A stretch of 64,000 bases of DNA, taken from contig CM120643.1 in assembly GCA_051362555.1 (NCBI GenBank), forward strand, positions 20,712,848-20,776,847, in the 5' to 3' direction. Below the pieces are notes generated by a model. It had not been told where the DNA came from and did not search any database. It worked only from the letters and a program-made list of their open reading frames with translations. Position 1 is the first letter of the stretch; the number at the start of each line of letters is the position of its first letter. Origin of the DNA: Lingula anatina (Eukaryota > Animalia > Brachiopoda). Both the position numbers and the translations under genes were made by a program. This document shows positions 1 to 64,000 of this stretch, one piece after another.

Positions 1-28
1 TTATTTTTGTCTTCATTTTCTCTTACAG

Positions 29-173
29 ATATGAATCGCTTGTGGGTACAATAGCAAAAAAATTTACCAAAAAGCGTCAAAGATCATCAGCAAAAGATGA
101 TGAACAAGAGGAAAGAGACTCTGTAAAAAGAAAAAAGAGTAAAAAAGAATTCATGAAACCCAGTGATGACTGA
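29..173 (+). CDS. MPHOSPH6: M-phase phosphoprotein 6 (nuclear exosome cofactor MPP6), terminal coding exon; upstream exons lie outside the window
   Basis: Pyrimidine tract plus CAG acceptor ending at 28. It reads (R)YESLVGTIAKKFTKKR...KKEFMKPSDD-TGA (171-173), matching the recalled MPP6 C-terminus RYETLVGTIGKKFARKR...KKMFLKPQD. Confidence 0.9.
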
Positions 174-1970
174 GATACATGCGGTTTTTCCAACAAGTTA
201 GTTATAAAAATGGGGTCTAACTGTCAAAACAGCCAAACTGTCAAAATGCTAGGTCCGCCATATTTTAACCCAGAAGGATATAGCAGGCACAATCCTAGGA
301 GCCTCCAAATGGTGAATCTCTTAAAATATGGGTCCTGTTTGATGAAATGTCCTTTTGATATAAAAAGATGCCTGCCTTACTTCTTTATTGGGAATATGGT
401 CTTTAAACCAAGCAGAAAAAATAATTTAAGATTTCCTTTTATGATTGTGACCCTCAGTGGCAACATTGGACCATTTTAGTTGGTGTATGCTGTACATGTT
501 GTATAAAACGGCGTTTTATTGAGGGACATTTGTTCTCATTATATGAGACCAATTTGCAATTTGCAGTAGCTTTCATATAGTGGGCTGTTGCTTAGCTAAC
601 AAATTACTTTGTGTAATACTGTACTGATGGCTGCATAAAAGTGACAGCTACAGTAAAGAAGAGAATTCTGGATCTAATCCCTAGGTGTGAAAATTTGTCA
701 AAAACTGTAATTGCACTAAACTTTTTAGTGATGACTGAGGGAGCGGTTTGTTTCTTTCTCTCACTTTCTGTTCCACATTTGCTGGCATACCAAATGAGAT
801 TTATAACAGTTATTTAGATGCAATAAGCAACTTATTCTTTACGGGATATTTATACATTGTCAAATAATATGGTACAATATCATTATGTTACCATGAAAGA
901 TTTACCATTATTTGCCCTGTTATACATGTACCACGTGTAGTTTGTCAGGATAGTGTTCAACTGGAATTATATACTGATAGTTGTTTCACAGTGTCATGCT
1001 CTAGATCAGTGAATGGACAGAATAAGGTTTTGTCTTTCTGTGTTGATAAATGTTGAAAATTTTTGGATACTGTAACTCCTTCAGTGTAGCAGGAAAACCG
1101 CATAGTAATGCACTCCAAGAGTGAAAAAGTCATGAAATTCTATACATTTGGCTACGTTTGTTCATGTTTTGGTTCATAAATTGCTGATTCAGAAGCTGCT
1201 TTACAGGCAGTGTTGGATTAACGTGGGGAAATGAGGGTTGATGGCATGGCGCTTTCTAAAATTTAGATAAATCTTTTTAACACTTGTGTATTACCATCTC
1301 TTTGAGACTACCAAGCAACCAACTGCAAACAGTTGAATACTAAAATATGATTGATCGGAAAACTTACGTAAGTAAACAAGAGGTTATTTGAACCTCGATG
1401 TTTGTTGGGGGAGGGGGATGACCCCCCTGAACATCAAATCATCGGGAATGTGAATATTGAGCATGTCGGTTATGGTGTTAACCCAATAAATTCAAACCGC
1501 TCGACCAATCGATTTGCCTATATATGTAAGCTATTTATATGATATATAAATCAGATCAAAGTCGTATTTAAACTCAAGATTTTATATTGAATGAATGAAT
1601 GACTTTTGCAACCGATGTGGTCACTTGTCCCATTTTGAACATTGTTCAGGTAAAAGTACTGTCACACTCGTATCGTACAGCACTATGTTTCGTTATACCG
1701 ACGTCGTTTACGTCTCGAGTACGCAGGCAAACGGTGTACCCAGTACTTTCGCATATATAGGAAGAAAATATTTTGAGTAAACTCAAAAACAATTTCACGC
1801 GTTGCTGATATGTTCATTTTCACATGCTGAAAAAAAAGGTGATTTCATACGCATTGCCTCTTATTAATCCAGAATAATACTAATGGCAATCCTGAATTCC
1901 GTTCTTCAGAAATAGCAGGGTGATATGCAGCTTTATGTCGGAGAAAACTTGTTAAATTTTCATTTCTTTT

Positions 1971-2430
1971 TAAGATAAGATAAGAGTTTATTTAGCCAAT
2001 TATAAAAATCGGAAATCATTTTCCTTTTGGAGCAATATACAGAGTAAAATAATAAAATAATACAATAAATAAATTAATTAAGAATTTAGTTTTGAGATCA
2101 AATTAAAATGCGTCACTGCACTTGGATAAAAGATGTTTAAAAAGCGTTTACTGCCTTTAAAAGTTAAAAGTCTACTGTTGCTTGGTAAAAACGTAAAAAG
2201 AGATGATGCAGGATGGAAAGAGTCTTTCATGGTGTTGACAATTCTTTTCTGCACCCTGTCTTTAAAAGTATCATCCAGCTTGGGGAGATCCTGCCCGATA
2301 ATCCTGCTTGCAGTTTTCACGTTTGTTAATTTCTTCCTTTCCTCCCCAGCTGTTCCGCTATACCATATTATAATTCCGTACGCTAGAATGCTTTCAATTA
2401 CACACCTGTAAAAATTTACAGGTTTTTTTT
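1971..2430 (-). mobile_element. 5'-truncated non-LTR retrotransposon (Rex1/Babar-like LINE), ORF2 C-terminus plus 3' tail
   Basis: Minus ORF 2078-2449 contains FYRCVIESILAYGIIIWY...ASRIIG...HPASSLF..LPS..R...RF...FYPSAV, typical of the post-RT C-terminus of Rex1-type elements. On the minus strand it is followed by AATAAA (1987-1992) and a (TCTTA)n tail (1971-1985). Confidence 0.85.
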
Positions 2431-3045
2431 TCGTTTTAGAGAATAACAAAAGTAAATAGAGAAAAAATATGCCTTGGGCTCGTTACCATTGCCTATTGTA
2501 TACAAATACCATTTTTTGTTTATTAAATGATACGATATAGACTTACTGAAACCTTCATCTATCCGTCACACATTCTGTGGAACTATTCACTATCGCTTCG
2601 AAGGTTAATTTTAAAATCATTGATATTATTTTGTACTGTATAAATAAATGTCATCTTTCTGCCTGCTAATTCAATAAACATATAATCGATTCTACAGATA
2701 TCTTTTGTTTTTATCTTTAAGCATTGATAAATAATTTCTACGAGATAAACTAAGATGAAATAGTGTTTAAAGTAAATATTAATCATTTTGATATCTACAG
2801 TTTTCTGTTCTTTATTTAAACAAATCTGGCCGTGTTGGATCTGCTCTTTGCGAAAGGGTACACCTGCATTGGTGGTGGGCCTAAATTTTTTGTGGCCAGC
2901 ATTCGTTACTTCTCAATACTGGAAACGTCATAGGCCTGATTATTAAAAGGTCTATAGTGAGCGTTTCTTTAATTTTTAGCACATAACTAAGTTTTAGCCG
3001 AATATGGCGTAAAAGCATGATTATACCCGAACGCACTCTTGTGGG

Positions 3046-3055
3046 TCTCTCTCTT

Positions 3056-3101
<46 letters not shown>
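3046..3101. repeat. Compound (CT)n(TG)n(AG)n microsatellite
   Basis: Directly visible. Confidence 0.9.
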
Positions 3102-3535
3102 CCTTCAAGGCTATTCTTTAAGTAGTTTTTATTGATGATTAGAACAGAACCCAATCTTCTCTAACGCAATCGGTACTCCCTACACTAATCCGGTGATAAG
3201 CGTCACTGTGTACACCTCTCCGTGCCGACTGCTTTATCTATCCGTGTCAATAGGTGGATTTGGAGTGCTGTAATCACACGGGAGACGGCTTAATTGCCGC
3301 TATTTTCATGTCTAAAAATCAGACCAGAGAGGAGATTTTAATCCAAGCGTGTTAGCCCGTATAAAGAAGAGAAGAAACTGAAAACTGCGTCAGGGATGTC
3401 AGGTCGTCCGTCTCTCACCTAGTTCGGAAATGGCTGCAGCCGGAGAATAAACTACTGGATTCCGTGAATTAAGAGATTTTTATAAGTAATTATGATCACA
3501 AGTCTTGGGTCGTATTTTACAGAACGTTGTAAACA

Positions 3536-6467
3536 ATGTATTTGAACGGTTGCTGGGGCGGTTTGCAACAGACGGGTGGATTGCCCTCTTGTTTTTTCGT
3601 CGCTGTTCTCTGTACGTTTGGATATGTTAAAGGTCTGGACTCAGATTCTGGTAAGTTCATTTTATTTATTGACAGGCTACAATAGTTCCAAAATAGTTAA
3701 ATGAATAAAATAAGAACAATATCTGAAGCCATGACACATTGCTATTTTTGTATTTTGTCTAAACAAAGTAGTCTTTAGCTAAGTTAATGTAAAAAAGTGA
3801 TCATTATTTCAACGTTAACTGTTTATACTCTCTGTCTCGTGATTAATCAGAATAATAACGTTATCCCCACACCATGATATATAGGCCTACCAGCAGAAAA
3901 CGCGTCTATGACGTATTCTCCATAGCAACGAAACAACACAACATATTTTCTTACCTAGATTGCAGTGTTACCTGAATCGGTCTTTATTCATTATCATTAT
4001 TACTTCTTTATTCAGTGTACTACTTAACGGAAACATGTTACGGTCACGTACAGGCAGCAGAAGGGCGAATAGAGGCGAGCACCGCGTTAACGTACGACAA
4101 CAACATGAACTGCGTCTTCACCGCAACAGCCACGGGGGGCGTTGGACTCATACTGGTCCTGCAGAGATTTGAGATAGAGGAAAGCACGGACGGTCAATGT
4201 AAATTTGATAATTTGACTCTTCACGATGGTAATAGCGTCGCAAGCCCGATTATACCGACAGCACCGCTGTGTGGCCGTAGAAGTGGCTTGTATTTCCTTA
4301 CCTCCTCAACGTCCGTGACTGTGCATTTCAGAACAGACTCCTCTGGTGTTGATAGGGGTTTCAGTCTACTGTTCACGGCCTATTATCAAGGTAGTATTTT
4401 TATGTGTTTATATATTTATTTATATATTTATTTGACGGGAATCAAGTTTCTTAGAAAAATGAAAACGATGAGTAAACTGTGTTGTTAAGCGACGACGAAG
4501 CTTCTAAAAAAGAGGTGAAAACATTGTGACAGGGATGTTTTAAACGAGAAAGATTTATTTGTGATATAACTCTTAAGGAGGCTCTCTCATATTTACATTT
4601 TTATTTATTTATTTATTTATTTTTATTTTCTGCAATGTGCGCAGTTTTCGGGCATGATAATTCCTAGCTGTAACAGCTAAGCATTAAAACCTTTACCGTA
4701 ATATTGTGTTATTCACCGTCCGATTAAAACTTTGTTGTTGTTTTGCTCGAATAAGGATAATGTGGATATCAAATGCACATTGTGTTTTGTGCAGATTTAC
4801 TTACAGCGAGAGCTTTTGAAAAAAAAAGACGTCATCACTGCACCCAACTGGCCTCTTAGAGAGAGTGCGACCGATGATGACGCATCAATAACTCACAGAG
4901 TAAATAAAGCATTAAAAATACAGTGTAATATGTAAACACTAATCCTTTTTTCTCTCAGTCTAGAGACACACCCTCAATGGCTACGCCTGTTCCCATCACC
5001 TTAATTACGAGACAACCCGTCGTTGAGACATGGTGATATAAGAGAATAAAGATATAATGATAAGATATGATTTTTTCATCATAATAATTCAATACACTAC
5101 TGATGAGAATTGGAATAATGAAATAGTAAAAGGAACAAGAAAGTTTTATTTAAAAGCAAGCACGCCGATATGAAACAATAACTCAAGTAGATCGGAGTGT
5201 CATTTTAAAATCTCTAGCTACAGAGTACATTATAAATCCATATCTATCCAAATGTTCATTAGCTTGGTAGTCGGATCATATTTGATAATTATAAAACAAG
5301 GTGGGATGTACATGTAGGCCTTCATCAGACTGTTGTGGGTAGAGGTTGTTACTAACCGCAAATCTGTCCAGCTTAAAAAGTTTTAAAAGTGCCGTAAGGA
5401 ATAGGATACATTCCCCACAGAAAAAAAGCTGAATATTAGACGGCGGGCGTGGTTGCTAAAAATTTGTTGTATTAGCGACAAGTTATGGTGGGACATGTGC
5501 GAGCAAGATTTCATGAATAATCAAACAAGCTCTGGAATACGGGGCCATCTCAAAAGAGCTAAAAGGACACAAATTGACCTTTTATCTTTCACTCCTGTGA
5601 AAAGTTACCACTCAAAGCAACAATTAGCGTTTTTTTTTCATCCCCTTCTCTTCTTCTAGCACCATGCAGAGCTGACCAGTTCTTGTGTGGAGGAGGACAG
5701 TGTGTTGGGGAGAACGTGAAGTGTAATGGATTAAACCAGTGTGGCGATTTCTCGGACGAAACCAACTGTGCAGGTTAGTATTGCTGGTATTGAGAGAGAG
5801 AGAGAGAGAGAGGAGCATAACATGAAAAGGAGTATTAATGAATCAATGGCAATCTCTATATCCCCTTTTAGTATAGTACTGAAACTTCTAAAGCATATGT
5901 GTCTGTTTATAGTGCATAAGTCCCAAGGCTCAGGTCGCAGTATCAACCATCAGGTGCATGTAAGGCGTAATAATTGTGTTAGGTGGACGATGCAATCATG
6001 ATCTGCGCGTTCTCTACCCAAGGCCAGCTATTTGATGCTGTTAATTATGTACACAAGTTCTCAGTGGAGAACAAAGTGCATAGAATGAGCAAGAGAAAAA
6101 CCCGGGAATATCTTGTCAGAAATCAATCTGTGGCCCTGGTTGAGGGTTATTTGCGCCTTACTCCTTTTGTTTTATTTTCACTTTTATCATCTCTCTTACA
6201 GAAGATTCGGAAGAGGATTCTGCCAATGATCCCGTCACGCAGGCAGATCCAGGCGTAGTATCTGGAGTCATAATAGGAGCGACTTTGTTTATAATTCTTG
6301 TAATACTTGGAGCTTGGCGTCTTTACAAATGGAAACAATATAAGACATTTTTGAAAAGGATTGAAAATGAAGAGGTGGAGAAGGCAGGGTATAACGAAAT
6401 CTCTTTCAGGACGGTAGACAGCAGAGCGGAATATCCTCTCACGAACTATTATCAAAATGACGGCTAG
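3536..6467 (+). CDS. Single-pass membrane protein with signal peptide, CUB, LDL-receptor class A, TM and short cytoplasmic tail (LDLRAD/NETO-like architecture), ~289 aa
   Basis: Exons 3536-3650, 4016-4390, 5660-5773 and 6202-6467, all joined by phase-1 GT-AG introns. CUB: YDNNMNCVF...CKFDNLTLHDG...LCG...VTVHFRTDSSGVDRGFSL. LDLa: CRADQFLCGGGQCVGENVKCNGLNQCGDFSDETNC. TM: GVIIGATLFIILVILGAW followed by RLYKWK. The start exon is the least certain part. Confidence 0.88.
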
Positions 6468-6952
6468 AAATACCGATTTATGCGTGAAAAACCCGATTTA
6501 AAGTAACAAGATGGCAAGAACGAGCGGAATAAGACTTTCTGCGATATACTGGTAGGGGCCATCTCAAAACAGAGACGGGAGCACTCAAGTCGTTCTATAC
6601 TCCGGCACTCCTTGTTAAAAGTTCACCCTTTTCAGGGTCGATTATTATTGTATATTCAGACAGATCTGATAAATGAATGTATTCGCCAGTAATTTAAAAT
6701 GCCTTTTCTTATGATTAATTAATGTTGTAAGTTACTTGTATGATTACATTGACTACGTCAGTCGCTCGCTCACTGGTAGCTATCACGTTAGTGTGATAGA
6801 GAAGCTGACTTTATGAATGGAGACAGCATTGGAGAAGGAGAGTTTATTTGGTATAAATATTGCCATTATTCAGTTATACAAAATATTTGGAAGTTGAAGT
6901 GAATCCATCCATTTGTTTTTTTTTTTTATATTGGACGCTCTGACGGTCGCAA

Positions 6953-7009
6953 CTTATTATTATTATTATTATTATTATTATTGTTATTATTATTATTATT
7001 ATTATTATT
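6953..7009. repeat. (TAT)n microsatellite
   Basis: Directly visible. Confidence 0.9.
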
Positions 7010-9107
7010 CAGTCAATTCTTTATTTTTTAAATAAAAATTAATCGGGATTTCCGATATGTTTTATTGACTTCAACAGGGGGAATTTTCAAATCGATAAAG
7101 ACAAGCATAATGTTTATAAAGACTTATAAAAAGCCACTGGTTCTTTTTTTTTTTTTAATAACAGCGAACATTGTATACATTTGGTATGTATTATACATGT
7201 ATGAACCACTGTGGAAAGTGTATATATGAACTGAAGATGCGCTGCTGATGTTCAAAAATATTTTTGGTCTAACCTCTGATACTTAAACATGGAAAAGAGT
7301 TTCCCCCCGAATTTTATACCCCCCTCCCGCACCATCTCCACCCATCTTCCCCTGCTACACCTTGTAATTTGCAAATTATTGACCGGAATACTGTTATACA
7401 TTGCAATGGTGAGTGCAAAGGGGCAGCTTTGTCCACGCCCCCTCCCTCCCCCCCCTCCCCCATGTGAACCCACTCTACCTCCAAAAATAGTGGTATGAAC
7501 GACAAGAGGCAAAAACCAAGCAATTTACAATCTCTGTTTTTATAGACATTATAGTAAAATTGTCCCGTCGTCTCTTTTCTTAGTCTAGTGCACATTGATT
7601 ACCCCCCCCCCCCCCCCCTCCTTGACAAAATCCTCGATCCGCTAGAGGATTGTGATACGCAAACAGTTTTTTGTTGACAATAACAGCAATCGGAGTAATG
7701 TACGTTGTTCTTTTCCCGGGTCTAAAGAAGAGCACTGCAGGTCTCAAGTATAGTTTTGTATTGTGTCCAGACCGACAACTGACTACACTGCATATACATT
7801 CGACATCACATATATCACAGCCCTAACTTTTGCCCATGACTCAAGAGTCACGTGATATTTATAAATAAACAGCCAAGAAGTAGGAGCATTTAAAGGGACT
7901 GATGGAAATTTCCAACACTTACGCAAGCAGTAGTATAAATCGCTTTTGCACCTCGTATGTTATCATGAACAGTTCAGACGTATGCATTAGTATGTAAAGC
8001 GGGAGTCGACAATTCTTCCCTTATAGAGATAACAGACCGAATATACAAATATTCAAATGCATATTTCTGCGCAATATAATAATACATAACATGACTATTA
8101 TACCCGCAGACAACTGAAAGTCTATACTTCGTGTTGCTAGAGCGGCACGAACTCGCCGTTACCTGAATGTTTCCCCTCTCAGCATATATTAATTGCACGG
8201 GGTTTGCATTTCACTGGAAACTCAAATCTGTATTACATTTGCTGATCATTTAGAGGTGGATTTCCAGTGACCCCCCCCCCCCCCCCACACACACACCCAG
8301 GGGGTATACATGATGCTTAAACCTTTAAAGTGAATGTCTTACTTTGTTATGGTTTTCGACTTAGTAGGTGTGTGTGTCATTACTAATGTAATTGTATCTT
8401 CTTACTGTTTGTTGGGTTCTACCACGTGACGACTTCAGTTACCTGTACAAATGTACATGTACCTGAATATGTTACCCCCCTCCCCCGTTCAGAGCATCGG
8501 AAGACCACCTTTCTCTGTCCCAAACTGACGGTATGATAAGCGAAACGGGACAAAATCAAGAAATTTTCCATTCCTATGCTCTACATATTACTTTCATATA
8601 ATGCATATTCCCTTTAATTTTCCAGTCCTTATAACCTCTATTTGTTTCTCCCCCCCCCCTCTCCCGTTTACCCCCCTCCCCCTCGCCCACCTCCTAGCAA
8701 AACGCTGGATATGACGGTGACGACAGGTATTAGTTCTATTGGGTCGTAATGTTATCAAAACTTAAGGGTCAGTTAAGCCGACCTCACCTAAGCCGGAGTA
8801 AAGGTCGTTGATCGCGGGCATAAAGGAAGAATTCAGCAGTGATCTCGTGTGAATCCACAGAGCCAAAGGCGTGAGTCAAAGTTCAAAACAAAAGCTAAGC
8901 AAATATGTGACGGAATTTTTTTCGCAATTTCCATGAGTGAGTTTCGTTCAAGGTCCTAATAAAATAACACTTCCATCACTCGCGACCCGGTACCTCAGCA
9001 AATTCACATTGATTATTATTATTCTATACCAGTAGTCGCTTTTACTTGTCGTTCGGTGAGCGAGGTCGGTGTCACATATTTCATCCTGCTTCTGATCCGT
9101 ATACAAG

Positions 9108-12100
9108 ATGTCAGCTGCGGCAGGTAATGTAACAAGGCTATTTTACATTGATACAAATGCACACTGTTTACGATATTATAGAACATTGCAAGTTACAATA
9201 GTATGCCTCGCGTATCTCGTATCCGATAGCAAGTTGTCATCACGACAATCAATGGAAACCATGGGTTACATGCATGTTCATAATAAGGTCACATAGGGAT
9301 AAATGTGCTATTTGAGGTAATTTTACATCTAAGGGCCATTATCCCATTGCAGCTAATGCACGTTATTGCAGTAACTACGTCGTCTACCGTATGAGGTAGA
9401 TGCCTTTTTAAAAAGCAAACATTAAAACGTTGTTAAAAGTTAATGATTTTGAATCACCGAGATAGATAAAATACTATTTGGCAGGCACCCTCGGGTCACG
9501 GGGTTCGCTATTTTTCTGAAAAAAATTGTTGTGCCTTTAATTTTGTGTACTATTTTAAAGGCTACTGTTTTCAGAGGGTAGTAGGCAGGCAAGTAATACA
9601 TGTACACCGTGCACTGGGCATTGCTTTAAAGGGCGTCAATTAGAGAAATTTAACTTTCTGCGGTTGTAATGTTAACGTAGCGTTGGGAGTTGTCAATCTA
9701 GATATTAACGAAATTTGCCTGTGCTTAATTTTTCTGATCATATGGCTAGCTATGAATCTCTCTCTGACCACAAGGATCGCGAGCAGTCTCCTCCAAAAAT
9801 AGTCTAATTTCTTCTTTGACTTTGAAAAAAAAAAAGCAAAACTAAGGCTACTGTGCTATCAGAGGGAAGATTTGAACAATGAACACAGGTTTATGATTCT
9901 CAGACAGGGTAGCAAATCTCAATGCCTGGCATAACTCTGTATTTTCCGTATATGAGACTCTCCTCATGTGATATTGAGAGACAATGTATGTACATTGACA
10001 GAAAATCTCGCCATAATACTGTTTGATGTTTGATCTACGGATGATAAAATGATGCACACCTGCAGGTAGCTTTATATATACTAGTGCATGTAAATACATG
10101 CCAGCACATTCATATTTGCTATGAAAAGAAGCCGTGTTATATCTAGGCCAGAGATTAACAGTCGCGATTTTTGTCTTTACAATTATTATTGTTTTTTATT
10201 ACAAAAACTGTTACGTTAAGAAATATGGTAGTAGTAGGCTACAGTCAATCATTGGCAGTCCATATCAGGGACGTCAAGGGCTCCAGGATGTAACGTTGTG
10301 CTAGTATTGCACACCTAAGTTATCCTCTTTGACAAATATAAAGTAGGAAATAGTCAGAATAATATAGTCATCCTTTAGCATTTTATTCATATTGTTTGCA
10401 GAAACTATAGTGCGAAAGTAACAGTTAAGAAAGGCAAATGAAAGTGATAGCATTTCCTGATTATGTCGGGGATAGCATATCCTACTAGCCGAAGGATCCG
10501 AGAACAATTAAAGGTAAAAAAACCCTCCCATAATCTACCTTCTCTTCTCCAAAATGGCATATCCTGCCGTCACCCCAAACTTAATTCGTCTGGAGGTAGT
10601 AACCTTTGATCGGAATGGGATAAGGGTCACGACAATTTCCTGAATTCAAGCCAAAACTTTAGAAAGAAGTCGTTACAAAATATATAGCGAGTCTTTCTTG
10701 AAAAATGATGGAATGTCTTCCTACATGTAGGTAAAGAACACAATAAAGGATTTGTAACAGTTAGTTAAATTGTATTTGCATACCCTTACTGTGATACCCC
10801 TGTCTGTCCATAGATTAAGTTAAGACCATCCGAATATCAGTAGTTTACATAATCGCGGTGACAGTTGGGTTGGCCACAGATAAGAAACAACGCGTAGGCT
10901 TTCAACTGACGAATTTGGCACTAAGCACCAATATGTCCATCGCGTGTCATCCTTAATTCTTTCGGGGAATATAGAAGAACCCGCTGTCTCAAGTTCAAAA
11001 TCGTCCTGCTGGAAAAATGAGTATAGGAAGCATGCACATCTCCTCTTACATGACAATGCTAATGACTATTCTAGCTCATGATCCTCCTCTGTTTAAGAGC
11101 TGCGTTTTCATTTGCTTATCTCTTATTTGTTTATTTATATATATATATATTTGGCCTTTCTGAAAAATGTTTTTTGGTTACTCCCTGACTCACTCGTGCG
11201 TTCGTTTGCACGTTCTCTAATCTTTCTTTTTTTTTCTTTCTTTTTTTTATTGTTTGTTTGAATTGTTTGTTTCATTCTTCACTCATTCATTCATCAAATA
11301 TATTCATTTGTTTACAGTAGTATCAGTCCGTGATGAGATGTCCAAGTATTGGAGGCAGCATTCCTCGGAGGGTAACCTGCAAGAAATGCTGCTTGACAAC
11401 GACGCGGAGGACATTGCCCGAGAGGAGACACCGGAAATCCTCTCAATGTTGCCGGACTATGAGAATAAAGATGTCGTAGAACTTGGAGCCGGGATAGGGT
11501 AAGTTTAAATAGGCTAACATGAGCTGCTTTAACGTGGCTGACCACGTGGAATGTAAAAAATATAGTAAGCCTACGAACAAAACCTATCCTATAGTAAAAC
11601 AATAACTAATCCCAAGGGTTCTGTAATGACCTGTTTTTTATTAAAATATTTTTTAGTGTTTTCTCAAGTGAAATGCTGGTAGAGACTAATTAATGAATAT
11701 TGCAACACATTTCAGTCGTTTCACGTCGTCTCTTTCCGAGCAGAGCAAGAGCGTGGTGGCTGTAGATTTTATGCAAAACTTCATAGAAAAAAATAAGGAG
11801 ACAAACGATCACTATGGCAATACGGAATTCATTTGTGCAGACGTCACACATTTGGATCTCCCGGCTTCAAGGTGGGTTTATTTATTTATTTATTTATTTA
11901 TTTTAAACTCACATAATACAACTCTATGTCACACCAAACAGTTAACATTGTTTCGTATTTATATACCACTGTGGAAAAGCGAGTATGTTTGGAAGGTACA
12001 TAAGTGTCTAGACCTGCGTTTGTGTCTTTTAATAGTACAACAATAAAAGTAAAAAGAAAAACAATTTAGAAACTGTGTCATATCTGCATGAAAATAACTC

Positions 12101-13193
12101 TTCAACTCTATTTGCATAAAAATGAATTGATCGTTTAAATATCAGTGCAGGTATGATAATAATTTTCTGTTTCGATTTCTTCCTAATCTGTTTGGATAAA
12201 ACGCTTCAAATATACATTTACAGCGCCGACATCGTCTTCAGCAACTGGCTGTTGATGTATTTATCCAACGACGAGATTGTCAACCTGGGCAGGAAGATGT
12301 TGTCATGGTTACGGAATGATGGATATTTCTTCTTCCGAGAATCGTGCTTTCACAAGTCAGGTACGTTGTCGCCATCTTCCGCGGGCAAATCTCGTTCTTG
12401 GTCACAAATGCAGCGGCGTTTTTAGAGTGTTGAGAACAAGATCTCAGCTTTGGAAGTACCACCCAAAAAGATTTTATGATGATGTGTATTGAATTTTTTT
12501 TAGAAAGCCTGTAAGTTATAAATCATACAGCGCTTGTCTGCTGATAAATCCAGAAATGTTACAGGTCAAAAAGTAATACATTGGTTTTGGGGACATGCCG
12601 ATTTACGGAAAAATAACGCGTTTTGTAGTTTATTTAAGTTGTGTGCCTTAAGAAGCAAAACAAAGTTTTCCTAAATTTTCAGCTAAAAGCTACAAACTGC
12701 TTCAACTGTTATTCTTTGGGTTCCTGCCATGTATCATAATGGTACTAGTACGTCCAATCTCTTCCTATTCAGGTTCTAAGGCGCGAGAGAACGATTTCAA
12801 CCCCACCCAGTACCGTAACCCTGCAGAGTATATCAGTTTACTGGAACGAGCTGTTCTGCCAGCAGAAAACGGGAACGGTTCTTACGCCTTTGAAATGGTT
12901 TTGTCCAAAAACGTGCAGACGTATCTCAAGGTACATGCCTTATTTGTTTTGGGCGTGTAAAAGGGGGGTTAGGTTATTTAACTTAGATGTTTACAATTTT
13001 TGGTATTGTTGCTGTTGTTGTTGTTTTTACATATAAATATCCCTAGACAGAGACAGGGCCAGATGGAAAGAAGTGACTGTGGCCTTATGTCCCACACGGA
13101 ACGAAGAGCATTGATGATGATGATGATCCCTATATAATAATGATAATTATTTTCTTTGTAATTTTGATTAAGACAGCTGTGCTTGATAAATAA

Positions 13194-13245
<52 letters not shown>

Positions 13246-16200
13246 CAGATCGCAATAGAATGTCTTTTAATTGATTTTGAAACCACCAAAAACATTTAAA
13301 CCTTTTAATAAGCGAACAATACATCGTTAGGCAGTTAGGCAGTTTAATCATTTTGGCTTACCAACTATGTAATGCTGCTAAGAGATACATCAGCATATTT
13401 CATAGTACAGTATCAATATCTTTATATTTGCCGTTCTATCTAGATGAAGCAGAACAAGAACCAAGTCTGCTGGCTCCTGAAGAAAGTCCGCGTGGATACA
13501 GTGCACAACCATGGCTACAAGACATTCCAAGAATTCTTAGACACACAGCAATATTCCAGAAACAAAATCCTCACGTATGAGAAGATATTCGGAAGGCATT
13601 TTATCAGTACAGGAGGCAAGGAAACAACTGAGGTAAGCCTGTTCAAAACATTATTTTACATTATTTTTTTTTAATAATCGCCAAATTGTAATGCGCGAAT
13701 ATTGTAGAATTATGGTGAAAGGTAGTCATTGACATTTAGTTTGAGTGTAAAATTCTATATCCTTAATGCTTTTTATATAAGACAAAAAAGTGTAAATACT
13801 GAACTATACAGTATCATCTTGATAATATAATGACTGATTTTGAAATTCTTTGGTCTGAAGCATAATATAGTTTGTTTAACACTGTTCGTTTTTATAATCA
13901 TGTGCATGCATGTGGAATTCTTTAAATACTTCCAGGAGTTTTGTAAAATGCTGGACCTCCAACCTGGTCAAAAAGTTCTAGATGTTGGATGTGGAATCGG
14001 CGGTGGCGCGTTCCACATGGCACAGGTGAGATACTGTACTGTTTCCCCCAAATATTTCTCCCAATATTATAAAATGTTATATTATATTATATTATATTAT
14101 ATTATATTATATTATATTATATTATATTATATTATATTATATTATATACGTTGAAGTGCAACATCAAATATTGTTAAACGGATACAATTGAATAAATTGA
14201 ACTATAAAGTCAGCACGTTTGGGCATGGGTATGACAGATAAAAATTATATGACGTCATTAATTGTTTTCAGAGATATGACGTCAGTGTTTTGGGAGTTGA
14301 TTTATCAGAGAATGCAGTCAGCATAGCGTGGGAAAGATGTCTGGAATTCATGGATTCAAGGGTTAGTACTTTTCAAGCTACAAATACAGTATGCGATCAT
14401 CAGTTTGTGTAAACCCAAAGAAGCATTATCTATTTTGTAACAAGGACACTACGCACTGAATTTTCTTTATTAACCACACAAATGTTGTAAAGTATTTTAT
14501 AAATTTTTTCAACAGTGTTCATTTTGATTTAATTAGGTCGAGTTTGAAGTGGCCGATGCCACCAAGAGAGACTACCCCGCCGAATCCTTTGACGTAGTCT
14601 ACAGTAGAGACACCATACTGCACATCGACGACAAGTTGGCGTTGTTTAAAAAATTCTACGTAAGATTTAAAGCAACATTTTATTTAAAAAAAACAAGTTA
14701 GCTTTATTGATGCAAAAGACCACTTTGAAAATAAGTGGACGGTTATCATCATTTTCATTTAAATGGTATTCATACTTACTTTTGCACTGTGAGACATGGT
14801 GATTGTGTTCTTCGTTTTACCGTTCACCATTCAAATTTTAACATATTATTTTAATTTAGTATTTATTTCCCAGATTAAAAGTAAAAACTAGCTGGTACGT
14901 TAATAAGGAACCTATAATGCATTCTTTTAAGTTGTAGATCTGTTACATCACAGCATAAGGAAGATGTCTCACTGACCTGACCTCAGGTTAAACATACAAA
15001 GTACTTGTTAGAGATCCAACATGTTATAAAAGGACACATTGCGCATCGATAGAATTCAATCGTAAAATTCGTTTTACTCCCTTGCTTCAATTAAAATGAT
15101 GTCGATTTCATTTCTGTCCAGAAATGGTTGAAACCCGGTGGAAAGCTGTTCATTACAGATTACTGCTGTAGCGACGGAGAACACTCCAACATGTTCAAAG
15201 ATTACGTGGAGCGACGAGGTTACATTTTGTATAGTCCGCCAAAATATGGAAAGGTGGGTCAGAAACGAAATTAACAGATAATGATGCATAACTATCACAT
15301 CATTATCTCCACTTTTACAAACGATTTTTTTATGCCTTTGCATATTATCACACGTTCGGTCGGCAAATATGAAATATAAAACAGCTAGGGTAAGTTTACT
15401 GTAACATTTAGGGCACAGGGCTGGAAAAAATGTTTGGTTTATCATGCTACAGTTGTATATTATTATTATTATAATTATTATTATTGTTATTATTATTATT
15501 TGAATGATTAGAGCGAAAAGGGGGGATACCAATGTTATTAATTCCCAATGTCCCCTCTGGGTCCGCCTGTTTTTTCCTTTTATTGCCATTGTTTTAAATG
15601 ATACCTTTGGCTAATGTCATGTACAGAACTTCAGTTCTTGTTAGTTATAATTTGTTATTGTTTTACTTTGTAGCCCTTTTATGAATGTTACATTTCTGTA
15701 TCCTCACAAAATGTCATAAGTGAAAGTTCTTTTTCATTTATTTAGATAATAGAATCCGCCGGTTTTGTGAACGTGAAAGCAGACGACCGCACCACGCAGT
15801 TCTCAAACATTCTTCACAGGGAACTGGGCAGGTTTGAGGGGATGAAGGAAGAGTTCCTTCAGGTTAGTTCATCAGGCGTTCATCTCCTTAGCAATTTTGT
15901 TAACGGGTTTGGATAAAGTATACCTTGGCAATAAGGTAAACCGTGAAAGGTGTTGAAATTCCCAAGAAAAATTTTTTTCTATGTCAAAGTCTGGCTCACA
16001 CTGTTGCCTTTAAAGTGTGTCCTCGAGTCACCAGCATAGAAGTCCCAGATTCTTACACTAATGTGATGCAGCTCACAGGCTTATTGGCTATACATTATCA
16101 GGGAGCTTGATATTTCCACACGGTGGAGATGTAATGTAACTGGCCCATGGGGTGTGGGCGAGGTTTGGTTATAACATATGTCCTGAAAAATATCTAAAAT

Positions 16201-16468
16201 ATGCCCTATTTCATTTAATATTCTGTTGCACACTTGCACTAAATGATAACGTTGTATTATTTAAACAGTTTAAAGAAAAAAAACACACAATTTTTGACCA
16301 ATGTGTTGATGCACCTGGTGGCTCATTTTTCTTCTTTTATTGCAGGAATTTACCGAGGCTGATTACGAGTACATAACAGACGATTGGAAAACAAAATTAA
16401 TACGCGTTAAGGAGGGTTCCGGTGAGCAGAGGTGGGGACTATTTTATGCGGAGAAGCCCAGGAGTTAA
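9108..16468 (+). CDS. PMT: Phosphoethanolamine N-methyltransferase (PEAMT), bipartite with two SAM-methyltransferase domains, ~503 aa
   Basis: 12 exons: 9108-9123, 11318-11498, 11716-11871, 12224-12360, 12773-12930, 13444-13632, 13936-14025, 14272-14361, 14537-14659, 15122-15253, 15746-15862, 16346-16468 (1512 nt, frame continuous). Motifs: [86 protein letters not shown] at 17028-17033. The 16-nt exon 1 is inferred from phase. Confidence 0.95.
13197..13242. repeat. (TA)n microsatellite in a PMT intron
   Basis: Directly visible. Confidence 0.9.
14078..14147. repeat. (TATAT)n pentanucleotide repeat in a PMT intron
   Basis: Directly visible. Confidence 0.9.
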
Positions 16469-17751
16469 TGACGTATCCCGGAACAATACTCTGACTTGCC
16501 ATTTTATACGTCCAAAAAACCTATCATAATTTAGCTTTTCAAACCTGTGGATGCAGGAACGGTAATACTTGGAGTAACTTAAGTATTCGAACCAGTTCTG
16601 CAGTCGTTTCAGGGACCTCTGTGCCCATGCCTTCACCATGACAAAGTGTTTTTTTGCAATTTTATCTTGATTTTAACTTAAACCTATATGTACAAGCCAT
16701 TGCTAAGTGTCAAATTCAATAATCTGCATTATGTTTTTGATTTAACCCTGATATTTTTATCTAGATATTCACCTTGCACCTGCTGGTAGTGATACGTAGT
16801 ATTATATGCTTTTTCATGACACATAACTTGAATCAACGTGTGGCCGTACATTTCACATAAGATGCCATTATATATGTGATAAAACATTGTAGATATACCT
16901 GTGTCGATTGTGCTTTTTGTTCCATTTGTACTAGTACACACGTGATTGTGGCAACGTGGAATGCGACAAAACTATGAGAATATTTTGATATGAATTTATT
17001 GTTTAAAAGAAATATATTTTGAATGTGAATAAAACACAAATGCTAAAGAACTGAAACTTGTTTTCCCTTGTCGCAGACAGAATTTAGATGTAATTATTCA
17101 CAACGAGTTGCCCTGATCGCGGCACCGATTACCTCGATCCCATCGAGGCCAAGAACTCTTTGACATTTATGTGTCTTATATTTTAAGTAAAACAATCAAC
17201 ATTTCAAACAGTGGAACATGGTACCATGTACATGTTTCTATAATTTCTTTGACACCCTTCATATATGTTAGAACCCCAGCTAAAAAGCGACCAAATTAGC
17301 ATAACTTTGTTGGAGATTTTCTGAAATGCCATGCAAAATATTTTTGTACAGATCATATTGTCTATGCGTATGTGTGCGGTGCGTCAGACAGAAATTTGAT
17401 TGGCAGACTGTCTTTATTAACAGACTTCACGTATATTATATTATTATAGAAGCAATAAACGTGTCTTTCAAAAATCCATAACAGACACGCATTTATCCTT
17501 TAATGATTAAAAAATGGCAATGGCGCAGCCTCTGCTTCGCAGCCTCGTACTGGTCCAACTATCCCCAAGTCACGAATTGACTGATATCACGTTAGAGACT
17601 TACTGAGACACGTTGAAGTAAGGACAGGTGTTAGTCACAGGTGTACAACGGCAGCACTGCACGACAACCGTTACCCGAGCAACAACTGTACTAATTACTT
17701 GTTTGAAATCAACTCGGTTTCACAGAGTGTGGTAATTGTCATCTAGGAACA

Positions 17752-20704
17752 ATGGCTTTATGTTTGGTGTTGGGTTTGGTTTTGGCCGGATTGGCATCCG
17801 GGCAAGATTCTCAGTTCGCCGGATGGTCACAGACTGACCTTGATGCGTACTGCATCCGGTTGACTGAAGTGGACCTGATTCGAAACCAGCTTGAGACGAC
17901 AATGGCTGAACTTACAACATACAGAAACAAATACCAGAAAGCCGCCGCTATTGTTCGCCAAAGTACGTGGCAATTTTCATCGAACATTTGTGCTAGGTGA
18001 TTCAGTTATACAAAAATAAATAATAGATTGTTACCGTTTCAGCACGATTCCATCCACCATTCTGTTCGTTTAGATTTACATCAATTTAAAACACGTTTAG
18101 AAATCAACCTACATAGAAAATAGTTAAAATGCAAATGAATAAAAAATGAAAAAGAATCAACTCTGCGCCAAAAATAAAGGCTCTCACTAATTTGTAAAAC
18201 CAGTTTTTCTTCCAGTCCTATAAAATAATGGGCAATTATGTTATTACTTATAAAAAAATATTGGCATGTTATGATTCATATGGTATGTGTAGGCTGTTTC
18301 AATGATACATGAACTGTCCCTTTGAAGAGTTCTTGCATTTACAGGGTCTAGCTACCGTTTTCCTAGACCTCAGTCGACCTCGGGACGGTTACTTTTTAGA
18401 GCAAAACACGATACCCCTCTAACGTCTTTGACCGCCTGTGCATGGATGAAGACCGACTTTAAATGCGCTCCTAACTGTCACCTACTAACTGTGTTCTCGT
18501 ACGCCCACAAAGCAAATTTCAACGGCTTCATCTTCGCATTCGATGGAAGCAGCTTTCAATTGCACGTTGAGAGTCAGGTGACGGTTTTCGGGAGAGGTAA
18601 AGTGTCTGGATTTCTGGATAACCAATGGCACCACCACTGCTTCAGTTGGAGCAACGCTGCAGGAAGTTGGAGATACACACACTGGACAAAAGAAGTGTCA
18701 CCCCCTAACTCAGAGTAATAAAAGTAGGCAGACCTTGGGTACTTATGATGCCTGGTCTACTCATAATGTGACTAATGAGTATAAAACCGCTATACCATGG
18801 AATTGTATTGTTGGTCTTGTACATGTACAGCAAATGTTATTCCTGTCTTCCTCCAATATGGCAAGATACAGGTAATTATCTAACAGTTATAGGTGCAAGT
18901 TATTAACCTGAAGAGGCGGAATATAAGCAATGTCAGAATATCGATACAATTGAATTGTTCAGTCAGAATCGTGCAGAGGGTCTGGTCTCGGTATAGAAAC
19001 ACTGGATCAAGAGACAAATTGCCTCTGATGGGTCGTCCAAGAAAAAATACTGGCCGTGAAGACCGACGACTGATTTTGATGTCCAGGTTGTTAAAGTTCG
19101 ACACTGCTTGTCAGTTGACAACACAGTGGAACAATTTCACACATAAGAATGTGTCTGTGAAAATTGCTAGGCGTCGGTTACATGCTCAGAGAGTGTACAG
19201 CAGGGTAGCAAGACTGAAACCTCTTATATCGTTACAAAACAGGCAACGTAGAGTAAACTAGGGTCAACAGGATCTGGAACTGGACAGTTCATGACAATTG
19301 GTCCTGTATACTTTTTCTGATGAGTGTCGCTTTGGTCTGACCTCTGATGACAGACGGGTACTATGCTGAAAAACTCCTGGTAAGGCATTTGAACCACATG
19401 CACTGAATTTTCGAACCCGGAGCAGCATATTCATCATGTTGTGGGGCTGCATCAGCATCCATTGCTTGGGCGAATTGATAGTGGTTAATGGAAACATGAA
19501 TCACTAGAAATATATCGATGTTTTGGAGTCAGGCTTGCTACAATCTATTACTAACATGTTTGGTGACAGGAATTATCCATTTGTTCACCAGGATGACAAT
19601 GCTCTTTGTCACAGGCCCAGAGCAGTTGATGATTGGTTTGACCAACAGGACATTCGCAGGGTGATGTGGCCTGCCTAGAGTCCGGATGCAGACATAATAG
19701 AAAATGTGTGGAATGATATGTCAAAACTTTTTACAAATGTCCGTCTAACCAGCAGAGAAACTCTGTTATATTCAGTGTTTCATGCTTGGGCCAGCATACG
19801 CCCTGAACGCATCAGACAATTATATGAATCCTTGCTTCGTAGACTGGTACCTATTATAAGGTCACGTGGCTATGCCACTAAGTACTAATTTTGGACTTGA
19901 AACTGCATATTTTGGTAGAATGTGTATTTTGTTCTCATTTTGTGATTTTTTGTGAAATTTGATGTTAATAAAATGATACCAGGAGCATATCATTCCACAG
20001 TCATTTATCTCCCCCATAGTATTGGCTCAGTAGGGGTGACACTTCTTTTGTCCAGTGTGTGTACGTCCGCGATGGGGCTTTGGTGGCAAATGGGACAGAT
20101 CCAAGAACCAAAGGACGCATTATATCGGCAGGTGCGTTTAGCTGACTTTTGTATCTACATGTATTATTTATCCACTTACGGATCCAGAGTTTTGTTTTTA
20201 CTAGGGGGGGGGGGGGGGGGAGAAAGAAGAGTGGAGGAAGAGTGAGGTAAACAGTAAAGCTATAACATGTAAGGTAAAGGAATGAGAAATTGTACTGATT
20301 GTTTGACCGTTTTGTCCCCTTTCGCTTGTTAAGTCATTTAGGAGAGAATGATGGGATATGGAAGTTCAAATCTAAAGCACATAGTGCAAAATCCGTATTT
20401 CTGCCAGCCTACTTTATTTCAAAAAATGATCAAGTAAAATGTTCCAGGTGGCATTTGGAGCGTTGGACAAGAACAAGACAGCGTTGGGGGCGGTTTTGAA
20501 ACCACACAGGCATTTGTTGGCGACATCACACAGGTGCACGTTTGGGACACAGATAAAGTACAGCCGGCAGAGGTCGCTAAATGTGGAAGTGACCTGAAAG
20601 GAAATATAATAAGTTGGGGACAGGATCCTCTCGAAGAGAACAACTTGGCATCCTACCCGAACATCGACCCTTCTTGTGCGAAAGCGTCCTGTAAGGATAA
20701 CTAG
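17752..20704 (+). CDS. Secreted pentraxin with short N-terminal coiled coil (neuronal pentraxin/CRP-like, ~288 aa when reconstructed); exon 2 is interrupted by a Tc1 insertion in this sequence
   Basis: Exons 17752-17962 (signal peptide MALCLVLGLVLAGLASG plus heptad-like segment), 18345-18675 joined to 20064-20131 after removing the element, and 20448-20704. Pentraxin motifs: LTACAWMK, FSYA, WHHHCFSWSN, YVRDG, VGQEQDSVGGGFETTQAFVGDITQVHVWD, GNIISW. AATAAA at 20764-20769. Confidence 0.9.
18676..20061 (+). mobile_element. Tc1-family (IS630-Tc1-mariner, DD34E) DNA transposon, 1386 bp, with defective transposase
   Basis: Perfect 29-bp TIRs CACACACTGGACAAAAGAAGTGTCACCCC (18676-18704 and 20033-20061), with TA at 18674-18675 and 20062-20063. 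Transposase remnant spans ~18858-19888: GRPRK, ARLKPLIS, FSDECRF, MLWGCI, QDDNA-x-WPA*SPDADIIENVW (34 residues between D and E), RGYATKY. It has several stops and frameshifts. Confidence 0.97.
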
Positions 20705-22279
20705 CAGGCAGTCTACTAAAATATTGATGATGCCATTTTATATGGCCTTGCTTGCTGTGTTACAATAAAATGCACTGCGTCTCAGATTTAGTTATTTAAT
20801 GTCACCGTAATTGCCACACTAAAGGTAGAAAGACACTGTCTTCTCGAAGGATTAATGAGGAAGAAGCTTTGTTTCAAACATATCAATGTAATGTCAATGA
20901 AAATACCTGAAAATTTAAAGTGTGTAACATTTCATTCTTCGGTTGCGGTAGGTGAGATTTGCTGTCTTGTTTAGTTGCATTGATGTCACACCCGGATGTG
21001 TTTCCATGGGAAAACGGAAGAATGTGACAGAGGAGCTGCGAAGTGTGTTGCAGATCGTGTTCTTATCCCATCATTATGTTTTACTTACCTTCTCACGCCT
21101 TTTTGCTGATACAACTATCTAACCATTCATATTCTATTTAACTATTCATAATACCAGTGAACAAATTAAGTAAATTAAAAATTAAGTGTGGCGGTGCGTG
21201 CGTAATCCATAGTAGACAAACTTTAACAAATGAACCTTCTGTTTTAAAACACATTTTAATCTAGAAACTTACTACAACTGCTACCTAATTTAGACTAAAA
21301 CATTTGCTCTTTTATCATATAAATAAACTATACTAAATGATTAAACCAGCAAAAAATTCCTATTGTCTAGACGTGGCATGGAACGGGTCATCGTTCTTGC
21401 AAAAAAAAAAAAAAAAAAAAAAAATTCAATAGCGTTTTATTGTCCTTACAGAGCACGTTTCGCTTGGACAGTTTACTGTTAGATAATCGGGCAAATCGAT
21501 TTATTCCATGGTCACTTTTGAAGGGCAATTAATGTCGGAGTGAATCATTTCAAGTTGAACTAATCGTTTCGTACTCTTCGTCGTATCCGCCTTAGCTTTG
21601 CACTCTTGCCTGGGTTTGACTTAATTACTGGTAGCTTTCGTATCAGTGAGCAGTGAGATGCCGTTATACGCGATCATTCAAAACAAATCTGTTGGTGCTT
21701 TGAAAAACGCTATATAACACGAGTCTTAATTTTTTTAAATTTTTTATGTATTAAATTATCTAGAACATTGGGATGAACGTGCTTTCCGTCACCTCATCCA
21801 AACCTTATTCACACTGTCAAAATAAAATGCAAATAAACAAGCTCATTTGTACAGGAATACTTATATAATAGCATTTTTTCACACACAGAGAAATAAAAAG
21901 GCCTAATTAACGAGAGGCAGAAGATAACAGAAAATTACTACTGTTGACCTCAATAATGGCATGCCTCTACATGTACCAAAGACTGATTCGAAACATTTAA
22001 ATAGCCAGGTTAACAAGAAAGAGGAAAATACATGACAATGCCTTTTTATTATCAATTTTCTTTTTATGTGTAATATCCACCAGTCCCTGTTGTCTTACAT
22101 TATATTAATGGAGCAGTTTAACATAGAAAATAATCACATGTTCTTCGTAGTGAATCTCAATGTCAACAGCGGAATCTGTAATAGGTGGGTGTCAATGCCC
22201 GGAAAAGTGCTTTATGTAAGAAGTTTTGAGTCCCTTCTAAACACATTCCCAAATCATATACCAGTTGAAAACTCATAAT

Positions 22280-22860
22280 CTGACAGTCAGAGTTAGCCAT
22301 GATTTTAAAATGGCAGGTGACCTCATAACTGTGGAATCGGACATACTATAAGGTAAATGCTGTGAATGCTGCACCTTCTTTAAAGATATGAATAATAGTT
22401 AAAAGTAAACCAGTAATCTATGTATGGTGTGATCTTTTCATATTTTGTGATAAAGAAGATAATGGGCTTCAAATCCATATTTGAATTTCAAGAAGGCGGC
22501 GATTTAAAGATGTCCGCCATTGTTCATGAAAAATTGGTATAAAAATTTTATTTTATTCATATCTTAGAATTATACAAGCATTACATTATACAAGGTATAC
22601 AAAGTTTCCATACATTATACAAAGTAGGCACTAATATCTCTAATTTGGCATTTGGTCAAATTTTGAGTATGTAAATGCAGTCAATTTTCATATATTCAAC
22701 AAGGCCATCTTGAAATGCTAATATTTATAATGTGGAGTTTTGTTCACCCAATTGGCCATTAAAATTATTTTTCATACAAAATTTACATGAATAATTGTTC
22801 AATAAGTACCTTTCGACTTGGTTCTTCTTTCAGACATTTCAAATGGCCGCCATTTTTTAT
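22280..22860. mobile_element. Possible decayed non-autonomous DNA element remnant
   Basis: Repeated AAAATGGC / GCCATCTTG / ATGGCCGCCATTTT words of the kind seen in abundant invertebrate non-autonomous repeats. No termini or TSD were identified, so boundaries are approximate. Confidence 0.3.
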
Positions 22861-25274
22861 GGAATGTATTGTCCTATCAAAAACTACTTCGTGTATACAT
22901 GTATACATGTTATACATTAGTTTCGGAGACATGTGGTGGCCTAATATTGCAGTGACTGAAAAATAATTGAAAGATGTTGGCTTACATTAATTTCTTTCTA
23001 ATAATTGACATTTATGAATATTTTAATATCAAATTTTGGTATAAAAATATACACCTTAACTTAATTTTGCTCCATTATGACTACGTGTGTTAACAAAAAC
23101 ATATAACATAGAAATAGCCATCTCCCTTAAACCAGGTCCACCTACCCATATCGACATTGGCTACATTGTGCATTTGTTCATTAATAAATCTTTTGCATAA
23201 AATTGCCTGTGACCGGTCTGTATGCCGAAGACCGATATCTTCTGCTGTCCATGTATGGGGAATTACCTCAAAAAAGCAAGAATAATGTAACTTTTAGTGT
23301 TTCAAATTATTTATATGCCATTTTTGGTTCTAGCTTCCTTGTTGGGAAAATAATTATATACTTGAATTTCGTTATATGCTGACTTTTTGTTATTCGTTAA
23401 GAAAACCGATTTATGAAACGAGTTTCTTAAGCCGTTTTGTACTTTTTCAGATTCATTCACAAATCAAGGTGGTAGCCGAGCGTAATTTGAAATTGTCAAA
23501 TCAAATACATGCTATAATACAAAGCACCAATCTAATTTTAAAATACTGTTGTATCAGAAATAGATTTTGCAGATTTCGAGTGGACTAAAACTATCATGGC
23601 AACCACGTTTCCTAAAAAGGTGGTTAACATGTGTCATTAGTTTGCGAGATATATTTTTTCATTTTTCTCCTGATGCACTGTACAGTTTTTATATTGCTAT
23701 GTACTGAAACATATGTGCTAACACTAATGATGTGAAAGCCGGTCATGTTATGCAATTTTCCTGTCTGTCAGCTAGGGGACCTGTTGACAGGCCAATTACT
23801 GGAAGCCGGCAATCACCTGATCTTTGACAGGTAAATAGTTGTGTAAGTCCATATTTCATTTTTATGTTTATTTTGCCATGACATCTTGTCACTGCTCATT
23901 ACAACAATGCCTACATGGCTGCCGCAGCCTCCGATGCCCTGGCTTAGAACAGACAAAGGACAGAAAGGTGTGATCAGTTATATATAGCTACTTTATCTGC
24001 CCTTTGGAAAATCCATAGGTAGAACCTCATATTTTGGGCTCGAGCCTTTATAATTTCTATAACGCTTTCTATAAGCATTAGTATTTTAATTTAAAAATGT
24101 CAATTATTAGAAAAACAGACATTAAAGGACATACCCTATGGTTGGTCTTCTCAATTAAGTAGATATAAGATTTTGCCCGTTTCCATGGTAACGTGACCAC
24201 TTGGCAATGCTACATCATCTTCGAGGAGCAGATTCTGAGTTTTCAAATGATATATAATGTATGACTGTGTATGAAGGGAGACTAAATCTGCACATCTTTG
24301 CCATGTGCCGCTCACGAGGTAAAAAGGATGCGCGGCAAATGTCCTTTCCTCGTTGAACTATCAACACAAAAAATGCGTATCTCAAAGCATACCTTGATTG
24401 ACAGAATCATTCTACTTATGTTATTAAAATAATATAATATTTTTCTCGAACTTGTTCATACAATTCGCGTTTGAAAATATCCAAAAACCGTACTTTCTAT
24501 GTCTACAAACCCTGCCTTGCTATACTTGTCCTTCCTGATTTATACCATAAAAACAATAAGTCCCCTCAATTAAAAAGTACCTGATGTCGACATTTTCTTC
24601 CCAAACAACAGGAAGACACGGGGAAACATTTTGAACTAAATTTTTAATAAGAATAGTATTCAAGTCCTAGCGCAGGGACGGGTCGGGTAATGGTTATCGA
24701 ATAAGAATTTTTCTCATTTGTCAAGGGTAATTCGCTTTAGTGGGAATATTCTTGATATGATATCTTTGACATTGTGCACGAACCACATATTTTCAAATGA
24801 CAAATAAACAACAATATTTCAGTTAAAGTTCGATGACGTTTTAAAAGTATCATCTTTTATTTGGGCTAGTGTACAGACAAAAAGTGCTGTAATACAAAGA
24901 GTGCCAATGTGAATTTCTACTGCCTGCGAGAAGCACCATACTGTTGCAGCGTACCCTGTTCTTACCTATAAATAGAACCAACATCTTCAATTTTGTGTTC
25001 CTTGTAGTGTGTTTTTTTTTCTAATTCGGTGTGAAGTATACTTATTGGCCACTGGTAAACTGAAAAAAAAATTGTTCTTCGTGGAAAGTTCATGCACAGC
25101 TTTATCTAAAAAAATGGATGCTTACATAAAAGTCCCTGTCACATCCCTGTTCATCAGTTGAAGGATCTGAAATTACCAAAGACGTAGTCATTATATCAAT
25201 AATCAATAAGAAAACCAATGTAAATGTAATATACCATGCTAATCAGCCTTCTTTTTTAACATGTATATTACAGA

Positions 25275-25277
<3 letters not shown>

Positions 25278-25324
<47 letters not shown>
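25278..25324. repeat. (GA)n microsatellite
   Basis: Directly visible. A (CT)n tract follows at ~26029-26060. Confidence 0.9.
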
Positions 25325-25329
<5 letters not shown>

Positions 25330-26025
25330 CAGATCTCTTCTGTCATAATGCCTCTTCACAGGAACACGCTCTCTATTGCTGTATAATGCCAGGGCCACCT
25401 CCAGGTAATGCTGACATTTTACGGAGGAAGTTTGAAAATTTTATAATCAGGCGTGAATGTCATATCAGTAATGAACCGTGTTGTCATTTTAGAAAGGAAG
25501 TGAAAATTATTGATTGTTCTTTTACGCCTTACAAGGGAGTGCAGGATCGTCCCTTGTACAGCACACTGAACCGCGCGGAGTGGCCCTCAAGGGGAGCGCA
25601 TCAAACCGGAGGTGCAAAGAGAGAGAATATTTCCCCGCCACCAAGGACGAGCTGTCAGAAACAAGAAACCGACAGATTTGATAAGGGAATAAATAAGACT
25701 TAACAGGAGAAATGAAATCCTATTAGATATGTTATTACAATGAAGGATAATTCAATTCAAGGCGAGGACTATGTATTGAAGTCTGGAACCGTAATCTTGA
25801 TAATTGTTTTAAAGCACAACCAGGAATTTTCATCTTCCAAGCAGAGATGTGTAATGACATTTGGGATGCTATTTAACCGGGCCTTTTTTTGCTTTTAATC
25901 TCTCCACGGTGATCAGCTGTCAAAATGCCGCGTTTTTGGAGGTGTAGGGGATTTAATTTTCAGAGTTTGACGAACGCTGAACATGGTACAGAGAATTCTC
26001 CCCTGTTTCCCTTTACCCTCTTTCT

Positions 26026-26064
<39 letters not shown>

Positions 26065-29000
26065 ACTTATGGTGTCATTAACATATTTAAACTGGGTTTA
26101 GACATGTAAACTTTTATTGTTCCACGGACAGTTAATTTCAAAATATTAGTATGTCATCCAAAACAAGTGAAAATGGCTGTCGGGCTTCTTGAAAAGACTG
26201 TAAAATGACGATTACATAAAATAAATAAGATATTATCAACTGCTCATCATATTCTAACTGCCAAATAAATATGCACTGTTTAATTTATTATAATTTTTAT
26301 ATAATTATCATTATAATAATTATTATAATATAATATTATTATTATATTATAATATTATATTATAAGTAGAAGCCGTAGTAATAGTAGTAGTAGTAGTAGT
26401 ATTTACTTCAATTTATTTCATTTCTTTTTCTCTTTTTTCGTATGCAAAATCAATCACATCTTTGAATTTGCGAATAAGAAATGATCTATTTATGTCGTTC
26501 CTTGTTATTCTCTCTTTTCCCCTTCCCCGAACCACTTTTTTCTTTTCATACCACACTTCTGTTTGTGCAATTACTGAGATTGTACCAAGAAGCTATCGTC
26601 TTGTTCTCAGAAGTAAGAAATATACAATGACAGCGTTTAAAAATGAAGTAGAACTTTCTTTGTGCTATGACACTTTACGTAAAGAACCGGATTTTGATTT
26701 TATAAAGGTACTTGTTAGTGCACGTACCCTCATCAAAGGCGTGTTTTGTGTTTGAATTGTGCACAGATAATATTTATGTATAATATGTGGCTGGTGAACA
26801 GAAACGAACAAGAAAGACGATACGATAAAATAGCAAATGGAACATTTGTCTCCAAAATGTAATGATAGACCATAGTCTGTTAGGCCCTAATAAAACGGCA
26901 AAAACCATTTTGATATTGTAATTCATGCAGCCGAATCGATCTCGACTTCTCTAGAAAGCCGGGATCGAAATATTCTTACCGAAGCCAAGTTTTGCAGACA
27001 ACGTGAGAAAGAAGATCTTCAGTATCGCAGACGATCTGATCTGAAAGGAAGATAAAACGCGCTAAATGTGCAAATGTGTATCATGGAGACGCACGCAGGG
27101 AGAGTGTTCTGGCGAGCTTTCTCGGCCGAGCCGAGTATAGGTATCAGGGAGTCGACTGGCACTATATCAGTAGATATTAACCAAGCATTGATTGTTCGTG
27201 ACATTTTAATCGTTTTCAACACTCGGGTGAAGTCTGATTAAGTTCCCGCTCCCCAGATACACGGCAGACGATCATTTCATTGCTAAGGTGGATCATCACA
27301 GAAATTGCTTTCGATAAAATTGACACTGCGCAGCCGACCTCGGCTCGCCTATTAAGACGGGGATTGCACTTTACAAATCGTCGATTACAGTTTAAGCGAC
27401 TTGAGCTATAAATCTAAATGCCCATTTTGCGTTCCCCGATACCGCAAGGGGTTCATCATCTGGTCTTTGTAAGATATCAGCGTCAGGGCTGGCGTGGATG
27501 TTCACGTCACGATGTAACGATATGAAATTACCACATTATGACAACGGCGCTGGAAAAGTTGCCGTCGAGCCTCCACGGCCCATCATTCAAAATCGAATCC
27601 GATATTCCCTGTGCTGTGCGCAGACAGCGCTCTAGTCCAGTATTTGCTCAGTGTTTATTGCAAAACGGGCACCGAGTCTTTAATGAGAATTATTTGCGTT
27701 GGTTCCCACCGATAGTTCGTCATTCAGCGTCTCACCATCGGGCATTGTAGGGTTTTAATGATGTGAGTCATAATTACTCGATTGTCGGGTCAATTGCTGG
27801 CAGGAAATTGGCGAATTGACTGTGAACCTGAACACAGGGAGTTATCATATTTGCGCCACCGAAAAAAAAAAAAAAAAAAAAAAAGAGAGATTAGAAAAAT
27901 AAAAATAAAAAAGGCCCTATCATAATGTCTTCACAGTCAATGCTTATAGAGATTTATAACGCCCTCGGGTACAAACCGGGCACAACTAATGACACCCCAT
28001 TACCAGTTTGGTGGTCTATTCTTCTACTTCAACTGTGAGATTGTGAATTTAATTAAGCAATAGAAACGCTGCTCGCGTATTTCCTTACACCTTGAAATGT
28101 GCTACCGTTAGCCGATATGGCCGCAAGTATCATGTGACCGCATCATTGCATTTGATTGGCCGAAAAATCGCAAGGTGTGAAATCACGCTGTGATTGGGGA
28201 AGATTGTTTACCTTCGTGTTCTAAACAACCTGGGTCGACATTGTCCCGGCTGAAATTGAACAATCAATCATAGGACAGCATATCCTACAGGCTTTCTAGT
28301 CCCTGTACCATGCTTCCTCTAACCACGGACGCTTTGTTTAGTAAATCCTGATGAGTGTCAGCGGCGTCTCCCGTTTCTCCCACCTCTCACTCCCCGCAGT
28401 ACGCCATCTTCCCAGCCCAGCCCGCAAACAACGCCAGCTTTTACCGAACCTAAAACACCGTGGAGACTAAATTTCCTGCCTTTCATAGTCTCCATTCAGC
28501 CTCTTCTCAGCGCAGATCTTCTCATACGTAAACCGAGAATGAACTTTTCAAGTTAGTTGAAACGAAATTTTATTAAGTCACTTAGGCCCTACTAAGTTGC
28601 GTGATACAGCACCAAGAGACGTTTTTTACAGACTTTTCCTTCCGTTCATCGCGTACATCAAGTACCGAAACCAGGTAATAAATATGCACAAACTTGAAGA
28701 AAACTTGGCAGCGCGGCCCAATAATTTCTGCGGAGAAAAACACTTGCCAAATTCTGATACATCTTCTAAAGCAAGTTTATCTGCGTTCCCGTGATCTCTT
28801 AATCAAATCTTTCTTTTGGCGCCAGACGCTCGCATTTCTTACCAGGCTATTAACTGGTTTTAAGTGGATTTTTTGTGAAAACTTGGACTTTCTCCCGCCA
28901 TTTAACAACTTATCACGTATTTTATGCATCAAGCACTTGACGGGCGTCTTAAAGTAATACTGAAAGGTTTTAGGGGTTTCGTGTCCACCACCCAAATCTT

Positions 29001-32000
29001 TCTACAAAACCGACTGACATTCGGATAACGCTACCGGAATACGAAACTGAAACGCTGTTAAAATAGGTTGAGAAAAAAAAAGCAACTTGTTGTTGTGTTC
29101 GGTACTCATATAAATAAAAACTGACTTGCCAGAAAGATATGTTTTTTACCAATAGTTACCTTCTTTCGGTGTCTCATAACTAACGGTGAGCCACTGTGCT
29201 ACCAAATTTATCTTTTACATATAATTTTTAGTGATACTTTTTCTTAAAATTAAAACGTTTATAAAATTAACGTTCCCCGCCCAGGCTGGGGAAAAAGAAT
29301 ATTTCGTCTCTCTCTTCGTAATACGTTTTCGAAGTAGTAAAACATTTAGCATATAAGATTTGACTAATCTTAAAATGCTCATACAATGAACGTTCATCTG
29401 CGGTGTGAGAAATCCCATACATCTCTTGACAATAGAGAACGAGCATTTGATTGTGATAAATAAGACCAAAAAACATAACTCAATACGGTGGAACATTAAT
29501 AACTGACAGAACGCTGCCGAGGCATTTTATCACTGCCAACTTAAGAGCATCTGGCAAAACGCAAGCTGGTCGCTAATGTGATATAATGCGGTGCCACTCA
29601 TTGAAGAGAGATAAAAAGATAAGGGGTTTCATCGAGAAAAGTTGCTAGAAATATGTGCCCTCATTCTTTAAGGTGCAAAGTTGTGAAATAGAAAAATTGG
29701 TATCAGCCAAATATTTTAGTTATAGTTTTAGAACTTTGTTTAGGGATTGACACAATTGCCTGTTTTTTAACCATATGAGCTCCGTGACACCATACGCTGT
29801 AACTAGTTGAGTCATTGCGTTCTCATGGTTAGGCTTGTATAGGTGTTGTTATTTGTTCAGGGTTTCAAAAATTGACATGCTGCCCTGGAAATAAATACAA
29901 ATGCTTTTATGAAGATTTCTTGGCAATCATGTTATCAAAATCCTCAAGACAGCAAAAGTAAAGCAAAAACGTTGTCCGTCTGGGAACAATACACAGGGAT
30001 GCCAATCGAAATACATAATTGTTATTTATCTGTAGGAACAACGTCGACTTGAGGTACGTCAGTTCAACAAAGCACCCACAAGTCATCCACTAAAAGTTCC
30101 AAAATTGTTTCGAAATTTGTTTACAAAGAAGTGTAACGCACTGAAGAAAGTTGCGGAATTTTTGTTTTTATAATTAACTAAGTACAGGAATTAGGCATGT
30201 CCTTTTTAATATCAAGAAAAATTTGAAGTAGCATAATATAGAGATTGTAATGTATCTATTATCAAATGGCAGTAAACTGTCTTCCGAACAAGTGCGTCAG
30301 CGTTGAGGCCGAGAACTAAGATTTTGATCAATACTTCTATCTAGTCAGCCAAGTCTCGGCGACATCACGGTGATTTAGACTCATCTATTTTTCTATCATT
30401 TTGCGATGAACAAAATTGCATCTTTTAGAAATGAGAATACGATGGCGATGATGAAATTGGTTGCGAGGAATAATTGTTTGCGGAATTAACGACAAAGTCA
30501 TAAATCCGAGTCATAAAAATGAATGCGCGATATTAAGTAGTGCGTCACTGTGTTAACTTGCGTGTGGGGGTGTTGGTGTGGAAATGATGAAACCGGGCAA
30601 AACGAGGGGGCAAAAAAAAGTTCATTAATGGAAAAACAGAGGCAGTGTTGTTTTGAATACATTTTCTAGAACAATTCCTTTTGATTTGGTGCAGTATGGT
30701 TTTTATTGCCTCTTTTATAAAGACAGTCAAAAATTTAATCGTTTCAGGCCTATTCAAAGAGGGTCGAAACGTCATGCCAAATAACAAAAAGAAGAAAACT
30801 CACATATTTGGTATCTTTAGAAAGTATTACCTTTTCACCAAAACCTTTTATTATCGAGTTTGTGATGCCAGCTGTTCAAATTAGAATAATCATGGAAATG
30901 GCGGTTTCAGATGAAGAGTCCCCAGCCTTATTTGCGCCAATGTTATTTTAATTTTTTGTTTTGTTTTGTTTTGCTATTCTATTCCTTTGAATTCTATTGT
31001 TGCTTATTCGTACTTTTAGTTGACATTTAGCGTTCAGTCAACGGAAACAGACGAGAAAATTAGAGACACCCAGCCTTTTTTCATAGCATTAGATTAGATT
31101 CCATGTTGACCGGACAGTGACCACAAAAACCTCGACTTTGAAACGTTCTTTAAGAGTGCCGACCGATCAAACGAATTTTGGGATATGGATGGAAACCGCA
31201 AAAGTACACATTTCACTTCTTTACAAGTGAACATCATAATATAATGCAAAACATCGAGCGACAGCGTTTACCCATTTACTTAATATCATAACGTCATGTC
31301 AGATCATTTTTGCCTACAATAAAATCAATGAAGCTGTAAATATTTCCCAAGTTTCTTGTTGTCTTGTAGACGTCGTCTTTGTTTTTTTTCTGCTCGCGTT
31401 TCTGACGCACTGTGGCCATGGATGTGACTAGACGGAGTGTATATTCGCTCCAAAGGCTTTATTTAATAGAGATTTAATAAAAGTGGTCCGAATCCCGCCT
31501 AATCAGGCTTAATCTAGACACGATTCTAACAAGGTCTCTTTCTAACGTCATTTTAGTCGCATGTAGTTGATTAAACGCTCAACTACGGACTGATTTAAAT
31601 GTCAATTGGAAGGGAAAAGTCAATAAATCACGGCAAATTATCGACCGGCGATCGTGCAATCTTGTTAAATTGTGAGATTGTGTTCATAAAATAACAGGTA
31701 AAATCCACCGGGAATTTCCTTAAGACTGGCAAGGAAAACCCAGCTTATTTGAAAATGAAACACCATCTGATAAAAGCGAAATAAAGCCCGGGGATTAAGA
31801 AGCTTTATTGTAATGGCGTTTCTTTTTGTGTTTGGAGGGCTTGTGTTAAAATACTTGCACAGTTCCCAAGCAGGGATTTCTTTTCAGGATAGAGGGATCT
31901 CCTTGGCGAAAGATTTGTCAATTATTGTCCTAACCCCGTCTAGTATGCATTTTGAAACACGGTTGATTACAAGATAATGGCTGATTTGAATAAGATAAAA

Positions 32001-35000
32001 CACTAACTCTTATGATATAAATATTCATTTTTGAAACAAATCATGAAGAAAACCCAACGCTTTCATTTAATACTGTTCGTATATTTGATACGGATTCAAG
32101 TTTGATGATTCCATCAGACAAGTAAATTTGCTGTCAATATATGGTACATATTTTTGAAGCCAATTTAAAAGTAGATGCAGCGTTTCTATTCCATTTCTAC
32201 TATCTATGAATTTTGAAACTTGTTGAAAAAATTTAGATAAGATGAAACGTCAAGACAACAAAACCAAAAATTTATATTAATTTGACATGGGTTTTAGAGA
32301 TGTGCCTCAACACTGGTAAATAATATGCCTTTTCATTCTGCCTAAAGATGTACAGTTATTATAAAGTACTATTTTACAGAATCACATGATTTGTCAAACA
32401 ATTTGTAACTCCTGTCCAGTAAGTCTACAAATGTTTTGTATAACTACGAGTATTCTTTAAACAAGTTGAAAAAAAAAACAAATTATAAAACTTCAAATAA
32501 AGCATTTGCATTGTCAAATCCTATAAAACTGTTTATATACATAGCTAGTTGGGGCTTTTGTCCAGATTTTGTCATTTTTAGACAAATATCCAAACAAATT
32601 CTTTTTAAAATAATGTTATGTTTTGGAAATCCTGTCGTCATTGTTGCTGCTAATTTTATCACATTGGCGGCGCCGTTCTCATTCACTGAATGTATCTTCA
32701 GCAATATCTGCTTTGTGTATCAGCATTGTGACAGAAGCGGCGTATTCGGCTGGATATGAATTATTCTTTCTGCTACTTGTTACACAAGACATGCGATGAA
32801 ATCTCTAAATAGACAGCGAGCTTGCAGATAAAGTCAAACAATTGCAATCTGTCTTCTGAATACTGAATATAAAAGCAGGCAGAACTCGAGACGTCCGGTT
32901 CTTTAACACTAGAGGAGAATCTATCAATGGTACTTTTTTCAACGCGCGCCTATTCCGTTTCCAAAAAAATCATTAACATTCAAAACGCATTGCTTGACTG
33001 CATCGATTTTAATTCAATTCCTAATCGCTTCGTCCGAGTCGCGGGTCGACGGGTGAACGCCTTACCCTTTACGCCCTCTTCTTGCCATCAACATCTCATT
33101 AATGGTATCATTTGGCCCCTTGTGTCGCGGGACAATGCCCCTTGGTTGATTGAGGAGTCTCAGAGCATTGCAGTGTCACAAGAGATATGCCGAGGGACCG
33201 TTTAGAGCTTGTACCTGGTGATTCGTCCGAAATATTTACAAATAATACTCGGCTACTGATACCAAGATCAAAAGGACCGCCCCCGTATAGAGGCAACACA
33301 GGTCTAACAGCGACAGGTGAACGAGCGGTACCTGGACGCAAGGATTCCAGTTAATCATCGGGACGGTTAAGAAAGGAGGGCCGACACTGCGGGCAGGGAA
33401 TTGACGGGGCCGGGAGACGCACACTGGTTTTAATCAAGTTCACTTTTGTCGTCGGTGTCACAGAAATATCACAGTGTTATATTTGTTGTACAGTTAATTA
33501 ACTGCTTGAAGCAGTGAACGCGCGGTAGGTTGATGGGAATTAATCACCCTCCTCTAAACGCGCACACACACAGTACCCGTGTCTTATTAAACAGTACCCC
33601 TGTTCCTATGGTACGTTCGCTAATTTGTAATTTGTAATGGAAGTTAAATTTCCTTAATTTCATTGAGTTAATTTTACAATTGCCATTTGTCGTCACACCG
33701 GAAGTCTTTGAAAACGCGGTTTGATTCGTTTCTGAAGGTAAATCGGATACTCTTTATAATTTGGTCGGTTACGGCGTTTTAGAAGGCATCTCTGATTTCT
33801 GTCACGACGTCTGAAATCCTTTGTGAAAGATACAGATAAAACTAAGTATGAGCCCACCGTGTTGAAATTCTCAGGGTTGTATAAGTAAAGCAATGGCAAT
33901 ATATATATACCCATTTTCTCTTTATTTATGACCCAGATTTTTTTTGTAATTCGAAAATTAAATCTCGGAAATGTTTAAATAATTTTTCGTGAGCTTATAA
34001 AACGTAATTGTTGATTGTACTTCTTCAAATTAATGTAAAAATGCAAGTTTGCAACTTAATGAGACATAAATTGTTCATTTTATGGATGTGAAGTGTTATT
34101 TCACGTAATATTAAGCCAATATAACTGATTTTATCGACAGTTAAGTTTTGATGAAAATGTATGGCTATCTAACAATAAAGATGCAGCCAAAGTCCTTGAT
34201 GTCAAAAAGTCACTGATTTTTTTAATTTTTATTTTTTTGCTGCTGATTGGAAAAACAATTTCTGTAGCTAAAATGAAGTTTCATTAAACTAATAAATCAT
34301 ACAACAAAACACGAATTAACCTTTTTGAAAGTTATCTGAATTTGGAGATTTGTCTTAACGACGGCAAGGGCCTCTAGCACTAATATTATCCCTTTGTACT
34401 AGCGTGTGGTTTGGACATTTCATAGGGCCCAGCTTGGCTCCTAATTTGAAACTACTCTGTCACACCCCTATAAAATTCTAGATTTCTTGTTCTTTCTTGT
34501 TTTGACAAGTTGATAAATACAAGTCATCTCCCCCATTTTAGTCTTTTTGACTGCTGAGAAATTTCATTAATCGGCTCACTACCCAAATTGTCGACGCTGG
34601 GCCGGGACGCGCTCCGGAGCGATTACTTCAGCTAAATTTGGGTCACATTATGGCGGAGGAGAGTAGCGTTCGCAAGATGCTCTTTAAAAGTATTAAATTC
34701 CCACTTCATTAAATCTCATTAAGCCGCGTTTGCAATCTGTCACCTTTAACAGTTATTGGGAACCGGGAGCTCAGCGGCAGCTCAGGACGCAGACCAATAA
34801 TGTTAATCTCAGTCAAACTTCCTACCTCGTAACTAACAGATATATAGTCATATAAGGAGAAATATAAAAATTAAGCGTGCTTTTCATATATATCTGCAAA
34901 TCCTTTTTGACGACTAATTTTCATAGGTAACTCTATAGGTTACTCTATTCATTAATTTTGCTACACTGCGGACGTGGCCGTAAGTGAGAAAAATCAAACG

Positions 35001-36699
35001 AATTAAAGGTTAACATTTTTAAAGTAGCACGTTCAAGCTGAACATGGTTGCCAATTAAAATTCTTAATTCGTGCCACAAATATATAGTCAGTCTGGGTTT
35101 AAACAAGGGAGTCAAAACGCGACTTCCTTGATTTAAAAAAGGAAATTAGAACAACAAAAAGATAATTTCACATTCGTATATTTTAACCCAACTTGTCTCT
35201 TAAACTTGTATGCAACATATTTTGCTCATCAATAAACATATGAGCCTGATCTCCTAAAATTAACTTTGATTTAACCAACACTCACCGGCGTTTTCATTGA
35301 TTAATATAACCCAATTCGTTTTAATACAAGTTGGTCGTTGAGCAGCAGACATACTCATAGGTTAAGATACATATGTATCTCCCACATGTGCTCGCAATCA
35401 TGCTGTATCCAAAGGACAAAAGTACATTAACACTTCTGCTAAATTTATGTCGTTTTAAGGTTTGACAATGATGCTGCACAGCTGAATTCATTTTATGCTG
35501 AAGAATACACCAGCCATATTCCAGAAACATTTACTAGATTACGTTATATACATGTATGAAACAAATAAAAGAAGATAAAATATACATCGATATTTTGGCA
35601 CCTTTTTATAAGAACACCGTTTTTTACTCTAGCATTATATACATGTAAACAAAACGTTTGGGGTGCCAATTTTAGAAACATGGGATTTTATCAAACAAAA
35701 CTGCCCTATATTTTCAATACTTCATCATATATCTTTATATAACTACGTGTTACACTGTCAGCAGCTCTCTGTCTTCTCTAAAACTATTTCATACCAACAG
35801 ATTTTATGCAGATACCGTTTTATACGCCAATTTTGTTATATGCATCAATACAAAAACAGATGGCCAAATGACAATATGACTTATGCCTTATTTCATTCAA
35901 CTTAACCAGCAGACGCTATCAATAGATGGACTAAGATTCAAATAGAAAATGCAGAAATGGAGAAAGAGTAACCAGATTTCAAAGGAAGACAGTAGACATA
36001 TAACATAGAAGTAACAATTTTCTTCATATCAAAAAATAGACACGAACGGGTTCCAGAAAATACAGTCAAAATATATCGATGAAATACAGTAATAACATAT
36101 TTCAAAGATTAAAAGCAAACACATTACAACGAACACGTTTCAGGCAAAATTGTCTTTGTTAATCTTGAATTTTTACAATATTAATTGCTCTAATTAGAGC
36201 ACGCCCCCTGATAGTTCTGAACATACGGGTTGTTGAATATTAAATCAATGCTACTTGAAAATATGGGCAATTTCCTAGTGGGCACCTGCGACGTTGATGG
36301 CGTGATAATTGATGCCAAGGAAAATGAAAATGAACATCACAGCGGGTTCTGATGTTGTTTTTGGTTTGAGATTATATGCTTTTTGTTTCTTTTTGGTTTG
36401 ATATTATTCAGTCTAAAGTGGTTCAGCACTTCGCCCTTACATAGGGATATATCGCCAATGAAGCAAATAGGCTGATCTGTCCCATAGACGGAAAATATCC
36501 ATGTAAAGGCTGCGACATCAAGTCTAAACTTTTACCATTCAGATATTAGGCGTCCTGCACCTAAATGAAGCTCAAATTTATTCCACTAACAGATCAGCCA
36601 ATATATCTCTCATGCTCTTTCTCTCTCACACACACACTCACTCCCTGACCGTCTTACTTATAGGTAGTAGTTACAGGTATATAGACGTGACTGAATGCT

Positions 36700-39600
36700 C
36701 TAATCATCTTTGGCCTGAGAATCAGTTTCGTTGCTGCCTTGAAGGCCGGAATGTTTTGGCGAGTGTTCTCTGATGTTTTGGCGTGGCATCATGTAAGGTC
36801 TGTAGCGCATTGTATGTGCCACGTGAGCGCGCGTCCTATCGTCAGCCGGCGAAGTGCCCGGATATAGTGCCGGAAAGCATGTTCTGTAGCTATGATAAAA
36901 TAATGTCCAGGGGTCACTCAGTCCAGCTAGCCCAGCAGAGGACGCTGCAGCCGCCGCTAGCTGAGGCGAGTACATTGCTGCTGTCCCAAACTGAGCCGAT
37001 GGCAGCCGTAGTCCTAAGAAGTTTCCCCACAGTTTTGGATATAAATCTGTTAAGTACATCGCATTTGGCGCTGACGTCACGGGGAGCCCCTTGGATAGTG
37101 CGTCTGCTAAAAGTAAAACGAATAACAAAATATTCACAAAATATATCAATCAGAACTATTGTCTAATTTTTAAAATGCCGTCAGGGGAGGGGGGGCTTTA
37201 AATACAGTGCCTGCTGAAATAAACATAAAAGAAACACACGTAAACATGCACACATATCCAACCAGTTCCAAAATCTGTTGTCTTTTTTATTTCTGACTTA
37301 AGCGGCTTTAGTTATTTTAAAATATGAACATTATTTAGAAGTTCAAAGGAATACTTCAGAAATCTATTATTTTAAAATATACCCAATATAGATAATACAG
37401 CGTTTCGTTTGTCATGTTGGAATGAAACCTTGCTTATCATAACTATTCCATATCCCTAGCCTCTACAGTATTCAAGAGCATAAAGCATAAACTGCTAAAA
37501 AATACTTTCCAAAATGAAAAGAGTTATTATGCAAGAGTTTGGCAAGATAACACAACCATGTATGGCAACATAAACAGACATATCCTTTGAATATTTACAA
37601 GTTGTTTTCACTTATTAAACAGACATGTGGACGAAAGTTGGTTTTAGGGGCAGTGGCAGTTGGAAAGGACGGTACAATGGGCATGCTTCACCCTACGCCC
37701 CCTCTTTCTCTCTCCAATTAAAAACAATAAAATAAAAATGATAAAATAAAAATAAAAAACAGATAACAAACAAAACTAGGCAAAACCAAGCATTTTTCAT
37801 CCCCGAGCTGCGCTCGGCAAAGGTTTTTCTTTTATTTTATCCTGGGGCTTCCTACTTAGCAACATCCAAAATCTACCAGTGTAATTGTATTGTAATTAGG
37901 GCTGATGCAGATATTAATCAGACAGTCAATAAATCAATCAAATCTTATTTCTGCAAATTGAGCTTTTTCGTTTACCTCAGTGATAATGCACTGCTTGGAG
38001 GCAAGCAATGGTTTAAAAATTTGATGACAGTTAGACTTGACAGATTTCAAAGTTTCCTAACAGTTACTCGAATCCATTGATCTTACTAAGTTTTTTTTAG
38101 CCCATTTGTAACTGTTTAAGCCTAGTAAATGTTATATAAATTAAAGGGATAACAACTGTTCATTTTGGCAAATAAAGGGATTTTCCTCGGGTAAAGGACA
38201 ATTTTCCCATACTTATCAATGGTAAATGAACCCATTCCGACATTCAAAATTAGCCCCTGTTGTTTTTTTTAAGTTTGGTTTTTTGCAATATTCTCTTAAG
38301 AGATTATTACAGAGTGTAGCCATCAATGGAGTTCACGTGATCTGATGTCAAGCACAAATTCCAGAATAATTGCGATAAATGCCATTTTGGTAGTAAAATA
38401 GAACTTATTATATTGTTTACAGTATATTTATTGTGAAATATAAGTGTCATACAAACAGTTGTTATCCCTTTAATTTCACTTGAATATATTTTTTAAGTTT
38501 TCCTCAAAATGTATTCCTTATGTTAATTGAACTTGGGGGCATAACTTTCTTTTACAAATTAATGCACTAAAATAAATTATTCTGTAACACCAAATAAAAC
38601 AAAAATCCATATAACTTAAATCAAATTAAGTAAAATAACATAAGACACATATTGCGCTAACCAGACAGCACATAATTAACTTACGACATAAATAAATAAA
38701 GAAATAAATATATGAATATTTATTAAAACCACCAACTGGTACTTGATTAGATACATGTAAATGAATAACAAATAAAAACATTGGACCATAAATGAATAAT
38801 CCAAAGCTTTAATATAAAGAAGAAGAATAAAAGAAATAATTGATGAAAAATTGATAAAAGTTAGAAATATTGGATTAAATGATTACATATATAAGTAATA
38901 TACCTGGAGAAGGTAATTGTCCTACTCTCTCAGCCGTTCGGTAAGCATTCTCAAACTCTGTCTCTGTGTATGCTCTGAGGGGCGATCGTGCGTACGTGTG
39001 ATTCTGTATCATATTTTCCATACCGTCTCTACAAAAAGAAAAATTATATTTGATTCTTAAAGGCATGCTGCTAAACTATAGCTTTGTATATCTACTGCGT
39101 AAAAATTCTAACTTTTAAATTCAACTTCACATAGAGGGCAGAAGCAGCTGTATTACTGCTTTTATGTAACATCACTGAAATCGGACCGATGTTCTAAACT
39201 TATCAAAATTGACGGCACAAAGGACATATTTTGACACAACATACTTCAAACTACTCAGACTCTTTGCATATTCAAATATTAAGGTCGCTTCCACAAAAAT
39301 AAACCATTTAGTTAACCGTTGGCGCTACCTCGTAAAGGGTCTTTTTTGAAAGTTGTGTTTATTCTTACACTAGTAATCTATAGATACTTATCGCAAAGAC
39401 AGTTTTTCCTTTGAACTTTCCTTAAGATTTACAGTACTAGAAAACTATTCTAATTCACATAATCTGATAATGTTAATATATATCTAAATATAAAATCATA
39501 CAATGCAGAATCTTATGTATGGTTGCGCTGTTCAATCATTGCGTCATTACACAAATTATACCACAGAGCCAATGACACGCACTTTACTGGTCGGTGTAAT

Positions 39601-42600
39601 ATAAATATCTTTCATCGAAGTATCCTAACATGCTGTAAAACAGAATATCAAAACTAAGAAAACAGTTTTTTTTACGCATTAGTATCCTATATACCTCTCG
39701 GCTGTTCTATACATATACATGTCTAATTACTCCATCAAGATAAACCGTACGTCGTCACCGTGCCAGCAGTGGTACTCTGTTAGCGTTTCAGATCGAATTA
39801 AGGGTGTATGTTTTTGACGCTCTCCACATTGCTCGATGTCGAGACAAACGAAACTGATATCGTCCCTCATAAACAATATCATGTAACGCAAAACAACTGC
39901 TGGATAGAAAAAAATCGAGAACCTTGCTGAAAACTGTTCTGCTCTATAAATACCAAAGAATGAACAAAAACACCTATGGAATATTTCTTGAATTCGAGCT
40001 TAGCGAATCAAACGACCTTACCCCCCCTTTTTGTGAAAATCCCATCTGAACTTATTACTAGTCTTGTCATTCAAAAATTACCGACATTCTTTCTCGACTT
40101 CTTTTCAAGAATTTTTCCTCTTATTTTCAACAGTTTGATAAGCAATGTCGTTCTACGTCAAAACAACCCTTAATGGGGAATGTCCCGCTGTTTTTAAGCG
40201 ATACATATATATATTATGGATTACTATTATTATTATTATAGATATAATATAATATGGATTACTATCATTATTATGGATATAATATTGTTTAGATATGGTC
40301 AATAAAATACTGGTCATAAAAAATGTTCACGTACTGTTGGTGTCCTGAAGTAATGTGTCGAGCCAAGTGAAATATGCTGTGACATTCGGAGGAATCTGGA
40401 AAACTGGAGAGGAAATCCCCGGGGGAGACAACGTCAGTCAAATCGATGGAATAAATTGGGTGTCACTCAAACTATGGAATTGTTGAAAATGCATTACAAT
40501 AGTAGTCATACTGTTTTTTTTTGCTACTTCTAACAAAATGGCTAAAATAAGCCCAGATTTATTGGCAGTATAAATAAACATACAGAGACGTTGTTGAAAG
40601 TCGTGGGCTTACTTCGACCTTAACGTGATAGAATTTGCTGTTGAAAAAGGCACACAAGTCAGGTGATATCAAAATATCAAAAATGATTGACAGCAACCCG
40701 TTTAAACTAACACTACCTTTAAGTGTCTGCAACGCCCTTTACATACATTCCCATGTCCTACTGACAGAACACGTTTTACTAGAATGTTTAACACAAAGTT
40801 TTGCAAAAGAGGGTTATTTACTATTGAAATCAGACCATTTGCTCTTTGAATCGTAAAACCCAACATAAATGTTAACAGGGCGTTCCTACCATCAACTACA
40901 CTGATAATGTTTTTATTATTAGTAATAACGCCGTGATAATTAAACATAAATCGCCACCAACAATGGCGTATGCGACATAACCACCCTCTACCGTGTTAAC
41001 ATTGATCGGTTCGTTTAACAAGCTTCGCATTTATCAACCATTCATCAACGTTGCCAAGGTGTGTAGACGCTACTCGCAAACCCACACATTTAACTCTTTT
41101 TGTTATAATTCAATTTGAAGCATGACCAGCATTTTAATAGCGATTGTGATCTCGAAGGGAAGAGGGTCTAGAATAACATTTCCACATAATGAAGCCCTTG
41201 TTTGCTTTTAAATGACGTCAACATATTAACCGATCTTTAGATTTTGAAGTCGAGAAATTCAATAGTGGGGGTGCGTCACGTGATACGAACCTCTCTAGAT
41301 CAGTCAGTCTTGAAGAGTCGCGAAAACCTTTGGCAAAGGGGTTGCTTTCTATCTTGAGCTTTGTTATCTGTAAATTTTCGAGAAAAAATAAAGCAATTAA
41401 CATACATTGTATTGATAATTATAAATTATTGTGACATCCGTATCCTTAATTCTCGTATTTTCACTTAATTTTATCGATTTGCATAATATTGATTTTTGCA
41501 TAATAACGATGAAAGAAATATGCTTGCGATAAAAATTTTAATAATATTATTACTACAAACAGGGTATAAGAAGAAAGAAAAAAAAAACAAATAATTCAAT
41601 CAACAATGAATACATACAAAAGAATAACTGCATGAACAAACAGACGAAAAATTATGAAATACAAATATCTACAATATCTAGGGCGACATGCCAAGCATGG
41701 TAATAGTTAAATAATAATAATAAAATAATAATAATAATAATATCCTTGTTAAGGTTGGTGTTCAACTCACCAGTTGGTTCTGGTAAGCCGTCACTGCGAT
41801 AAACATAGTTTCCGGGAAGACGAATGTCCTGTGTTCCTCGTGGTCCAGACTTGTAATGTTGGTTGGCGTGGTATCTGCTAGCTTTACTAGGTGGATCCGG
41901 GGCTGGTACTTGTGCATAGAATTCAGCACGATCTGGAAAAAGAACATTAGCTGTAGGTTTTTGCTTAATTGTTTGCCTTGAGAGCGAAATCCCGATTTGA
42001 GAAAATATTTTCATTGGATCAGTACATAGTGATGGTGAGGAATAGTCATCAAAATTAGAAAAGAGTTAGACAAAACTGCCAATTACATAGATTCCCGAAA
42101 AGTATTAATCTAATTTCCATGAGTGTTCTTCAAGATATCCTCAGCGTTGGTTATCTTCAGCGTATCGAAGTGCAATCAGTGCATTTAGGCAATTGATCTC
42201 CTTTGTTTCCAACTTTCATTTTATTCTAATAACACGATAAAGAATTAATCTACCCACTTTGAAAAACTTGGCAACCCTGCAAAACTGAAAATAAGTGGTT
42301 TAGATTTCCTTAAGCATAAAACGCGTGGTTAAAAAAAAATATGAAATCGAGAAATCAAGAAAACCCCAGGACGGTGCATAGTTCTCTTCACGATGGGTGA
42401 AAAAAGATAATCTGATCTAATAGCCCATTTTACGGAAATTGAGAAATAGGTTGACATCACACCGATTTCCCTGCACGCAATTGAATTGTTAGACATTCTC
42501 AATAGTTTAATATGAATAAAACAGAATGATCTTGACGCATGATAATTGCATTCCAAACAAAAAGAATCATTTCAGAGTCTCCAATACTATATATTTATCA

Positions 42601-43848
42601 TCAACTTTTTTTTCAAAATCATTGAAGTTATGAAAATATTTCAGCCTAAGCTTGTTTGTTTAAAAACAAAAAAATTAAATAAAAATGTACCAAAACGACA
42701 CAAAACCAATTACATGAACATGACGTTTGCATAATAATATCTCCGGCGTGGGTTAATGCTGATGACTCTCCGTTTAATTTCAAAATTCGAAACTAAACTG
42801 AACGTACCATGTGTTATCTGACTATTTAAGAGTACATTCAAAGTGCATGTTTCTCCAGTTCCTGAGTAAGATATCCTTTGTAACAAATTACGGCAGGGTT
42901 GACCCATACGGCTTTCAATGGTATCAGTACTTAGTATTCTTTGCATTGTTAGCTGTTTTAATCATACAAATTAATTATATTGTCATGATGCCCTTTGTTC
43001 TCCTTATGAAAGAGTAATGGTAATGACACGTGGGATTTAAACAAACGAGTCGATGTTTAACATTAAACCCTTTTCGCATATTTAAAGAATTTAAAACATC
43101 AATTTAAAAAGAGGGTCTGAGTTAAGAAAATTTAGAAACATTAATGATTTTTCCTGATTTCACCCTTAAACTCGTTTGTCACCCGTGTCTTATTTTCATA
43201 TGAAATTCGAGATAACCTTTGATAAGTAATTTGGAAAGTGATTCTTAAGCCTGGTATTTCATCTCCCTCGTGTAACGCTAAGCTCATCTCATATTCTCAT
43301 CCCAAGTAATTCAAAAAAAGATTCGGATACGTCTAATCTCGGTTTATCACCCTCGCTTTCCCCTACTTTCCCAGAGACTTCAACAAAGCCCGCCGATTGA
43401 CAAGTAGGGGACAAGTGACGTGGAGCACGTGCGTGAAAGCGTCCGGCAGTGTTTCATAAACTCTGCACCATTAACTTACGACTCGCACTGACATGGTAAT
43501 AAGTGTAAACAATGCATCTTAGCAGCACAATTAACCAATGAAAGTACGGACGCCAGACATGTCAGTGAAGTGGTGTCCAGATGATCTTTTCTGAAATCCT
43601 TAAAGAGACATCCTGAAGTACCTTAGTAATGGATGCTTTGAAACTAAATAACGTCTTAGCCGTTTGGAAGGGAAAGCTACCTTCTAGATCTACATATGCC
43701 TACTGCTGACTGTTCTAATTATGTCTAGTTTTTATTGTATTTTTTTTCAAAGCGGAAATTAATTAATTTTTTTCCTGAAAAACAAAATGACTAATGATTT
43801 TTTTAATTCAAACTGTTTTCATGGTCGACGCTAAAATGATCTTTACCG

Positions 43849-43897
<49 letters not shown>

Positions 43898-46569
43898 GGG
43901 TCACTCACATGTCCAGTTTTGTCCATCATGTTATTGGTCAGTTTGACTTTCTCGAAGGACACGGTCTGTTTGTGTAACTGCTCCCCGGAGAACGTGGAGT
44001 CCGGGTGAACATGGAGCCGAGATGGAAGAGGAGGGTCAGCCTTCCCCGCTACCAACCACGAGGAGCGATGATAAGCGTAACGGTAGCGTTTGCCGTCAAC
44101 TGGTGTAACATCCATGAGGACGGCGTATTTAGCATCTGACTCCAGCCCACTGAACGACACTCGTAGGGTAGGAAACATACGCCTGCAATCAAAATTTTAA
44201 TTAAATACATTTTGTTCACTGTCCGAAGACAAAATAAAATAAGATGAAATAAATAAATAATTAATTAAATAAATAAATAAAAGAAAATAAGATTTTTTGA
44301 AAAAGGAAAAGTAATGAAAAAGAAGAGGAAGAAACTCCTATAATTGCTCTCAAGGATAAAGCAAGGATTGTGTATTACTGTAGAGTAATGAGGATAAAAG
44401 AATCGTGGGGTAAAGGGTAAACGTCATCAAATAATTATCTAGTTGTTCTGTTAACGTTTCTGCGTATCAAGGTAAATATTTGCTTGCGAACTGCCCTTTC
44501 GAAAATTCATACATGTGAAAGGTGGCGAGTGAACAACTTTGACCGAATAAAACTGAGATGATAACTGTCCACGTTATGTAAAGGGCGTTGCAGACACTTA
44601 AAGGTAGTGTGATGATAAAACTGAAATTGTTGACGAACCATACGTAGAAACCCATACTTTAGTTGTAGAAACTACCATATTTCTTTTTAAAATAAGGAAT
44701 AGAATTCTGCATTTTTCTTGAATCAGAGGGGTTAATTTTCAACTTAGTTTTTATTTCGAATGAACGGATTCTTGGGTACCTTTTTCAAACGGTGCACGTT
44801 ATTTAAAGTTATCTTGGAAATAAAGACAATAATTCTATATCATGACAGATCAGATCAACTTAAGCCAACATTTGTGTACGTCATTGTCAAGTTAAAGGTA
44901 TTTTAACTTTTATTCTCAGCACAAAAGAATTGTTCTCGAATATCCCGAACGTACAAAATAAGGGTATTTAAGGTAAGGAGGTGAGAAAAATCTAAATAAT
45001 GTGAACTCTATATCTGACTGCCTTTTCATACCTACGGGTAGAGAATTGTACTTGTATTTCAAGGCAACACAATCCTCAGAGAACTGAAAACTAAAAACAA
45101 CACAGATGTCTAATCCGAAAACTATGAATCTTGCACCCCCTCTCTCTCTCTCTCAGTCCGGATTTTCAGAATGGAGCTTTCTACGGAGACGCCGTCATGA
45201 AGAACGTATCATGTCAAACGCGACAAGAATATGCGTTTGCCATTAATAAGTACGAGAGAAAGGAGAACGTTCCTGTCTATTGTGAGTCGATAGCGATACG
45301 GTGACTTTACGCGGTGAATATCAATGAATGGGGAAATAAAGCCGTCCTCTTTAGTTGTAAACTTTGTAAAATATTGAATGAATGGAGGACAACGTCGTCA
45401 AGCGGAATGGGGGTGCGTTCTAGAACAAATATGGCCGCCCTCGCCACGCGCTCTTACGGCTTGTTACCAGCGATGTTACACAATTAATGAGTTTGTATTT
45501 TTTTAGCGTCTTTTCCTCACCTAAACCGTCCAAATCTCTACACACAGATGCTCAAACTTCCGATGCAGAGTGCTAAAAATATGAGCGAGTCTCCCTGATC
45601 GTAACAGCATTCCCCCACACGTAACCTGCCGGGAGAACTGGCAAGACATAACAAACACGTGTGTTTAGCTTTCATATAGGTGTTGATGGAGGGTAAAAAT
45701 TCACAAAAACTTCTCCAAAAATTTGCAAACATTTCCCCTTCCCCTTACGAACGCCGGTAACCAGCCCGCTAACAAGCATCTTACACAAACCCTCGGCATT
45801 CTGCAATGTCAATATTTAAGAGAAGGACATTTATCGATCTGGGTTTTAAATTAAAAGGTTTGAAAACTTGAACAGACGGCAAGGTTGTGTTTTCTTTCCA
45901 ATTGGCTTTTGACACTTGCCAGACCTAAGCAGCACCACGGCTGTTTACCGCACTAAAAATGTTATGTTTGTGCTTTTGGGGGTTATTAGGAGATCGTATT
46001 ACCACCCCAAATTCAGCAAGAGTAGTGAAATTGCAGCCTCGCAGATTTTACCCTTGATTTATGGAAAATATACTTTTTTAATTTTCATAAATAGCGCCAT
46101 AATCAAAACATCAATCCAGATCAACCAAATCGGTTTACGTAATTAAGCATTAAATTAGAGTAATAAATTATTAACATGCCGTTGTTAACATTGAAAAATG
46201 GTGAAAATTGACAAGCTTTTAAGTGAAAGTTATCCAAAGCGTGTTATCGCCGAGGCACATTGGGAAAAATAACAGAGAACTGGATTATTTCGAGGCAAGC
46301 AGTACCCAGAAAGTTAGAAGCATTAAGTGTTCGTAAGTCCCCATTACCTCCGTGTGCGAAAAGAATCCTTCAACCAAACGCCACTCGAACTAATCACGAA
46401 GGTGTGAGCTCCAACGAGTTTAAATAACCAAGGTTTGAAAATTTATCTTTCAGTTTTTTTTTCAAACCAACCAAAGTTCTCTTAAACAAACTTGGTATTT
46501 CACTGACTGTTAATCGGTCGATAAACCTGTATCATAATCATCAACAAAACAAAACATGCTCATCCAACA

Positions 46570-46625
<56 letters not shown>

Positions 46626-47204
46626 AGAACACGCCAGCACAATCACTATCAAATAACACACACTTTATTTTCCTCAAAAATCACTACAAAATTTAAATTA
46701 ATTTATGACGGAATAAATTAGTCACCACACGTTATATATGGTGGCAGAGGGCAATGTTATATGACATTACCACCGCGTTACATTGATTCTTTGATATGAA
46801 TCTAGGAAAACCATGTTACAACTATGAACAAGCAACAGTCATCAAATCCCTGGGCTCCAAACACATTAAACCTTTCCTCCAATATCTCAAAATCGTTCTA
46901 CTATATACATTTTCGTCTTCGGGGAACTTTATTTTCGGTTTTTCACTTTGGATGAACCTTTGTTAATTTTCATGTACCGTTTGCTCGAATTTAGGTGTTA
47001 CATTTTTATCCTCAAGCTTCATCTTTCTCCTTGATATTTTTCACGAAATAAGTATGTAATAGGCATATAAAAAATACAGTATAATCTACATGTATTTCAT
47101 GTTGTTGCTATCTCATGGCAAAACCTTTGATCAAGAAACGTCAACTTGAATCACATTGAAAATGATAAATTGTTTACTTATTTTATAATCATTGCGTCTA
47201 TTTG

Positions 47205-47239
<35 letters not shown>

Positions 47240-50200
47240 GATATTTTACAGGCACCATTTATCTCACCTTCCAGATTTAGTAATGATCATCTCTGTCCCC
47301 AGTTCGTGAAATTTCGCCCACAAATCTTTCGTTTCCAGACGACAGTGCACTCCGGCCAGCGTCTCACTCCCGCTGACCAGTGGCTTAGTGGACTTACTGT
47401 CCGGTGCGTTCCGTGACTTCCCAGTTTTCTCTGTGCTCACCACTGTTTTGAAGGCGCTGTCGGACTTAGATGGGCTGGTGTCGGCTTTTGTTAGCTCCGC
47501 TGACGAACTTGTGGTGAAGCCGTTTGCATTGTGGGCAAGTCTCTCTGGAAAAAGGAAAAAAAGAGAATTATTGCTTCTTGAAGTAGCCGGAAATTTCTCT
47601 TTTGTTTGCCAATATTTTTCAAAAATTATAATAAGAATGAAATGGTGTTCGTATGTAACAATATATTATAATAAGCATTGGATTATAAAACAATATTTTG
47701 AACTACGGTATGCAATACTTGCATAAAAGAGTCAAAACTGTATTTCCACCTTGGTTCAAATAAAATTGTGCAAATGATTCGTTGAATAAAATTTCTTTAC
47801 CGACTCCACTCACAGAGTCCAATTCCAGATGAATGTTTGTTTTTATTCTGATCACGTTTTATTATTCACAAAAAGGTGCCGATATTCTCATTTTGATGAA
47901 ATCCTTATCAAGTAAGTAATTGGTCTTTACCAGATTTCGCAATGCCTTGTTTTAACTAATAACCCTAAAAGTCTGCTGAGATCCATTTAAACTCGTTCTC
48001 TTGGGCAATGTATCATTTGTTGACCAACAGATACTTAACAAAAATAACCAAGCGCCCTAGGCCATGCAGAACGCCGAGTTAATGATGCATGACTTTAGTC
48101 GATCACGAAGTTACTGTTACAGTAAGTGTGAGGCAAGGAATCGCTAAAGTTACTATCGCTGACGACGTCGTGATTTGGCATCAAAGGTCGCCCACGCCAT
48201 TATGACAGTGACACGAAACACTTCTATTGCCACTATTTGTCACAACCGGTGATACGCTTTTATCATGCTTATTGTAAAATACATTATTCTAATTTCCTTT
48301 TTAAGATTCAATTGTTGAACATGTTGTCTTTTTGAGGCTTCCCCGTCGCTTGTCTTTAATGTGTTGTAACTGCTTTGGCGTCTAATGATCAACCATCATT
48401 TGAAGACACACAGTTACAACAAAATGCCGTTTTTTTCTCCAAATTACTATCTTCAAAGACAACGGTAGTCTTAGCAGCGTTGAAGGGATTTAACTCGTAC
48501 GGTTTTGAACACAGTCATACTGTCGTTTGTTGACAATTAGTTGACAAACTAAGGAAAAGTGCGGTGTAAGATTTTTGAAGTAAATTGTTTTATCATCAAA
48601 GCCAGAAGAGCCCGGAAGAAAGAAAGAACGAAAGGAAAGAGCAGTGATAGATTTTAAAGGAAACTGTAATCATCAAAGTCAGAAGAGCCCCGTGAAATGC
48701 TACTGCAAAAGTGAGTTAAATGACAAGATATCCAAATATTACAGTCATCAGTCCACGCCCTCGTGTTCTTTTATCAATAAAAGTTCACAATCAATAAAAG
48801 TGTCTTTTTTGAATTCCTTTCTAAGCCTATAGCTAACAAATAATGCTATCAATTATTAATGAACTTGGAAAATATATCAAAGCGTATAGCTATAGCATTA
48901 TAGATATGCTATCAAAATTAAATAAAATTTGAAAATATTTGGAAACGAATAACCTGACTGATACAGTATCTCATACAGAATCAAACTAATTTTAATACAA
49001 AGATGACATAATGAAATTCAGAAACGCTTAGTTATGCCAAACGGTATATAAAAAATGAGTAGGGTTATAGCAGCAGGGCTTAAATTGGAATTATGAAATC
49101 TGTTTCTCTATTTACTTAAATATATTTGAAATTACCTTTTAACAAATTCGTTTATCATCTTATTATTTTGTCGAAACATGTCTCCAAAATAATGATTAAA
49201 ATCACCACTGCCTGAAAATACTGACAATATCAACACCTAATTTATAAGACTGACTTGGAAAAAATGGCTCAGACAATTAAGTTTATATAATCGCATTAAT
49301 CAAGGAAAAATGTGATTAGCAAATATTTATTCCCCATTTACGTGACTAATTATTGCTTGAAAATGGTAATTTATCCTAATTATTCAGCCCTTTATATTAC
49401 TGCTAAATGTTCGGCTTTTACATCAGGTTTTACGGCGGCAGTGGACGACTGAAAAAAAAATCACAAACACACGCACACGCACGCCAGAAAAACTGTTTTT
49501 CAAAATGATACATAATTTCTTCGTATCTGGGCATTTTCTGTTTTAAAAGGGTTTCTTCGACTCTAAATACATTTGCAAAGAAGACCTCATGTCGCCGTAG
49601 CAGTGACAAATAGACTATAGCAGAAACATTTTTTTATTATTTAATCTGGGATGGCTGTTTGTGTTTCAGCGGTTGGTAGCAGAAGGTGTTACAACTCCTT
49701 CAACGGCCGAGTTTGCGGAACCCCAGCCCATCAAGCTTGGTGTACATTTGTATGACATGCCACAAGGTGTTTTGTATCTCGCATAGGAGTTCTTGTCGTA
49801 GTTTTTAACCAATGTAAAGTTCGTTTTTCTTCACAACCTACCACAGGCGTACATACCGTCAAATAACACTTGACTGAACTGCATCATAGTTATCCAGCCA
49901 AAGAGGACTTCTTTTTAGAATTATCGCTCAAACCAGGAGTAAATGCATTTCATCCAAATTCTGGGCATTAAGAAAAGTATTGTGGTTTTAGAAGATGTTC
50001 AGCTTGGTCCTGTCTTGTCTTGTCAGCACGTGACGTTAAATGTCGTCTGCTGTCATCATGATGTCATCTGTTTTCAGCGTTCTGTCACTTTGGCGTCCAT
50101 TAGATAAGTTTGGGCGTGAAGAAACTCGCTGAACTAGAGAGTTTTAGATGGAAAGACGTTGTCGTTTGTTGTTACTTTGATTTGTAAACATTTCTCAAAC

Positions 50201-52728
50201 TCATGACAAAATGCGCAATTTTGCCAGTTTAAGTCAGCAATGGCCGTCATGAATTTGTTGTTTATAGATAAGAGGACATGAACCGTGCTTTCATTTATTT
50301 TTCTTAGTCATCACTGGCAACCTGATTAAACCAGCTCCTTCGTTCAAAAAAGTCCAACAAAACACGGTCTATTACATCGATTAAACATAAGATCCAGGAA
50401 AAATTTTAAGTGATATTTGATTGAATGTATACAGTTAAGTTTTCAGTCGACATCTCTCAATTTTCCACTTTCGCCCAGACTACACAAACAATGGAGACCC
50501 AGAGCACTTTCCTACAAAATATCTTCCATCTGACTAATTGTCCTGCAATGTGATGTTTGACACCCAATACTGGCGAAAAGATATTGAGATTAACACGGTG
50601 TAAGGGCTCCCTGACATAACAGAGGCAATGACAAGAAAATTACAACTTTGAAAATTGAAGTTACATCACAAAAATTGTGAAACGCTTAACGCATAAAGCC
50701 GCTTTTCGACACATGAATGACCAAGGAGATCATTTGCTTTCATCTATTTCAATTCTTCTGTTCGTCATAATCACAAGGTCTGCATTGGGGTACCGACAAA
50801 ACCGACAGATTTTCCCGAAAATTGACACCGGTAATAATAACTTAGTTGAATTTCTTAAATCCAACGGAGTATTGAGGGGGAATAAAGTGGTTGATACCTG
50901 CCGTGAAGCGATGAAAGGTCATTCAATGCCTTGAAGTCGGTTACAAATAATTCAAGTTAAAGACGCACAGAATCAGAAGTCCTGAGAATCAAAACGCTAT
51001 ATTTTTTTCATCGGGTATTTGTAGAATTTTCAAATTGATGCCATTGTTTCGCTATGAATGTATAGCGTGTTGATTTTATTTTTACATTTTCGGTGTCAAG
51101 AGAGATAGCCTCATCGTTTTTATGAGATATCATTCCCCACCGCCTCCTGAATTGCCATTTAACTGGCCGACTAATGCCATTCATTACCTCCAATAAAATT
51201 TTCATTGTACAAATATGATTGCTTGTTTCGAGTGTTTATACTTATTGCCAAAGAAAGGGTGAAAATTAAATCTTCGCTAATATAATTTGTATTGATCAAA
51301 ATGGTAAACGGCCTTTGTACGTTTCAGAGTTTCGAGTTGAGTTTCCTCGCCTCCCTGACTTAGTAGACTGATATGGGGCTTGATTAGCAAAAATACAACA
51401 CCTAGAACTGTTGCCGAGATATAAGATTTCAGTGTTGGTGTTGAAATAAGTCTGCCAACAACAGAACGCGGTTTAAAGTAAACCGCAAAATGGGGATAAA
51501 AAACCTAAAATGTTATTGGAAATTGTCTCAGGTTTCTATAGTCTACCGGGGTAATAACGAAGTTATAGTAAATTCTCTAATGTGACATGCTGAATATGAG
51601 AATGGTTAGGGCGGTAAGCAATGGAACATCTTTCTTATTATCAGCAGGAATTTGTTTTCATTCAAAATACCTTAAAAGCAATTATATTACTGCAATTATA
51701 CAGTATAGTCTACAACTAGTTTTTAGACGGTGGTTTGGTTTTTAATAAATAACTATCATTCCATAACTTGAATTGGACTTATTTATATTTATGAATAATG
51801 ATATTTTATTTAATGTAAATATGGTCCATTTGTGTAACTTTTAATTGTCAACAGTATTACACGTGACTGCTACATACCCGGGCATCGCGTCTTATTTGTA
51901 CAAAATGCTTTTTTTACTTTATTTGTGTTAGTAAACTTCTTGAAAATATTTACCATCGCACTTAGTCAGTTGTCTACATTTTCTCACGTAAAATAAACTC
52001 CTTTTTGTACTGCTTCAAGACGTTGCAAAGATATACTGGATTTGTGCCTCAACTTTTAACCCGGGACTTAAAATGTGCATGTATATTTTCAGTGTAATTC
52101 CAGTTCGAATACTATTTATCTTGAAAAATACAAGTATTCATTTTTCCTCCATGGGTTCTCTTTAACCCCGACTTTAACTGTAAGATATCACGCTCTGCCT
52201 CCCTGACATTAAGATAATATTAAATCAACAAGAATAACAAGGACATCTTACATAGCCTTTACAGCAAATCTAGAATAATTTTTTCCAAAATAATGGTCTT
52301 GTTCTCAAGCAAGGCATTCAACCACATCGGAATTAAATGGTTAAAAAATATTTGACACTTAAACTACTGGGGAAATATTTATAATAAATCCAGAAATACA
52401 TGTTTGTAACGACACACATGTAACAGTGATTGCAATTGGTTTTACAGTTTTTAAGGACACCTGCATATAACTAAGTACATGTACACCGCGACTTACCGAG
52501 TGACGAAATGGAGCATACATCAATGTTAGCGTTGTCATCATCCTCGTCATCATCAACCATGGCCATGTCATCGTCCTTGTGCTCCTCACTGTCACTACTG
52601 CTACTGTTACTGTTATTGTTACCCATGATTGCGTCTATCGTGAACGCCGAAGGTCTCTTAAAGCTCGTTGGTATAGGAATAGGTTTAACAGCGACGCAGA
52701 GGACATCTTTAACACCTAACTCCTCCAT
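36700..52728 (-). CDS. TBX20: T-box transcription factor Tbx20 (H15/midline family), ~517 aa
   Basis: Exons (minus): 52497-52728, 47268-47544, 43909-44182, 41771-41932, 41291-41367, 38904-39028, 36700-37106 (1554 nt, frame continuous). N-terminal eh1 motif FTIDAIM. T-box: [28 protein letters not shown]...[21 protein letters not shown]...[12 protein letters not shown]...[30 protein letters not shown]. Also the Tbx20-typical HTYARSPLR and a C-terminal RYRPY. Confidence 0.96.
38145..38469. mobile_element. Non-autonomous MITE with TTAA target duplication (Kolobok-like) in Tbx20 intron 6
   Basis: 16-bp perfect TIRs AGGGATAACAACTGTT (38145-38160) and AACAGTTGTTATCCCT (38454-38469), flanked by TTAA at 38141-38144 and 38470-38473. 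No coding capacity. Confidence 0.8.
40710..44610. repeat. Perfect 36-bp inverted repeat pair (40710-40745 and 44575-44610) in Tbx20 introns 5 and 2
   Basis: ACACTACCTTTAAGTGTCTGCAACGCCCTTTACATA and its exact reverse complement. It also shows up as the shared peptide [12 protein letters not shown] in two opposite-strand spurious ORFs. Confidence 0.95.
43852..43896. repeat. (AG)n microsatellite just inside Tbx20 intron 3
   Basis: Directly visible, about 12 nt from the exon 3 donor. Confidence 0.9.
46567..46624. repeat. Compound (CA)n(GA)n microsatellite
   Basis: Directly visible. Confidence 0.9.
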
Positions 52729-54580
52729 GGTGTTGCGAGCTAGTGAATATAATACACTGACGAGCGTGTGTTGTATTGTGCGCTGTTCGCCACACCTCCT
52801 TTAGATTGATATCCAAGTTTCCTCAGCGCAGTGAGAAAGAGAGTGAGTGAGAGAGACCCGCGCTTTGTTTACTCCGCAATCGTCGATGAAATTGGTAACG
52901 ACTGCTTAGCTTTCAAGTTATCGATCCTTTTTTTACTCGCAGTTAGAATTTTTACACTCAAGTCCCTTGGCTGGTGAAACCGCTGTCTCTTGCTAACTTG
53001 CATTCAAATCCCCAAATCTCTAATCAATTTCAACTCTCGGCGATGCGCGACGGTATTTCTGTACTACACCGTTCCCCCATGTGATTTCTCTACCGATCAA
53101 GCTCCATACTTAAATGGGCTGTGTACTACTTTGGCGAGTTGGGTGATGCGGAGCCAAATCTCGCGTCCAGATCACGCGTCCGAATGACATGGGGCTCAGA
53201 CCTCCAACGCTGTTCCGATTAAAGAGGGCGGGCCAAGCGGGCCTGGAGGCGAACGCGGTGGATAAGATGCCAATTAATTGGTCGTGTCAGTTTAATCGTT
53301 TTCAACAGATGAGTGAAGTTGATTAAGTCTCTGTTCCCCAGACGCTGGTAAACGATTCTTTGATTGCCACTGTAATTCTGCTTTAACTTGTCATGAAAAT
53401 TGCCTTGGACAGAGTGCAGGGCCGCGCGGGACCTAAGAACGCTAGAAACGGGTTGGAAACTGGGTGTTTTTTGTCGATCACTACTCAAGATATTCCCTCC
53501 CTCGCTCTGGTTACAATACTCTCTTTACTGCTGTAGTAAAACGAACGGTCCTTAATAGCCATGACCACTTTTGGGAAACTATTTTAACCAATTAGCTTAA
53601 TTGGACAAGACAATGTTAGTTTTTCACGAAAATTCAGCACCAGAGCAATGATGCAGAAAGCTGAAGATATAAGACGCCGCGTTGCAAAGTGAGGAGAGCG
53701 CACTAAGGCACCATTTCCAGCATTTGAGGTATGGAGTGAAGACGCTGAGCTCGTATTTTGGCAGGAATTGCTGATGATAGTCTTACTAAGTGCAGTTAGT
53801 GCCTTAATCGATCTTAGAAAACTTTTTCTGTAACGCGATTTAAAATGCGAACTTGGAAGAGTTACCGCGGGTGACTGAGAGCCAGTCGACAAATGTCTCG
53901 GGTTACTCACGCGCCGAACTTAAGCAAGTGTTAATTCGTTTAATTGTTTATTTTGGCACTTTGCGATTTCAAACTTTCATCGACGGGCTATTAAGCGGCG
54001 TCTGGAGTTGTGGTCTCGGGAGAAAATATCCGTGAAGCACGGTAATGCACCAAGACTGCGGCCCACTGCGTCTGTTTGTTTAGTGATAACCGATCAGTTT
54101 AATAGATCGCTTGCGATCGTGTTGGCAGAGGAGGCAATGAAAGTAGACGCCGCGTACTACACAACGCGAAACAGATTTACGTTTCTTCTAGCTCCCCGAA
54201 CATGCACACGCTACCCAAGCCTACAATACACTTCTCTCGCTCGCTCACTCGCTCGCTGTCTCTCTCACTCTTCTTCTGTGTGAAGGTATCTAATTAACTG
54301 TCCCCTTCATTACGAAATGGGGCTCTATTTCAATGAATGGGACACCGATGCTCATTGAATAGACGGTGTGTAGTGTGTCGCTTACTTTTCAATTTCCTCA
54401 CAGAATGGAACTTTTGTAGCCGTAGTTATCAAACTGTCACCGCGCGATATTATGCAGCTACGAAGTCATCACAGTCCTTGCTTAGACCTGGCTTTTATCA
54501 GCGCGGGGGACGCTGCCACACCCCCTATTAACGCACAGGATTTGTGAATGTCCCTGTCTTTGACAAGTTGATAAATACTC
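52729..54580 (-). promoter_or_regulatory. Putative Tbx20 5'UTR, promoter and proximal regulatory region
   Basis: Directly upstream of the Tbx20 ATG and visibly richer in GC/CpG than the surroundings. Contains CCAAT/TAAT words, e.g. the palindrome CCAATTAATTGG near 53271. The TSS cannot be determined from sequence. Confidence 0.5.
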
Positions 54581-55717
54581 TTCATTTTGCGACAGTGGCC
54601 CCTATTCATATGTAGGAAAAATTCATTTTATGGCCCGGTAGGCAAATTGTGAGTAACTACGCCATAAACGTGTCATTACCTCTGCTAACTTTGTTTAAAG
54701 ACTTGTGGCGTTTGCTCGGGGTCTCTTTTTTCCTTTGTCGTATCAATTCCGAAAACTCACATTCGATCATTAAGTCGCAAAATAATCCTGTCAGAGATGA
54801 TTTTTATTCTTCGGACCACCTCAGTTGTAAAAACGCTGAGAGTGATATGAGCGAGCCCGCTGCCGCATTTGCAGCCAGAGATGCACGGGCTCTCGGGAAG
54901 AATTACGGAAGTTTTCTTTAAAAAAAAATAGTCTTGAAAATTTCACGCATTAAGTTTGTTTCTTCAGTTATATGTTTCCCTAACTGAAACAAGTTGCAGT
55001 GATAAACACATAGTTTTGTCGCTAAAGGTTAACCTTCTGTTTGTAAATAATTATACTGTTTTGTTTTAAGACTAGAATTAAATTCAAACGCAAGTCTGCA
55101 GAATATGTTTGTATCTTTAAACAAAAGTTAGCGCCGTAATTGGATCTTTTAGAGAAACGAAGATTTGCTTATTAAATAAACCAATAATTTCTTGGTAAGC
55201 TCTACTTTCTTCGGGCAATTGGTAATTAAATAAATGACTCATTTCCTTGTAGATTTTACGGAAGAGTTTATTCACAAACTCGTGAATTGGCTGCTGTCTT
55301 TCGTCGTCTCGTTTATTCATAGATCATCTCTTTTCAAAATATCTCATTTTCTTCAAACAACAGCCAAAATATCCCCAAAACATTGCGAAAAAGTAAGCGC
55401 TTATTTAAACGTGCATGGTGTTAAGTGAACTTCACATTTCTCTCCCGTGCCTCACACATGATGCTGAGGGGAAAATGAGGGGGTGAGCGGAGAGGACTTT
55501 GTAATTTTTTAGCCCACATGCGCAAACATCCGCTACAGGTTGCCCTCCCAAAACATCATTGCTAAAACATCAGCACACTCTTTGCTTACCTAACTGAGGT
55601 GTTGTCGGGAATTTTGGAGGTAGAGTTCAAGTTGTGGCTTATTTCAGCGTTACGTATTACCTCCGAGGATACACGAGGTCAGAGAAGAGAGAAAGAGAGA
55701 GAGGAGAGGGGAGAAAA

Positions 55718-55722
<5 letters not shown>

Positions 55723-55764
<42 letters not shown>
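55723..55764. repeat. (GA)n microsatellite
   Basis: Directly visible. Confidence 0.9.
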
Positions 55765-55767
<3 letters not shown>

Positions 55768-56018
55768 AAATATCAAATCACTTTCTTGAACTGCAAACCG
55801 CAAAGCAAAATCAACGAGGCGTGTTCATTTTGATGATTAATGAGTGTTAAGGATTATGAAAATTACATTAATAACATTGATATCCCCTCGTAGCTAATTT
55901 TACACATTTTCGCGTATTGCCAGCCACTGCGTTCATCCATACTTGTATTTTTAACATAAATACTTCGGAATGGATTCATCAAATGAATCAGAATGTTACG
56001 ACGTGGTCTTTAAAACAT

Positions 56019-56057
<39 letters not shown>

Positions 56058-56395
56058 CTCTTGGAACTACCTAAAGGTGGATATATTACGTCATGTTGAC
56101 TAAAAATGGATGGATAACATCAAACAAACAGATTTACTAGGATCGGCGACCATTTTACGATAGGTGATTTCCATATTAGTTCAGCGGTACTACCAGCACG
56201 TACTGTGAGACAATTGTAGTAAACACAGTAAAAATAATGTAAATAATAAAAATAGTCTATGACAAATGTCCTTATTGAAAATATCAAAGTCATTAATTTA
56301 AGTCTACTAATTCCTGTCCTATCATCTAGAAAATTTTAATCAAGTTATAAAGTTAGCTCCGGCGGCTTTTTCTTTGTCAATTCTTTGTCAATTTG

Positions 56396-56438
56396 CAAAA
56401 AAAAAAAAAATAAATAAAATAAAATAAAATAATAATAA

Positions 56439-56486
<48 letters not shown>

Positions 56487-56490
56487 AATT
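56396..56490. repeat. poly(A)/(AAAT)n low-complexity tract
   Basis: Directly visible. Confidence 0.85.
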
Positions 56491-59487
56491 AAAAAATAAT
56501 GATAAATAAATAAAATACCCATTTCATTTTATTGTCCGTAACTTAAAAAGCGCACAAAATGCATCATTATGAAATCTTAATGTAATTAATATTCCCAGGG
56601 CATTCGAGTACCATTATTGTATTTACAATTAATTGTATCTTAAACTCTTGCGTCTAATTTGTCCCGTTTTATATACCTAAGAACTTGGGCAGACCGCTGT
56701 TAAAAGCCAGGTTTGTGACACTTGTTCAACTATAAAAATCTATGCGGGCCATTTCTAATATGTGAGATACGTCTCTGAGTGGCTTTGGTTCAGACAGCAC
56801 CTTATACCCACAAAACGCTGTGTGCGCACTGCAGAAGGACCAAAGAACGCCGATTATTTAAAGCGTTCGGTAGTTTCTGTTCTCCTTAGGAAGTTATCAG
56901 CTCTGAGCTCTGCCTCGTGCCGGGACGAAACGCCACTCATTTGCTAGTCAAGCAATTAATGGAAGCCCATGCACGAAATTGTTCAAATCAATTTTAATCC
57001 AGACGAAAGTCTAACAAGGTCGCTATACCACGTCAATTTGTCGCTGTGATTGGATTAAGTCTTAACCAAATCGAGTGTCAGGGCACTACCACATATTAAT
57101 AAATCACTCTAAATTAACAGCATCGTTTACTGCGCTAAGAAACAGCAGCGCTCAGCCTGGCTTACTATTTACTCTCAGGTCCGTGTGCTTTGTTTTCAGT
57201 AATGAAGCGAGGGGAAAGAGAAAGGGTGATGGGCTAAGAGCTATAACGCAACTGAGAATAACTGCCGAATTTAATATGATTATATCATTTAAAGCATATA
57301 AAGTGGCTGCAATTTCCATTGTACTTACATGCTGTACACGTACAGTTTCATTATTTTACAATTCACGATTTGCGACAATCCTTCATCATCTACACAGCTT
57401 GTCCACTTTTTGCATTTACATATATTTCAACATTTTCAAATACTTATATCTAATTAAAGAGCGATTCACCAAAGCTTTAAAACGTACTTTACAAGATAGT
57501 TGAAAATAATAATATTCATTTTCCAGTTTAAACTTGATATTTGTAAATTTTCATGTAAAAGGGGTTTCTGAATGTAATCTGTAACTTCTAAATTTTATTT
57601 TGTGGATGATAAAAAAAGACAACTTGGTCACAAACTGTCGATATGCTTTGAAAATGAAATCATAATGGAAATGAATATATTTTCTGTTGCAGTTTGTAAA
57701 CACTACACAACAGTCAAACAAACACACAGCCGATCAACAGGAACGTGCCAGTGATATGTTAGATGGCATCAAATAAATGCGCTTCGCTCAATGTGTAGGA
57801 TGTATAACAAAACTCTTAAGAGGAGATTCCACGCAAGGGGGCATATATTAGCTGATCAAGCTTCGGCAGTATAACTAGTTGATGATTTGAGAAATACTAC
57901 CAAGTTTAGAAGTGGTCTATTTTTGACCAAACCAGCTGAGTTTCTTGTTCTTTTACATCAGGTTTTAACATGGCAATCAACCCAAATGAACACCATGAAA
58001 TCAAAAATGAAAGTGTCGCTAAATTGAAAATAAAAATATATAAATGAAATAGAAAAAAAAAAGATAAAATGAAAATGCCAATAATTTTAAAAGACACCAC
58101 ATCATTATAAGAACAGGGTTGCAAAATGTGTCTTACGTTTTTACACACAAAAAGAAGCTAGTGGAAATGATCTAAATTGGGTGTTACGCTAATAACATAA
58201 TAATTACAGGCAATTCTGTTTTGTCAATTCAGTATTCTTGAGACAGAAGTGAAGTTAGTGACTGCTTTGCTTAGAGATCCATTGAATATGAGAAAGAACG
58301 CCCCTCTTTCTTCTCCCCCCCCTCCCCACGTTCCCTCTAATTTGACTAAAGTGACGCTGTACAGATGACTTCAGCGTCCACCATCTAGTCACGCGAGCTC
58401 TCCTCTGGGACACATCTCTCGCTTTGAAGTCGGTGCTCGTAACAACCGTAACGCGATGGTGAAGACGATATCTCTTTCAGTGCATCATCTTCTCGTCGCG
58501 TTTGCAAAACGCCGAGGATCGATACAATAGACGCTGGTGGAAATCCTACTTCTCGCGTCCCGATGTAACGTTTGATCTTTTCATTGCCAGTGAAACACGA
58601 AGCCAGCGATAGAAGGCAGCCACTTGAGTTCTGGATTGGTCTACATACCGACATAAGAAATAACTAGTGGGGTTCGAGAGAGGGAGAGGCACTCACTCAG
58701 TCTGAGAGGAGTATGACACCGAGTTTGGGAGGTCGTCGTTCTCAACATGAGCACTTAGGCGCCCAGACGTAGAAATCCGACGAAACGTGGAGGATTATTG
58801 TCTCCGAGACTTTAACAACTTATCAGGTCTTTTTATGCCACAGACGCTCTCCCGGTATCATTAAGTAAATCACGTTAATAGCCGGCGCGTATTAGTCGGC
58901 TATCGGTTTCGTATCCTCTCTGACCTTTTGAGTGGCTCAACCGTCTTAGGTTCTCATTAAGATGGAAAACTGGAAGGAAAATAAAATTTGTTTTTTGTCA
59001 AGCATTGACAGAAGAACTTTCGTCGATCGTCGATTCTTAATTTGTGTACCCGCCCACTCGAACCTTGTAAAGTTCAAATATTTTCTGAGAAAAGAAAAAA
59101 ACCGAAGACTTTGCATGTCTTGTGAATCGAACAGTGGCGTTATATTTTGGGAATGTAACGCTGGTTGTCAGTAAATGCCAAGTAGTTCTTTACCTGAATT
59201 CTTTCGACCAACCACTAAATAAATAAATGAAATAAAGATATAATAAAAATGACCGAAATTGCCAGTGAAGAACATCAAATTATGATTATGAACACCATTT
59301 GTATTTCTAGTATTATGATAAAATTCTTTCGACAACACAAAAGTTATGTTGTATTTTGTGAGTTTGCGGGATAAAAGAGTATCCGTTGGTGTCCTAGAAA
59401 TGATTGAAAAACTTGGAATATAAGACAAATATTTTTGAATTAAATTTTTGAAATAAATGTTTCGTAGCCTGCTCCCTACTCCCCCCC

Positions 59488-59519
59488 TACACACACACAC
59501 ACACACACACGCACGCGCG

Positions 59520-59551
<32 letters not shown>
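59488..59551. repeat. (CA)n/(CG)n alternating purine-pyrimidine microsatellite
   Basis: Directly visible. Confidence 0.9.
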
Positions 59552-59554
<3 letters not shown>

Positions 59555-60954
59555 CTTCCCCAGCTCCACTTCAGCGTGGACCATCACTTTCTAAATACGT
59601 TTTTGTTCATTTACTCAGGTAAATGTTGCAGGCATATTATTCCCTATCACCTGTAGCCTAATTCACTGAAGAAAGCGTCTTGTTATACACTGAAATATTG
59701 AAGTGGAAATAACTCGAATATACTGGCTCCAAGTATAGCTGTATGTTGTTTGAACAAACCATTATCGTAACTTTTGGTGCATAAAGCAGTGATGCAATTC
59801 TTTATTTGATTTCAGAATTTAAAATGAAACAATGTCGTATTTTTTACTGAAAGAATGTGCACAGCCCATTTGAAGGAATGAGAGACGTGTATTAAAAAAA
59901 ACTTAGTTGCAAGACTAAGTAAACGAAAAGCTTCATAAGACCTCGCCAGAAACAAAAACTTGGAAAAGTTCAAGGTGACTCATTCTAGACCAAAAAATAC
60001 AAGGAAAAACCTCCGTGTTCCATATCTGGTGGACATAACTACCCCTGCGACCACAGATATATAAAGAACATAGAGATGTCATTTCAATCATTTCCATAGC
60101 TTCTGCACACATTCAATTGACTGAAAATCCAAAAAGGAATTTTTTCTTCCGTAAAATACCACTGTTAGGCAGATATCCAAACATTTATAACCAACGATAC
60201 GTTTTCATGTTTCTGCTGTAAAAAATTGCACTCCCGTCTTTTTAAAGTAAGAAAGATAAAACTTTCTTTGATATCAATAGCCTCTTTATCAAAACATCAT
60301 AAAATGTATCATTGATTACTGTACAAGCGAAAGCGAAGCTGCTATACGGTAAAACCCCCTCAACCGGGCGTTCAATAGTCTTGGTCGTTTTTAAGCTATT
60401 GCGATAGAGGAGAAAATCACAAATCAACAGGTGCATACGGTACAACGTCTTCTCTGACACATTTCAACAAATTCTAACCAATATTTAAATAAATGAGCTT
60501 TATTTTAAATATATCAACTGAGTTTATGTAACATGTAATGAACTTTGCCAAAATTACAATAAAATGTAATGTAAACTTACTTTTCGAAACAGAAAAGTAT
60601 AATTAAAATGTTGAAATACCGCATAAAGATCCTTTATGATTTGAGGAATTAATACAGAAATTCATAGCTTTGGCATATTATCTACTGAATGCAAATACCT
60701 TCACTAACCCAAGATGTTATGCTACATGTATCTCTGGTTGTCTGCGCTGTTCTTCATATATGGTCCAAGTATACACAATGATTTATAAAACAGTTACCGA
60801 CAGAAACAATTTAAACAACTTATCTTACTTATGACTGTTTAAGAAAGTGATAAGCATATTAAAAAATCGTCTCTTGGATCACCGGTAATTATTATCTCTT
60901 ACAGCATGTCTCAGACAGTGTTGTAATGTGATGTGAATTTTTTCTGGAATGCTT

Positions 60955-63309
60955 TTATGAATTTTTGACATGATCACTATGGCGACAACGTATGTGCTTC
61001 TTTAAAGTATGACTGACAGCAAAAGCCTTGTCACAGTGCTGACATTTGTATGGTCTTTCCCCAGTGTGAGTTCGTTCATGAACTACAGCGTCATGTTTCT
61101 GGGCAAATGCAAAGTCACAATACTGACATTTGAATGGTCTTTCACCAGTATGAATTCTTTCATGGTTTGTGCACGTTTTTTTAATGTTAAATGCCTTGTC
61201 ACAGTACTGACATTTGAATGGTCTTTCACCAGTGTGAGTTCGTTCATGGACAACACAGTTGTTTTTGCGGACAAAAGCTAGATCGCAATACTGGCATTTG
61301 TATGGTCTCTCTTCAGTCATAGAACCTTTGTGTACAATTTCTTCATGGCGCAAACAATCTTCTTTCCTGAGGAACGCTTTGTCGCAAAATTGACATTTTT
61401 GTTTATCCCTTTCAGTGTGAATCAATTCATGTCGAGAACAAATATTTTGAGTTAAAAACCCTTTCTGACAAAACTGGCATTTAAATGGTCTCTCAGCAGT
61501 GTGCAGTTTCTCATGTTTCCTGCGGGTGGCTTTCTCAAAGAATGCCTTATCACAGTACTGACATTTGAATGACCTGATTCTGGTGTGAGTTCTTTCATGC
61601 TGCAAGCAGTTGCCATTGAGAGTAAACGTCATGTCACAGTGGCGACACTTGAATGGTTTCTCTCCGGTGTGAATTCTTTCATGTTCAACACAGCGGGGTT
61701 TGGTAGGGAAGGCCTTATCACAGTACCGACATTTGAATGGTCTCTCTTCAGTGTGAACTTTTTCATGCTGTACACAGCTCTTTTTACTGGTAAATGTCTT
61801 TACGCAGTGCTGACATTTGAAGAAACTTTTCTCAGGTTCACTAGCATTTAAAGTGCTCCTACAAGTATCAGAAGAAACTGTTTTGCCTAAGTCAGCACTG
61901 CCAATATTATCATTACGTCCACAATCCGATGTATTAGAAGAAGACAGCATATGTGTATTTTGCTGAGGCAGTGTAATTTTACAATATTGGCACTTATATG
62001 ATTTCTCTTCAGTATGTGTACCTGCACCAGATACATCACTGCAATCATGGAGATATATCTGACCACAGCTCTGACATTTCACCATGTCCTGTTGGGTGTT
62101 ATTTCCTCCACAGATTTGGTAGGAAGGCATCTGGTAACTCAAGCGAATATCTGCAAGAGTCCCTGCTCCATTTTGTAGGACAGTTTCTTTCGTGGCACTT
62201 TGGGTAGATATTTTCAGCTTTGAAGTAGGGTTGAAATTCACAGGTTCAGTTTTCACACTGGTGTTCATGGTCAACTCATCCTCTAGGTTTTGCTGCACTG
62301 GATTAACACTGTCACTGGCAGCCTCATTTTCGGCATTCTCATATTCATAATCCACTGGCTCGACTTTTACAGCTGTTGCCAAAATGCTTTCACAATCATC
62401 CTTGGCACTCTCTTCACTTGATTCACTGAGTTGTCTAGAATGTGGATGGTGATTAGAGTTGGCGTCTGTCAAAGTTCCAGCATCATCTTGTACATCAGAT
62501 TCTTTGACCATGGTGTTTTTGTTTGCTGTATCTGGTTTTAAAGTTTTGTCCAAACAATCAGGTGGCTTGTGATTTACACTTAAAGTCATAGTTGTGCTAC
62601 TTTCCAAGTTTTGCTCGACTAGCTGAACATTCAAGTTCTGAGTTGGAATACTGATATGTCTGACACCTTCAGTGTTGTGGCGTATAAGAAAACTGAAAAG
62701 AAACAAAAATTGAAGAAATTTAGTGACTGCATTATTCCCTCTATTTCAGATTAAATGAAAAATTTCCAGTGAAACACAGCAATAAACTTTGCAGTTGGCA
62801 TCTATGTGCAACTGCTGCTCAAGTGCTCATCCTGAATCTAAATGTTACAAAGCAAAAGAACATGAAACTATCTTTGGTCAATTAATGAGTCATGGTTACC
62901 CTTTATTACAAATGACTGTGCACCTTACCTTTGGAAGTGTACCATACTTTCATGATGGATACGTTCCTGCCTTTTCAAGAAAGTCTTCTCACAATACTGA
63001 CATTGGTGGGTTTCCCTCTTAGAGTGGCGTTTTTCATGTTTGATGCGGCTTTCCCTCCACGAAAATGCCTTATCGCAGTATATGCACTTGAACGGTTTTT
63101 CTCCGGTGTGAGTTCTCTCATGGCTTCTAAACCTTGATATCCGATGAAAGATCTTATCACAGAACTGGCAATGGTAAGGTCCAGCTTTTACACTTGCTGC
63201 CAATGTCTCAAGCATCTTGTTGTTTTCTTCAACTGAGCCAATTTCTGAATCTGTTTTTGTTAGCATATGACCATCTTCAGAGTTGGCTGTGGAGTCTTGT
63301 AAAAAGAAA
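60955..63309 (-). CDS. Multi-C2H2 zinc-finger protein, last two coding exons; 5' exons lie outside the window
   Basis: Exon ~62929-63309 has 3 fingers and a GTAAGG donor; its acceptor could alternatively be at 63295. Terminal exon 60955-62692 has an acidic linker with VKVE/VKTE motifs, then 10 tandem CxxC-x12-HxxxH(x) fingers with TGERPF-type linkers. Confidence 0.92.
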
Positions 63310-63685
63310 CTGAAAAGATAAAGGGATATTTCTGAGTAATGGAATGAAATATGCATGGGTGATATTTCAGCCCACAGCCTTCAAATCAAAAATAATTCCA
63401 TGTAAATCATGTGATGTGATCTGGTGGCAATCTACATTTGATTGCAGCACAACACATATAAAGCAAACTAATCAGACTTCAAGAAACAATATTCAAACAA
63501 AAAAAGTAAAAAAAAAAAAAATTGCTCAGAGAGCAAATATACTCATAAACTATAAGAGTAGATCTAACAAAAATTAACATCTAATTACAAGACAATCATA
63601 GTTTAATAGTAGAAATGTTTAGATGTAATGTACATAATAACACGCCCTCCATCAGCACTGAAGTCTGATTGCTGTTACATACACC

Positions 63686-63907
63686 CCATTTCCATAGATT
63701 TTTAGATCGATCTATCCCTGTGGGGAGTCTCACTAGATTACTGTCAGCTTGGCCGGCTTAAGCATCTGTCCCGCCTACTAAAAGCTGTAAGGGGGTAATT
63801 AACTATGGTGCCCGCTCGGCTGACTGCAATTTAGCGTGAACCCCCAGGGAGTTAGGTCGATCTAAATCTTAATCTTTAGATCGATTTAAATCTCTGGGAA
63901 AGCACCC
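63686..63907. mobile_element. Palindromic MITE-like element in a zinc-finger gene intron
   Basis: Imperfect ~48-bp inverted arms at 63701-63748 and 63819-63866 (TTTAGATCGA.CTA..CCCTG.GGG...CTA.ATT.C.GTCAGC), plus a repeated TTTAGATCGAT unit at the right end. Confidence 0.65.
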
Positions 63908-64000
63908 AAAGGTACTACATGAAAACAATCAAGGCTGTTAAAGATTTGTGCTGAGGCTGAATTTGTTCGCATAGTGGTATTTTCTTTATGTTCATACTTA

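What the first reader, a model, noticed from the sequence alone, without database searches (positions are those of the whole stretch)
40710..44610. Perfect intronic inverted repeat brackets a frame-symmetric T-box exon cassette of Tbx20: candidate circRNA or T-box-less isoform switch
Seen: a 36/36-bp reverse-complement pair lies ~390 nt before the exon 3 acceptor (44575-44610) and ~545 nt after the exon 5 donor (40710-40745), with unrelated flanks. The enclosed exons 3+4+5 total 274+162+77 = 513 nt (171 codons) and both flanking introns are phase 2. Skipping them joins exon 2 to exon 6 in frame (..SG-R-DGME..), giving a protein with eh1 and the C-terminus but lacking most of the T-box. Back-splicing exon 5 to exon 3 gives a 513-nt circle with an in-frame junction (GAG AG|G CGT ATG) and no stop codon. 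Known: complementary intronic sequences promote back-splicing and exon looping. Inference: this pair could regulate Tbx20 output. Alternative: the arms begin CACTA and may be ends of two decayed MITEs (weak partner-like sequence near 40868-40883 and 44440-44466). No TSD surrounds the pair, and 36 bp is short compared with typical circRNA-promoting repeats.
Basis: partly seen in the sequence, partly recalled or inferred. Interest (0 to 1): 0.8.

Follow-up and report, generated by a model that had tools for sequence, protein, structure and literature searches.

The report
Inverted repair copy around Tbx20 exons
In the lamp shell Lingula, a 36-base stretch in one intron of the developmental gene Tbx20 has an exact reverse copy in another intron 3.9 kb away, most likely a harmless, fairly recent DNA-repair scar; it could fold the RNA around three exons, but that is untested.

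Summary
The 36/36-bp inverted pair, exon sizes, phases and stop-free circle are real. In a second sample's contig graph the 36-mer joins only these two loci, and one arm-B haplotype carries an uncompensated mismatch. There is no target-site duplication, partner end or transposase, so the MITE/CACTA alternative fails. Arm B sits between a 10-bp direct repeat with flank-like filler, as break-repair insertions do. Frame symmetry is ancestral: 76 of 80 other animal Tbx20 loci share the upstream phase-2 intron and 17 of 21 the downstream one, none of those 17 with a complementary match over 12 nt. Short local inverted pairs are common: 4 in this window, and in 21 of the 80 loci. Best reading: a young repair-mediated duplication that happens to bracket exons 3-5. 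Arms this long can drive back-splicing elsewhere, so incidental circles or skipping are possible, but the two RNA runs gave no reads and the point is untested. Low interest.

The parts
44575..44610 (.). Arm B, in Tbx20 intron 2, 392 nt before the exon 3 acceptor; probable acceptor (inserted) copy
   Evidence: both haplotype-like contig paths of run X7 carry it with the same flanks, one with 1 mismatch
40710..40745 (.). Arm A, in the intron between exon 5 and alternative exon 5b; probable donor copy
   Evidence: present in run X7 joined to its inner flank
44547..44556 (.). 10-bp direct repeat, left copy, flanking arm B
   Evidence: 31 of 3000 random sites have a flanking exact repeat of 10 or more
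44557..44574 (.). 18-nt filler whose first 11 nt resemble the flank at 44611-44623 (locally templated, inferred)
44615..44624 (.). 10-bp direct repeat, right copy, flanking arm B
40688..40709 (.). Imperfect direct repeat (18 of 22) abutting arm A; partner at 40762-40781
   Evidence: null fraction 0.0135; extension to a longer old tandem unit not significant (0.12)
52497..52728 (-). Tbx20 coding exon 1 (holds the eh1-like motif; motif name recalled)
47268..47544 (-). Tbx20 exon 2 (start of the T-box, Pfam PF00907 positions 2-25); phase-2 donor
43909..44182 (-). Tbx20 exon 3, 274 nt (PF00907 positions 27-114)
41771..41932 (-). Tbx20 exon 4, 162 nt (PF00907 positions 116-164)
41291..41367 (-). 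Tbx20 exon 5, 77 nt; phase-2 donor
40335..40403 (-).
38904..39028 (-). Tbx20 exon 6
36700..37106 (-). Tbx20 last coding exon (a second acceptor 3 nt inside would give RefSeq X2)

Best explanation
The two arms are most likely the donor and the copy of one fairly recent DNA-repair event, in which 36 bases of one Tbx20 intron were probably copied in reverse into a break in another intron 3.9 kb away, and their bracketing of a frame-symmetric exon block is likely coincidence. Shown: an exact pair with unrelated flanks, only two loci in a second sample's contig graph, no transposon hallmarks, and intron phases shared with distant animals. Inferred: a resected end at about 44560-44615 primed on the nearby opposite strand, copied about 36 nt, switched back to its own flank (18-nt filler, 10-bp direct repeat) and rejoined, as in SDSA or polymerase-theta repair. 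Arm B as the acceptor is also inferred. The event would be older than the split of the three arm-B haplotypes seen and young enough that the arms differ by under about 8%. The pre-mRNA could pair across the arms and leak a few circles or skipped transcripts as a by-product; this is untested.
For: run X7 (a different sample: 8 substitutions and 1 indel in a 693-nt contig): the 36-mer is its own 36-nt record of depth 120, with two exits, the arm-A inner flank (75.1) and the arm-B inner flank (44.4), and no foreign flank among the 7 records laid. A further 197-nt record (depth 50.7) is arm B with both its flanks and 1 mismatch; no matching change in arm A was listed. One difference in 108 arm sites fits the flanking intron rate of about 1.4% (P = 0.57). 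The spacing is under 5 kb, where 824 of 1,136 human two-copy insertions lie, with filler, microhomology or TSD at their breakpoints (PMC2671141). Arm B has a flanking 10-bp repeat and filler. No TSD, whereas a Tc1 element in the same window shows its TA TSD. Phases are ancestral: 76 of 80 and 17 of 21 loci. Base rate: 4 complex inverted pairs of 18 nt or more within 5 kb in this window, one of them wholly inside the last Tbx20 intron; 21 of 80 other loci have such a pair. Of 17 of those pairs checked, 5 enclose exons and none encloses exons 3-5. A random 3.9-kb intron-to-intron span over this gene encloses a symmetric block 9% of the time.
Against: No empty, pre-insertion allele was seen, so the insertion and its direction are inferred. 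Arm A also has a flanking imperfect direct repeat (null fraction 0.0135), which the simple model does not need; both flank tests were chosen after looking. Contig depth is not a copy number, a filter drops records (the contig for arm A's outer flank is missing in X7), and diverged copies could be missed. Only one other sample was informative, with little power to detect selection on 36 nt. The pair is the only complex match over 13 nt between any two different Tbx20 introns, and it is well placed (392 and 545 nt from the splice sites). The 17 comparison loci are distant and mostly have incomplete downstream introns.
Confidence: 0.68

Rival explanations
1. Selected RNA switch: the arms pair in the pre-mRNA and regulate Tbx20 by making a 513-nt circle and/or a T-box-less 346/369-aa isoform that keeps the N-terminal repressor motif.
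For: Duplex of -64.5 kcal/mol. Both products are in frame. Precedents: 36- and 40-nt arms suffice in a minigene (PMC4201285 section 7); a 13-nt match drives both back-splicing and skipping in C. elegans zip-2 (PMC8330042 passages). The arms are not a high-copy repeat and are present in a second sample.
Against: Uncompensated mismatch in one arm-B haplotype. Symmetry is ancestral. No match over 12 nt between the same two introns in 17 of 17 distant loci (distant and partly incomplete). The 3 of 4 RefSeq-cluster isoforms read all contain exons 3-5, and no separately clustered 284-905-aa protein with this N-terminus was found (weak).
Confidence: 0.07
2. Incidental match: a repair scar as in the best explanation, but the duplex does raise back-splicing or skipping of exons 3-5 to a detectable low level, with no selected role. 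This is compatible with the best explanation.
For: The same geometry and precedents.
Against: The minigene results used miniature introns; here the arms are 3.9 kb apart and compete with normal splicing of introns 3 and 4 (inference).
Confidence: 0.15
3. Transposon remnants: the arms are terminal repeats of one element, or solo ends of a low-copy family, possibly kept identical by gene conversion.
For: The arm starts with CACTA at its second base. Both arms have some flanking direct repeat. A true Tc1 element produces a similar 31-bp pair in this window.
Against: No TSD of 2-12 bp at four trims. The enclosed DNA is the gene's only, collinear exons 3-5, with no long extra ORF (longest stop-free stretches 72 and 137 codons; the 137 overlaps exon 4). 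Partner ends are at chance level. Only two hits in the window with up to 3 mismatches. No third flank in run X7.
Confidence: 0.12
4. Assembly artefact.
For: None beyond the perfect identity.
Against: Contigs of a different sample reproduce both arms with their own flanks.
Confidence: 0.01

Closest known systems
Repair-mediated duplications (RDs), Pace, Sen, Batzer, Feschotte 2009, PMC2671141 (seen: parts 1-2 of 8 and passages)
   Same: Two-copy, non-tandem duplication under 5 kb apart; filler and a TSD-like repeat at one copy; no poly(A); the paper gives one intronic example in opposite orientation (ACSBG2)
   Different: That survey was of vertebrates and required 50 bp or more and an interrupted transposon as marker; here 36 bp (58 with filler) in a brachiopod, with no empty site seen
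'Doublets', short paired duplications, Thomas et al. 2004 PNAS (paper not seen; only its description in PMC2671141; size range and strand bias recalled)
   Same: Short exact two-copy match a few kb apart with unrelated flanks, proposed to come from imperfect break repair
   Different: Recalled as mostly same-strand in mammals; the non-coding local pairs in this window are all inverted
SD-MMEJ / polymerase-theta templated insertions (review PMC7407515, passages seen)
   Same: Insertion with short repeat motifs copied from the flanks, possibly several template switches; acts in invertebrate germ lines
   Different: The passages seen describe templates near the break; here the main template is 3.9 kb away
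Reverse-complementary matches that promote back-splicing and exon skipping: ZKSCAN1 minigene (PMC4201285, abstract and section 7) and C. elegans zip-2 (PMC8330042, passages)
   Same: Short perfect intronic complement on either side of an exon block, within a few hundred nt of the splice sites
   Different: Those have demonstrated circles or skipped transcripts and deletion tests, and zip-2's match is conserved in five species; none of this is shown here

Membership tests
Repair-mediated duplication / doublet | Sequence present at only two loci | tested here: met
   graph of run X7: only arm-A and arm-B flanks among 7 records, depths additive (75.1 + 44.4 vs 120). Limited to near-exact copies in one sample; no assembly was available for a direct count
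Repair-mediated duplication / doublet | Donor within 5 kb, not tandem | tested here: met
   3,829 nt between the 45-nt extended arms
Repair-mediated duplication / doublet | Breakpoint signs (filler, microhomology, deletion, TSD) and no poly(A) | tested here: inconclusive
   10-bp direct repeat and 18-nt filler at arm B (null about 1%, post hoc); arm A also has a decayed repeat
Repair-mediated duplication / doublet | Empty pre-insertion site in an allele or relative | tested here: inconclusive
   Both arm-B paths in X7 carry the arm; run X8 gave no laid contig
Repair-mediated duplication / doublet | 50 bp or more (cut-off of the Pace et al. pipeline, not of the mechanism) | tested here: not met
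   36 bp copied; 58 bp between the direct repeats. It is therefore filed as a doublet-sized case, not as an RD by that paper's filter
RCM-driven circRNA / exon skipping | Complementary match of 30-40 nt or more in the flanking introns | tested here: met
RCM-driven circRNA / exon skipping | Back-splice junction (exon 5 to exon 3) in RNA | tested here: inconclusive
   0 reads of any kind on 40290-41530 in two RNA runs: no test
RCM-driven circRNA / exon skipping | Skip junction (exon 2 to exon 5b or 6) in RNA | tested here: inconclusive
   Only the exon 5b acceptor lay in the stretch laid, and it had no reads; annotated isoforms read lack the skip
RCM-driven circRNA / exon skipping | Conservation or compensatory change in the arms | tested here: inconclusive
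   One uncompensated mismatch; no match in 17 distant loci; no close relative available
RCM-driven circRNA / exon skipping | Loss of product on arm deletion, rescue on compensation | not testable with these tools
   Needs a minigene
TIR transposon (CACTA, Tc1/mariner, MITE) | Target-site duplication around the TIR pair | tested here: not met
   the Tc1 control in the window gives TA
TIR transposon (CACTA, Tc1/mariner, MITE) | Dispersed family with further copies of the terminus | tested here: not met
   (near-exact copies only)
TIR transposon (CACTA, Tc1/mariner, MITE) | Transposase remnant inside, or a nearby partner end for each arm | tested here: not met

The most novel reading that the evidence does not exclude
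A single repair accident created a new complementary intron pair that now loops out most of the T-box. It yields a T-box-less Tbx20 that keeps its N-terminal repressor motif and C-terminus, and a 513-nt circle with an endless T-box-fragment frame, at levels that differ between perfect and mismatched haplotypes. That would be a splicing switch caught at birth in a core developmental gene, with a natural allelic test.
Probability: 0.08. Interest if true: 0.7.

Novelty: new member of a known kind. Interest (0 to 1): 0.2.

Why it matters
As it stands it is an ordinary example of a known mutational scar, here in a brachiopod. It also shows that frame symmetry and an endless circle ORF say little about function when the intron phases are ancestral. 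It would matter if junction reads appeared. Unique, non-transposon complementary pairs born by repair would then be a route to new circles and domain-less transcription-factor isoforms, and the segregating mismatch would allow an allele-specific test.

Tried and rejected
RNA: no RNA holder was listed by the run search. Two of the nine raw-read RNA runs (X15, X12; about 6 in 100 of each read) gave 0 reads on 40290-41530: no test of expression, back-splicing or skipping. Reads were laid only on that stretch, so exons 2, 3, 4 and 6 and arm B's own site were not covered directly. No whole genome is held for this window, so no direct genome-wide count was possible.

Foreign source of the 36-mer: 0 exact matches of a 24-mer in viral and metagenome contigs. 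No meaningful Rfam match in the gene (1 hit, E 0.64, far below its gathering score). MITE partner ends and an old tandem unit at arm A were not significant. A polymorphic inversion between the arms was considered: it would invert exons 3-5, the mismatched X7 haplotype shows the normal order, and perfect-arm paths cannot show it.

Literature: 0 papers for circTBX20, circ-TBX20, 'TBX20 circular RNA' or 'circular TBX20'. 0 papers held 4 of 5 Tbx20/skipping terms. 3 papers held Lingula + circular RNA and 4 held Tbx20 + brachiopod, none on this by title (listings only). 46 papers hold Tbx20 + circRNA; 15 were listed, none by title on a Tbx20 circle. Subscription papers and supplements (for example circRNA catalogues) were not searched. 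In one search the exon 5b border was one base off; it was corrected, with no change in length or phase.
Full report
Observation. The arms 40710-40745 and 44575-44610 are exact reverse complements and the longest complex exact repeat in the window. A 20-mer from the arm occurs only at these two places, allowing 3 mismatches. Chance expectation is about 4e-12 under base composition, and the flanks are unrelated.

The gene. Exon 3 matches Pfam T-box and is 99% identical to Lingula anatina TBX20 (XP_013390981-3). The spliced model equals the 540-aa and 517-aa RefSeq proteins except for one V/I difference. The 3 of 4 cluster members read all contain exons 3-5. A search with the N-terminal 140 residues among proteins of 284-905 aa returned only that cluster; this is weak evidence.

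Copy number and variation. No assembly was available, so contigs of another sample were used (run X7; 7 records laid on 40290-41530). The 36-mer is a separate 36-nt record of depth 120. It exits into a 693-nt record that continues along arm A's inner flank (75.1) and a 154-nt record whose loose end is arm B's inner flank (44.4). One listed entry carries arm B's outer flank (46.8). A 197-nt record (50.7) holds arm B with both flanks and one mismatch. I infer that the exact 36-mer exists at two loci only and that one arm-B haplotype is imperfect; no change in arm A was listed. Caveats: depth is not a copy number, the record for arm A's outer flank is missing (a filter drops records), and diverged copies may be missed. 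One difference in 108 arm sites is what the flanking intron rate (8 in 587, 1.4%) predicts (P = 0.57). A 36/36 match bounds arm divergence at under about 8%. This excludes an assembly artefact and a young high-copy family, and shows no sign of constraint, though power is low.

Transposon ends. No TSD of 2-12 bp at four trims; the same test finds TA at a Tc1/mariner element in this window (transposase remnant). The enclosed DNA is the gene's single collinear set of exons. Rejected.

Scar anatomy. Arm B lies in a 58-nt stretch between two copies of an exact 10-mer (44547-44556 and 44615-44624): 18 nt of filler that begins with a near copy of the right flank, the arm, and 4 nt. Of 3000 random sites, 31 have a flanking exact repeat this long. 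Arm A abuts an imperfect 18-of-22 direct repeat (null 0.0135). Both tests were chosen after looking. Flank-templated filler with short repeats is the described signature of SD-MMEJ (PMC7407515, passages). Two-copy insertions with the donor under 5 kb away and filler, microhomology or TSD at the breakpoints are the repair-mediated duplications of PMC2671141 (parts 1-2 of 8 and passages), which links them to the 'doublets' of Thomas et al. 2004 (not seen). The crisper scar at B suggests B is the copy; without an empty allele this is inference, and the repeat at A is unexplained.

Is the frame symmetry a sign of design? One search fetched 80 Tbx20 loci of other animals from metagenome contigs (the best 80 of 242 confirmed; 73-85% identity in exon 3; some redundant). 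In 76 of 80, exon 3 begins at the same phase-2 acceptor (4 have no intron there). Of the 21 that reach the end of exon 5, 17 have the same phase-2 donor. The symmetric block is therefore ancestral. In those 17 loci (15 distinct) the longest complex complement between the two flanking introns was under 11 nt in 14, 11 nt in 2 and 12 nt in 1. The upstream intron was complete in 11 and the downstream one bounded by exon 6 in only 2, so this is limited. In the Lingula gene 5 of 21 internal exon blocks are symmetric, and a random 3.9-kb intron-to-intron span encloses an exon 89% and a symmetric block 9% of the time. The endless circle ORF is a consequence of symmetry, not separate evidence.

Base rate. 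The window has 4 complex perfect inverted pairs of 18 nt or more within 5 kb: this one, the Tc1 ends, a 23-mer pair inside the last Tbx20 intron that encloses no exon, and a 19-mer pair. 21 of the 80 other loci have such a pair. Of 17 pairs from 16 of those loci, 5 enclose exons (exons 2-5, 5, 4-5, 2, 4) and none encloses exons 3-5.

Could it still act on RNA? Yes in principle. The duplex is -64.5 kcal/mol and is the only complex match over 13 nt between two different introns of the gene. In a ZKSCAN1 minigene 36- and 40-nt arms sufficed (PMC4201285, abstract and section 7), and a conserved 13-nt match drives both back-splicing and skipping in C. elegans zip-2 (PMC8330042, passages). The direct test is open, because the RNA runs laid had no reads on this stretch. 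No report of a Tbx20 circle was found in the held library (listings only).

Verdict. Observation confirmed. Most likely (0.68) a young, neutral repair-mediated inverted duplication that happens to bracket an ancestral frame-symmetric block. Incidental low-level circles or skipping 0.15 (compatible with the former), transposon remnants 0.12, a selected switch 0.07. Earlier scan notes on similar cases in other genomes agree, but they are unchecked and are not counted as support; the repair reading was already noted and tied to the RD paper. New member of a known kind; interest 0.2.

Noticed in passing
window 18674-20063: Tc1/mariner element, about 1.39 kb, with 29-bp perfect terminal repeats, TA target duplication and a broken transposase (HTH_Tnp_Tc3_2), inserted inside a coding exon of a pentraxin-domain gene (exons near 18326-18673, 20062 onward and 20438-20701); perfect ends suggest a recent, possibly polymorphic gene-disrupting insertion.
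   Followed up: partly
window 40335-40403: 69-nt alternative Tbx20 exon 5b right after the T-box. Other species' Tbx20 proteins (P0005, P0007, P0009, P0021) also carry short Ser-initial insertions at this junction, suggesting a long-standing site of alternative splicing.
   Followed up: partly
window 38138-38160 / 38454-38476 and 22995-23013 / 24095-24113: Further perfect inverted pairs (23 and 19 bp, 0.3 and 1.1 kb apart) with unrelated flanks. All non-coding local pairs of 18 nt or more in the window are inverted, which may point to an inverted bias of short duplications in Lingula.
   Followed up: partly
window 41380-41478: In run X7 a second contig with 6 differences covers this part of intron 4 and then leaves the window sequence: an allele with an indel, or a dispersed repeat fragment.
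   Followed up: no
window 60958-63380: C2H2 zinc-finger array gene(s) on the minus strand upstream of Tbx20.
   Followed up: no
window 27187-27283 / 53273-53367: 97-bp direct repeat, 77% identical, 26 kb apart, one copy about 550 nt upstream of the Tbx20 start codon.
   Followed up: no
L003 6105-6127 / 9846-9868; L048 3053 / 5246: Inverted pairs (23 and 74 bp) bracketing Tbx20 exons 2-5 and exon 5 in other animals' loci.
   Followed up: partly
window 2078-2482 (minus strand): 134-codon open frame that looks by eye like a non-LTR retroelement remnant (recalled resemblance; no Pfam hit).
   Followed up: no
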